Shown: positions 1 through 64,000 of the stretch, piece by piece | Position numbering within the stretch: the stretch's first letter is position 1 | Layout: each line of letters begins with the position of its first letter | Source of the DNA: Convolutriloba macropyga | Lineage: Eukaryota | Direction of reading: 5' to 3' | Assembly: GCF_964194025.1 (NCBI RefSeq) | Contig: NC_134469.1 | Location: 16,616,001-16,680,000 of the forward strand | Length of the DNA stretch: 64,000 bases | Made by a program: the position numbers and the translations under genes | The notes under the pieces: generated by a model | Database searches by the model: none | What the model was told of the DNA's origin: nothing | The model's input: only the letters and a program-made list of their open reading frames with translations

Positions 1-2315
1 ACAACAAACACTATAAAACTAATCTTTCATTATAATTGTACACAAGTACAACGTACAATTAGACCCTTTATATGTCCAATTAACAGTTGAAATCAAAATA
101 GGTCAAACCTATTCATACCTAGAATGCGCATTTAACTCAACAAGAAATCCCAGGAAAAAGAAACAAAGAGCCAATTTGAAATTTGAAGTATTTTAAGAAA
201 ATAAAATTTGCGACGTGTCAGAAATTGTTCCAAGAAAAGTTCATTTCTGTTCAACTGATTTTATTCCATACAAAAGGTGCTGCGCTAAAAAAACCGAAAA
301 GCAAAAAAGAGAAAAGCAAAAAGTTATCGAAACGAACTATAAAATTTCTATCAATTTAGAAAAAAACAAACTCATCAATAATGCAACTATCTCCTCAGAT
401 TAAAAAACAAATAGAACTTTTCCATTCAAAAACACTTAAGGACACAAATTTCTCGAAGCACAAAAACAAGAGAACTAAAGAGCTGAAAATAGCAGCAACC
501 AAAAGTATAGACAAAACAAAACACTGTATTTTCCTATATGAAACGCTTCAAATTGCCAACCAAAAATTCTCGAAGATGAAAAATTTAAAAAAAAATACAG
601 AAACAGCTAAAAAAAATTTCTCAGAACAGATAAATGGTGCAGAAAAAGCACAAAATTACCAGTAAAAGTTTTCAAATTCTTAAGTTCTTAAAGTGTACGA
701 AAGAATACAAATATGATTGGTGAACACATTTGGGGTCAAAAACTTTGAGTCGATACTATATGTCTCGAAACATTCCAAAAATCTAGCGAAAAGGTGTTCA
801 TTACTATTTTCTTGCCACTCTCAGATTAATGCGTGGACAGATACTGCTGTCTCGTTTTGCCTTCTTTTGATTCAGCATATTGATCCAAACACTCGTTTTC
901 ACTTGCGGCATTGAATTTTTGACTCTTTCACTGACACTTAAAAGACTAATGAGAATAACCGGATCAATTTGAAAATAACTCCAATTTTACCGAAACAAAC
1001 TAGCCAGGAACTATGTTGAACAACACGAGCTGTAAAATCAGCAATTATATATTACAAGTGCACATGACAACCATGAACTTTCTCTCACGTAATTGAATAA
1101 AAAATAAACTTGCCCACAAAAATAAGTCGAGCCATGAAAAAACTCAGAAAAACTAACAAACTAAGAAAGACTAAGAAAAATGGGTGTCAGTTCCATTTCC
1201 AAATAAAATAAAGCAATGGGTCAATGAAGTTGACTAAAAACAGTTATACAATACCTCTTTGAGTCGTAAAAAGGTCAGCGAATAAATAATAACTATTTGA
1301 ATAGCTGGTGGATGCTATTAACAAGAGTGGGATGGAAGTTGGAACACTTGCTGTGCGAAGCACAGCCGTTGTTTTTTAATGCCAGGAGTTTGTAATCGGC
1401 GCTGTCTGGCGTCCTAAAATTCAATTCTTGCTAACTTAGGCCGACAACAGAGGCCAAAGTGCAAAAGAAAGTGTTTGTCAACAATTTCTACAATAAATTT
1501 GAAATCCACAAAAAAACACGATGAGGCGCAATTTTGTATTTTTTATGGCTCTTTGTCATCTTTTCCACTCGATGTCCATATTTCAACAAGTAAGTCTTTT
1601 CCTTTTTCTCAGAAGCACGTCTTTGAACTCTCATGTGTTTTGAAGTAAAATTAAAAATTTTGATGACTCTCTGTTCCTTTGGAATGATAATAGTATAATA
1701 CTCAACTTTTTTAGTTTCCTATTCTCTCTATTATAGTTATAGATTCTCTCCTTTATAATTGTCTCTATTTTCGTTCTTGAGGTTTTGAAAACCAGAAATT
1801 CGCGTATATACTGTTCAGAGGTTAAATTAGTCTCAGTATATGCCCTTCAGTTAACTGAAAATATAAGTTTAAATGTCAGTGAAAGTTTTCACCTTCCAAA
1901 ATTGTAGCAATTCAACCTGTGCCCCTGGCAAAAAGATTTTAATTACATGCTCTGCGTAGAATATCAAAACTTTGAACCAAGCGCAACAAAACTGTTCATC
2001 AAATGATAAATTTGTCGTCATAAAAATGTAACATCAGAAATTGAAAGCACTTTGTCGGCATTGCTTAAATTTGAAAGGTTTAATGCCATGCTGAACATTT
2101 CCATCGGGTATTTATTAACTAGAAGTAAAAATTGTTCATTCAAAAAAGTTTTACCATAAAAATCACACCGCTTTAAAAAAGAGCTGAGCGAAAAATTGCA
2201 ATTTGAAAACAGTCAAAGTCGCAACAAAAGGGTTCATTAACGATTTTGGTTACTAAGCCTCAGCGAAGAAATTCAAATTTAATCAATCTCTCCAAATTTG
2301 AAAACTGCAGCCAAA

Positions 2316-3014
2316 ATGTCAAGCGAAATGACAACTGAATCAGCTAAAAACTACCTCGACACGCCAAAGGACATCGATAAGACGTTCGAAAACCTGTACA
2401 GTCATCCCGACACAGAAATCACAGATGAACAGCAGAAGCAGAAGTCCAAGGAATTAGACACGGAAGACCCAGCTAACGCCGAAAAAAGTCAAAGCATGAC
2501 AAAACCCGAGTCCAAGAACGACGCTATCAACTTAGAAATAACAGAAACCAGCACATCAGAAGAACGATTGGAAATTTCTTTTCAAAAAATTAAAACAACC
2601 ACAATTAAGAAAAGCGAGATGCCGTCAACGAAGCATACAGATTGCTGCGTCAAAATATCTGCCGAACAAAACAACAAACCTTGTGGAAATTGTGAGAATT
2701 TGGCGCCTATACCCGAAAATTGTACCGAAAAGGACAAAAGTTATTGCGATACAAACAATCGAAGCATGGGAAAATCGGACTCGGTTCGAGTAGAAGTAGA
2801 CATTGACAATGTACTGCATTCTAAGACTCCGAACAAAACGGAACTAGCAGTGGTGAAGAACGGCATTTCGACCACAATAGTTGCTCAGCCGCTGGTTGCC
2901 AAGAAAAGTCTGGTAACTGACTGGATATTCCGAAGTCTGATGATGTTTCTGCTTGGACTCATATCGTGTGTTGGTCTGGGCGTCTTCATAATTTACATGA
3001 TCAAGGATTCATAA
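2316..3014 (+). CDS. Orphan putative tail-anchored membrane protein (~232 aa; polar low-complexity N-terminus, small Cys cluster, C-terminal transmembrane helix)
   Basis: 699-nt ORF from ATG 2316 (the track starts it at TTG 2298) in DNA where random ORFs are mostly <100 aa. It looks more GC-rich than its flanks. The hydrophobic stretch LMMFLLGLISCVGLGVFIIYMI ends 3 residues before the stop. No family recognised. Confidence 0.6.
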   Translation: MSSEMTTESAKNYLDTPKDIDKTFENLYSHPDTEITDEQQKQKSKELDTEDPANAEKSQSMTKPESKNDAINLEITETSTSEERLEISFQKIKTTTIKKSEMPSTKHTDCCVKISAEQNNKPCGNCENLAPIPENCTEKDKSYCDTNNRSMGKSDSVRVEVDIDNVLHSKTPNKTELAVVKNGISTTIVAQPLVAKKSLVTDWIFRSLMMFLLGLISCVGLGVFIIYMIKDS

Positions 3015-6000
3015 ACTTTATTAACTCAGTGTGAAATTTCCACTTGCATTCAATCCTCTGAACAATCTTAGATTTAGTTAAATTAACTTTTTGTCACATT
3101 CTGTTTGTTTGAGACCTTCAAGGACGGGGGGGGGGGGGGGGGGGAGGAGGAGGAAAACGCATTGTGTAAAGGAAGACAAGATCTATAATAGCGCCCCAAT
3201 TTTGTATTAAAGACCCCAAATTTTTGCCCACAACGGCACATTGATCGAAAAAAAAATTGTATGGATTGTATCTTATTTGAAAGAAAAATTTGCAAAAATT
3301 CCGATAACTTGAATTGTGATGACTTAAATAAGAGTAATTCCAGCTGGAATTAGCGATAAGTATTTCTCACTGCTAACTCCGCCCCATTAGCGTTTACTAT
3401 TGAGGATTTCATTTTCCCAGTTTTTGAATCTGTAGCGTAACCCCTCCCAGCCGTGAATAAAGTCGTAGTTTTCATAAGACTGACAGTTCTCGACTACACC
3501 TTCAGCATTCTGTTGAGGAATTGAAAATTGTATACATTGAGATTTGGGTTCTCAAACTTGAATTTTATATCCCGGGTCCTTGCGATCAGAGACACCCTAT
3601 AAGTCTACTAACAAAACAATGAGATGTTTTGATTAGGATTGTTAAATTATAGATAGATAATCCCGTATTTAAACTGCTGTTCGATGAGTGTGTGTTGTTT
3701 TAGTAGATGCTAAAATGACACACTATTTATATGTTTTGTAATTCACATCACATAAGAGCTGTCACTCATTCGAGGGGGCCTCCAATACAAATTTGCGCTT
3801 GCAGAGCGGGACACTTTAGCCGCATTTGTTTTCTCAATGGGACAATTCATCAGTTCAAATAAATTCTCTAGTCTTAATCTCACATTTGGCTTCATTTTGT
3901 TAATTGAGTTGTCAACTATATGCATGTATGTCTTGCATACATACAAGTCAAATCAATGTTTGCGCACAGCATTATCACCTCATCGTCATTTGGCCGAACC
4001 TGTTTAGGTTTAAAAAGTATTTCAAAAAGTAAGTTTGCTTCAATTTCGGGTTTTTTGTAACTTGACCGGTCACTTGTTCACACTTAGCCAATTGATATCA
4101 TGACAAAATAAAGCGAGAAGCCAATTTTTCTCTGGAAGATTTTAGACCACTAAGATTAGTGGTCTAAGAAGATCCTAGACAACTCAATTCACAAAAATTC
4201 GACAAAATCGGGATTATTACGAAACTGAATTGTTTCAACAATTCATCTTCAGAGTTTGTAGGTAGAATTTTCAAATTGTCGAGAAGAGCGATTTATGATA
4301 GGCTTCTAGGGGGGTGGGGGTGACCTAAAACATCCCAAAAATTGCCTTTTACTTGTATGTGTTGTTAACATATGAACAGACAGGGTATATGAATCGAGCA
4401 TTTCGGCTTATTGGTGCTCCATTAATGAACTTCAGTTGGTTTTAAGTTAGAGATATTGCAATTGTACAAAAAGGTAAACAAAGCATAATTAGTTTGCAGA
4501 GAAAACGAAACAAAGAGATAGATAGAAAAGAATACAAATGTCATGATCTTCTCTTTCTCTTGATTTCTCTCAGGTGTGTCTGTTAATCAGCTGCAAATTA
4601 CACAAACATTCTGCAAGATATGATACACGACATTGTATGATATACAAGTAGGCATCTGTTTGCACATAGACCCCTATCTAGTCCAATCAATTGAAAACCA
4701 CAGCCCAGAATATCAGCCGCCAATCTCAAGCGGAGAGAGCAAGAGTGAACAAATTGGACAACACTCATATCTGTTATTGATGAAGATCAAAACCTACGTT
4801 TGCAACCTCAATATTCAAAATATGCATATAATTAGGCACCATAGGTGTAACTGTATAGCACATATTACAAAAAAAAAAGATAAAGAATTTTCAAACAAGC
4901 AAATTTTTTCGATGCTTCAAAAATTTAATAAGCAATAAAGATAAGGAAATTAAAAAATCATTTGATGTGAAAGTCAGCATATAACATGTACGAGGGACCA
5001 TTTGCGGTAAAAAAAGTTTTTATAGAGAACAACCAAATATAATTGAGCGTCAGATAAGTTTGACACAGCTTGACAAGAATCTCTACTTGTTCATCGCATA
5101 CTTGGCTAGAGACATGAGGCTTAGCGGAAAAAGAAAAAAACAAAAGATCGGGTTCAAGAGATGCCTATTTTTGCATTTGAAAAGCTATCGCCTTTTAGCT
5201 ATTATTGCGACAAATCTGGTTCCATATATGATTATTTCGCACCTCAAATAACTATGGAATGCGGTTTGCGTACATCTGTGCGTTGCACAGAAATTTCAAC
5301 ACAATAAGCAAACAAATATCAATGAGTGATAAATATACCTTAATGAATCCAAAAACAGTAAAAAATAGGTAGCCATGAAGATAAAAACGATACCTATTGA
5401 AGATGCCAGAAGGTCAGCTTTTCTTGCCATCAAGTGAAGGAAAAAGCATTTTTAAAAACTTCCTGTGTCCAAATTTCGGTTTTCGAAAAACTTTTCTGTT
5501 TGGCTAGTTGAATACAGAAAAATGGTGTGAGGTGAGCAATTTTAAATAAATGACGTGTTTAATAACTCACAACTCCTCTTGACGCCCAAAAACAAGTTTT
5601 TGTTTTTGAAAACTTCATTATTAATCGTAGATTCTAGCCGAATAAAGAAAATTCGGAAGCACAATAATTGACATTCATTTCGAAAATTGACGATTACGAG
5701 CTTTCGTTTTATACAGAGATCTTTTTTTCTAGAACACTGATAAATAGGAAGCTTAAAACAATCTTTTTCAGTCAATGGTCAGCAAAATAGTTAAATTAAG
5801 GCGTGATGGCTTGAAAAACAGAACCTATATTTCAACCCAGAAGTTTTAAGAAACTGCACAGTGAAACTGAATAAATCCGTTCTTTATAAGCTATATTATT
5901 TAAAGTAGCCGACAGGTTGACGTATAAAAATTTCGAACGCCAATGTCGTAAAAAAGCTGTACAAAATCTAATTGGATTATCTCTTCTCACTCGCAATGAA

Positions 6001-8791
6001 AGTTTATATACACAATTTAGATTTAGTAAGTGAACACAGAATTCAAGAGTTCATGTCCTGGACTATAATCCAAAAAAAAACAACAATCTGGGAATGAAAT
6101 TTTCTTAAAAATTGAAAATTAACCTCTTATGGCAAATAGATCCCATGACCCAAAAACTCAATAAAACGCGTAACTTTATACTTAAATAGTTTAAACACAT
6201 AAAACTATTCTATGTTAATAAGCACAAAAAATACTTCAAAAGTTTTATTAAGGTACCAAGAGGCACAAAAACAACAAACGAAGGAAGTATTAAGAAATTC
6301 AAAGCAGCTGTTTGAAAACAAATGGTGTGTAGGCAAACACAATATTAGCCTCAAATTAAAGAAATCAAATGGTTGAAGACAATTTAGTGACATCGAACTT
6401 AAAAACAAAAAAGAGCATCACTGAAAAATCTATTTCAAATACACCGCCAGACTAACAAAAGGCACAATAAACTGAATAGATTGTATAGGCTGAAATTTTT
6501 TCTTATTGAGCAATCCACTGGTACCCTTAAATTAAAGTGATTAAATGCCAAGAAATAGAAAAACAAAAACAAATGCCAGAAAAACTCGCAAACTTAATAA
6601 TTTATGAAAAACATTGTCGGAGAAAAATTATTGATTTTTAATTGGAATATTAAATAGGTTCAACTAAAATCACAAACAATTCATTTCGCACGTATTTATT
6701 GAGGATAAATGACTGAACAATCAAAAGAATAGCTGAAACGGGCAGAATTTGAAAAAAATCAAACAAAATTTTATTAAAAAATGTTGCTGAAGTCATGAAA
6801 GCCTCAAAGTATCAGCAGAAAAACAAAAAGTAAAGTCTCTCATTTAAAAAAAGCAATAAGCTCTGCCAAAAAGCAATAGCAACTAAATGATGAGACAACA
6901 GAAAAAAAGACAACAGAGAGGAGTTTTAGTTGAAAAGCATTTCAATCAAAATCACTAACTGCCAATTGAGGGATCTTGCAATAAAATGCTACGGAATGCC
7001 ACTCGAACATGTGCAACGCCTTCAGCATTATTTGTCAACAATAAAAAAATTTAAATTAGGAGTCAAGTTGCCGCCCCGTAAAAGCTCACAAAACCTACAA
7101 AACTTTTTAAGGTGCAAACTGTTTGAAATCCCTGCTTAGAATTGGCTGCAAAAATGTGTGGAGAACTTCAGCACCCCAATACAATCTAATCTTTTTATTG
7201 TAATACAGAAACAGAAAAATTGAAATACAATTCAAAGAAAGCAAACAACTAAATTTGGAATATAAGCCTCAATAAAATAATAGTCTGCACTTGTTAGCAG
7301 GGCATATGACAATGCAAACAAGAACATAATGAATAACCTCAGACGACTTTTCTTTCCCACAACTTTTGCACGCACAAAAAGTGCAATTAGAAAATCACAC
7401 CGCAAGACCCTTGACAACAAATGCCACCCTTAGCGAACAGAAGTGAGCAAAAAGGAGAAAAAACTCGAAACTCCTTGATGTCTTGGAGACAAATATAAGA
7501 CTTGTAATGAAAACTTAAACTAATCAGACAAACTTATCGAACAATAGAAGGCATACAACTTTTATATATAAAATTAAAGGACCACATAACACAAATAACA
7601 ACAAATGCAGGCAGCAATTAATAAATAAACAGATTCAGTTAAAGCTCGCAAGAAAGATAACGAGAGCTGTTCATAAAAACATTAAGACAATGTTTCAAAC
7701 AACAAAAACGGCACACACAAAACTAAAAAAATAAAACTGACATTTTTATAAACAGGTGTCAAAGTCGTAACAAAAGATAGCTATGAACTGCAACAATTAA
7801 CTAACGGCAATTATGCCTCATCACAGGGTCAAGAATACTACCATTAATGAGACTTAATGACACGAAAGCCCAAAAAACTACAAAAACGGACAAAACTTTT
7901 AAAATCTCCCCTATTTTAGGATGACAGGTAATGTAAAAGTCTTTGTAAACTTTAGATATGAGTTGACACTTTTTATTTAATTGGATATAAGTAACTTCAG
8001 AGGCAAGGAGAGATTTCATTGAATCGACAAAACAAATACCTACAAAAATAGACAAAAACTAAAAAAAAACTAAATTTTGGGAAAAAACAAATGATGTTAA
8101 AACTGCTCAGCAATTGAATTCTTTACATCGATTCAATTATGACTTATCAGATAACTAAGACTTGTCATTGGTGAAACCAAACAACAAGATAACCAAAAGG
8201 ACCACAAAAGGGGCAAAATTCAAGATTTCAGATAATTTTTGAAAACAAATAGCGTCAAAGTCTGAAAAAAAATTAGATACGAATTAGTACCAAAAATCCA
8301 AGTTAAAAAAACACTGTTTCTCTCTCTCTCTCTAAAAGCAGTTTCGAAAACAAGCAAAAATGTTTCTGGACCATTTCCGAGCAACAATTGGTTAGATTCT
8401 ATCAAAGTTTAATTATTTATAATCATTCTACAGATGAGCTACAAAATGCATGAGAGGTGATAGCCTCGCGCGAGACTTACTGAGATAATTGTCTAACTTT
8501 TCTGCAATAGAATTTTTTAAAAGCGAGATACAAATTTTCATTCTTTTAGAAACAAGAATCAAATATAAATTTACCCGCTATTGATACATAAAAATCGATA
8601 TCAAAAATTGAGGTACGTTTCAAAAGCTAAACCCTGAAAATTGAAATCGAACAAATTTTTCATTGCACAACTCAATAAATACTAGTTACAGCACAGCTCT
8701 CACTATTTGTTGAAATCTATTTTCTATCTCAGTCTAATTCTACTTTTGGTCAATTCAACATTTAATCCATTTTGAAATTGAAAGTTTTTAA

Positions 8792-9026
8792 TCATTTAGA
8801 GTTCAGGCGCCCAACCACATCATGCACCGACACTTTGGTTCCTCTGAACTCAATCATACTTTCGTAGAATCTACAAACAAGTAACGGACATTTGTGATAT
8901 GCCTCCTCTGCTGGTACGAAATCTGCCCAGCAAGATTCCTTCCATTTGATCAACAGTTCCAATCTGCCGCCTGGTCCGCTTGTTGATGCGCCCAGAACTG
9001 CTTCAGCTTCAAGTCCACGCGCGAAC
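8792..9026 (-). CDS. CBX/HP1: HP1/chromobox protein, terminal exon (chromoshadow domain)
   Basis: Acceptor gcag|G at 9027-9028 is phase 2. The spliced sequence RGFARGLEAEAVLGAST...LLIKWK...ADFVPAEEAYHKCPLLVCRFYE matches the HP1 chromoshadow pattern RGFDRGLEPERIIGAT...FLMKWK...EANVKCPQIVIAFYE. Confidence 0.9.
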
Positions 9027-9478
9027 CTGCGCAGGAAACAATCACTTAACATACTCTGACTCTAGCGATCATCTAAATCAGTCCAATATTGCGAACAGCA
9101 CGATACTCTTTTTCCATTTTTTAAACAATAATTAAAAAGCAGGAGTTTACAAAGAGGTTCGCAAGCCTAATAAGAAAGAAAAACGGAGAAAGTATGAAAA
9201 CTGACAACTTAGAATTCAAGTGGATTTAGAATTGTCTCCAAGAGAAATGATTCGTCCATATGCTGAAAAGGAGGGTTGTAGAGATGGAAAAGAAAATTTA
9301 AAAGATGCTTAAAATGAATGCGCGGGACAATATCTGCCCGCGGGACAATCAAATATAATAAAGCACGTTACAGCGTAAAGATAGCAAGTTCGCAAGGGGC
9401 GAAACATCCTATACTAACTAGGCTGGGGGCCAAATCCAATTCGACAATGCTTCGTTTGAGAATTTTAACTTAATGTTT

Positions 9479-12400
9479 AAACAGCTGGCAGATTGCCAGA
9501 AAATAGCCGCAATAGCAGTCCCAAAAAATAGTAAAAGAAACAGACAAAAAATTCTTTTTTATTAAACGTTCAGATAATACAATTTGATTAAGAATCTGTC
9601 TGCTTCTATTTGCTGCTCTCAAACAAGCTTCAATTAGAGTGGCACAAACTCACTTGACCTTTGAATTAAAGTAAGAAAAGTCCATTTTAAAGTGAGGAAG
9701 TCATTTTTGAGAGTGAGGAAAGTCATGCGTGACCAAAAACTTGGCGTCACGCACGCAATTCAGTTGAAATAGCATGAACGAATGAACAAAATGCAGATTT
9801 GAATAAGCTGTGACGTCATATGGCCGTACTAAAAAACTTGACGAAATAAAAAAACATAGCCGGAAGAAATCCGGAAACCACGCACGCAATGGCGTCACGC
9901 ACGCAATTCAGTTGAAATAGCATGAACGAATGAACAAAATGCAAATTTGAATAAGCTGCGACGTCATATGCCCGTACTAAAAAACTTGACGAAATAAAAA
10001 AACATAGCCGGAAGAAATCCGGAAACCACGCACGCAATGGCGTCACGCACGCAATTCAGTTGAAATAGCATGAACGAATGAACAAAATGCAAATTTGAAT
10101 AAGCTGCGACGTCATATGCCCGTAGTAAAAAACTTGACGAAATAAAAAAACATAGCCGGAAGAAATCCGGAAACCACCCAATGACTCGTCTTCGTGAAAC
10201 AATTACCTTTAAATCAACTGGTACCTACTAAAGTGACTACATAAACCAAACAAAAATCAGTAAAAAAACGAAAAAAAGCCCAAAAAACCAACTGAACTAA
10301 AAATTACATTAGTCCTATATATAAAACGAGCCAGCTTTTGAACAAAAAAGAACACATCAGATACGCGCGCAGCAAAAAGTCAAGCCATGTTAAGCTCCCA
10401 AAACTTTCTATTTTTGAAGAAAAATTTGAATACTGCACGAAATTTCCGCAAATCTCTATCAATTCGCGTTATTTCTGTCCATCGAAAAACTATTTTACAA
10501 CATTAAAAAGTAGTTAATTGGTAAGTAAATAAACTTTGCACATTACTTGTCGCTTTAAATCTCAATGAACGCGATAAAACTAAACAATGGCCAAAAAATA
10601 AAATTAAATATTATCATGAAAAAGACTAGAGACAGAACAAAATTCAAACGCAAAAATTGACAAAAAAAGTATTGGCCAATTTTGCACTTGAAACGAGTTA
10701 TTAAGCTTGCAGAAACACGGCTGAAAAGTGTCATCTATATGCGCTAATCTCTCAAAAACTTATAGTCGAAGTTATTCACTGAACGCAGCGCATGAACAAA
10801 AACTTGTCTAGCTCAGAAAAAGTTACTTCACACGAATCTCTGCTCACTTTCACTATTAGGCCGCCTGAACAGATAGTACTTCCTGTAAAAAACCTTAAAA
10901 AACCAATATTCCTCTTCGAGTCGTAAAAAAACAAAACCGACAGATTGCCGGAAAATAGCCGCGATAGACGCTTGTGGCCTTCCATGATTTGAAACAACTA
11001 AAGAAATAAGATAGACAAATCGACAACCAACCCTTTTATAGATCACTAGACTTTTTGGGTTAGATTCAGACTCTCATTTCATGAGACACATACGCCCTAT
11101 AAGGAAAAAACCCTAATAGAACTTTTCAAAATTAATATTTAAAATCAAAAACTCAAGACTCTAATACTCAAGAATTAGGGCATATACGTTTTCCGCTACT
11201 TAGATGCACACTATTGATCTTTAACTAGTAAATGTTCATAAAATTTAAATTTCATAACGCGAGATCAGATGTAAGTCAAATTTTTGAGTGAGGTAAGTCA
11301 TGCAATTGACCTAAAAGCAGAATAAATGAAGAAAGTAAATTCAAAGAAGTCAAATAGTAAGAATCATCGATGGAGACGACGAATTAAAAAAAACATAGCG
11401 GGACAAGTCCTGAACTACAATTCAAACAATTGGGTTAATTTATGAGAATCATTAACTCCGCTTTAAAAAGCAAATGAGAGCTGTGCTGTTAGTAATGAGA
11501 TTAAGCAATAAAACAACACCAGAACAACAAAGACAAGCAAGATTAAAAATTCAACTTTTATTTTAAAAGACAAGATCAACATCAAAAACAACTGCTATGA
11601 ACTCAAACTGCTAAATTCCTCTATTTTTACTTAGCAGACTGTCATTAAATTTCGATGAGTCCTCTCACTGATAATAATAAATAATAAGACAAAAAAACCA
11701 AAAAATGCAAAAAAGTCGCTGAAACTTTTTGAACATTTAGTATAAAAGTCACAGAACGCAACCTCTATTGAAGAATACAATTACCTCAATTATTTGATTC
11801 CCCAATGACCAGAGTTGAGACTTGTCAACAATGGGATTAAGTGATCAGACATCAATAAGTACAACAAATTATATTATTAATTTAAAAAAAAATCAGTACG
11901 ATTTTTCTTTGAAAAAAGGAACAAGCGTATAATTCAGAAAAAAACAAACTGAAATAACTTGCTGTACTTGAAGCGTTTAAAGCAATCAATAAAACCTGTC
12001 GATAATGAGACAAAGTTAAAACGACAAAGTCGAAAAAAAACTTGCAAAAATTAACAAAGTCGATAATTATTATTGAGAGCAATTAGTGTCATAGAAAGCA
12101 CTAATTTTGAACAGAAACGATTAAGTCGATATACTTAACCCCGCTACGCAGAATCAGAGACCTGTCCCCAGATAGATTAAATGATAAGACATCAAAAATT
12201 TCAATAAATGTTGTAGAACTCAAAAATTCACTCAAAATTTTTGAAAAAAGTAGTGTCAAAGTCATGAAAACCACTAGCTGTTAACTCAAACCATTAATTA
12301 GGTTATTTCATGCCTCATTAGCAACCAATCAGACCTGCCACTGATGATACTAAGTGATAAGACAACAGATAATTTTCAAAAAATCGGGCAAAGTCTAAAA

Positions 12401-12901
12401 TTCACTAAAATTTTATGACATCAAATAGTGGCATAGCAAGAAAAAGTTTTAGTTGCCCCATATTGAGTTCAAGCAAAGGCAAATGGGCACAATTAGAACA
12501 CATATGTACCGTCTTAAAAGCGCTGAAGGAGACGAAACTCTGAAAACAGAAGTCAAACTGACGCACCTGAAAAAAAATCCGTCTAAAAAACCGCCAAATT
12601 GTTCGAACACCAATTTCTCACTCGACTTTAAAGGTATTTTGAAAAAAGTCACGCCTCAAACCAACTCGATTTTTTGCTCCCTTTACTATTTCAGTGTGAC
12701 GAAAATCACCACTCTAATTTGACTTCTCACTGACGTGAAAAAACTGAAAAAAGCGAAAGATCTTGAAAAGACAGCACACCAATACAATTCAAATTCTTTG
12801 AACTGTAAAAAACACGATGTCCCCAATAATAGCCGCTATCGCTTCGCGGCTATTAATCAAGAGAAGGCAAATAACACCCCAGCTATCGCTGTGCATCTAT
12901 T
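9479..12901 (-). mobile_element. Nested Helentron-like stack in the last HP1 intron: family 1 > family 3 (10148-10925) plus family 1 (10929-12854) > family 2 (11391-12807)
   Basis: Successive hairpin+subTIR left ends; matching right ends close in reverse order at 12807, 12854 and 12901. Confidence 0.72.
9743..10178. repeat. Tandem repeat, 148-bp unit x3
   Basis: Units start at 9743, 9891 and 10039 (ggcgtcacgcacgcaattcag...). Confidence 0.9.
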
Positions 12902-12921
12902 ACTGAAAAATAACTACATAC

Positions 12922-13325
12922 CCACGAATAGATATGGGTTCAGGCTCAATGACTGCAACAGAATTTGACGACTGCGGAAGATCCTTTGATAAATCTTGGA
13001 AAACGTCGATTCCTTTCCTAGATGGAGACGAAACTCGTGGACCACTCTTTGACTCAGCTGTCTGCAATTCGTCTGAGCTCGCACTTACACTACTGGAGTC
13101 GCTGGGCTTATACACCCTAGAAAGGTTTAAAACCTTAGCTGGACTCACTGTTGTCGGCTTCGGACTTGGGCTCTTCTTTTTAGGACTCGATTCTCGGGAG
13201 TTGGGAGTTCCTGGTCTGCTGGGCTTCTTAATTGGCGAGAAAACGTGTCGCTGCGAAATGTCAGTTTCCATTTTTTCACGCATCTTTCGAAGATTTTTTG
13301 CGCTCATCTGCTTGCTTGGATCCTT
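12922..13325 (-). CDS. CBX/HP1: HP1 hinge exon, duplicate copy B (404 nt; phase 0 in, phase 2 out)
   Basis: Acceptor tttag at 13326-13327 and donor gtatgt at 12916-12921. Encodes S/P/K-rich KDPSKQMSAKNL...EPEPISIRG, which joins in frame to the chromoshadow exon. Identical protein to 15345-15748. Confidence 0.75.
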
Positions 13326-15344
13326 CTAAATAAAAGAATTACAAATAATTTTCGCATCACACGAAAGAACATAAAATATTAACCACATCCAGCGGACGGT
13401 GTATAGCTGAACTCTTAGAACCGCGAGATCTGCATAGCCCCGATTGAAGCACACCCGAAAAGCCCTCCGCCCGAAAACATACAAAATTCTCACAAAAAAA
13501 AACAAACACGTCTCTGAGAAACGAACATTTTCCACTGTTTTTCTTATTTTAATCAAAGTCGAATTTTATTAAATAGTTCTCAAGCATTCATGACTTTAAT
13601 TAGTAAATGTTCATAGTTCTTTAATTAGTAAATTAGTAATCTTTAACTAGTAAATGTTCATAAAATTTAAATTTCATAACGCGAGATCAGATGTAAGTCA
13701 AATTTTTGAGTGAGGTAAGTCATGCAGTTGACCTAAAAGCAGAATAAATGAAGAAAGTAAATTCAAAGAAGTCAAATAGTAAGAATCATCGATGGAGACG
13801 ACGAATTAAAAAAAAACATAGCGGGACAAGTCCTGAACTACAATTCAAACAATTGGGTTAATTTATGAGAATCATTAACTCCGCTTTAAAAAGCAAATGA
13901 GAGCTGTGCTGTTAGTAATGAGATTAAGCAATAAAACAACACCAGAACAACAAAGACAAGCAAGATTAAAAATTCAACTTTTATTTTAAAAGACAAGATC
14001 AACATCAAAAACAACTGCTATGAACTCAAACTGCTAAATTCCTCTATTTTTACTTAGCAGACTGTCATTAAATTTCGATGAGTCCTCTCACTGATAATAA
14101 TAAATAATAAGACAAAAAAACCAAAAAATGCAAAAAAGTCGCTGAAACTTTTTGAACATTTAGTATAAAAGTCACAGAACGCAACCTCTATTGAAGAATA
14201 CAATTACCTCAATTATTTGATTCCCCAATGACCAGAGTTGAGACTTGTCAACAATGGGATTAAGTGATCAGACATCAATAAGTACAACAAATTATATTAT
14301 TAATTTAAAAAAAAATCAGTACGATTTTTCTTTGAAAAAAGGAACAAGCGTATAATTCAGAAAAAAACAAACTGAAATAACTTGCTGTACTTGAAGCGTT
14401 TAAAGCAATCAATAAAACCTGTCGATAATGAGACAAAGTTAAAACGACAAAGTCGAAAAAAAACTTGCAAAAATTAACAAAGTCGATAATTATTATTGAG
14501 AGCAATTAGTGTCATAGAAAGCACTAATTTTGAACAGAAACGATTAAGTCGATATACTTAACCCCGCTACGCAGAATCAGAGACCTGTCCCCAGATAGAT
14601 TAAATGATAAGACATCAAAAATTTTAATAAATGTTGTAGAACTCAAAAATTCACTCAAAATTTTTGAAAAAAGTAGTGTCAAAGTCATGAAAACCACTAG
14701 CTGTTAACTCAAACCATTAATTAGGTTATTTCATGCCTCATTAGCAACCAATCAGACCTGCCACTGATGATACTAAGTGATAAGACAACAGATAATTTTC
14801 AAAAAATCGGGCAAAGTCTAAAATTCACTAAAATTTTATGACATCAAATAGTGGCATAGCAAGAAAAAGTTTTAGTTGCCCCATATTGAGTTCAAGCAAA
14901 GGCAAATGGGCACAATTAGAACACATATGTACCGTCTTAAAAGCGCTGAAGGAGACGAAACTCTGAAAACAGAAGTCAAACTGACGCACCTGAAAAAAAA
15001 TCCGTCTAAAAAACCGCCAAATTGTTCGAACACCAATTTCTCACTCGACTTTAAAGGTATTTTGAAAAAAGTCACGCCTCAAACCAACTCGATTTTTTGC
15101 TCCCTTTACTATTTCAGTGTGACGAAAATCACCACTCTAATTTGACTTCTCACTGACGTGAAAAAACTGAAAAAAGCGAAAGATCTTGAAAAGACAGCAC
15201 ACCAATACAATTCAAATTCTTTGAACTGTAAAAAACACGATGTCCCCAATAATAGCCGCTATCGCTTCGCGGCTATTAATCAAGAGAAGGCAAATAACAC
15301 CCCAGCTATCGCTGTGCATCTATTACTGAAAAATAACTACATAC

Positions 15345-15748
15345 CCCCGAATAGATATGGGTTCAGGCTCAATGACTGCAACAGAATTTGACGACTGCGG
15401 AAGATCCTTTGATAAATCTTGGAAAACGTCGATTCCTTTCCTAGATGGAGACGAAACTCGTGGACCACTCTTTGACTCAGCTGTCTGCAATTCGTCTGAG
15501 CTCGCACTTACACTACTGGAGTCGCTGGGCTTATACACCCTAGAAAGGTTTAAAACCTTAGCTGGACTCACTGTTGTCGGCTTCGGACTTGGGCTCTTCT
15601 TTTTAGGACTCGATTCTCGGGAGTTGGGAGTTCCTGGTCTGCTGGGCTTCTTAATTGGCGAGAAAACGTGTCGCTGCGAAATGTCAGTTTCCATTTTTTC
15701 ACGCATCTTTCGAAGATTTTTTGCGCTCATCTGCTTGCTTGGATCCTT
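15345..15748 (-). CDS. CBX/HP1: HP1 hinge exon, copy A (404 nt; phase 0 in, phase 2 out)
   Basis: Acceptor at 15749-15750 and donor gtatgt at 15339-15344. Phases fit exon 1 (phase 0) and the terminal exon (phase 2). Confidence 0.8.
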
Positions 15749-18719
15749 CTAAATAAAAGAATTACAAATAATTTTCGCATCACACGAAAGAACATAAAAT
15801 ATTAACCACATCCAGCGGACGGTGTATAGCTGAACTCTTAGAACCGCGAGATCTGCATAGCCCCGATTGAAGCACACCCGAAAAGCCCTCCGCCCGAAAA
15901 CATACAAGATTCTCACAAAAAAAACAAACACGTCTCTGAGAAACGAACATTTTCCACTGTTTTTCTTATTTTAATCAAAGTCGAATTTTATTAAATAGTT
16001 CTCAAGCATTCATGACTTGACAATTGCGCCCACCACTGAGTTTAATGTCCTCCGATGAGCTGAATTCTAATATTAAAATGAACGAAGAAGCTTTGCTAGT
16101 GATGTACCGTATCTGACGAACAATAGTACAGCAGTAACTTACTTAGCTCATCAAATGATGACAAATATCGAATTGCAATCGAAAAAATGTCATTGCGATG
16201 CAAGGGTAGGTGGAGGAGCGTACTTAAACCGGCACGTTTAGTGCAGTAAACTTAGTAGAATCGTGCCATTTTTTTCAAGTCGCCCTGAATAAATAAAAAA
16301 AGAGCAAATTTTCTGATTGATCCACTCCATGATAAGCTTTTGGCAACATTAATTTTTGATTTTTTCTACTCTTTTCAAACTTTTAAACTCTTTTCCTTTT
16401 GTTATTTTTAGGTCCGTTTTAATCAAGGTAATAATGATTGCATCAGAGTAGCAATTGGAATCAAGGAAAAAAAGCTTATTGTTATTTTGAATTTTCTAAT
16501 AAAGCAAAATTTTTGGTCTCTTTAATTAGTATCAATTTTTTGGTTATCATGGCAGTTATTATGGCCTTCTGAAACTGGATTTTCACCTCAGGGGTAAACT
16601 TTATGCAAAACTTTCCAGTAATTTTTGTCCAAATTTTTCAAAGAGTCAGAACTAGAATGTTCAATTTATCTTTCTGTTAGCCTCGAAATCTTTTCTGCAG
16701 TCTCCTGAGTCTAAATAAAATACTTCTGCAAACACTTGGGCTTAAAAAAACTTTTCAGTTTGTTTCATTGTGACTCCTTGTTTAAAAAAACAAGAGTAAA
16801 CAATGGCTTCCTGATTTTTTTTACGTAGACTGCAAACAATAATGTAGGGCTTGTGCCCACAACATTGCCACCGAAAAGACCAGTGGTTATCTTCATTGTA
16901 AATAAGTATTTTCGACAGCCAAAAAATGTCTCACGAAAGTTGCCCAATTGAAATTTCACCGTGGAAGCCATGGCTCAAAGGGAACTGACAAAACACTTTT
17001 TACATCTGAGACGCTAAATTAGGCTATACGGAAAGCGTAGTACTGAAAAACAATCAAACCTATGATCAAACTTGACCTAGTTAATAAAGTTTACCCAAGA
17101 TTCCCTAACAACGCTATGTTAGAAATCGATTGAAAAGCAATAATTCAAAAAATATAAAAAAGACATGAAAAGAAAAATTGCCCTCAAAATTTGACAGTCT
17201 TTGCAAACATTGTTTCCTCGGTATGCTTTAGTTTTTCACAACTACATAAGCCATTTCTTTACAAAACGAAAAGTATGCTGGTGCAAGCCACACACACATT
17301 CGTCTCAAAACCTGGCATCTACAAAAAGCCAAGAAGCAACAAATTTAATAAGCGAACTTAGAAAATCTTCGATAAAACAGAACGTAGCCAGTTTGTTGTC
17401 CCGATAAAAACTATTAGAAAACATATAACAATTTTAGTAGGATTCTAAAGCAAAGCAAGAGAAAGAACAGCAGGAACACAAGTTAAATGGCCGCGTAAAA
17501 AAAATATTTAAAAATCAAAAATGTGTTAAAACTTTTATCTCTGCTTCACTTCAGAACTAATCACTTCATTGCTCAATTTACTGTTCTTGCGTGATTAAAT
17601 TCTCCACTCTAATTTTATCTTTTACTGTCATCAAAAAGTCGATTAATTTAAATAGATTTTAATAAAAGACAGCACCCAATATAAATCAAAACCTAGATAG
17701 CCCCAATGAGATCAATAACACCCTCCATATCACTTCTCGGCTACTATAAAAACGTAATTAATTCGGCTACTATAAACGTAATTAAAAACGTAAAACGTAA
17801 AATTTCTAAAAAAGATTGAAAATCACGTTTAAAATTTCAAAAAACTGAGTTAAATCGACTTAAATCAGCAAAGTGCTGTGAAAGCTGCTGTTCCAAAAAG
17901 TTTTGCTCGACGAAAACCTGTCCTTGTTTTAGTTTGCAAAATTGCCTGAGCAGTGCTTTTCAAAATCATTAGTTGTTGCTAAAATAACTGATTTGATTCC
18001 ACTTTTATGGACGGTAAAATTACAGAAAAATCGGCCAAATTTTTTAAAATATCAAACAAAAAGATTCAACAACCCTGACTCATCGTAAAAAAAGCATTAT
18101 TGTCGTTGGGCACATTTTAATGTACTTTAGCAACAGAGAAACAGAATTTGTGCAAAAAATCCAGAAATGTTCCAGAAATTACAAAAATAGTAAAAAAAAA
18201 ATAAGCCACCATGTTGAGTAAAACTGTAAACGGCGATAACTTCCCAAAAAGATGTCAATCGATAAAAGCTCTTTAATAACATATTCAACGATTGACACGC
18301 TTTGTAATGATAATACTCACAACTCTCACAATAATACTCACAACTCTTACAACTCTCACTGATAATACTCACAATTGACCGAAAAGAGCTAGTTTAATTC
18401 CTATCCCCTCCAAGCTGGTTAGAAAAAAAACTTGCTGTTCCCGATATATTAAGGTCTCCGAATTGAGCAAAAACAGCGATCAGCGCAGCTATTAAAAACA
18501 ACAGAGCCGTAACATGATTTTGAGCCATGGGCCTATTGGGTTAGCTACCTAAATTGATGACTTCCCAGCAACTACCTTATTCGTTTTTAGCCTCAGTTTC
18601 TCCGTTACTGAAGATATTGCTGCTCTAGAACCCGTTAACTCCTCTCTGAATGAGCTAAATAGTTTCCTGACCTTAATTTGCAGCGTACTCTCACAGAGAA
18701 AACATGAGCTTCAACTCAC

Positions 18720-19118
18720 GGATGGAATTGATGACGCGAACAGACTTTTTGAAGGGGATTTTTGAGCTTCTAACTTAACCCCAACTTTCAGAGGAGACTT
18801 CTTGGGTTTCTCAACATTAGCTGACTTTGAGGGGCTGTACGAAAAACTCTGGCCTTGGTGATCTTTCTCAAATTGGGCCACCAAATCAGGACAATTCAGA
18901 TTTTTGGCAGGTTCCCAGGTGTTCTCGTTGTCATGATATCCTCGCCACTTGAGTTTATAATGAATTTCACCTGATCTGAGGACACGCTTACTTACAATTT
19001 TTTCCACCACATATTCGGCACAGCCAGATTCCGAACTGACCGCCGTGTCGTTAGCCTTCTCAATTGGGTCACTGCAGCTACTGCTGCTTGACAAGGCCGT
19101 TGGTTTTGAGTGCGGCAT
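18720..19118 (-). CDS. CBX/HP1: HP1/chromobox protein, first coding exon (chromodomain)
   Basis: YVVEKIVSKRVLRSGEIHYKLKWRGYHDNENTWEPAKNLNCPDLVAQFE is a canonical chromodomain with the aromatic cage (Y, W, Y) intact. ATG 19116-19118; donor gtgagt 18714-18719; 133 codons. Confidence 0.92.
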
Positions 19119-19439
19119 TGCGGTTGTGGAAGATTCAATGCAAACAAGATCAAATCCAAACTGAAAACTTGATTGTTCTGTGCTTCAAGAAACAGAACTT
19201 TCCTTTTCAAATCTTCCAAAATAAATGTTATAAGACTTGAGCAAACACTTAGAAGAATGCAAAGCCTTGGACTATTTGAAATATGCCAAATACATTTAGT
19301 GCTTCATCATTTATCACTACTTGAATTAATGATCAGGACAAGACTGAAAAGTCTTCCCCAACTCAAGCTTTATAGTAAACAAATATCGATTAAGACAAAC
19401 AACTGCGATTAGGAGGGGAAAACTTAACAATTTTTCCGA

Positions 19440-21682
19440 AACAAACCCGCAGATTGCCCAATACAGCTGAGTGTAATAGAATTTTTGAAATAGAAACAGA
19501 TACATAACGGAGTACATAAACTTATCAATGCCGAGTAAAATAACTATGCAGCATTACTCATAGCAAAATACTGATACTGTCTGCTCTTAGACTTCTCTTT
19601 CAATTGAAATCGAAGTGAGGTCCTTTCGTTGAATGAGGAAAGCCACGCATCAAAAACACCAATATACTTGCGAGGGAGAAAAGAAATGACGTCACGCGCA
19701 CAAACACCAATAATGGGAAGAAGGCTTCTTGAAATTTATAATTTTTCAGATGTTCGGCGTTGAAAAAAACAAACATGAAAAAAGTGTCAGACGACAAAAC
19801 AAGGAAAATGCAGGTCAAGTCCTAACTAATAGAAAAGAAAAAATAAAGGCTTACCAATCAGCAACAATAAAAGAACAGCTCTTAATAGTTAACAAATCGT
19901 ATAACCGTTTAATAGATCACTAGACTTTTTGGGTTAGAATCGGACTCTCATTTCATGAGACACATACGCTCTATAAGGAAAAAACCCTAAAAGAGCTTTT
20001 TCAAAATTAATATTTGAAATCAAAACTCAAGACTCTAATACTCAAGAATTAGGGCATATACGTTTTGCGCTACTTAGATGCACACTATTGATCTTTAACT
20101 AGTAAATGTTCATAAAATATAAAGTTCCAGAAGGTGAGTTCAGAAGTCATTTTTTGAGTGAAGTAAGACACGCAACTGATCTAAAAGCAGAACAAAAGAC
20201 GTCACGTCACGCACACAAAATTTAACTGAAAAGAAGTAAAGTCACTTAAATTGAAAAAGTCAATGTTCGCAAGAATCATCGATGGACACGACGTATTAAT
20301 AAACGAAGCAGCACAAGTCCTGAAACAATACAAAGAATTTGAATGAAAAACTTAGAATTACTCTACCTGACCAGCAGCTCAATTGAACAATACCAGCAAT
20401 AACACGAAATCATCTCAAAAAGTTGAGAAACTAAAACAATCAAACAAAATAAACAAAAATATACTCAATGCTAAAACTCTCTTGAAGCTTTTACCCCGGA
20501 GGCTTTAACCAATTCTGTCTCTGAAATCGTGTGTATTATATCTGAATAGGCCCTTGAAGATCGTTAACTCAGAAAATGACTATTTTTCAAAAAAAAATCG
20601 AATTTTAACGAAATGTTGCCGAAAATCGTGATACTAATATCATCAGAATCATTTCTGTGTCTCTAAAGGCTATCCAGTAACCCAATTCCAAACCATAAAA
20701 AATTCATTGGCTCAAAGACCGATAGCAATAGTTTTTAGAATAAATTTCGAAATATAGAAATACGTTCTATTAAAATGTTGAAAACCATTCCATTGCCCCC
20801 AGCAACTATGTAATAACATACTATCAAACCCAGAAGGAGGTTACCTGGCGACTGAGGCAAAAAAATTGAAAAAAAAGAAAGGTTTTGAAAAATTTGAAAT
20901 CTTAAATTGTTGAAAACAACTCCATTGACACTAACAACCATGCATCAACTTTTTTTATCAGACAATGTAACAGGTTTTCTCGCCCTTGAGACTGGACAAA
21001 TATTGAAAACTGACACAAATTTCAGGAAAACTTAAAAATTGCAGATTTAATGAACAAAAAATGCTAAAACTCGAGACATTGAGATGTTGAAAACCATTCG
21101 ATTGTTACTAGAAACTGCGCATTGCCCTATTATTAAACCTTAGATGAAATTCCCTTGCCCCTGACTCTGGAAAAATTGAAAAAAGAAAAAATTTTCAAAA
21201 CTTGAAAAACTGCAAAAATTATTATCAATTTGCGTGTTTGTGTTTGTAGTACCAAAACATATAGCTCAAAATGGTCATAACAAATAATTTTGTCTCGCAA
21301 AAGACCTTCATCAACTTTAAAAATTTAAGCCTTAGACTTATTAATAAAAACTCAAAAAAATCACAAAAAACATTTAAAAAAAACCACTATTTTGAGCCCA
21401 AAAATTCCCAAATATTACCTCTTAACCTTAAATTAAGGCAATCTCAGCAGCTGCACCACTCTAAGCACTTGAAGACAACAAAAGCTCACTTTGGGCCTCT
21501 AATGAAACTTAATTCCCGCTGGGTTTGACCTGTTTATCCCGCTTTGAAAGATCAAAGTCATTGAAAAATGTGTGAAAACATCTTTTAAAAAAACACAGCA
21601 CCCCAATACAATTCAAATTCTTTGATGAGTAAAAACCACCATTTTTGTCCCCAATAATAGCCACTATCACTTCAAGGCTATT
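19440..21682 (-). mobile_element. Decayed family-1 elements with nested family 2 (20301-21631)
   Basis: The host body at ~19915-20300 matches 11040-11390, and the insert resembles 54004-55447. The termini tacaattcaaattctttg and aatagccactatcacttcaaggctatt are stacked. Left boundary is approximate. Confidence 0.62.
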
Positions 21683-23575
21683 AAAAGAAAAAACTTTTGT
21701 TAACTATTTTAAATCAATGTCCTCCAAGTCAATAAAACAGGTACTTATGAAAACCTTAACAGTAATATTTACAAGGGACAAAAGCAACAAATGCAGACAC
21801 GATTCAAAGGTCACTAAAAATTTAAAATTGATCAGAACAATGAACATTAACACAGAACAATGTCAGAGCAAAGAGAATTACACATCATGTCAATCATAGA
21901 AGCAATTAATTATGAATTACATTAGAATACCGACGACTCTTTAAAAAGGTTACGGTACAAGACAGAAAAAAAACACAAACAATCAGGAAAAGTTATGTAA
22001 TAATAAAACAAAAAGTTCGCAAGTTGAAAAACCATTAGCTATCAACTGTCACTTTCAGTTCAAGAGTTCAAGTCAATTGCGCCTTATTACAGACCGATCG
22101 AATCTGTACTCTTGAAGCAAACTAAAATTGTTTTCAAAAAAGTTACAAAAGCAAAGCATTAAAATCATTTAAACTGATTTCTATCAACTGAAACACCCAT
22201 CAGTTTTTGTTACGTCCCATTTGGAAACCAATAAAGCCAAAAAATCATCTTTAAACCTAAGCAAAAGGACATAAAAAACAATAAAGTGTCAAATTCATTT
22301 AAAACTTTATCTATGAATTGAATGTTAACACAGATTCACTTAATTTTCAATTAGAAAGCCATCAAAGCCAGTCTTGATTGAGACAAAGCAGCAGGACCTT
22401 AATAATAAGAGCAATTACGGACAAAGTTTTTAAAAAATTGACAAATACTTTCTGAAAACAAAAGGCGTGAAAGTCATAGAAATCTTAAGCTGCCCCCTTA
22501 AAGTCTCGTGTAATAATGCAGACGCATTGCTTCTAAGGGATCAAATCTTAATAGAATTTGGGGAATAAAAAAGTGGAAAAAAATCCTGTCAACACGCAGA
22601 ACTAAACTTAGGCACATCACAACAGCTCCCAATTTAACTAAGTAAACGAAATGATTAACAAAAAAGGCATCTGAAAAAAGCAGAACCTGACTACATTTTA
22701 TTGAAAAACTTCACCAGCTGTAGCAACTGCAAAAAATGCTCGTCCATGTATGCGGTGCAGTCATTTTTCATTGAAAAAATGAACAAAAACGATTGCAATG
22801 GCCATGCACCTAGTTACCACCAAAAAAAACTAAATGATAAGGGAAAAAATTTAAAACTTGCAAAAAAACTACTAAACTTAAAGAAAATCAAATCTTCAAG
22901 TATCTGCTGTTGGAGAAACATAAAGAGAATTGTTCTAGGCAAACAATTGAATAGGAAAAGTTACTCTGAAAAGCACAAACAAAGCAGAGCACTTCAAGAT
23001 TGTCCAAAACGCGTCAAATTTTATAACAATTTTCTTTGAAATTTATTTTAAGAACTTAAAACGAACACAAAACCGTGTGCATGGGGGTCAAATTTTCCCC
23101 GTATGTTAACACAAAATCTAACGTCAAATTAATTGCCTTCAAGAGACTTGTCATCATAGGTTCTATCAAAATCTATGTGGGGCGTACGGAGACTAGCTTA
23201 AAATTGCTATACCGCAGAGGGGGAAGGATTAGAAATCACAAAAAAGTCCAATAAAAGAAATTATTTTGTAATGTTTTTCCGAAAAACCATTCTCCCCAAC
23301 CGAAAAAGTGAAAACTAAAAAAAACTCCTTAAATGCTGCACGTTATAAAACGCTCGCTCTGCAAAAATTTTATTCACGTCTACTTTTTCGCCCCTTTTTT
23401 CGAAACCAGTATGAAAAACACCGCTGTTGTTTTTTCTCTCATAACTTAACTTCTGTTAAATAATAGTATGAAATAAATGTTTTGTAACGTGCGGCATTGA
23501 CGTTTACATCCTTTTTGAAAATCACTCGGCCGATTTGAAAAAAAAAGATTACCATTTTTTATTTAAGAGTACCGC

Positions 23576-23913
23576 AATATAGCTACGCAGGCGAGCGGCT
23601 GGCTTCGGTAGTACCCAGCTGTGGCTGAGAGATGATGACACTGTGGAGGGGGGGGAGGGTTGGGAGGTCTTGACGAGAGGGGGTCCAAACCACAAAGTGT
23701 AGGGGGGTGGACTGGGAGAGTGTTGGGTGGACTGGGGGAGTGTTGGGGGGGGGGGGGGGGGGGGTGAAAGGGGGTGACTGAGGGTCCAAGAGAACTTAAT
23801 GACCTCCGAGCGCTCCCTCTTTATCCAGTTTTTGAGGGCGAAAAGTCAAATGAGTACGACAAAAAAATTGACCACAGGACTAATATAATTGCTACTTCGG
23901 TTGAGAGCAATTA
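23576..23913 (-). mobile_element. Helentron-like family 4 copy with long G-tracts, ~270 bp downstream of the SHMT stop
   Basis: ggcgagcggctggcttcggtagt, G-runs, gaacttaatgacctccg and the end taattgctacttcggttgagagcaatta are shared with 43187-43633. Confidence 0.62.
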
Positions 23914-24180
23914 AAAACTACTATTTGGAATAAATTAATTCGCATTTTGAGTCCAGATCTCGCACAATCAACACAACTAAAATACGAAGGCACTCAAAAA
24001 ACCAATCCAAAGTAGCACCATTATCATCAAACATTATCTCATACATTAAAACGCAACATCAAAAACTTAGTTACACAAAACAACCTTTGAATTACTTGGG
24101 TCAGAATCAATCATTTCATACAGTTTTAAATACGTTCAAAGCTCAAATAGATTAAAATTTAGATCAGAAGAAATACGGAG

Positions 24181-24575
24181 TTATATGTCATCCAATCCAG
24201 GCAATGGAAATTCTCCCGCCCACGCTTGCACCTTATCCTTCAGTGACCCAATCTGCGCCACCGTATCCGCGTCGCTCTCCACAAACTTTTTGAAATCAGC
24301 AACAGTCGGACCACATTTCGAAAAGGCCGATTGAGTGATCTTGATTCCTTGGTCAATGAAATCTACAATCTGTGCAAAATCATCTTCAACCAGATCTCTG
24401 GAAGTCATGGCAGGAGATCCCAGCCGGAGTCCGCTGGGTCTTAGGGCACTCTTGTCACCAGGGCACGTGTTCTTATTGCATGTGATGCCCGAGAGTTCCA
24501 GAACCCGTTCCGCTCTGGCACCGTCCAGGCCAATCGGTCTCAGATCCAGTAGCACCAAGTGATTGTCAGTACCAC
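24181..24575 (-). CDS. SHMT: Serine hydroxymethyltransferase exon 5 (terminal)
   Basis: GGTDNHLVLLDLRP...NKNTCPGDKSALRPSGLRLGSPAMTSR...FPLPG. Acceptor tgcag 24576-24577, phase 1; stop TAA. Confidence 0.96.
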
Positions 24576-25077
24576 CTGCAAACAAATATAAGAAGGCAAT
24601 TCAAAAAAGCTCGAAATATAAAATACAAGCTTCAAGCTGAAGCAATATTTTTTTGACAAACGGTAAATTTGTTTCTCAAAAAAATTAACAATTTTGTTTC
24701 GTAAACGGAGGTGAAGTGCTTGACAAATCTCAAGAGGTAAGAAGAGTTACCAGTGATGAGCAGGTAGATCTTGTCCCAAGTCCCGCTAGGACACTAAAAA
24801 AATCTGATTGATGCCAGTTTCCAGAATTCTTTATTTTCGGTCGCCTTCAAATCAAACAGGAGAAGACGCACTCACAGCTTCGAGCGGACGTTTTTGAAAA
24901 CAAGGAGTCTAGATATAATCAATAAAATTTTAGCTGGAGTTTTTAAATCACTTTCAGAGGTAACTGTTTTTCAAGAATTTTTTGGTCAGAGTCGACCTTT
25001 CCTGCTTGACTTTTAACTCTATCCTGCAGTTGCCGTCTTCCATCGGAAAGGATCAGTTTTAGGGTTGCTTTTTTAAC

Positions 25078-25282
25078 CTGAGGTGATCTTGTATCCCCTG
25101 TTGATCAGCTCTTCGCCCATCTTCTTTGCATTGGCACACACTTGCTTCTGGTACTGGATGAACTGTGGCTCACTCGCCTGTCTGAGAGCAACTGCCAATG
25201 CGGCTATTGTGTTGTTGTGAGGACCTCCTTGCAGACCAGGGAACACTGCCTCGTTTATTGGTCTCTCCAAGTTGTACATTAT
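25078..25282 (-). CDS. SHMT: SHMT exon 4
   Basis: IMYNLERPINEAVFPGLQGGPHNNTIAALAVAL. Acceptor 25283-25284, donor 25076-25077; phase 0 to 1. Confidence 0.95.
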
Positions 25283-25596
25283 CTGTTAAAAGCACGCCTT
25301 CTGTTAACATCGAACAATTTATTGATTCAATGCCCTCCTAGCTTCTTTTACCCAGGTTTACTCGTTCGTTGATCAACTGTTTCAATTTCCTCTCTAAAAT
25401 CTATTCCTTTATCACTAGCATCTCTAAGAATTGAACCGCTGCAAAAAACTGAAACTTCCAGTTTGGTTTTTCAACATTTGCTCAACACTATATACACTTT
25501 ATCAGTTAAACCAATTGCTAACACGGGCTCATTTTTGACCAAAGGTATTTTTTTTCGGTCAATCAGTACAGTCAATCAGTTCCAATTTTGACCAAC

Positions 25597-25841
25597 CTGT
25601 TCGCCTTTAGCATTGGTGCTTTTGACTCCTTTCCTGAAAAATATCATGCCCGATCGTGGTCCCCTGAGACTTTTGTGGGTTGTGGTCGTTACAACGTCAC
25701 AGAGTTCAAACGGGTTGGCCACTACGTCCGCTGCAACCAGACCACTCACATGGGCCATGTCTGCCATCAAGTATGCACCCACTGAGTCTGCAATCTTGCG
25801 GAATCTGGCATAGTCCAGGTTACGAGAGTAACAGCTGATGC
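25597..25841 (-). CDS. SHMT: SHMT exon 3 (PLP-binding lysine motif)
   Basis: [12 protein letters not shown]...[18 protein letters not shown]. Acceptor 25842-25843, donor gttggt 25591-25596; phase 1 to 0. Confidence 0.96.
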
Positions 25842-25944
25842 CTATCAAACATAACGGCGTTTCCTAATAACTCCTAAGAAGACCCTTAACTTTTAACTTA
25901 ATTCCATCTATTTTCAAAAATACAGATCGAAATTTTTCTGATAT

Positions 25945-27016
25945 AAACATACCCGGCAGATTGCCGGAAAATAGCCGCCGTTGATTCCAATAAGCATGAT
26001 TGGGATTGAAAGAAGAGAAGATATTGAAAAAAAAATTTTTGTACAAAAACATTTTTTAAGTGCGATTTATTTTAATGGCATTTCGTAGTTGAAGATAACG
26101 TACTTCTGTTTCTTAGAGAGAGGCTACAGGGGCTACTATCAATACCAATAAGCATTAGAGATGGTAACTAAGACTTATAGGAACGACGTTCAAATAGCGG
26201 GCATCTAAAATTGGGCTTTATGGGTTTATCCCGTTTCTACTTCTGACTTCAATTTTTATACTGACTCTGTTCATTTTGAATTGCTTTGCTGAGCAACTGA
26301 TGTTCAAAATCACTTTTAGCAGAATGAGAGAAGAGAGAAACTAGTCTAGAGAAGTCAAAAAGATATCACGCAAAATGTTGAAAAAGCGGCAAAATGAGGT
26401 AAAGCGAAAAATTTTTTTATTCGACGAAGTAAAACATACACGGCAGATTGCCGGAAAATAGCCGCCGTTGATTCCAATAAGCATGATTGGGATTGAACGA
26501 ATAGAATATATTGAAAAAAAAAGATTTTTGTACAAAAATATTTTTTAAGTCCGATTTATTTTGATGGCATTTCGTAGTTGAACATACTTCTGTTTCTTCG
26601 AGAGAGGCTACAGGGGCTACTATCAACACCAATAAGCATTAGAGGTGGTAACTAAGACTTATAGGAACGACGTTCAAATAGCGGGCATCTAAAATTGGGC
26701 TTTATGGGTTTATCCCGTTTCTATTTCTGACTTCAATTTTTTATACCGACTCTGTTCATTTTGAATTGCTTTGCTTAGCAACTGATGTTCAAATTCACTT
26801 TTAGCAGAATGAGAGAAGAGAGAAACTAGCCTAGAGAAGTCAAAAAGATTTCACGCAAAATGTCGAAAAAGCGGCAAAATGGTAAAGCGAAAAAAAGTTT
26901 GACGAAGTAAAAAAAAAATACGAGCGCAATAATAGCCGGCTGAGAAGATGAGGGCGGCTATTAAAAAAAAAAATAGGAGCGCTATAATAGCCGGCTGAGA
27001 AGATGAGGCGGCTATT
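25945..27016 (-). mobile_element. Head-to-tail dimer of the same family-1 element with a doubled terminus, in SHMT intron 2
   Basis: Two ~487-bp bodies (starts 25945 and 26432) nearly identical to 56290-56832, followed by two copies of the aatagccggctgagaagatgag(g)gcggctatt end. Confidence 0.85.
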
Positions 27017-27235
27017 AATAATATCAAACACAAAATTTTTATTGAAAGAGTTGACAATTTCCAAAACCTTATCATTGTTCTGGCTTTACTCCAATTTGAT
27101 TTTTGATTGGAAACTATAACATATAAGTTGACATCATCAAAACTTTATATTGACTTGAAACTCCAAAGCCTGAAAGAACGGCATAACTATTTGAAACAAG
27201 CAGTCACAGCAACCGAACTGCACAATCCCACCAAC

Positions 27236-27647
27236 CTGCAATGATGATTTTGGGTTTGAACAACTTTGCCTGCTCCTCTAATTTGTCATAGTCAATCAGG
27301 CCACTCTCTGGATCCACTTTATACGGCAGGGACTCAAAATAGATAGACGTAGCTGAGATCTTTTTCTTCTCCGTGTAGAACCCGTGTGTCAAGTGGCCAC
27401 CATCGGGAAGATCCAGACCCATAATTCTACCATGAGGTCCTACCAGAGCTGTATACACAGCGAAGTTAGCTGGTGATCCAGAATATGGCTGTACATTGAC
27501 TCCCCAACTGTCGGAGTCCAGTCGATACGCTTCCAGCGCCCTCTTCTGGCAGAGAAGTTCCATTTGGTCAATGAACTTCTGACCTCCATAATATCTGGTT
27601 CCAGGATAGCCTTCTGAGTATCTGTTCTGCATGCAAGATGCCAGCGC
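27236..27647 (-). CDS. SHMT: SHMT exon 2
   Basis: [22 protein letters not shown]...[17 protein letters not shown]...[13 protein letters not shown]. Acceptor tttag 27648-27649, donor 27234-27235; phase 0 to 1. Confidence 0.96.
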
Positions 27648-30600
27648 CTAAATAGTCCTCAATATAATATCCCACTGCTACATCCCGCTACATAGAACTG
27701 CATCTATGTCGCAATGCACTGTAACATTTCATCAGATTTAATCGACCAGAAACTCCAATATCTGTACAACTGTTTCACTCGACTCCACGGGATATCTGTC
27801 GATCTGACTAATGAGAAAACGCGACATGAGAAAACTCTAAAGTAACAGATAGCAGCAAGATTAGACCTCATTTTTTTTTAATGTAAATATATATATTTTC
27901 TGTTCATACGCGTGCCTAATTTTTGATAAACTGAAATCTAAGATGACGTCTATAGACTTCATCTTAGATTTCCGTTGATGAAAAATAAAGCACGCGAATA
28001 AAGAAAAAAAATCTTTAAAAACAGCAGAAATAACGTGACGGACAAATTGCGAAAAAGATACGAAAGGATGAAGAGTTGCTTTTAAGACACCCTGAAAAAA
28101 TGAAAAAGATCTTTAAAATTGACAAAAATTTCCAACAGAAATACTATAAAATAATAAAAAAAACAATAGAAATACTATATAAAATTTCACTTTGATCACA
28201 AGAGTTAAAATTTTACCTTCAACAAGTTTTTTGCAACCCCAATTAAACTAGGGTTTAACGACTGATGGACTAAGGACAGACTTTTTGGGTGATGTATGTC
28301 ATGCGCGATGAAAATGGTTTATCGCTCTAAAGCAAAACCCAGATTTACTCTAAGAATGAATAGAACTTAAGCTCACATTTAAATGATTCAGAAGCCGAAC
28401 TGTCCCAAAAGAATCAACTTTTGACTTGAATTCAAACCATTGGAGACGGCTCAAAATTTTGAACCAAACAAATGGCAAATTTTCCAAAACATCTTCAATT
28501 TCCTTGAATGTCACTGTAAAGAAACTGAAATTCTATAACCACAACCAAATGCTGTATGACGAATTGCTCTCATACCCATACCACTTAACTTACGTGGGAC
28601 TCAAGTGGGAAATTTAGATGTCAAACAAGTTCTTGTTCCAATGATTATCTTGTTTGAATAAATGATAGCAAATTAGTAGTGGCGAAAGGAAAGGAACTAT
28701 AAAGGTTCCCTTACAAATAAAACCAAAATTCTTTCACAATCAAAAAACTATTCAATTGTTCGATTTACAGAAAAGCCTACGCATGGATAAGATGAATTCG
28801 ATTAGCAATTTCAAAATACATAGGTGAAAATTGTGTTCCTAATTTTCGAAAAAAATTATGAACATTTCTATTGAATTCTTCAACCTGACAAACCATAAAC
28901 TCTCTAAGTCTCAAATTTTTCCGTGGTGGATTATAACAGAGGAGGTTATTTCGAACAATCTGATTTCCATCTTTTCTTTTCAATAATGAATTTGGTTGAT
29001 TTGATGTTAATTCGACGGAACCGGTATATTTTTAGGTTTATATATCTCCGCGGTTTTGAAAAAAAAATTGAAATGATTAGTTTTGACAAAATTAGAAATG
29101 TTCGCAAATACAACTCTTAGAAGTTAAAAAGGAGTACATTTTTCCGCTTTTAGTTTTACACTTTGAAAAATGATATTTATTATTTTGAGATCTCGGTCTT
29201 TAAATTGGTGCAGGTCTACTATTTTCCAAAAATCTGTTCAATACAGAGACAGAGACTGATAAGAAAGTATTCTCTAACGAAAGGTTGATAACATTTTCAA
29301 AATTTTTGGTCAAATAGTTCAAACTGTTAAATTTTAAGCTTGAAACTATAAAGAATTAACCGTGACCAATGAAAATCAATTAAACCTAACTAAATATACA
29401 ACAAATTTCTCCGTTCGTTATCTTCAATTGCAACGCGATCTGTCACCCCCCTCCACAAGGAAAAAGTGTTTTTTTTCCACCAACATCCGTAAAAGGTAAT
29501 AAAATTATTTTGAATATTTGTGGGAACCAGTACAAACAAATTTGGCAGATTGCCAGAAAACAGCCGCAAAAGATTTGTAGATCTGCAATCTCAAAAAAAT
29601 ATTCAAAAGAAATTTGTCATTAAATGCTGAGATGTTAAATTTTCATTATAAATCTGTATAACTTATTGCTGCTTCTATTAGCAGCTCTTAAATAACCGCC
29701 AATTTAAGTGACACACACTTGACATTTCATTTCCGAATTAAAGTCAATTTCAGAGTGAGGAAGTCATTTTTGAGAGTGAGGTAAGACACGTGTGACACAA
29801 AACTCATTCACGCGAATGAACAACAAATTGCTCCAATAAGAGTGAAAAATGACGTCATCCACGCAATTCAGTTGGAATTGCATGATGAGCAAAACAGAAC
29901 AAAAGGCAGATTTGAAGTTGTTGACGTCATATGGTCGTAACAAAAATCTTGACCACGAAAAAGAATAGCCGCAAAAATTCCGGAAACGACTCGAAGATTT
30001 GTCTTCGGGGAAAGGTCACCTTTTAAATCAACTGGCACTCTGACTACTAAAAACAAAAAAAAATCAGTCAAAAATGGAGATAGCCAACTGAACTGAACTA
30101 AAAACATCAGTACTCGTATTTATAAAACAAGCGATATTTCTTGGACGCAATTGGTAAATATCGAAGTAGGCGAGCAGCAAAACTAAAGCTAAGTTAGGCT
30201 CCCAAAACTTTATTTTGGAATACTACAAGAATTGACCAAAAAATAGTACAAAAATTATCAATTTCCATGAATTCTCTTAATCGAAACACCATTTTAAAAT
30301 ATAAAAAACAGTATTCAATTGGTAACTACATAAATTTTGTCGCCTTAACTAAAAACATTAGCCGAATCACAATGAACGCGATAAAACCAAAACGACCCGA
30401 AAACAATCAAATCGAAATTAGTCAAGAAAAAGACTAAAGAGACAGAACAATATTAAAACGCAAAAATTCATAAGTTAACAAAACCAAGCCCTAAGAAGAC
30501 GTGCAGAAAAAGTGTTGTTCAAAATTTTACAAAAAAAACAGTAATCAATTGGTAACTAAAAAATCTTTGTCGCCTTAACCAAAAAAATTAGCCGTCGGTT

Positions 30601-33600
30601 TATATCACAATGAACGCGATAAAGATAAACAATGAGCAAAAAATAATCAAATCAAAACTAATCATGAAAGACTAAAAAAGAAAGAACAACATTCAAAAGC
30701 AAAAATTCAGAAGTCACCAAAACCAAGCCCCCCTAAGAAGACGTGCATAAAACGTGTTGTCAAAAGTTTGTGAAAACAAGCTAGCAAAACCTCAGTGCCA
30801 TATGTAAATTTTTTTGTAAATATAACTTTTCTGTTCATTCGCGTGCCTAATTTTCGACAAACTGAAATCTACGATGACGTCTAGAGACTTCAACTTAGAT
30901 TTCCAAAAGCTCCTAGATAAAAAACCATGCGAATGAACAAAATATATTTTCAATAAAAGCAGAAAAAAGGACATATTTAGAAAAAGCTACCAAAGGATGA
31001 AGAGTTACCTTTCAGACACCCTGAAAAAATGAAAAAGACCAAACATTCTGGCAGAGAAGTTCCATTTGGTCAATGAACTTCTGACCTCCATAATATCTGG
31101 TTCCAGGATAGCCTTCTGAGTATCTGTTCTGCATGCAAGATGCCAGCGCCTAAATAGTCCTCAATATAATATCCCACTGCTACATCCCGCTACATAGAAC
31201 TGCATCTATGTCGCAATGCACTGTAACATTTCATCAGATTTAATCGACCAGAAACTCCAATATCTGTACAACTGTTTCACTCGACTCCACGGGATATCTG
31301 TCGATCTGACTAATGAGAAAACGCGACATGAGAAAACTCTAAAGTAACAGATAGCAGCAAGATTAGACCTCATTTTTTTTTAATGTAAATATATATATTT
31401 TCTGTTCATACGCGTGCCTAATTTTTGATAAACTGAAATCTAAGATGACGTCTATAGACTTCATCTTAGATTTCCGTTGATGAAAAATAAAGCACGCGAA
31501 TAAAGAAAAAAAATCTTTAAAAACAGCAGAAATAACGTGACGGACAAATTGCGAAAAAGATACGAAAGGATGAAGAGTTGCTTTTAAGACACCCTGAAAA
31601 AATGAAAAAGATCTTTAAAATTGACAAAAATTTCCAACAGAAATACTATAAAATAATAAAAAAAACAATAGAAATACTATATAAAATTTCACTTTGATCA
31701 CAAGAGTTAAAATTTTACCTTCAACAAGTTTTTTGCAACCCCAATTAAACTAGAGTTTAACGACTGATGGACTAAGGACAGACTTTTTGGGTGATGTATG
31801 TCATGCGCGATGAAAATGGCTTATCGCTCTAAGGCAAAACCCAGATTTACTCTAAGAATGAATAGAATTTAAGCTCACATTTAAATGATTCAGATGCCAA
31901 AATGTCACAAAAGAATCAACCTTTGACTTGAATTCAAACCACGGAAGACGGCTCAAAATTTTGAACGAAACAAATGGCAAATTTTCCAAAACGTCTTCAA
32001 TTTCCTTGAATGTCACTGTAAAGAAACTGAAATTCTATAACCACAACCAAATGCTGTATGACGAATTGCTCTCATACCCATACCACTTTATTTACGTGGG
32101 ACTCAAGCGGGAAATTTAGTTGTCAAACAAGTTCGTGTTCCAATGATTAACTTGTTTTGAATAAAAGATAGCCAATTAGTAGTGGGGAAAGGAAAACTAT
32201 AAAGGTTCCCTCACAAATAAAACTAAATTTGTTTCACAATCAATTGTTCGATTTACAGAAATGCCTACGGCTGGATAACATGAATTCGATGAGCAATTTC
32301 AACACATTGGTGAGAAATTTCTTCCTAATTTTCGAAAAGAATTATGAACATTTGTATTACTTTTTTTAACCTGGCAAACCATAAATTCTATCTCAAATTT
32401 TTCTGTGGTGCATTATACTAGAGGAGGTTAGTTCGAACAATCTGCTCTGACAATATACAGAAAAAATGAAAAAGATTTCAATCTTTTCTTTTCAATAATG
32501 AATTTGGTTGATGTGATGTTCACTCCATGGAACCTGTTTATTGTTAGGTTTATATATATATCCGCGGTTTTGAAAAAACAATGAAACGGTTAGTTTTGAC
32601 AAAATCAGAAGAAATGTTTGCAAAAACAACTCTAGAATTTTGAGCGGAGTACATTTTTCCGCTTTGTTTTACAATTTGAAAAATGATATTTGCTATTTTG
32701 AGAGCTCGGTCTTTAAATTGCTTCCGGTCTACTCTTTTTCAAAACCTGTTTAATACAGAGAAAAATTGGTTCTTATAAAAATTCAATCAGCAGAAAACAG
32801 ACTGATAAGAAAGTATTCTCTAACGAAATGTTGAAACATTTTAGAAACTTTTGGTCAAATAAATCAAACCGTTTGTTATCTTCAAATTCAACACGATCTG
32901 TCACCCCCCTTCACAAGGAAAAAGTGTTTTTTTTCCACCAACATCCGTAAAAGGTAATAAAATTATTTTGAATATTTGAGGGAACCAGTACAAACAAATT
33001 TGGCAGATTGCCAGAAAACAGCCGCAAAGGATTTGTAGATCTGCAATCTCAAAAAAATATTCAAAGAAAAAGACAAAAGAAATTTGTCATTAAATGCTGA
33101 GATGTTAAATTTTCATTATGAATCTGTATCACTTATTGCTGCTTCTATTAGCTTCTCTTAAATAACCTGCAATTAAAGTGACACACACTCACTTGACCTT
33201 TTACTTCGGAATTAAATTTAAAAGTCAATTTCAGACTGAGGAAGCCATTTGACAAAAAACTCATTGACGCGAATGAACAAAAAAACTCGCTGTATTAAGA
33301 GTGAAAATGACGTCAGGCACGCAATGCAGTTGGAATTGCATGATTAACAAAACTGAACAAAAGGCAGATTTTCAGAGGTTGTGACATCATATGGTCGTAA
33401 CAAAAATCTTGACAAAAAACAACAGCCGCACAAATTCCGGAAACGACTCAAAGGTTTGTCTTCGGGAAAAGGTTACCTTTTAAATCAACTGGCACTCTGA
33501 CTACTAAAAACAAAAAAAATAGTCAAAAATGGAGATAGCCCATAAAACCAACTGAACTAAAAACAACAGTACTCGTATTTATAAAACAAGCCAAATTTTT

Positions 33601-34022
33601 TTGGACGGAATTGGTAAATACCGAATTAGGCGAGCAGCAAAACTAAAGCTAAGTTAGGCTCCCAAAACTTTATTTTGGAATACTACAAGAATTGACCAAA
33701 AAATATTACAAAAATTATCAATTTCCATGAATTCTCTTAATCGAAACACCATTTTAAAATATAAAAAACAGTATTCAATTGGTAACTACATAAACTTTGT
33801 CGCCTTAACTAAAAACATTAGCCGAATCACAATGAACGCGATAAAACCAAAACGACCCGAAAACAATCAAATCGAAATTAGTCAAGAAAATGACTAAAGA
33901 GACAGAACAATATTCAAACGCAAAAATTCATAAGTTAACAAAACCAAGCCCTAAGAAGACGTGCAGAAAAAGTGTTGTTCAAAATTTATAAAAGCGAGCT
34001 AGCAAAACCTCAGTGCCATATG
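27544..34022. repeat. Compound tandem duplication in SHMT intron 1
   Basis: Older diverged pair ~27882-30803 / ~30813-34022, plus a recent essentially identical copy of 27544-~28250 at 31046-~31750. Confidence 0.85.
31046..31149 (-). pseudogene. Duplicated 5' part of SHMT exon 2 with its splice acceptor, inside SHMT intron 1
   Basis: Identical by eye to 27544-27647 (offset 3502), including the acceptor and upstream intron; truncated after ...ELLCQ. Confidence 0.9.
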
Positions 34023-35161
34023 TTAAATACAAAACATTGCGAACAAAAATGTTCGCTTAACGAAAATTTTTCCACACCTACTTTTCTCGCTCTCTCTCTC
34101 TCTCTCAAAATTATATAATAAACAAAAAACCACTCTCTCATCTCTCCCCTTTTCAGCAATTTGAGCTATACACTTTATTTTCACGCCTTTCACTTCCTGT
34201 TTCAAATACACTCCAACAAAATTACTGAACATACTCGAAGATACTTCCGCCAACAAGTAACCTGTCGAATAACTAGTTTCGGATCGTAGTGAGCATCAAA
34301 GACGAGAGAAGACAAAATTTAACTAAAAAGTAATTTAAACCAAAAACAAAAATTCAATTAAATTTTGTAATTTGTACATGTACAAATACGAAGTAAAAAC
34401 AATATTTCAAGAAAGGCAAAAACACGGGAAACAACTTACTTGATCACACAAATTCGGAAAAGAGCCAAAAAAACATTTCCAATTTTGAAAAATACAAAAG
34501 ATCGAAAATTTCCAGTTTTTCGCAATTTTTGTCAAAATTCAAAATAGATCTTTTGGTACCAAAAACCTGTATTTAAATTGTAATAGAAACTGCCCACGAG
34601 CATTAAGCTTACATTCAGTGAAAAATAAATTCAATACAATACAATAATAGGCCAGAAACTGCTAAAAAAGGGCCGTAAAACCCGAGAATTAGTTGAAAAA
34701 CCTTAAAATTAGCTTAAAACTCCCTTTAATTACCAAAAACCTTCGAAACGCTATCAAAATAATCTTAAAACTATAACTTAAGTCTGAAATAAACTCTTAG
34801 ACAACATAGAAGTTTCAAAAAACAAAGAAAAACGCTTCAAAATACCGCACGTGAACAAAGAAATGTGCTTGCCTAGCGAAAATTTTTTCAAACCTACATT
34901 TCTCGCTCTGTTTCAAAAGAAGGCATGAACAAAAGAACCACCCTCTCTTTTCTCCGCCCTTCGAATTTGTTCACTAAAACAATTTTTATCTTTATTCACT
35001 CCCTGAACTTCCGGTTTTCTTGCTCGCTCACTTATCGAAAAAACAGAAAACCATAAAGCCTCTTCGAGTCATAAAAAAGACGCTCCACCAATACTCCTCT
35101 TCGAGTCGTAAAAAACACATAGAAGGCCAATAATAGCCCCAGCTATCGCTGTGCGGCTGTT
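32992..35161 (-). mobile_element. Family-1 element with nested family 3 (~33417-35110)
   Basis: Left end tggcagattgcca-gaaaacagccgc. The insert has subTIRs acgactc(g/a)aag and ctcttcgagtcgt; the host end aatagccccagctatcgctgtgcggctgtt follows directly. Confidence 0.65.
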
Positions 35162-35295
35162 AAAGATGCAATTAATAAAGGCTTTCGGTTCTTTCCCAAT
35201 CGTTCACTTTTGATTTACCACGCCGCAATATACTATCTTAACCCCGTCAACAGCTCGTCGGCTACAATTAACAGGAATAAATTTTACCATCTCAC

Positions 35296-35748
35296 CTGAA
35301 GAACCGCCCTTGATGCGAAGTTCTCGGATGCAATCAGCTCAATTTCGTACCTCTGGCGCTTTTTCTCATTCAACATTATCTGGTACACATCGGGATCATC
35401 ATTACTCAGTTCTTTATCACTGATTGAGTACGAGTGTTTCCACCTGTTCAACACTTTCGAATGGTTCCCATTCAGTTCTTCTTTCCCGTTGGAAAGAACT
35501 CCATTGCTCGCGTGCGGGGATGACGTATTAACCATATTTCCTGATCTATAGAAGTGACAATAACTTCGGCTAAAGTGTAAATTAATAGATGAAGGTTTAA
35601 CAGCCCTGTGAAAAGAATGTGAAATGTTAAAAATAGGGCTAAGAGGGTTAGTTTCAGATAGATAAGACAAAGATAATATAGTTTTGACAGATTGTGTTAG
35701 AGTAGAAGTAGCAGCTCTAGATAAAGAGCTTCGCGTGGCTTGAATCAT
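35296..35748 (-). CDS. SHMT: SHMT exon 1 (presequence-like extension plus start of catalytic domain; second in-frame ATG at 35533-35535)
   Basis: DPDVYQIMLNEKKRQRYEIELIASENFASRAVLQ; donor cag|gtgag 35294-35295. The first in-frame ATG is 35746-35748, with an in-frame stop upstream at 35812-35814. Confidence 0.88.
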
Positions 35749-38700
35749 TTGGCTCTGAAAGAAGCGATGCGCTATGTCGGACACCGCTTTTGAACTACTA
35801 ATTTCGCCAGATTACAAATGAGAATGTTGTGATAAAACCCTTCTTAACTAAGTACACCTTATTCACTGACATGAAACAAATAAGCGTTCACAGTTGAGCT
35901 TCTGAGCTAAGATTTGTATCAAACATACAGGAAATTCAACTACTGTGAGTTTTACATGTGCATTTTGATAACAGATCTGCTATTGTAGGCACTTCTTAAT
36001 ACTATAAAGCGATTGAAGCCATCTCAGGTGGCGGCCATGTTGAGTCAAAATAATATTGCCCAAACACCCTCCCTTGTTATACTGATATATGCATTACGCT
36101 TTAAACCAGTTTCTATTGACCTTCAAATTGTCAGCATCACATCTTGACACAGCAGATTTCATTTATGAATTATCGAGAACTAGATCAGGATTCACAGCAG
36201 ATGTCAAACACTCTTTGTTTTGAGACAAAATTTTTAGATATAACATTTTCAGGCATATCATTAGCTGTAATTCTGAAAAAAGTGAGCCATATTCACCACA
36301 TATATACGAGCAACTACCCATATTGTTTGTATAATTTGTAATGTGAATAGCAAATCTAATTAGTCATACGCGTTAAGGTAAAAACTGAAAAGCTTCAGAA
36401 CAAAATTTTCACACACTCCAAGAACCTCAATCTCTGCGCCCTCAGTTACTATTTGTTATCTCAATCTGGACCACTTCAAAACAAAAATAAAAATTATGAT
36501 AACTTATAATTATGGACTAGCTTGAGAAGTAACCCTATATATTCAGATAAAAACCCAAATGATGGTTTAACATACTTGAATATTTCAGGGCATATAACTT
36601 ATTTATGAAAATACTCAAATGAAACACCATCAAAAACCAAACGAGATTGATCATGTAAGCGGCATGAAACGTCTTAACAGGGATCTATTCAAAACAAAAA
36701 AAGGATCGTCATTGTGCAAAGAATAAATCTACAATTTTTTTGCCAGAAAGTTATAATTTGTTAAAATTATTACAATAAGAATTATGCTATATAGCCGTTT
36801 CGAAGCAAAACAAAACTTGGCCGTACCAGATGCACTCTCAGAAATAAACTTTATGGTACCATTCGGTTCTGCGATCAAAGCGCCGATAAAATTTGAATCG
36901 TTAATTTGTCTGATTTCAGCCTTTGAGTGGATGCCAAAAGGAAGACTTAGCGCCCATTAAAAACTTTTTCCATTCAGCGTGCATTTTTTTAACTCAATAA
37001 CTATTAGAGACATCCAGTACAGCCAAAAACGAAGTCTAATGAGTCATGAATTTGAGTATCAAAAAGTTTTAGTTGTTTGCCAAGGATGAGAGAGAGCAAA
37101 ACGGATAGCTCTTATGTTGAATATTTGAAGTTTATTGTTTCTGTTCTGCTCAATTTTATAAGCAGATTCGAAAAACGCCAATCCCGTCAGATACAGTTCT
37201 TACGACCATCCTTTTGTCACAGTAATCTTATTCTACAACAATGTTTGGCTATTTGCTATGCTTAAAATGAGTCATGCTTGTCTCTAGAGATGTTTATAAA
37301 TATAAATATGGAACCATTTTATGGAACATAAATATCGACTTAGCGTCTCGATTAGGTTTATGTGCAATTTGAACTCAACGTTTGTGAACGAGAATGCAAT
37401 CTTTTGGTTTTCCATGCCGACAGAATGTAAGCTTTCTGGTCCAACTCAATCATTTGGTTCAAACATAGTAACAAGAAAAAGTCCTGTTAGAACGTTTACG
37501 TTTGGAAACCGGAAATATTTTGGTTTCTTCAATAGATTGGAGCTTACTTGATATATCTGTTAAAAAATAGCTTTATTAAATAATGGTTGGAAACAAATGG
37601 TCAATTTTGACAATCCGTAAAAATTTCATATCTCAATTTGGCTTGGGGTGTAAACTTTCCTGAAGTATTTTATAGACAGAGCAAAAACCAGGTCTGTCAA
37701 GCAACCAAAAATTGGAGCTGATCTAAACAGGAGACACCTCGTACACGGAGCACGTTTGTAGACAAATTTTGGTTTTCTTAAGGAATGGCAGCTGAATCAA
37801 CAATACTAAGTTGCTCCTTTACTGAACTTAGGCAATGACGAAGATATTTTCTGTGCAGTTACTTCCTACGGAATTTTTTTTTCAATCGGAAACTGGAGAC
37901 GAGATTTTTAAATTTTTCAAAAGAAAATATAGCGTACCAGCCGTATCGGCATTGGAAATATAAGTAGTCGTAACACTTTATAACAATGTGACTTCTTAGT
38001 TTTCACAAGGTAATTTACAGAGTGCACGTTCATTCGAAATTGTACATCTTAGAACACAAAACTTTCATCTATAAAACAGCCTGTACCTAACAACTTTGAT
38101 TAAATATGGTGTTTTTATGTGCAATCATTTTGTTTCAAGTGTTTTGACGTTCATTACTGACCGCAGGCTGACACGTACTTCATTGCTGTTTACCTTTTTG
38201 TTGTTCGTATAATCCATTAAAAAAGTGAACGTACCAACTGTATAAAGCGTACGAATACCTTAAGAATTATAAGGCAAAACGTACTAAACCTACTAAATAT
38301 AATAATTATAATTGTTACACGAGTATAATTATTTCAACAAATGTTCACAGCAAATCCTGAAAATCTAATTAAAAACCAAATTATATAAAAAATAGTTACC
38401 ACTTCTTAGTTTTTAACTGTATAATGAGATATAAATCACTATGATATAGGTTCGAAACATTTTTATAAAACGACAATTAAGAATCTTATAATCCTTGATG
38501 GCTTCACACCTAATTCATTTTGACCCTAAAATTGATTATTACATGAGTATCACGATGTTGCTAAAATAGGACATCACTGGAAAATATCAACAAAACAGTG
38601 GTCTGAGTTACTTCATCGGGTTTAAATTTAATAATTGTTATATTAGTAGTACAAAATTAACTGACTAAATTTCAAAAAGATGACAGCAATTTGTAGGATT

Positions 38701-39941
38701 CATCATACTTTTGTTCTATACATAAAAAGCAGTGAATAAAACTTTTCTCTATACTGAAAAAAATCTTAAGTGTAGATTTTCACTTCACAAAAATGGATTG
38801 CATCTTTTCTCGTCTAAACAGTCCGTCAAAAACAACAGCAACATTCTCGAAATATCTAAAGGCGAAAAAAATGTAAAACAGATCTTTCAGTTTTCAGTCA
38901 ATTATTCAAATACATACCTGGCAGATTGACAAAAAAATAGTTGCAAAACTTTTGCAGACGATTTAGTCTAAAAAAACAATAAACAAAATGCGACCCAAGA
39001 AATTAGAGAAAAGAAACAGGATTCGCCTTTAATTGTAATGTGTCAATTGATTGGGACTTATTTACTGCAACGCTGCCCTCAGATATCCTTCACCTTCAAT
39101 TAGATTGACATAAGAATATAATTCTCGTAATTAAAAGCAGCAAAAGTAAAATTCAGACAGAGCAAAAGTAAAATTCAGACAGAGTTATCGTGCCATCACA
39201 CACGTCGTAACATGAAGGCTGACGATGAAAAAAAAATAGATAACATCGGAAGAACTGCTCTCGAACGACTAGTTAGAGCACGAATCAATTACAGCCGGCT
39301 TCAGTTGGGGGCGAAACCAAATTCGAATCTTTTAGATCACGCAAAGTCGATGGCGCAAAAGTCACTCGAGAAGTCAAAACGGTCAAGCAAAAATTTTGCC
39401 TAAAAAGACTAACACGTTCACAATATAATTCAAACTTCGTTCGAGAGCAAATAAAAACCAAGCAACTATAAAAGACGTCTTTAGATTTATGAAAAGCTGG
39501 GGAAATCGTTAGTTTTAAGCGCTAGTTTTTGTTTCTCTAATCAAGTCTCTCTAAAAACTACCAGACCCAAAAAAAAGGTACTTCAGCTTCAAAACTTGCA
39601 CGTTCACAACATGCAAATGAGCTAAAATAGTAACTTTGCTCAACCTCATTGAGCCCTCTCATCCTTCAATTTCAAAACCTGCAAACCCGAAAAACTGTGA
39701 AATAGAACTTTAAATTGATAATGATATCAATCGAATATTCACAAGAAAACTCTTTACTCAGAGTCTCCGTCAAAACCTGGTTTCAGCTTAAACAAAATGA
39801 ACAATCAACATAAAACACCAATTTGGCTGAGAACAAAATTTAGTACGATAGCTCAAGTTCAACTTGAAACAAAATTTGATTTGTTGCAAGATAGATCGGC
39901 TTCCGAACTAGATGGTCTGCAAATCGAAGTAACAATTTGTT

Positions 39942-40258
39942 TCACTCCTGGTCAGAATCGAACTTGGAGTGCTTCGCCGACGAAGCTTCATCTCGCGGTT
40001 CTGATGGGTTGGAGGACACTTCGGCGTTATCTCGTTTCTGCCCTCCTTTATTTTTGGAGAAGGGATTTCGGTTACCACCACCTCCTCGTCCACCACCTCG
40101 GCCTCCTCCACGTCCACCGCGACCTTTGAATCCACCGCGTCCGCCTCCTCTTCCAAAGCTGTTCTGTCGAGCTAGGTAATCGGCCTCGTCTTTCTTGAGA
40201 GCCTCAATCGCGCTGTCTTTTTCTTCGCCTTCTTTGAGCAAGTCAGCTTTGAATTCAC
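39942..40258 (-). CDS. SSB/La: La protein exon 5 (end of RRM2, RGG-rich tail)
   Basis: Acceptor 40259-40260, phase 1; GEFKADLLKEGEEKDSAIEALKK...GRGGGRGGFKGRGGRGG...KHSKFDSDQE, then stop. Confidence 0.85.
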
Positions 40259-40430
40259 CTAAACCCGCAAGTTAAAAATGTTTCAGCTTCAATGTCACAT
40301 ACTATGTTCAGATATAACCAAGATGAAACGGCTGTCACATGCTGTCAGATAAGCGTTTTACATTATTGCGATCATCGTCGAGTTATCGCAAAAATAAGAG
40401 TTTGCATAATTTTCACTGATCAATACGCAC

Positions 40431-40652
40431 CCTGAGTTGTTTCGAGCTTCTTGTCACCCTCAGTAGCTCCATTGAGAGCTTTTTCGGCTGTCTCGAGGTC
40501 GACAAAACGGAGGAAGGCATTCGTGGATCCCATATCAAATGCTATGAAGAGTTCTTTAGCAAATGGTCTGAAAACTGACTTGAGATCTTCTCGAGATGTC
40601 TGAGGTTTGATATCTGTCAGTTTGAGAATGCCACAATTGGTATAATCAAAAG
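40431..40652 (-). CDS. SSB/La: La protein exon 4 (C-terminal RRM2/xRRM)
   Basis: GILKLTDIKPQTSREDLKSVF...FIAFDMGSTNAFLRF matches the La RRM2 pattern. Acceptor 40653-40654, donor 40429-40430; phase 1 to 1. Confidence 0.88.
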
Positions 40653-40962
40653 CTAAAATCATTTCGAAAGTTATAAAGTAGCTGTTAGGAAAACCTTACA
40701 TCGGCGAACAGAAAAGTTCAATTTCCAAAAACTATTTTGCAAATAGGAAGTTTAGGAATAGGAAATCTAGAAATTTTAATTGTCTCAAATATCTAAATCA
40801 AAGTAGTTCCGCTTCACCAAGATTGGTAACTGTTCTACGAACAACAAACAAACTGCCTCCAATTCTACCTTAATTCAGCCTAATATTTATTCCTTTTCAG
40901 AAAGTGATGCCTATCAAGATTCTTGTAACATTTAATTTTTGGTGAAGAGAAGGAAGACCTAC

Positions 40963-41506
40963 CTTTAGGTTTCTCTTGTTCCCTCCTTTCCTTCTTTTCG
41001 TCATTACTGCTATGTTTATTCTTCGTTCTATCTGCATTCTTCTGTGCGATATGTTCTTCTTTTGAACACACTTCCAGTTCAATATCATTGTACATAAATT
41101 TATCGCCGTTTTTAATCCTGGACAGAAAATCCATGGCTCCACGATCACTTTTGAAAGTTACGTAAACAGATCCTTTAAACTCTCCTTTATTTTTCTGGCC
41201 TCTGTCGCGACGATAGAAAACATTGTCATATTCCAAATCTGTGCCCTCAAAAAATGTAAGAACGTCTTCAACTTTGAGTTCCAATGGAAACCCTTTCACA
41301 TACAATGTACGAGCAGTTAGCTCTTTAAAATTGACGACCTTTAGGGTTTTATCTGGATTCCTCCTCACTTTAAGATTGTCATCAGAAACCTGGATAAGTT
41401 TATCATTCGTTTTCTTTAAGGCAGTAATGATTACTTTCGGATCTTCTGAGAGTTTTGCCAATCGGTTGAACGTCAGCAGCGTCTTTAACGTAACCCAGCC
41501 ATCGTC
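40963..41506 (-). CDS. SSB/La: La protein exon 3 (end of La motif, RRM1)
   Basis: DDGWVTLKTLLTFNRLAKLS...KVRR...RTLYVKGFP...FKGSVYVTF. Acceptor 41507-41508, donor gtaggt; phase 0 to 1. Confidence 0.93.
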
Positions 41507-41575
41507 CTAAAGATCAAGGCATTCAGACAACTTAAAAATCAAATTTTTTGCCTTAACTTTCGTTAGAGATGAACG

Positions 41576-41778
41576 GCTTTCACTGCATTAACTTGTACCA
41601 AAGTATAGTGAGAATTTAAGCAGATATACAACTAAAGAATGAGAATTAAGGATGACGAAGAATCTTGCCACTTAGATTTTGGCTTAATCATCATAAATGC
41701 TTTTTCTTTAGTTACACATTTGACATCTGCTTCTTAACTTCTCACTATACTTTGGTACAAGTTTGTGCAGTCAAAGCC
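41576..41778. repeat. ~200-bp foldback inverted repeat in La intron 2
   Basis: Perfect 25-bp arms at 41590-41614 and 41739-41763, extended imperfectly outward and inward. Confidence 0.85.
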
Positions 41779-41942
41779 ATTTTCTGCAAATGGGATAGCA
41801 AAACAGTTAAAATACGAGATCACCGCTACACAAGGACCACACTGCTTTGAATTGATAAGTTGAACGGGCAAATTTGTCAAGCGAAAAAAAGCGTCCATAA
41901 ATTTTGGTGAGATCACCGCTATACAAGTCGAAGCGCACTAAC

Positions 41943-42152
41943 AATTTGAATCTGTTCCTTGAGGAAGTTGTCTCTGGGCAAGTTGATATCTCCAAAGTAA
42001 TACTCAATTTGTTTGATGATAGCAGTTTCTAGCTTTGTGGGTGGTTCTGCTGGTTCGCTTTTTGGTTCGATAACGTCTTCCACGACAGCATCGCTTCCAT
42101 TCTCAGCTTCAGTAGATTCAGTTCCAACTGAAGCTTTGGCCTCCTCTTTGAC
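41943..42152 (-). CDS. SSB/La: La protein exon 2 (La motif start); this frame is absent from the ORF track
   Basis: Hand translation gives VKEEAKAS...[26 protein letters not shown], the La motif signature [14 protein letters not shown]. Acceptor 42153-42154, donor gttagt; 70 codons. Confidence 0.93.
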
Positions 42153-42617
42153 CTACAGATAATTGCGGCTGTGAACGATCCAATGCATCACAAAAGATTT
42201 ACCGTATTCCAGAGAAAAATCCAATGTTTCCAGGATGAGTTCTAATATGATTGCATCCTTTGGCTTCTTAGCAAATTGAATCACCGATAAAAAAAATTTT
42301 TGCATAAGTCGTTCAAATATTTATGCTTGAATTTTTCGTAATTCTTTCACGAATTGATGCTCTTAGGACTTGCATTCAATTATTAAATTCACGACCATAG
42401 AAGCTATTCTTTTAAAACAGGCAGCTTTTCCCATGATGCGGATTCGAATCTTTTCCTTCCTAGGAAAAAAATGCCTCTTATTGAAAAATTAGTTATCACC
42501 AAGCGCGATGAGCTGTCACCATTTTTATTGGCTCATTAGCAAACCCTATAGCAACCAACTGCACACAAAATTGACGGATACATAGTTGAAATTATAGAAA
42601 TTAGTAAAACTGCTTAC

Positions 42618-42731
42618 CTCAGGAGGTTGCTCGACTGGAGTTGGCTGTTCGCCATTTTCATTTGTAGTCGAGTGCACTTCAGGCTGCTCAACCTTAACAT
42701 CTGCAGATCCGTTTTCAACAGTTTCAACCAT
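42618..42731 (-). CDS. SSB/La: La protein exon 1 (acidic N-terminus)
   Basis: ATG 42729-42731, MVETVENGSADVKVEQPE...PPE; strong donor gag|gtaagc; phase 0 fits exon 2. Confidence 0.8.
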
Positions 42732-43186
42732 TCTCAACTATTCTGAAAACAAACAATTGAAAAAAACAATGACCAAGTACGTTCCACAGGCACAGAAGAG
42801 CACTCAACAATCAAGCACTTCAAATCTCAATCGCGCTAGAAGTAGAACTAAATATGGAATGACCTCGCTGAAATGGAAAGAATTTGCCTATCTAGAGTAA
42901 TATGAATATTTAGAAAAGACAACCAAGCAGGATTACCAGAATATGTGATAAACGAGACTACAGAAGAATTTAACAATATTAATATCAAAGGACTGTCTGA
43001 ACTTGTACATGGCTACAATTCTAGTGAAAGTTATACATATGAAAGGGCAGGTTACATAACAAATTACCTTTACTTCAACAGGATTTATGATGCAAATTTG
43101 AAATGTTTATTTGCTTCACTGAGAGAGCAACAATTAATTGGCCCACTTGTAAACTAAGTTGTTTCAAAAGATGCGTCACAATGAAC

Positions 43187-43633
43187 AAACATAACCGACT
43201 AACGTCGGGCTAATTGATCTCAAACGACCGGCGAGCGGTTGGCTTCTTCAGTAGCTAGCCACAGTTTGGTGAGGCTAGCTTTATATTAATTAAGGGGCTA
43301 AGTTGAGCGCAGCGGGCGTGCACCGCAGCGGGGGTGCAAAAGTAGATTGGGGGACTGTGCAGGCGGTGGGTGGGTGGGGTGTGGGATCAACAAGAACAGC
43401 CCTTCACACCATAAGTATAAGTCTCCAAAACAGTTTCTGTTAATCGCATACTTGAAGACTAGTGGGCTGAACGGTTCTAAGAGAACTTAATGCACACTGG
43501 CCGCTACCTCTTTATCCCGTTTCTGAAGATCAAAGTCAAATGGGTCAGACGAAAAATCGGCCAGGCGAAAAATTGCATAAAAGAGACAAACAAGATAAAT
43601 ATATTTGCTATAAATTGCTTTTGAGAGCAATTA
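43187..43633 (-). mobile_element. Helentron-like family 4 with G-rich core
   Basis: aaacataa-CCGAC taac GTCGG-gc-TAATTGATCTCAA at the left end and taaattgctt-TTTGAGAGCAATTA at the right end. Relatives at 23576-23913, 44864-45355 and ~39240-39452. Confidence 0.68.
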
Positions 43634-44863
43634 ACAATGATTTCTTAAAAAGGCCAGTTCAGACAATTATGATAAAAAACATTTCTACTATGACTCATTG
43701 TTAATGAGGATCAGAGATGATGAAATTACGCCACATAACAGCAGCTGAAGTGCTGCATCAACAAAGAGATAGAAAAGGAGTGAGAGAGAGAGAGAGATAA
43801 AACGTTAACGAGAAAGAGAAGGAAAGAAAACGCAACCAACAGAGAAAGAGATAAAAATATTTTCCATGATGGGATTCGAATCTGCAACTTCTAGTTTTCT
43901 AGTTTTATTAGTACATAAATCAAATAGCAAAAACTAAACAGGCAAAATTAAAAAGTTTTCAGCTTTGCAGTAAAAAAAAGTTAAAAACCATTTTTTGTCT
44001 TGAAAGTTCTGTCAAGTAACCCATTTCCGAGGTTTCTTTGGCCAGTATTGGTCGTTAAACTCAAGATTCAATATCTTAAGAACCATTTCATTGTCTCAAG
44101 AGACTATCTAGTATCCCCGATTCAAGCCTGAAATAGTTTCACTGGCTCATAAAGATCCATACACTTGGAACATGATAACAATTTTCCAAAAATTACTAAA
44201 ACTGGAGTAAAAAAAATCGATCACAATCCCATTAACTCTAAAAACTATGCAAAAGCTTATTATCAAACCTTGGAGGAGCTCCCACGACCTCTGATGCCGG
44301 AAAAAAATCAAAACTTGAAAAATTCCGATATTAAAAAATGCTTAAATTCGTGATATTAAGATCTTGAAAAAATTACTATTGTAAACTATGCAGTAACAAA
44401 TTACCAAACCCCAGAGAAAGTTCCGTGGCTCTTGATGCTAGAGAAGCCTTAAAAGTGACAAAAAACTACAAAAAAAAATTTAAAAAATTGCAAGCTTTGT
44501 AAAAAAAATTGCTAAAAAAAGTTTTGATACTGTGCTTCAGCGATGCAGCTTTCATTCATCCAGAAATTTCGTTTAAAAGTTTCAAAATGAGTTTGAACGC
44601 CAGAAATTACCAATACGCTTTCACTTCTTTGTCAAAAGAAACTTGGAGGCCTTTTAGGCAAAAAATGTAAACATCTTGTGAACAATAAAAGCATTGAAAA
44701 AACAGTGTTAAAGTTTTTCAAACATAAAAGCCTTACATTCACCTCACTTCAGACGTTCAATTAAGCCTACTCACCACACAAATAGAATTAAGTGCAAGGA
44801 ATGCCAATCTGTAAAAGAAAATAATAGGCAAAGACTAGAATAACTAAAATTGTGAAAGAAACG

Positions 44864-45355
44864 AAACATAACCGGCTAACGAGCGAATTGCACTCAAATG
44901 ATCGGCTTCGGTAGTTCCTTAGAGATACTAGCATGCGGGAGGGGTGAGCGGAGTAGGGGTAAAGCAATGTGGGGTCGGATTGGGAGCTTTGGATGAGAGG
45001 GGGTCCGAATAACCAGGTATTGGAAGGTGGATGGGGAGAGTTCAGGGGAAGGGGGTGACATGGAGGGGGGAGGGTTACACTTTTAATAATAAGAACCGCC
45101 CATCACACCATAAAATTGCCTCCTCAAAACAGTTTTCGTGAATCGCATTCTAAGGGACTGCGAAGACGTTAAGGCTCTAGGAGAACTTAATGTCCTCCGG
45201 GCGAACTTAATGTCCTCCGGGCGAACTTAATGCCCTCCCGGTGTTATGTTTATCCCGTTTTCAAGGGTCAAATGAAAAATCGGTCAAGCAAAAAATCACA
45301 ATAAAAAGACCACAACACCAGTATAATTGCTGCAAGCTTCGTTTAAGAGCGATTA
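44864..45355 (-). mobile_element. Helentron-like family 4 copy with G-rich core and an internal 20-bp triplication
   Basis: Same ends, decayed; gaacttaatgtcctccgggc repeated about three times at ~45183-45240. Confidence 0.62.
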
Positions 45356-46293
45356 ATAATTTCAGAAAATATTATTTAACCTAAGAGCAGGTGATAGTTT
45401 TAAAACATTATCGACTGACGCCTGACCAACTGCCCTCTATCGACTGTCCAGCTGGCTTTGGTACAATTCAGCTAGTGCTTCAGAAGACTATTAGCCTCAC
45501 CTCGTTGACGGGCAGGAAAACTGAGGAACAAGGGGGCAGAAAAAATGAGGGGGGCTTCAAACTTACCAAAACTGATCTTCAAATAATCAAATTAAACCTC
45601 CGAAGTCTAGGCGAATCGTAAACTTGGAGACAATAGTACTGAATAGCCCCTTAATGAGCTAGGGCTCTACAAGTTGATCCCATTTTTAAAAAAAGTCAGT
45701 TCAGAAAAAAAATTGATCAAGCAAAAAACGCATTAAAATAACCTACAGGACCCAATTAACAGCTACAAAATTTCTTCGAGCAATTTATCATTATCCGATG
45801 CAAAAAATTGGAACGATGCCGCTGACTAATTCCTCGAATTCGTTTCCTCGAGGGCTGCGCTGAATTGCATACTTGGATGCTATTACGACTCAGCTGCTCG
45901 GCGACTTAAGGTCCACAGGCTTTACCAGTCTATCTCGGGTTTTTCCAGTTTTACAAGAGAAAAAATCACGATAGTTCCAAAATTGTAGTTTTACTCACTA
46001 GGGCGGAAAAGGTGGCTTGTTGGTGGTCAAAAATCAAATGACTTTATTTGAGGTTATCACAGACATCGCAAAAGAGCGATAGTCAACCGAAACGAAAGTT
46101 AAGACCAGGAAATTGTCTGCGCATAAGCGAAGGTTGCCAGTAGGAGTCAAAGTTTATTTTTTTAAAAATGAAAAGATTGTCCGAAACGAATATTTCAATC
46201 ACATCAAGCATATTTTCATTTGAACAGCTTAACTAATTTTGGTACTCAGAGATTCAGACAATACCATAAGATTATTTTTATCAGCATTTCAAT

Positions 46294-47608
46294 AAAATAT
46301 AGCCTGCAAATTTAGGGAAATAGCCACCGTTGACGGTTCGACGCACAGCGCGATTGAAACAGAAAGAGAAAAATTGACACAATTTATCTTAGTGTCAAAG
46401 TGTTTTAATTTGGGGTGCAGATTCAGTTAGATTCTTAAATTATACTTCACTCAGCTTCTAAGGGTAATATGCTTAATACCAATGTCAACTAGCAGTCTCT
46501 CTAATGCTCTTTGGTAACCTAGTGCACTTTGACCTTTAATGGCTTTATATTGATTGTTCTTTTGAACAAATTCGCATTCCGTAATTCAATGAGAAAACGA
46601 ACTTAAAATCCAGTCAGTGCAAACAGTGAGTGACATGAGTCAGGAGTTAAACGTGAAAATCTTAACTTGTGTAAAAACAATAAACGCGATCGAAAGGTAA
46701 AGCGAATAATAACAAACATAGCAGAACAAGTCATAGCAGAATTTTTGTTGACTAAAGAAAAAACTAGACCAAGGATAGACTGTGCAGGGATTGGGAAACC
46801 CATTCAGAACAAAATTTGATCAAAAAATCGATTTAAAAAAACAGCCGGCAGATTGCCGGAAACCAGCAGCAGAAAAAAAAGGAGAACGAAATTGACCGAA
46901 TTTTTAATTTCTGTGGTTTTTTCAGTGTCGTCTTAATTTTGCGTGCAGTTTCAGTTAGATTCTCAAAGTATACTTAATTCAGCTTCTAAACTGAGAGCTA
47001 ATAAGCTTAATACCAATGTCAGCTAGCAAAAACTAATGAACTTTAATTACCTAATTCTCAATGAATTAAAGACCGGGCTTTATCCCTTTTCTTTTGGTTT
47101 TGCTCTTTTGACTTTGACAGTATTCGCCACATTTCGTAATTGAATGTGCGAAAGAACTTAAAATCCATTCCGTTGAAACAGTGAGTGAGGTAAGTCAGAC
47201 GTCAAGCGTGAAAATCGTGACTTACATAAAATAAGACACATGATCAAAAGGTAAAGCGAAATAAAAAGGAGAGGGCCTAAATAATAGCCGTTGATAGGCT
47301 GACGGCGGCTATTAATCAAAGTACAAGAACTTGCCGCATGTGAACAAGAAACCACTAACAAGAAAGCGCAATTTTGTTCAAGATCCGTTTTCTCATTACC
47401 TTAAAATTGGAGCTCTTGCCTCAAAATTTCTTCCTTTTGTTTTCCAATTTCAGCATTCCAATGTTTCACCAAAATCATCCCTTAAATTTGACTTTAAATA
47501 TCGTGATGTGTGAAGAGATCTTAAAAAAACAACGCCCAAATACATTTCAAATTCTTTGAAAAGTAGAGCGCCTATAAAATAGCCGTTGAGAGGTTGACGA
47601 TGGCTAAT
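46294..47608 (-). mobile_element. Three-level nest: family 1 > family 2 (46714-47564) > family 1 (46839-47313)
   Basis: The inner element has its own hairpin end and an aatagccgttgataggctgacggcggctatt end. The family-2 body resumes after it and matches 48737-49139. Confidence 0.68.
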
Positions 47609-48242
47609 AAAAAATCAACAATTTTACACATCTTTTTTTTTTAAATCTCAACATAGGACTTGTGCTCTATTTGCATTATTTTGGCCAAGAATTCAACTAT
47701 CTGAAAAGTAGACATTAATTCCTAAAACAATGTTTACATTAACATTTTCTTAACCTGCAAAAGAGTCCGATATGCAATTAATGTAAAATAAATTTTCGAA
47801 GTAATTGCAATTTGCTTAGAAACACAAGAATCTCTGCACCAAACTAAAACAAAAACATAGCCAGCAGATTGCCGGAAAATAGCCAACGTTGCCACGCTTG
47901 ATGCACATCGGGATTTAAACAGAAAAAGAAAAAAGAAGACACAAATTGACTGAATTTTTTCTTCAGTGTCAAAAACTGTTAATTTGGCGTGCAGTTTCAG
48001 TTAGATTCTAAAACTATACTTAATTCAGCTTCTAAACTGACAGCTAACCAACTTAACCTAATTCTCAATGACTTAATGATCTCTTTACTTCTGAGTGTCG
48101 CAAACAATATTCAAGGAACAATTGACCACTCTTCAAAAAACAAAATCAACAACTTTAATTACTATCAATATCCGATAAATTGGTCACGTTCGAGTTAGTA
48201 AACTAAGTTATTCCCGTTAATCGGATACCAAGCCAATTTGAT

Positions 48243-49191
48243 AAACAAACCCGGCAGATTGCCGGAGAATAGCCGCCGTTGATTCCAATAAGCCTGATTG
48301 GGATTGAAAGAATAGATATTGAAAAAAAGAAGATTTTTGTACAAAAACATATTTTTAAGTCAGATTTATTTTGAAGGTATTTCGTAGTTGAACATACTTC
48401 TGTTTCTTAGAGAGAGGCTACAGGGGCTACTGTCAAAACCAATAAGAATTAAAGATGTTAACTATGACTTAAAGGAACGACGTTCAAATAGCGGGCATCT
48501 AAAATTGGGCTTTATGGGTTTTATCCCGTTTCTATTTCTGACTTCATTTTTTTATACTGACTCTGTTCATTTTGAATTGCTTTGCTGAGCAACTGATGTT
48601 CAAAATCACTTTTACCAGAATGAAAGAAGAGAGAAACTAGTCTAGAGAAGTCAAAAATATTTCACGCAAAGTGTTGAAAAAGCGGCAAAATGAGGTAAAG
48701 CGATACATTTTTTTAATTTCATTCGACGAAGTAAACAAACATAGCAGGACAAGTCCTGACGTACAATTCAAAGAATTTTTATTGACTTAACAAAAAACTA
48801 GACCTAGAACGGACTATTAATGGATTGGAAAAACCGTTTAGAAAAAAATCCAATCCAAAAAAATCGAAAAAACAGTAAAAAAAAAACAAAGTGAAATTGC
48901 CGCATGTGAACAAAAAAACCACCAGCGAGAAAGCGAATTTTTGTTCAAATATCGTTTTTTTACTCTACTTTAAAATTAGAGCAAAAAAATTTCACGCCTC
49001 AAAGCCACTCTTTTTTGCTCCACTTCCTAATTCGGCGTGACCAAAATCACTACTCGAATTTGACTTCAAAAATCATGAAAACGTGTGAACAGATCTTATA
49101 AGACAGCGCCCCAATACAATTCAAATTCTTTGAATTGTTAAAAAAATTAGGAGCGCTATAATATCCGGCTGAGAAGATGAGGGCGGCTATT
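48243..49191 (-). mobile_element. Family-1 element carrying a nested family-2 element (48737-49139)
   Basis: Same body as 56290-56832, interrupted at the subterminal A-run by aaacatag-CAGGAC aa GTCCTG-..TACAATTCAAAGAA ... tacaattcaaaTTCTTTGAATTGT. Confidence 0.82.
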
Positions 49192-49802
49192 AATAAGCCA
49201 AAAATAAAGTTCATAAAGTCAACAATTGATATTGATGAATTTTTGAATCGGGAATCTGATGTTTTCCGGAACTCACCTCATTTTCGCAGCCATCTTCAAT
49301 TTACAAACATTGCAACATTTGGTGAAGAATCTAAACACGGTCATCTTTCTACAATAATTTCTCTAGACATCAAACTTCATAAAAGCAGTCAATATTTTAA
49401 AAAAAAAAAACGATTTCTTCACTATTAGAAATCAAATTGAATTATAGTTATCCAGATAAATTTTTGCTGACTATTTGCCCATAACTTGGTTTTGGTGTTT
49501 ATATGTTAAATCAGCAAAGTACCAAATAATTTACAAGAAGCGGTGAATTGAGAGGTAAATTGATAACAAAACCTCCAAAGAATAAAACAACCTTTTAAAT
49601 GAGTCCAGAAAAGAAAATGAAAATTCTCAAAGCTCAGATCGAATTTAATCGTCACTATTAACATGTGCAGCAATAAAAAACTATGAACAACAATGCATGA
49701 GAAATTCGCCAGGCTCCTCAAAATTCACATTTTTTTGTTTAAAAAAAACTATGTTGGCAAACATTTTTAAATTAACAAAGTTTTTCACATAATTAAGCGA
49801 GT

Positions 49803-52800
49803 TCAGAAGAACTTCATTTTCTTCGGCATAAGCTGTCCACATAACAAAGAGTTTTTGTCAACTAATGGTTTCAGATCATCACCAATACATGTGTATTTTC
49901 CGAAATAAAGTAAATCAACAAACAGATCTTCACAAATAAGTGTTCTCTGATTATTCGGTTTACCTTCAGCAACAACTGGCATGAGTTCAATCACATCAGA
50001 GTAAAGCTGCTTCTGAACTGGTTTGTTGTCCGAGTAAATTAGAAAGAAGGGAGCTAGTAAATGACAATAGAGTAGTAACTGTTGCTCAGTCTTGACCATG
50101 GGCTTCACTTGGTCGCTTAGAAACTGCCGTGCTAAATTCAGATGTGATGTATTGGCATGGTAATACAAATATTGCGCTTTCAAAATCGTACTGCTGATTT
50201 CATTGAACTTCATATCTTTGCATACGCACAATTCCAAGACCTCGTCGGGGGGAATCTGCCGTAACATACTGCTATTCATAACGTCTAAGACTGATGTCTC
50301 GATACAACTGTAATAAATCGGGGGTAAATGATTCAAAATTAGAGAAACAATGTTCAACCGCTGGAATTTGTTGAACGCGTCAGATTCGATGTTGAAGGCC
50401 AGTTCAAACAGATGTCCCACTACAGTCACTGGTACCATATTAGGCAAACAAAGAATCTCGAGACATACCGAATAGATCACGTGACTGGCGACACTCGTAA
50501 ACTCCTCCATTTCCCAGTTGAACCTGCAAAATGGTTCGCATTTTGAGGGTGTGAACACAGCTTGTGACAATTTCTCAATCAATGAGTTCAGGTAGGATGT
50601 TGCAGGGTTCCACAATTTGAAGGTATCCGAGGATCTAGCATTTTCAAGGAACTCTTCAGAGACCAACCATTCGGCGGGTTTCACCGACTTAAACGCCTCA
50701 AATACTGTCATTATTAACAGTCGTGCGCCCTCGGGTTCGATTACCTTCTTGTAATAAGCCACTGTTTTGTACAGAAACGTAATGGGTAATTTATGAAGTC
50801 TGAAAATCCTGCCATAATTTCCCAGCAATGACGGTAAATGTTTGAATACCAAGGGAATTTCCAAGAATCGCGTAACCACAAGTTCGAAAACGGGAACAAA
50901 TCTGACACATAAATTACTGAAGTACGTCGGGAAGAAAAACTTATTTTGGTTTTCAACGTTATGCGCTCTGTAAATTCCGTCGTAATGAAATTTCTCTTCG
51001 TATTTTTGAATATACGGATACTGCCAGTTTGCAAACCAGCCTCCAGATATTTCCGGATCGTTGATATTTGTTTTATCAACAAGATCACAAAAGAACGTAA
51101 TTCTCTCTTTCAGTTCGTGGCTCGCTTGCAGTAACAGATGAACTGCAAAAAGCGCAACTTGGTCGTCTTTTTGACCAAATGGTCGCAACATGAATGCCAC
51201 AATAAATCGATCTATAGGCATGACGTTATACTCCCAAATCATTTTGCTGATCACATCAATAAACTTTGAGCTCCCTTTTTGACCATTGGTTAAAATTTCA
51301 TAGTTGACCAAATCACAGAAAGTTTGAATATGCTTTGTCAAGTTTCGGGGGCCTATCTGTTCCAAAATTGCTGCACAAATCAACGGCGGAGGTTTAAACT
51401 GATTGTCTTCCGATAACAAAAGTTTGTAGAAGAAGCAGAGAAAATAATGGCCTTTCATTTGAGAAATGTAACCGAGCACTTCATTATTTGGGCGGTTGAG
51501 GAGTTTGAGAAAATTGTGGTACTCATTTTCAACATCTTGCTTTAACTTCTGATTAACTTCAGGTTGGAAGAAAGGTTGATTTTGATACAGAGCAATCAAT
51601 TGCGCTGGCATGTTGTGCAACATATGATGGGCCAACATATGTGGAGTTTTGCCTTGAATCAAGTCAAAGAAACTTTTGTAACTTTTGTCAAAGCAGTCAA
51701 CACCCGCAATGTGCATACACCTTGCAACATTTAACATGAACAGTTTGTTATAGTCTTCATTATCGGGTGATATCAGATTCGCAATGTTATTTGTGGAGTT
51801 GTATTTTTCGACAATTGCGATAAAATTTTTGACACCGAAACAGGACATCATTTGTATTAGTGCACTTTCCAACGAGAGGTGAAATTGAGTACATTCGGAA
51901 TACTTGAGTCTGTTTTTTGTCAAATGAATACAATGCGAGCAGAAGGCGAAAAAATAGGACATGTTAGCTCTCGGCAACAAGTTGACAAAAATTTCTGCAC
52001 ATACCAAGATTGTCCTATGAGCGTTATTTTGATTAGCAGCTTGAATCACTGAATCCAGTGATATTGCTGGCTGATAAAACGTGTCAAAAAACGTATCCAT
52101 AAAGAGCCGCCCATAAGTTTCGACAAAAGCGGGCGAAGGAAACAGAACCAATGGACCTCCTGGGACAACCGGCTTTTCAAACTGAGGCATCAACTGTTTC
52201 CAATGTGTTGAAAATTGCTGAAAAAGAACAATTCTCAAAGCCATGGTCAAATTTGACAAAGACTTAAAATCAATCGGCTCCATTTGTCCACAAGCCATTA
52301 CATTGCCTATTAGCTTGACGTGAGTTTGCGATGGCGAGTTTAGAAACTCTGCAATAAGTCGCTTTTGCATTTGATTTGATTGTGGATCATTATAATTTGA
52401 AAAATTCAGTAGTTTGACGAAAAGTGAAACTTTCATTTCTTTGTTCATACTCTGAAACGCAGCTTGAACGTCATTTTGGGCAAACTGAAGCTCTCTAGGG
52501 AAATCGACATCGTTGTGATTCAAAGCAAGGGTTCTTGCTTTCAGTTTGAACCACAAAATTGCACGTGAAAGGTCTTCCAAACTAGCAGAATCCAAGTCAA
52601 AACAACTCATCGAACAACTACCAGAAAGCGCTTCGTCGATTTCAATCAGCCGATTCAAGGTCTCTTCTCCAATTTGTATAGTAGGGTTCAAAGTCACTAT
52701 AGTTACAAAGGATACTAGCATGAAGTACAATTTCCGAGCATTTACGCCCAACTTGATCTTAGGCTGGGTTCGCTTCAAAGCGTTTACGACTGCATTCATG

Positions 52801-53153
52801 AAAATTTGAACTTTGATAGCTTGATTTTTGAGTATCAACAGCTGTATGTTAGTGATCAAGTTACTCCATTTTCGTGAGGACGAATCGTCGTCTAAGATCA
52901 TTTCTTCAAGCAAATTAGTCAAAACTATCTCTAAGCCATTCGTAGAAGATTTTGATTGTAAAAGATTAGGAGTAGAAGCAGCAGAGCTTTGAGATTGTTT
53001 ATCTTCGTTTCTCTCGTCGGGTTGTGCAGTACTCTCTGGTCGCAATAGAGCGCGCTCGAGAATGTGTACACAATATGGCTGTAGCAGGCAGTTGGCTATT
53101 AAATCGTATCTTGGCTCTCGCAGATCGGGATCGAGGCACATGGCTGATTCCGA
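49803..53153 (-). CDS. MED23: Mediator complex subunit 23, large terminal coding exon (5' exons not found in the window)
   Basis: 1112-aa ORF. The motifs PTYFSNLCVRFVPVFELVVTRFLEI, FNWEMEEFTSVASHVIYSVCLEILCLP, MIWEYNVMPIDRFIVAFMLR and VKTEQQLLLYCHLLAPFF correspond to MED23 blocks (PIYFGNVCLRFLPVFDIVIHRFLEL, DWRFNEFPNPAAHALHVTCVELMAL). Acceptor ttttag at 53154-53155, phase 0. Confidence 0.9.
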   Translation of the reverse strand, partial: SESAMCLDPDLREPRYDLIANCLLQPYCVHILERALLRPESTAQPDERNEDKQSQSSAASTPNLLQSKSSTNGLEIVLTNLLEEMILDDDSSSRKWSNLITNIQLLILKNQAIKVQIFMNAVVNALKRTQPKIKLGVNARKLYFMLVSFVTIVTLNPTIQIGEETLNRLIEIDEALSGSCSMSCFDLDSASLEDLSRAILWFKLKARTLALNHNDVDFPRELQFAQNDVQAAFQSMNKEMKVSLFVKLLNFSNYNDPQSNQMQKRLIAEFLNSPSQTHVKLIGNVMACGQMEPIDFKSLSNLTMALRIVLFQQFSTHWKQLMPQFEKPVVPGGPLVLFPSPAFVETYGRLFMDTFFDTFYQPAISLDSVIQAANQNNAHRTILVCAEIFVNLLPRANMSYFFAFCSHCIHLTKNRLKYSECTQFHLSLESALIQMMSCFGVKNFIAIVEKYNSTNNIANLISPDNEDYNKLFMLNVARCMHIAGVDCFDKSYKSFFDLIQGKTPHMLAHHMLHNMPAQLIALYQNQPFFQPEVNQKLKQDVENEYHNFLKLLNRPNNEVLGYISQMKGHYFLCFFYKLLLSEDNQFKPPPLICAAILEQIGPRNLTKHIQTFCDLVNYEILTNGQKGSSKFIDVISKMIWEYNVMPIDRFIVAFMLRPFGQKDDQVALFAVHLLLQASHELKERITFFCDLVDKTNINDPEISGGWFANWQYPYIQKYEEKFHYDGIYRAHNVENQNKFFFPTYFSNLCVRFVPVFELVVTRFLEIPLVFKHLPSLLGNYGRIFRLHKLPITFLYKTVAYYKKVIEPEGARLLIMTVFEAFKSVKPAEWLVSEEFLENARSSDTFKLWNPATSYLNSLIEKLSQAVFTPSKCEPFCRFNWEMEEFTSVASHVIYSVCLEILCLPNMVPVTVVGHLFELAFNIESDAFNKFQRLNIVSLILNHLPPIYYSCIETSVLDVMNSSMLRQIPPDEVLELCVCKDMKFNEISSTILKAQYLYYHANTSHLNLARQFLSDQVKPMVKTEQQLLLYCHLLAPFFLIYSDNKPVQKQLYSDVIELMPVVAEGKPNNQRTLICEDLFVDLLYFGKYTCIGDDLKPLVDKNSLLCGQLMPKKMKFF

Positions 53154-53484
53154 CTAAAATAAGAAATCACAAATTATACTCTGCAGGAATCTAGTAATCA
53201 GTCCAATCAATATTTCAAAAAAAAATGAACATCTCCACGCCTGATTCTAAGCATTATAAAAAATTGTCTACCAAGCTCCAGAACGAGCAATATCATATTT
53301 AAAGTTTTGATAAGACTTAACCACGTGGTGCACCTCAGTTAGAAGAAAAAGCCCGAAAAACATTTTGTATAATACTTGTACACCATTTTTTCCTTGCCGA
53401 ATTGACCACCTAATCGTCTAGAGTTTATATTCATCAACAGATGACATTCCATTGTTCGTTTACTACAATATTGACATACTTAAC

Positions 53485-55498
53485 AACACAGCTGGTAGAT
53501 TGCCAGGAAATAGCCGCGATAGCTTCGTAGAAGTGCAGTCTCAAAAATGTAAAAATAGCTTGCAGATTGGCAAAAAATAGCCGCAATAGCTTGGTAGATC
53601 TGTAGTCTCGAAAAAAACAGTAAAAAAGACATACCGAAAAAAATAGTCTTTTCATTGAAGGCTGATATATTACATTTTGATTAAAAATCTGCATAAGTTT
53701 TTGCTGCCTCTATTAGCTGCTTGCTCTCAAATTTAGAGTGGCACACACCCATTTGACCTTATCTCTGAATTAAAGTAAATAAAAGTCAATTTCAAAGTGA
53801 GGAAGTCATTTTTGTGAGTAAGGTAAGTCAAGTGTGACCAAAAATTTATTCACGCGAACGAACAAAGAAACTCGCCCAACAAAGAGTGAAAAAAGACGTC
53901 ACGCACGCATTTCAGTTGAAATTGCATGAACGAGTGAACAAAAAGCAGATTTAAAGTGGTTGTGACGTCATATGGTCTAACAAAAATCGCGACGAAATAA
54001 AAAAAACATAGCAGGACAAGTCCTAAAATACAATTCAAAGAATTGAAGGAAAACCTTGGATGTACTCTACCTGACCAGTAGATCAATTGAACAATGCCAA
54101 CTAAAACACAAACAAAATCACATCATAAAATTGAGAAACTAAAACAATCAAACAAACTAAACAAAAAGATACTCATTGCTAAAACTATTGAAGCACTTAC
54201 CCCTAATGCAAAATTTGATCCCTTTAAATATAACTATTTCAAAAATGTATTCAAAACTAATTTTTGTTTGCTAAATCGGTCCAGTATTATATCTGCAATA
54301 ACTGAAAAAAATTTATTGGTCCTTGAAGATCGATTAACTCGAAAATGACCGAAAATTCAAAAAAAATGAAGTCAATTGCAAATTTTAATGAAATGTTACT
54401 GAAATCGTAACAAAATATCTTCAGAATCAATTCTTTGTCTCTAGAGGCTATCCGGTTACCCAATTCCAAGCCTGAAAAAATTCATTGGCTCAAAGACCGA
54501 TAGGCAAAAATTTTTAAAATTTCAAAAAATAATATTTGTTCTATTAATATGTCGAAAACCATTCAACTGCCCCTGGCAACTAATTAATAACATACTATCA
54601 AAACATGGATGAGGTTACCTGGCTACTGAGGTAAGAAAAACTTAATAAAAGGCAAATGTTTTAAAACTTGAAAAAAGTTGCAGCAATTTTCATCAAAAAA
54701 TATCTAAAATTCGAAAGGCTAAATTGTTGAAAACAAATCCATTGAATATAACAGCCATGCAGTAACTTTCATCCGACCGTGGAATAGGTATTGTGGCAAT
54801 TGAGAATGGACAAATATCAAAAATTTACGAAAAATTTAGAAAACCTTGAAAAAATTGCAATTTTAACAAAAAAAATGCTAAAATTCGAGATATTAAAATG
54901 AAAACCAATCCATTGTTACTAGAAACTATGCAGTGTCTATTATCAAACCTTAAAGGAGATTCCCTGGCCCCTGAAGCTGGAAAAACTCAAAAAATGACAA
55001 ATTTTCAAAAAAAAACTTGAAAGAGCTTGCAAATATTCGTATCATTTTGCGTGTTTGTGTTTGTAGTACCAAAACATATAGCACATAAAACGGACATTAA
55101 AAGTAATTTTGTCTCGCAAAAGGCCTTTACCAACTTTTAAAATTTTCAACCTAAGACTAATCAAACAAATACTCAAAATCACAAAATTTGAAAAATTGCA
55201 GCATTTTGAGCCCCAAAACTCCTAAAAATGACTTTTTAACCTTAAATTAAGGCCATCTCAGCAGATGCACCAGTCTAAGCACTTGAAGGACTAATAAAGC
55301 CCACTTAAGGCCTCTAACGTAACTTAATGCCCGCTGGGCTTTACCTGTTTAATCCCGTTTTGAAAGATCAAAGTCATTGAAAAATGTGTGAACACATCTT
55401 CAAAAAAAATACAGCGCCCCAATACCATTCAAAGACTTTGAATTGTAAAAAAACAAGAGAAGGCTAATAATAACCCCAGCTATCGCTATGTGGCCATT
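53485..55498 (-). mobile_element. Family-1 element with nested family 2 (54004-55447)
   Basis: The uninterrupted relative at 59097-59598 shows gacgaattaaaaaaaaccaagagaaggcc at the position occupied here by the insert. Confidence 0.75.
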
Positions 55499-56289
55499 AA
55501 TAAAACAGAACAGAAAATTCAGTTTCTTTGCTAAATGTTGAGATGCCATTTTGGTTTCTAAAAAGTTGCATAAAAATAGCGTGACACAATCGCTTGACTT
55601 TATCTCCTTCAATAAAAGTAAGCATTAAAGTCTCCTTGAGAGTGAAAAGCGTCATTTTTAGATCAGGAACACAAGAAATCGCTCCAGTAGGAGATCATGA
55701 AATGAATGAACAAAAAGCAGATTCGGGGGAGCGTGACGTCAAATGGCCCTAAAAAATCTTCACGACCAAATAAAACATAGCAGGGCAACTCCTCAATTAC
55801 AATCCAAAGAATTAATTAAATAATGATCTGAACGTCAACATTTTACCAGAAACAACAAACTCTACCGGTCAACAAAGCACCTGATTCTAAATGCTCAAAA
55901 ACAGACAATTAAATATTTTACGAGAAATAGTGTGTTGCAAAAATCATTTAAAAACAACGCTTCATGTATCGGCACTACGCATCCGCAGTATGCGTACATC
56001 ATCCAAAAACCCAGCCTACGTCAATTTTTGAAAAAAAAGTTCCACAGCCATGAAAACCTCCGATTTGAACTCAAGCCAATTATTAAGTTCATGTAGCCTC
56101 ATTAGCAACCGACGAGACAGTCCCTAAATGAGAAAAATGGATGAAACATCAAAATGAACACTAGCAAAAATAAAATATTTTTTTGTAGCAATAAATATTC
56201 AAACTAACATATTTTTCGCTTTTTTATTAAGCCAGCTTGCCTGATTTCACCACTCTAATTTGACTTCTCACTGAGATCAGAAAGTCGAA

Positions 56290-56832
56290 AACATACCCGG
56301 CAGATTGCCGGAAAATAGCCGCCATTGATTCCAATAAGCATGATTGGGATTGAAAGAATAGAAGATATTGAAAAAAAAAGATTTTTGTACAAAAACATTT
56401 TTTAAGTCCGATTTATTTTGATGGCATTTCGTAGTTGAAGATAACGTACTTCTGTTTCTTAGAGAGAGGCTACATGGGCTACTATCAATACCAATAAGCA
56501 TTAGAGATGGTAACTAAGACTTATAGGAACGACGTTCAAATAGCGGGCATCTAAAATTGGGCTTTATGGGTTTATCCCGTTTCTACTTCTGACTTCAATT
56601 TTTTATACTGACTCTGTTCATTTTGAATTGCTTTGCTGAGCAACTGATGTTCAAAATCACTTTTAGCAGAATGAGAGAAGAGAGAAACTAGTCTAGAGAA
56701 GTCAAAAAGATATCACGCAAAATGTTGAAAAAGCGGCAAAATGAGGTAAAGCGAAAAATTTTTTTATTCGACGAAGTAAAAAAAAAAATAGGAGCGCTAT
56801 AATAGCCGGCTGAGAAGATGAGGCGGCTATTA
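56290..56832 (-). mobile_element. Complete non-autonomous Helentron/HINE-like element, family 1 (~543 bp)
   Basis: On + it starts aaacatac-CCGGCA gat TGCCGG (hairpin)-aa-AATAGCCGC and ends AATAGCCG-gctgagaagatgag-GCGGCTATT (palindromic subTIR). Empty paralogous sites gtcgaaaaaagg at ~59960 and ~61856 show a clean insertion into an A-run with no TSD. Confidence 0.85.
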
Positions 56833-58876
56833 AAAAGGAAATGAACTTACAGACAACGCCATTAGACAAGTCCCGATATACAATTCAAAGAATTGAACAA
56901 TGAGACCACCTGACCATCGCTTCACTAGAAAAGCAGTCCTTGGTAGTCAAAAGAGACTATAAAAACACAAAAATCTAAGCAAATAACACTTGAAAATGTT
57001 AGAAAACAAAACTATCTATGAAAACAATGCGTAAAACAACTTTTACAAGTACAACCGGTCCAATATAAAACTAAAGGCTACGTACTGAAATCCTGAACTT
57101 TTTTCAACTTTGCATAAACGAGGTAAGCCCATGTCACTATGTCATAAGTAAGTACGAAGACAAAGTAACAAAACAAGAACGCAAAGCTCAAAATATCTAC
57201 TTTTGAGAACAAATAGTTGACATTAAAACCGTTTTCATAAAAACTAGAAACCCGTATACAATTTCAAATAAGCCTTAAGAGAGGCTTGAGAACTTCATTT
57301 AATGAGAAACAGCGGCCGGACAACAACCGATTACAACAAAAAAGCAGTAAAACTATCTGACAGAAGTCGTTTCAGAGTCGCCACAAACGTTAAAGAAGAA
57401 ATTGAACTATTAAAAAGCTTCAATTATGCTTCATTTGCAGCAAAAAGACCTGCAATTGACGAAGCTAAGTATATAACAAAAAGAAGTATATAACAAAAAG
57501 AATTACAAAAACAGGCAAAACTGTAAAATCACTGATAGTTTTTGAAGACAAAGTCAAGTTATAAACATAAGAAATGAATAGAAAAAATTAAATATCTTCA
57601 ATTATACCTATTTAGAGAGCCAAGGAGACCATTCATATCCTAGACTAAGAAGCAGGACAACAAAAAAGCCTAAAAATGGCAAAAAAGGTATATACCATTT
57701 ATGAAAAAATGTGGTCAAATTAGTAGTACGATAAAATACTTTTCTATCTTCAAGACCAGAAACTTAAAAATTTATTTGCACACCAAGTTAAACGCAGAAA
57801 AAAAATCAACGCCTAAGACTGCACACTTTTTCGCTCTTTTTATTACGTCGGTGCGACGAAAATAACCAATACAAATTGAATTTGATCACCGCAATTTGAC
57901 TTCAGTAAACTGTTGCATAAGAAAATATAGCCGCAAGACTATGAAAATTAACTATGACTAGAATTTCACTCTAGTCTCATTAAATGAAACAAATCAATTA
58001 TACAAACGAAATCAACTGCTGACCATTACGAAAAAAAAACATGAGAAGAAGACTGACAACCTTTAAAAACTTTTCACCAGTTGCGATTCCTAGGAAAGCA
58101 GTTGTAACAGTGTTAATTGAGCAACAGACAAATGAGACAAATTAAAAAGCTGCAGTTGATAAAGAGAAAAAGAGTTGAAAATAATTCAAAAACTGCTAAC
58201 ATTTTACATAATCTCTACAAAATTCTACGTCCAAACAATCGTTCTATAAGGACTTGAAAAACTGACTGTTCCATCAATGACCCACTCAAAACCCAATAAA
58301 CACGCACTAGTCCACTCAAATAGGCAAAAAGCAAAATCCTAAAAAAAATTTCAAATTGTTTCATGTAGCAGTGAAAACAGCCCCATCTAACAATCAAGCG
58401 CTTCTTCATAGTAAAAAAAATCTCGAAAAAAAAACTTTTCTCTAGAAAAAATCTAAAAGAATGAATAAGATAAACTATATCAAAAGTCTAAAACAAGAAA
58501 TAGGCGAATATTAAACCACAAAGAAAAGGGTTAAACTTCAATTCTTTCCGCTTTTAAAAACAGTCAAAATTAACACCGATAAACCAAAAACGTAACTATA
58601 AAATATCAAATTCGGCCTTTAGCCAGGGCATTAACATAGTCTTACCAAATTATAAATCAGGTCAAACAATTGGGAAATCGGATAAAACGGCAAAATGACG
58701 AAAACAGCCCAAAATTGTATAACAGCCGGCAGATTGCCGGAATAGCTGCAAAGGAATTGACTAGCGTGCCGTAAAATACAGAGAAACAGAATTGGAAAAA
58801 GTTATCTCGGCCAACTGTTATTCAAAGGGGTGTACATTTGAGAACAATTTTGGATGCAAAATTTTTAACGAAGCAA

Positions 58877-58939
58877 AGGTTCCAACCCCCAACTCCCGGC
58901 GTAAGAACCGGTTGCATTAACCACTAGGCTACATGTCCC
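58877..58939 (-). other. Degenerate tRNA-like segment (SINE head or tRNA pseudogene); second copy at 63903-63965
   Basis: The minus strand reads gtagcctagtggttaa (A box) ... ccgg-ttcttacg-ccgg stem-loop ... ggttggaacc (B box with 1 mismatch); the acceptor stem does not pair. Confidence 0.4.
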
Positions 58940-59096
58940 TTATGCTCTCTTTTATTACCAGCACCTTTGTTTTAGCAACAGACATAAATTCTGAATGCGA
59001 GCATTTTAGGTCACGCGAAAAGCGAGAAATCAAGCGTGAAAAAATGACTTAAAACGTGAAGCGAAAGAATGTTCTAGAACAAACTGTAACACAAAA

Positions 59097-59598
59097 AAAC
59101 ATAGCTGGCAGATTGCCAGAAAATAGACACAATAGATTCGTAGATCGGCAGTCTAAAAAAACAGTAAAAAGGACAGACCAAAAAAATGCGTCTCTTCATT
59201 TAAGGCTGATCTCTTATATTTTGATTAAAAATCTGTATAATTTATTGCTGCCTTTATCAGCTGATCTCAATTAACCTTCATTTAGAGTGACACACACCCA
59301 TTTGACCTTATCTCTTTGAATCAAAGTAAATAAAAGTCAATTTCAAAGTGAGGAAGTCATTTTTGAGAGTGAGGTAAGTCAAGTGTGACCAATGTTTAAT
59401 CACGCGAATCAACAAAAAATCTTGCTCAACTAAGAGCGAGAAATGACGTCACGCATGCAATTCAGTTGAAGTTGCATGATGAACGAATGAACAAAAAGTG
59501 GCTGTGACGTCATATGGTCGTAACGAAAATCATGACGACGAATTAAAAAAAACCAAGAGAAGGCCAACAATAGCCCCAGCTATAGCTGTGCGGCTATT
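59097..59598 (-). mobile_element. Un-nested family-1 element (second subfamily, ~500 bp)
   Basis: aaacatag-CTGGCA gat TGCCAG-aaaatag... through aatagccccagctatagctgtgcggctatt. Confidence 0.78.
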
Positions 59599-62500
59599 AA
59601 AAAGACGACAAAACAAAAAGAAACCAAGAGCACCGCAATATAGCTCCGCTCAGCTTCACAGCTATAAAAAAAGTCAAATATTAACTACATATGGTCAAAG
59701 ATGCAACATACAATTACTGGTTAACATAAATGAGAAAACCCGCTTTGAGAGATACAAGTAGAGTTGAAGCTCAAAAGATGTTTTGAAAATAACGCCCCTA
59801 AGCAAAAAAAATTGTAAAAAAACATCAAAATGAACACTAGCAAAAATGAAATATTTTTTTGTAGCAATAAATATTCAAACTAACATCTTTTTCGCTTTTT
59901 TATTAAGCCAGCTTGCCTGATTTCACCACTCTAATTTGACTTCTCACTGAGATCAGAAAGTCGAAAAAAGGAAATGAACTTACAGACAACGCCATTAGAC
60001 AAGTCCCGATATACAATTCAAAGAATTGAACAATGAGACCACCTGACCATCGCTTCACTAGAAAAGCAGTCCTTGGTAGTCAAAAGAGACTATAAAAACA
60101 CAAAAATCTAAGCAAATAACACTTGAAAATGTTAGAAAACAAAACTATCTATGAAAACAATGCGTAAAACAACTTTTACAAGTACAAGCGGTCCAATATA
60201 AAACTAAAGGCTACGTACTGATATCCTGAACTTTTTTCAACTTTGCATAAACGAGGTAAGCCCATGTCACTATGTCATAAGTAAGTACGAAGACAAAGTA
60301 ACAAAACAAGAACGCAAAGCTCAAAATATCTACTTTTGAGAACAAATAGTTGACATTAAAACCGTTTTCATAAAAACTAGAAACCCGTATACAATTTCAA
60401 ATAAGCCTTAAGAGAGGCTTGAGAACTTCATTTAATGAGAAACAGCGGCCAGACAACAACCGATTACAACAAAAAAGCAGTAAAACTATCTGACAGAAGT
60501 CGTTTCAGAGTCGCCACAAACGTTAAAGAAGAAATTGAACTATTAAAAAGCTTCAATTATGCTTCATTTGCAGCAAAAAGACCTGCAATTGACGAAGCTA
60601 AGTATATAACAAAAAGAAGTATATAACAAAAAGAATTACAAAAACAGGCAAAACTGTAAAATAACTGATAGTTTTTAAAGACAAAGTCAAGTTATAAACA
60701 TTAGAAATGAATAGAAAAAATTAAATATCTTCAATTATACCTATTTAGAGAGCCAAGGAGACCATTCATATCCTAGACTAAGAAGCAGGACAACAAAAAA
60801 GCCTAAAAATGGCAAAAAAGGTATATGCCATTTATGAAAAAATGTGGTCAAATTAGTAGTACGATAAAATACTTTTCTATCTTCAAGACCAGAAACTTAA
60901 AAATTTATTTGCACACCAAGTTAAACGCAGAAAAAAAATCAACGCCTAAGACTACACACTTTTTCGCTCTTTTTATTACGTCGGTGCGACGAAAATAACC
61001 AATACAAATTGAATGTGATCACCGCAATTTGACTTCAGTAAACTGTTGCATAAGAAAATATAGCCGCAAGACTATGAAAATTAACTATGACTAGAATTTC
61101 ACTCTAGTCTCACTAAATGAAACAAATCAATTATACAAACGAAATCAACTGCTGACCATTACGAAAAAAAACATGAGAAGAAGACTGACAACCTTTAAAA
61201 ACTTTTCACCAGTTGCGATTCCTAGGAAAGCAGTTGTAACAGTGTTAATTGAGCAACAGACAAATGAGACAAATTAAAAAGCTGCAGTTGATAAAGAGAA
61301 AAAGAGTTGAAAATAATTCAAAAACTGCTAACATTTTACATAATCTCTACAAAATTCTACGTCCAAACAATCGTTCTATAAGGACTTGAAAAACTGACTG
61401 TTCCATCAATGACCCACTCAAAACCCAATAAACACGCACTAGTCCACTCAAATAGGCAAAAAGCAAAATCCTAAAAAAAATTTCAAATTGTTTCATGTAG
61501 CAGTGAAAACAGCCCCATCTAACAATCAAGCGCTTCTTCATAGTAAAAAAAATCTCGAAAAAAAACTTTTCTCTAGAAAAAATCTAAAAGAACGAATAAG
61601 ATAAACTATATCAACTATATCATAAATGAGAAAACCCGCTTTGAGAGATACAAGTAGAGTTGAAGCTCAAAAGATGTTTTGAAAATAACGCCCCTAAGCA
61701 AAAAAAATTGTAAAAAAACATCAAAATGAACACTAGCAAAAATGAAAAATTTTTTTGTAGCAATAAATATTCAAACTAACATCTTTTTCGCTTTTTTATT
61801 AAGCCAGCTTGCCTGATTTCAACACTCTAATTTGACTTCTCACTGAGATCAGAAAGTCGAAAAAAGGAAATGAACTTACAGACAACGCCATTAGACAAGT
61901 CCCGATATACAATTCAAAGAATTGAACAATGAGACCACCTGACCATCGCTTCACTAGAAAAGCAGTCCTTGGTAGTCAAAAGAGACTATAAAAACACAAA
62001 AATCTAAGCAAATAACACTTGAAAATGTTAGAAAACAAAACTATCTATGAAAACAATGCGTAAAACAACTTTTACAAGTACAACCGGTCCAATATAAAAC
62101 TAAAGGCTACGTACTGAAATCCTGAACTTTTTTCAACTTTGCATAAACGAGGTAAGCCCATGTCACTATGTCATAAGTAAGTACGAAGACAAAGTAACAA
62201 AACAAGAACGCAAAGCTCAAAATATCAACTTTTGAGAACAAATAGTTGACATTAAAACCGTTTTCATAAAAACTAGAAACCCGTATACAATTTCAAATAA
62301 GCCTTAAGAGAGGCTTGAGAACTTCATTTAATGAGAAACAGCGGCCAGACAACAACCGATTACAACAAAAAAGCAGTAAAACTATCTGACAGAAGTCGTT
62401 TCAGAGTCGCCACAAACGTTAAAGAAGAAATTGAACTATTAAAAAGCTTCAATTATGCTTCATTTGCAGCAAAAAGACCTGCAATTGACGAAGCTAAGTA

Positions 62501-64000
62501 TATAACAAAAAGAAGTATATAACAAAAAGAATTACAAAAACAGGCAAAACTGTAAAATCACTGATAGTTTTTAAAGACAAAGTCAAGTTATAAACATTAG
62601 AAATGAATAGAAAAAATTAAATATCTTCAATTATACCTATTTAGAGAGCCAAGGAGACCATTCATATCCTAGACTAAGAAGCAGGACAACAAAAAAGCCT
62701 AAAAATGGCAAAAAGGTATATACCATTTATGAAAAAATGTGGTCAAATTAGTAGTACGATAAAATACTTTTCTATCTTCAAGACCAGAAACTTAAAAATT
62801 TATTTGCACACCAAGTTAAACGCAGAAAAAAATCAACGCCTAAGACTACACACTTTTTCGCTCTTTTTATTACGTCGGAGCGACGAAAATAACCAATACA
62901 AATTGAATGTGATCACCGCAATTTGACTTCAGTAAACTGTTGCATAAGAAAATATAGCCGCAAGACTATGAAAATTAACTATGACTAGAATTTCACTCTA
63001 GTCTCACTAAATGAAACAAATCAATTATACAAACGAAATCAACTGCTGACCATTACGAAAAAAAACATGAGAAGAAGACTGACAACCTTTAAAAACTTTT
63101 CACCAGTTGCGATTCCTAGGAAAGCAGTTGTAACAGTGTTAATTGAGCAACAGACAAATGAGACAAATTAAAAAGCTGCAGTTGATAAAGAGAAAAAGAG
63201 TTGAAAATAATTCAAAAACTGCTAACATTTTACATAATCTCTACAAAATTCTACGTCCAAACAATCGTTCTATAAGGACTTGAAAAACTGACTGTTCCAT
63301 CAATGACCCACTCAAAACCCAATAAACACGCACTAGTCCACTCAAATAGGCAAAAAGCAAAATCCTAAAAAAAATTTCAAATTGTTTCATGTAGCAGTGA
63401 AAACAGCCCCATCTAACAATCAAGCGCTTCTTCATAGTAAAAAAAATCTCGAAAAAAAAACTTTTCTCTAGAAAAAATCTAAAAGAATGAATAAGATAAA
63501 CTATATCAAAAGTCTAAAACAAGAAATAGGCGAATATTAAACCACAAAGAAAAGGGTTAAACTTCAATTCTTTCCGCTTTTAAAAACAGTCAAAATTAAC
63601 ACCGATAAACCAAAAACGTAACTATAAAATATCAAATTCGGCCTTTAGCCAGGGCATTAACATAGTCTTACCAAATTATAAATCAGGTCAAACAATTGGG
63701 AAATCGGATAAAACGGCAAAATGACGAAAACAGCCCAAAATTGTATAACAGCCGGCAGATTGCCGGGATAGCTGCAAAGGAATTGACTAGCGTGCCGTAA
63801 AATACAGAGAAACAGAATTGGAAAAAGTTATCTCGGCCAACTGTTATTCAAAGGGGTGTACATTTGAGAACAATTTTGGATGCAAAATTTTTAACGAAGC
63901 AAAGGTTCCAACCCCCAACTCCCGGCGTAAGAACCGGTTGCATTAACCACTAGGCTACATGTCCCTTATGCTCTCTTATATTACCAGCACCTTTGTTTTA

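What the first reader, a model, noticed from the sequence alone, without database searches (positions are those of the whole stretch)
11217..16018. Recent tandem duplication of a frame-shifting HP1 hinge exon: nascent mutually exclusive exons or a chromoshadow-less allele
Seen: both 404-nt exon copies keep intact acceptor and donor sites, and the only exon difference I noticed is synonymous (CGG vs CGT just before the donor). The exon is phase 0 to 2, so only one copy can be included in frame. Including both gives GGA AGG ATC CAA GCA AGC AGA TGA, a ~274-aa chromodomain+hinge product lacking the chromoshadow domain and a likely NMD target. Inference: full-length HP1 from this allele requires skipping one copy, so the duplication may lower HP1 dosage in a repeat-rich genome.
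Basis: partly seen in the sequence, partly recalled or inferred. Interest (0 to 1): 0.7.

Follow-up and report, generated by a model that had tools for sequence, protein, structure and literature searches.

The report
Heterozygous exon duplication in HP1 gene
One chromosome copy of the sequenced acoel worm carries a real, young 2.4-kb tandem doubling of a frame-shifting middle exon of an HP1-type chromatin gene, an ordinary structural variant that probably weakens that allele while the other chromosome copy stays intact.

Summary
Window 11217-13596 and 13639-16018 are a tandem duplication: period 2422, 4 substitutions and 2 one-base indels, joined by a 42-nt filler. Each copy holds a 404-nt hinge exon of a minus-strand HP1-family gene with identical splice sites. 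The one exonic difference is synonymous (CGT/CGG). Including both copies gives GRIQASR-stop and a 274-aa product.

It is not an assembly artefact. A read-derived contig crosses the junction at about single-haplotype depth, and depth steps down exactly at 16018. A second assembler rebuilt the same structure.

That second assembly also holds the other haplotype (L003, about 95% identical) with one hinge exon and no filler. So the sequenced Convolutriloba macropyga animal is heterozygous. The Hi-C animal probably lacks the duplication.

The filler is a templated copy of sequence beside the left breakpoint, with CTT microhomology, so a repair or replication slip is the likely origin.

NCBI's 345-aa model and a 2016 transcript-like contig each contain one hinge exon. 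No RNA from a genotyped carrier was available, so splicing of the duplicated allele is untested.

No RNA-structure, steric or splice-type basis for mutual exclusion was found; only reading frame and NMD remain. The genome has at least 13 chromoshadow loci.

Verdict: a real, ordinary heterozygous variant, probably hypomorphic. The scan has not noted it on other DNA.

The parts
18720..19118 (-). Coding exon 1: start codon, N-terminal tail, chromodomain, start of the hinge. Donor TCC|gtgagt, phase 0.
   Evidence: Pfam Chromo 2e-17. Closest solved chains are CBX5/CBX1, 3e-20, with the Y/W/Y cage kept. Equals residues 1-133 of NCBI XP_075239637.1.
15345..15748 (-). Hinge exon, upstream copy (B), 404 nt, ends CGG GG|gt.
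   Evidence: A transcript-like contig of run X5 lies exactly on 15343-15748.
12922..13325 (-). Hinge exon, downstream copy (A), 404 nt, ends CGT GG|gt. CGT is the state of the unduplicated haplotype.
   Evidence: Equals residues 134-267 of XP_075239637.1.
13304..13306 (-). TGA reached if both hinge copies are spliced in. It lies 22 nt into copy A and about 380 nt upstream of the last exon junction.
   Evidence: (RIQASR*).
8792..9026 (-). Last coding exon: chromoshadow domain and stop. Acceptor cag|GTTCGC. Its first base completes the Gly codon.
   Evidence: Pfam Chromo_shadow 1e-11. Closest solved chain is the CBX1 chromoshadow domain, 9e-13..
11217..13596 (.). Duplicated unit, copy 1: 1705 nt of downstream intron, the exon, and 271 nt of upstream intron.
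13597..13638 (.). 42-nt junction filler, absent from the unduplicated haplotype. Its first 19 nt repeat the sequence next to the left breakpoint.
   Evidence: A 100-nt X2 contig covers 13567-13666 with no mismatch.
13639..16018 (.). Duplicated unit, copy 2.
   Evidence: An X2 contig ends exactly at 16018, and depth drops from 91.5 to 51 there.
18995..18996 (-). Alternative donor ATT|gtaagt inside the chromodomain exon, used by NCBI isoform X2 (253 aa, lacks most of the chromodomain).

Best explanation
This is a genuine, young, heterozygous 2,422-bp intragenic tandem duplication on one haplotype of an HP1-family gene (NCBI LOC142335158) of the acoel Convolutriloba macropyga. It arose by a non-homologous repair or replication template switch. 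The evidence is CTT microhomology and a stuttered, templated 42-nt filler, with the left breakpoint inside a high-copy repeat and the right breakpoint in unique intron. The unit carries the 404-nt hinge exon with both splice sites, so the pre-mRNA of this allele offers two equally good copies 2 kb apart. Inferred: the default outcome is inclusion of both copies, a frameshift, a stop 22 nt into the second copy and decay of the message. Normal 345-aa protein would then come from this allele only when one copy is skipped. On that reading the allele is a hypomorph or null of one HP1 paralogue. It is masked by the intact single-exon allele on the other haplotype and buffered by a large paralogue family, and it is segregating in the laboratory culture.
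For: Structure and frame.

The duplication is real (run X2). A 100-nt contig spans 13567-13666 with no mismatch at depth 43. The unit contig ends exactly at 16018. Unit contigs have depth 75-91 against a flank of 51.

Independent rebuild: contig ctg38033 (L004) of ENA assembly ERZ25071359 is 99.995% identical over 20.4 kb and contains both copies.

Heterozygosity and ancestral state: ctg38029 (L003) of the same assembly is collinear, about 95% identical, and has one hinge exon and no filler. G000 holds no third copy. The genome note reports 3.65% heterozygosity and a purged primary assembly.

Origin: the motif CTTTAAYTAGTAAATGTTCATA occurs at both unit starts and once more straddling the unit end and the filler.

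The gene is live. Splice sites and reading frames are intact in both haplotypes, and coding divergence is well below intron divergence. NCBI's 345-aa model equals exon 1 + one hinge + chromoshadow exon. A 1330-nt X5 contig matches only the exon.

Probably absent from the second animal (run X3). A contig runs through 16018 unbroken and unit depth equals flank depth. Word share is 0.72-0.73 against 0.77.
Against: No RNA from an animal known to carry the duplication was examined, so double inclusion and decay are inferred from general splicing and NMD knowledge, not shown. The EJC-type NMD rule has not been tested in acoels. The X5 transcript-like contig ends the hinge exon with CGG and runs straight into non-intron sequence. 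In genomic data CGG is seen only in copy B, so this might mean that copy B is spliced directly to the last exon, which would be productive skipping. The absence from the Hi-C animal rests on contig topology and depth, not on reads. X2 may be the very reads the assembly was made from, so it rules out an assembler artefact but is not a second individual.
Confidence: 0.65

Rival explanations
1. Newborn mutually exclusive exon pair. The duplicated allele routinely skips one of the two copies, double inclusion is cleared by NMD, and the allele gives near-normal HP1 output. It is then effectively neutral raw material for later divergence of the two hinge exons.
For: Equal length, equal phase and intact sites. 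The frameshift on double inclusion is a recognised way of enforcing exclusivity. The X5 contig joins a CGG-ended hinge exon directly to downstream non-intron sequence, and CGG is otherwise seen only in copy B. NCBI's model has one hinge.
Against: There is no selector/docking complementarity above chance: the longest complement is 13 nt, reached in 25 of 100 shuffles. The intron between the copies is 2019 nt, so there is no steric block. Both copies have identical GT-AG sites. The exons encode the same peptide, so there is no isoform gain. The genotype of X5 is unknown, and that contig also carries two variants of the other haplotype, so CGG may simply be a polymorphism on an unduplicated allele.
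Confidence: 0.25
2. The double-inclusion mRNA is stable and makes a 274-aa chromodomain + hinge protein without a chromoshadow domain. This protein acts on its own, for example as a monomeric H3K9me reader or a competitor of full-length HP1.
For: The reading frame gives that product. The chromodomain cage is intact.
Against: The stop lies about 380 nt upstream of the last exon junction, the classic NMD context. No such protein is on record: the hinge query found only one ORF among 1.84 billion representatives.
Confidence: 0.06
3. Assembly artefact: two haplotypes or overlapping reads were laid side by side, so no molecule carries both copies.
For: The genome is highly heterozygous, and 224 haplotypic duplications had to be removed by curators. 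The library was amplified ultra-low-input.
Against: The other haplotype is about 5% different, whereas the two copies differ by 0.17%. The novel 42-nt filler is present in read-derived contigs at haplotype depth. Copy number steps at the exact boundary. Two assemblers agree. Reads of about 10 kb exceed the 4.8-kb structure.
Confidence: 0.04

Closest known systems
Out-of-frame intragenic tandem exon duplications known as disease alleles (for example single-exon duplications of DMD and BRCA1; from general knowledge)
   Same: A few kb are duplicated, carrying one exon with its splice sites. The exon length is not a multiple of three, so double inclusion shifts the frame. The breakpoints show microhomology and inserted filler.
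   Different: Here the variant sits in an acoel HP1 paralogue, is heterozygous in a culture animal, and has no known phenotype. Its transcripts were not examined.
Mutually exclusive exons born by tandem exon duplication (Kondrashov and Koonin 2001, cited in PMC6071210; Hatje et al., bioRxiv 10.1101/133215)
   Same: Two homologous exons of equal length and phase lie in tandem. Joint inclusion gives a frameshift and premature stop, one of the accepted enforcing mechanisms.
   Different: The copies encode identical peptides. No competing RNA structure, steric limit or U2/U12 incompatibility was found. Exclusive use has not been shown. The variant is polymorphic, not fixed.
HP1 / CBX1-3-5 family (chromodomain, hinge, chromoshadow domain)
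   Same: The chromodomain has an aromatic cage and its best matches are CBX5/CBX1. The chromoshadow domain's best match is CBX1. The order chromodomain, hinge, chromoshadow domain is kept.
   Different: The hinge has no detectable relative outside this species. In the chromoshadow domain the Ile of CBX1's ...VVISFYE is Cys and the Trp of ...ERLTW is Phe. It is one of at least 13 chromoshadow loci and scores ninth among them.

Membership tests
HP1 family | N-terminal chromodomain | tested here: met
   Pfam PF00385, 63 bits against a cut-off of 25. CBX5 3e-20.
HP1 family | Aromatic cage residues for methyl-lysine | tested here: met
   The alignment to CBX5 shows Y (EYVVEK), W (KLKWRG) and Y (GY) at the three cage columns. 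Binding itself was not tested.
HP1 family | C-terminal chromoshadow domain | tested here: met
   Pfam PF01393, 45 bits against a cut-off of 22. CBX1 chromoshadow domain 9e-13.
HP1 family | Chromoshadow dimer and PxVxL-groove residues | tested here: inconclusive
   The alignment puts Cys where CBX1 has the Ile of VVISFYE and Phe where it has the Trp of ERLTW. The consequence is unknown.
Mutually exclusive exon cluster | Tandem homologous exons with the same length, phase and splice sites | tested here: met
   Both exons are 404 nt with identical acceptor and donor contexts.
Mutually exclusive exon cluster | Transcripts contain exactly one of the exons | tested here: inconclusive
   The NCBI model and the X5 contig each have one hinge, but neither is tied to the duplicated allele.
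Mutually exclusive exon cluster | Enforcing mechanism: frameshift and NMD on joint inclusion | tested here: met
   A stop lies 22 nt into the second copy. NMD itself is inferred.
Mutually exclusive exon cluster | Enforcing mechanism: competing RNA structures, steric hindrance or U2/U12 incompatibility | tested here: not met
   The best complement is 13 nt, reached in 25 of 100 shuffles. The intron between the copies is 2019 nt. Both copies have the same GT-AG sites.
Mutually exclusive exon cluster | The exons encode alternative versions of a protein segment | tested here: not met
   The only difference is synonymous.
False duplication in an assembly | No read support for the junction, and depth not raised over the unit | tested here: not met
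   The junction contig has depth 43, the unit 75-91 and the flank 51. A second assembler agrees.

The most novel reading that the evidence does not exclude
The duplicated allele already behaves as an NMD-policed pair of mutually exclusive exons. Carriers make normal 345-aa HP1 from either copy, as hinted by a CGG-ended hinge exon joined directly to the last exon in a 2016 transcript contig. This would be a segregating, dated, naturally marked example (CGG/CGT at donor position -3) of the first step of the Kondrashov-Koonin route to mutually exclusive splicing. It would be open to direct measurement in a culturable animal.
Probability: 0.2. Interest if true: 0.55.

Novelty: new member of a known kind. 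Interest (0 to 1): 0.3.

Why it matters
In itself it is an ordinary heterozygous structural variant in one paralogue of a large gene family, with little expected effect on the animal. Its modest value is as a natural experiment. It is a very young, out-of-frame, single-exon tandem duplication with a built-in synonymous marker at the donor, in a species kept in culture, and non-carrier animals probably live in the same culture. That makes it possible to measure what the spliceosome does with a freshly doubled exon: include both, skip one, and which one. It also allows a test of whether NMD alone yields exclusive use. For users of the reference genome, this locus in the primary assembly shows the derived allele, not the common gene structure.

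Tried and rejected
1. Assembly artefact: rejected on the junction contig, the depth step and the second assembler.

2. Unequal crossing-over between flanking repeats: rejected. Only the left breakpoint lies in a high-copy repeat, the right one lies in single-copy intron, and a non-templated-looking join with filler is present.

3. Docking/selector RNA structures created by the duplication: the one candidate (11934-11954 / 14357-14377 against 16753-16773) is AT-rich, 86% complementary and at chance level. A full RNAduplex scan timed out.

4. Relatives of the hinge exon: the search of 1.84 billion representatives gave only an ORF call on the other haplotype, so nothing can be said about hinge structure in other species.

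5. Exact look-ups of the window's hinge ORF and chromoshadow ORF found nothing. A paper search for the ENA assembly accession found nothing.

6. A joined (spliced) protein model was not built or searched. Exons were searched one by one by reference, and the only full-length sequence used was the database's own XP_075239637.1.

Full report
**What is in the sequence**

A self-comparison shows one long direct repeat: 11217-13596 against 13639-16018. It is 99.75% identical over 2381 columns with a period of 2422. A base-by-base alignment gives four substitutions (11305A/13727G, 12202C/14625T, 12924A/15347C, 13485A/15908G) and two one-base differences in A-runs. Between the copies lie 42 nt (13597-13638) that belong to neither flank. 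The window has no N.

**The gene**

The gene lies on the minus strand.
- An ORF at 18711-19118 carries a chromodomain (Pfam 2e-17).
- An ORF at 8795-9052 carries a chromoshadow domain (1e-11).
- The duplicated ORF between them has no Pfam match.

Reading the minus strand gives this model:
- Exon 1 runs from the ATG at 19118 to 18720, with donor TCC|gtgagt in phase 0.
- The hinge exon is 15748-15345, and again 13325-12922.
- The last exon is 9026-8792, with acceptor cag|G.

With one hinge exon the product is 345 aa.

This was not left as my own model. A cluster look-up returned NCBI XP_075239637.1 (LOC142335158 isoform X1, Convolutriloba macropyga, 345 aa). The three exon translations are found in it at residues 1-133, 134-267 and 269-345, and the split codon gives Gly268.

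I searched the exons one by one by reference. I did not build or search a joined sequence.

The chromodomain is closest to CBX5/CBX1 (3e-20) and keeps the three cage aromatics. The chromoshadow domain is closest to CBX1 (9e-13), but it has Cys and Phe where CBX1 has the Ile of VVISFYE and the Trp of ERLTW.

Every sequence statement checks out.
- Both exon copies are 404 nt with identical acceptor and donor surroundings.
- The only exonic difference is at position 402: CGT in the downstream copy A and CGG in the upstream copy B, both Arg.
- The exon leaves two bases of a codon. A second copy is therefore read as RIQASR then TGA at 13306-13304, which gives 274 aa.
- The stop lies about 380 nt upstream of the last exon junction.

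**Real or artefact**

Logan contigs of four public runs were laid on 10800-16400.

Run X2 gives four pieces of evidence:
- A 100-nt contig covers 13567-13666 without mismatch at depth 43. That is the end of copy 1, the whole filler and the start of copy 2.
- A 696-nt unit contig stops exactly at 16018.
- The next contig starts 30 nt earlier and continues into the flank at depth 51.
- Unit contigs have depth 75-91.

This is the graph expected of a true tandem duplication. The novel filler exists in reads at about one-haplotype depth.

An exact look-up of the window's chromodomain ORF then returned L004, contig ctg38033_62x of ENA assembly ERZ25071359. L004 is 99.995% identical to window 8711-29117 and holds both copies. 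From the contig naming and the 'ENA metagenome assembly' source, I infer that this is a second assembler's build of the same HiFi reads. It is therefore an independent reconstruction, not an independent animal.

The genome note (PMC13650328) identifies G000 as txConMacr16.3. The assembly is 1175.98 Mb, built with hifiasm --primary plus purge_dups from reads of about 10 kb, and heterozygosity is 3.65%. Reads of that length exceed the 4.8-kb structure.

**The other haplotype**

The only hit of the hinge exon among 1.84 billion representative proteins was a 135-aa ORF with one Thr-to-Ala change. Its contig L003 (ctg38029_57x of the same ENA assembly) is collinear with the window from the SHMT gene to beyond the chromoshadow exon. 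It is about 95% identical and has one hinge exon. It reads straight from the unit end into the window's right flank, and from the window's left flank into the unit start, without the filler.

G000 itself has no further copy of the unit. L003 is therefore the purged alternate haplotype, and the sequenced animal is heterozygous: duplicated over unduplicated.

The two copies differ by 0.17% and the haplotypes differ by 5-8% here, so the duplication is far younger than the haplotype split. Using L003 as outgroup, CGT is ancestral and CGG is derived in copy B. 13485A is derived in copy A.

**The second animal**

Run X3 comes from a different sample of the same study. From the yields, I infer that this is the Hi-C specimen txConMacr17.
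- A 1384-nt contig runs from 15323 through 16018 into the flank without a break, at depth 65.6.
- Unit-only contigs have depth 54-65, the same as the flank.
- Both runs of that sample hold 0.72-0.73 of the sampled words against 0.77 for the first sample. The gap is about what loss of the junction plus one copy's private variants would give.

I read this as probable absence of the duplication from that animal, at about three in four. It rests on contigs, not reads.

**How it arose**

The left breakpoint lies inside a high-copy element with word depth of about 1e5. The right breakpoint lies in single-copy intron. Recombination between flanking repeats is therefore excluded.

The 22-nt motif CTTTAAYTAGTAAATGTTCATA occurs at both unit starts (11219, 13641) and at 13594. 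At 13594 its first three bases, CTT, are the last bases of the unit, and the next 19 are the start of the filler. A second partial copy follows.

This is the signature of a microhomology-primed, stuttering template switch, either polymerase-theta-type end joining or replication template switching. It is an inference from the junction anatomy.

**What it does**

It is shown that the allele offers two equivalent exons 2019 nt apart, and that using both shifts the frame.

It is inferred from general knowledge of exon definition and of out-of-frame exon duplications in human genes that both copies will usually be included. The message would then be lost to NMD, leaving a weak or null allele.

Evidence that the gene normally uses one hinge exon:
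- The NCBI model has one.
- A 1330-nt contig of the 2016 run X5 matches the window only over 15343-15748, with 611 and 313 further letters on either side. Those lengths fit exon 1 plus leader, and the last exon plus trailer.
- X5 covers unique intron hardly at all, so it behaves as a transcriptome although it is labelled 'DNA?'.

One detail deserves follow-up. The X5 contig ends the exon with CGG, which in genomic data is seen only in copy B, and goes directly into the next exon. However, it also has the two L003-type variants at 15461 and 15484. It may therefore come from an unduplicated third allele, or be a mosaic of alleles.

**Mutual exclusion**

Accepted enforcing mechanisms are competing RNA structures, steric hindrance, U2/U12 incompatibility, and frameshift with NMD.
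- The best complement between the unit's introns and the introns outside the unit is 13 perfect bases. That was reached in 25 of 100 shuffles.
- The inter-copy intron is long.
- The splice sites are identical.

Only frame and NMD remain. The two exons encode the same peptide, so there is no isoform diversity yet.

**Dosage**

The intact allele on the other haplotype argues against a marked effect on heterochromatin. So do at least 13 chromoshadow-matching loci in the genome, among which this gene ranks ninth by score.

Between haplotypes the coding exons differ at 14 positions in 1038 nt, about half of them synonymous, against roughly 5% in introns. Frames and splice sites are intact in both. 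The gene is therefore under some constraint.

**Limits**

- Each read tool allowed one call, so the project's own RNA-seq run could not be examined.
- The zygosity and the absence from the second animal are read from contig depth and topology.
- NMD rules are assumed for acoels.

**Verdict**

The variant is real, young and heterozygous, and it is of a well-known kind. Its functional reading, hypomorph or nascent exclusive pair, is open. RNA-seq junction counts using the CGG/CGT marker would decide it.

Noticed in passing
window 18995-18996 (minus strand), within exon 1: A consensus donor ATT|gtaagt inside the chromodomain exon is used by NCBI isoform X2 (XP_075239638.1, 253 aa). It joins residue 41 directly to the hinge exon and removes most of the chromodomain, giving a hinge + chromoshadow-only HP1 isoform.
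   Followed up: partly
window 9742-10185: Three tandem copies of a 148-nt unit (94-98% identical) lie in the last intron. In the other haplotype (L003) about 294 nt are missing here, so the array varies in copy number between the two haplotypes.
   Followed up: partly
window 27544-28962 vs 31046-32444, 29411-30534 vs 32869-33993, and 25945-26411 vs 26432-26894: Older local tandem duplications (90-95% identical, periods of about 3.5 kb and 487 nt) lie in and beside the neighbouring SHMT gene. L004 shows two SHMT-matching ORFs. Kilobase-scale tandem duplication seems common in this genome.
   Followed up: no
window 56832-64000: Several 1.6-2.1-kb direct repeats are 99.2-99.4% identical at offsets of 1.9, 3.1 and 5.0 kb.
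   Followed up: no
window 10800-11547, 12670-12856 and their copies at 13605-13978, 15101-15287: Intron segments with summed word depth of 1e5 or more in genomic runs, so very high-copy repeats. One element (11029-11326) recurs at 19903-20196 at 90% identity and contains the left breakpoint of the duplication.
   Followed up: partly
G000, 13 places listed: At least 13 chromoshadow-domain matches above the Pfam cut-off lie on eight chromosome-scale contigs. This is a large HP1 family for an animal. This gene's chromoshadow domain is among the more divergent.
   Followed up: no
whole window: A persistent A-over-T excess on the plus strand (AT skew of +0.1 to +0.3 in nearly every 2-kb bin) at about 35% G+C.
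   Followed up: no
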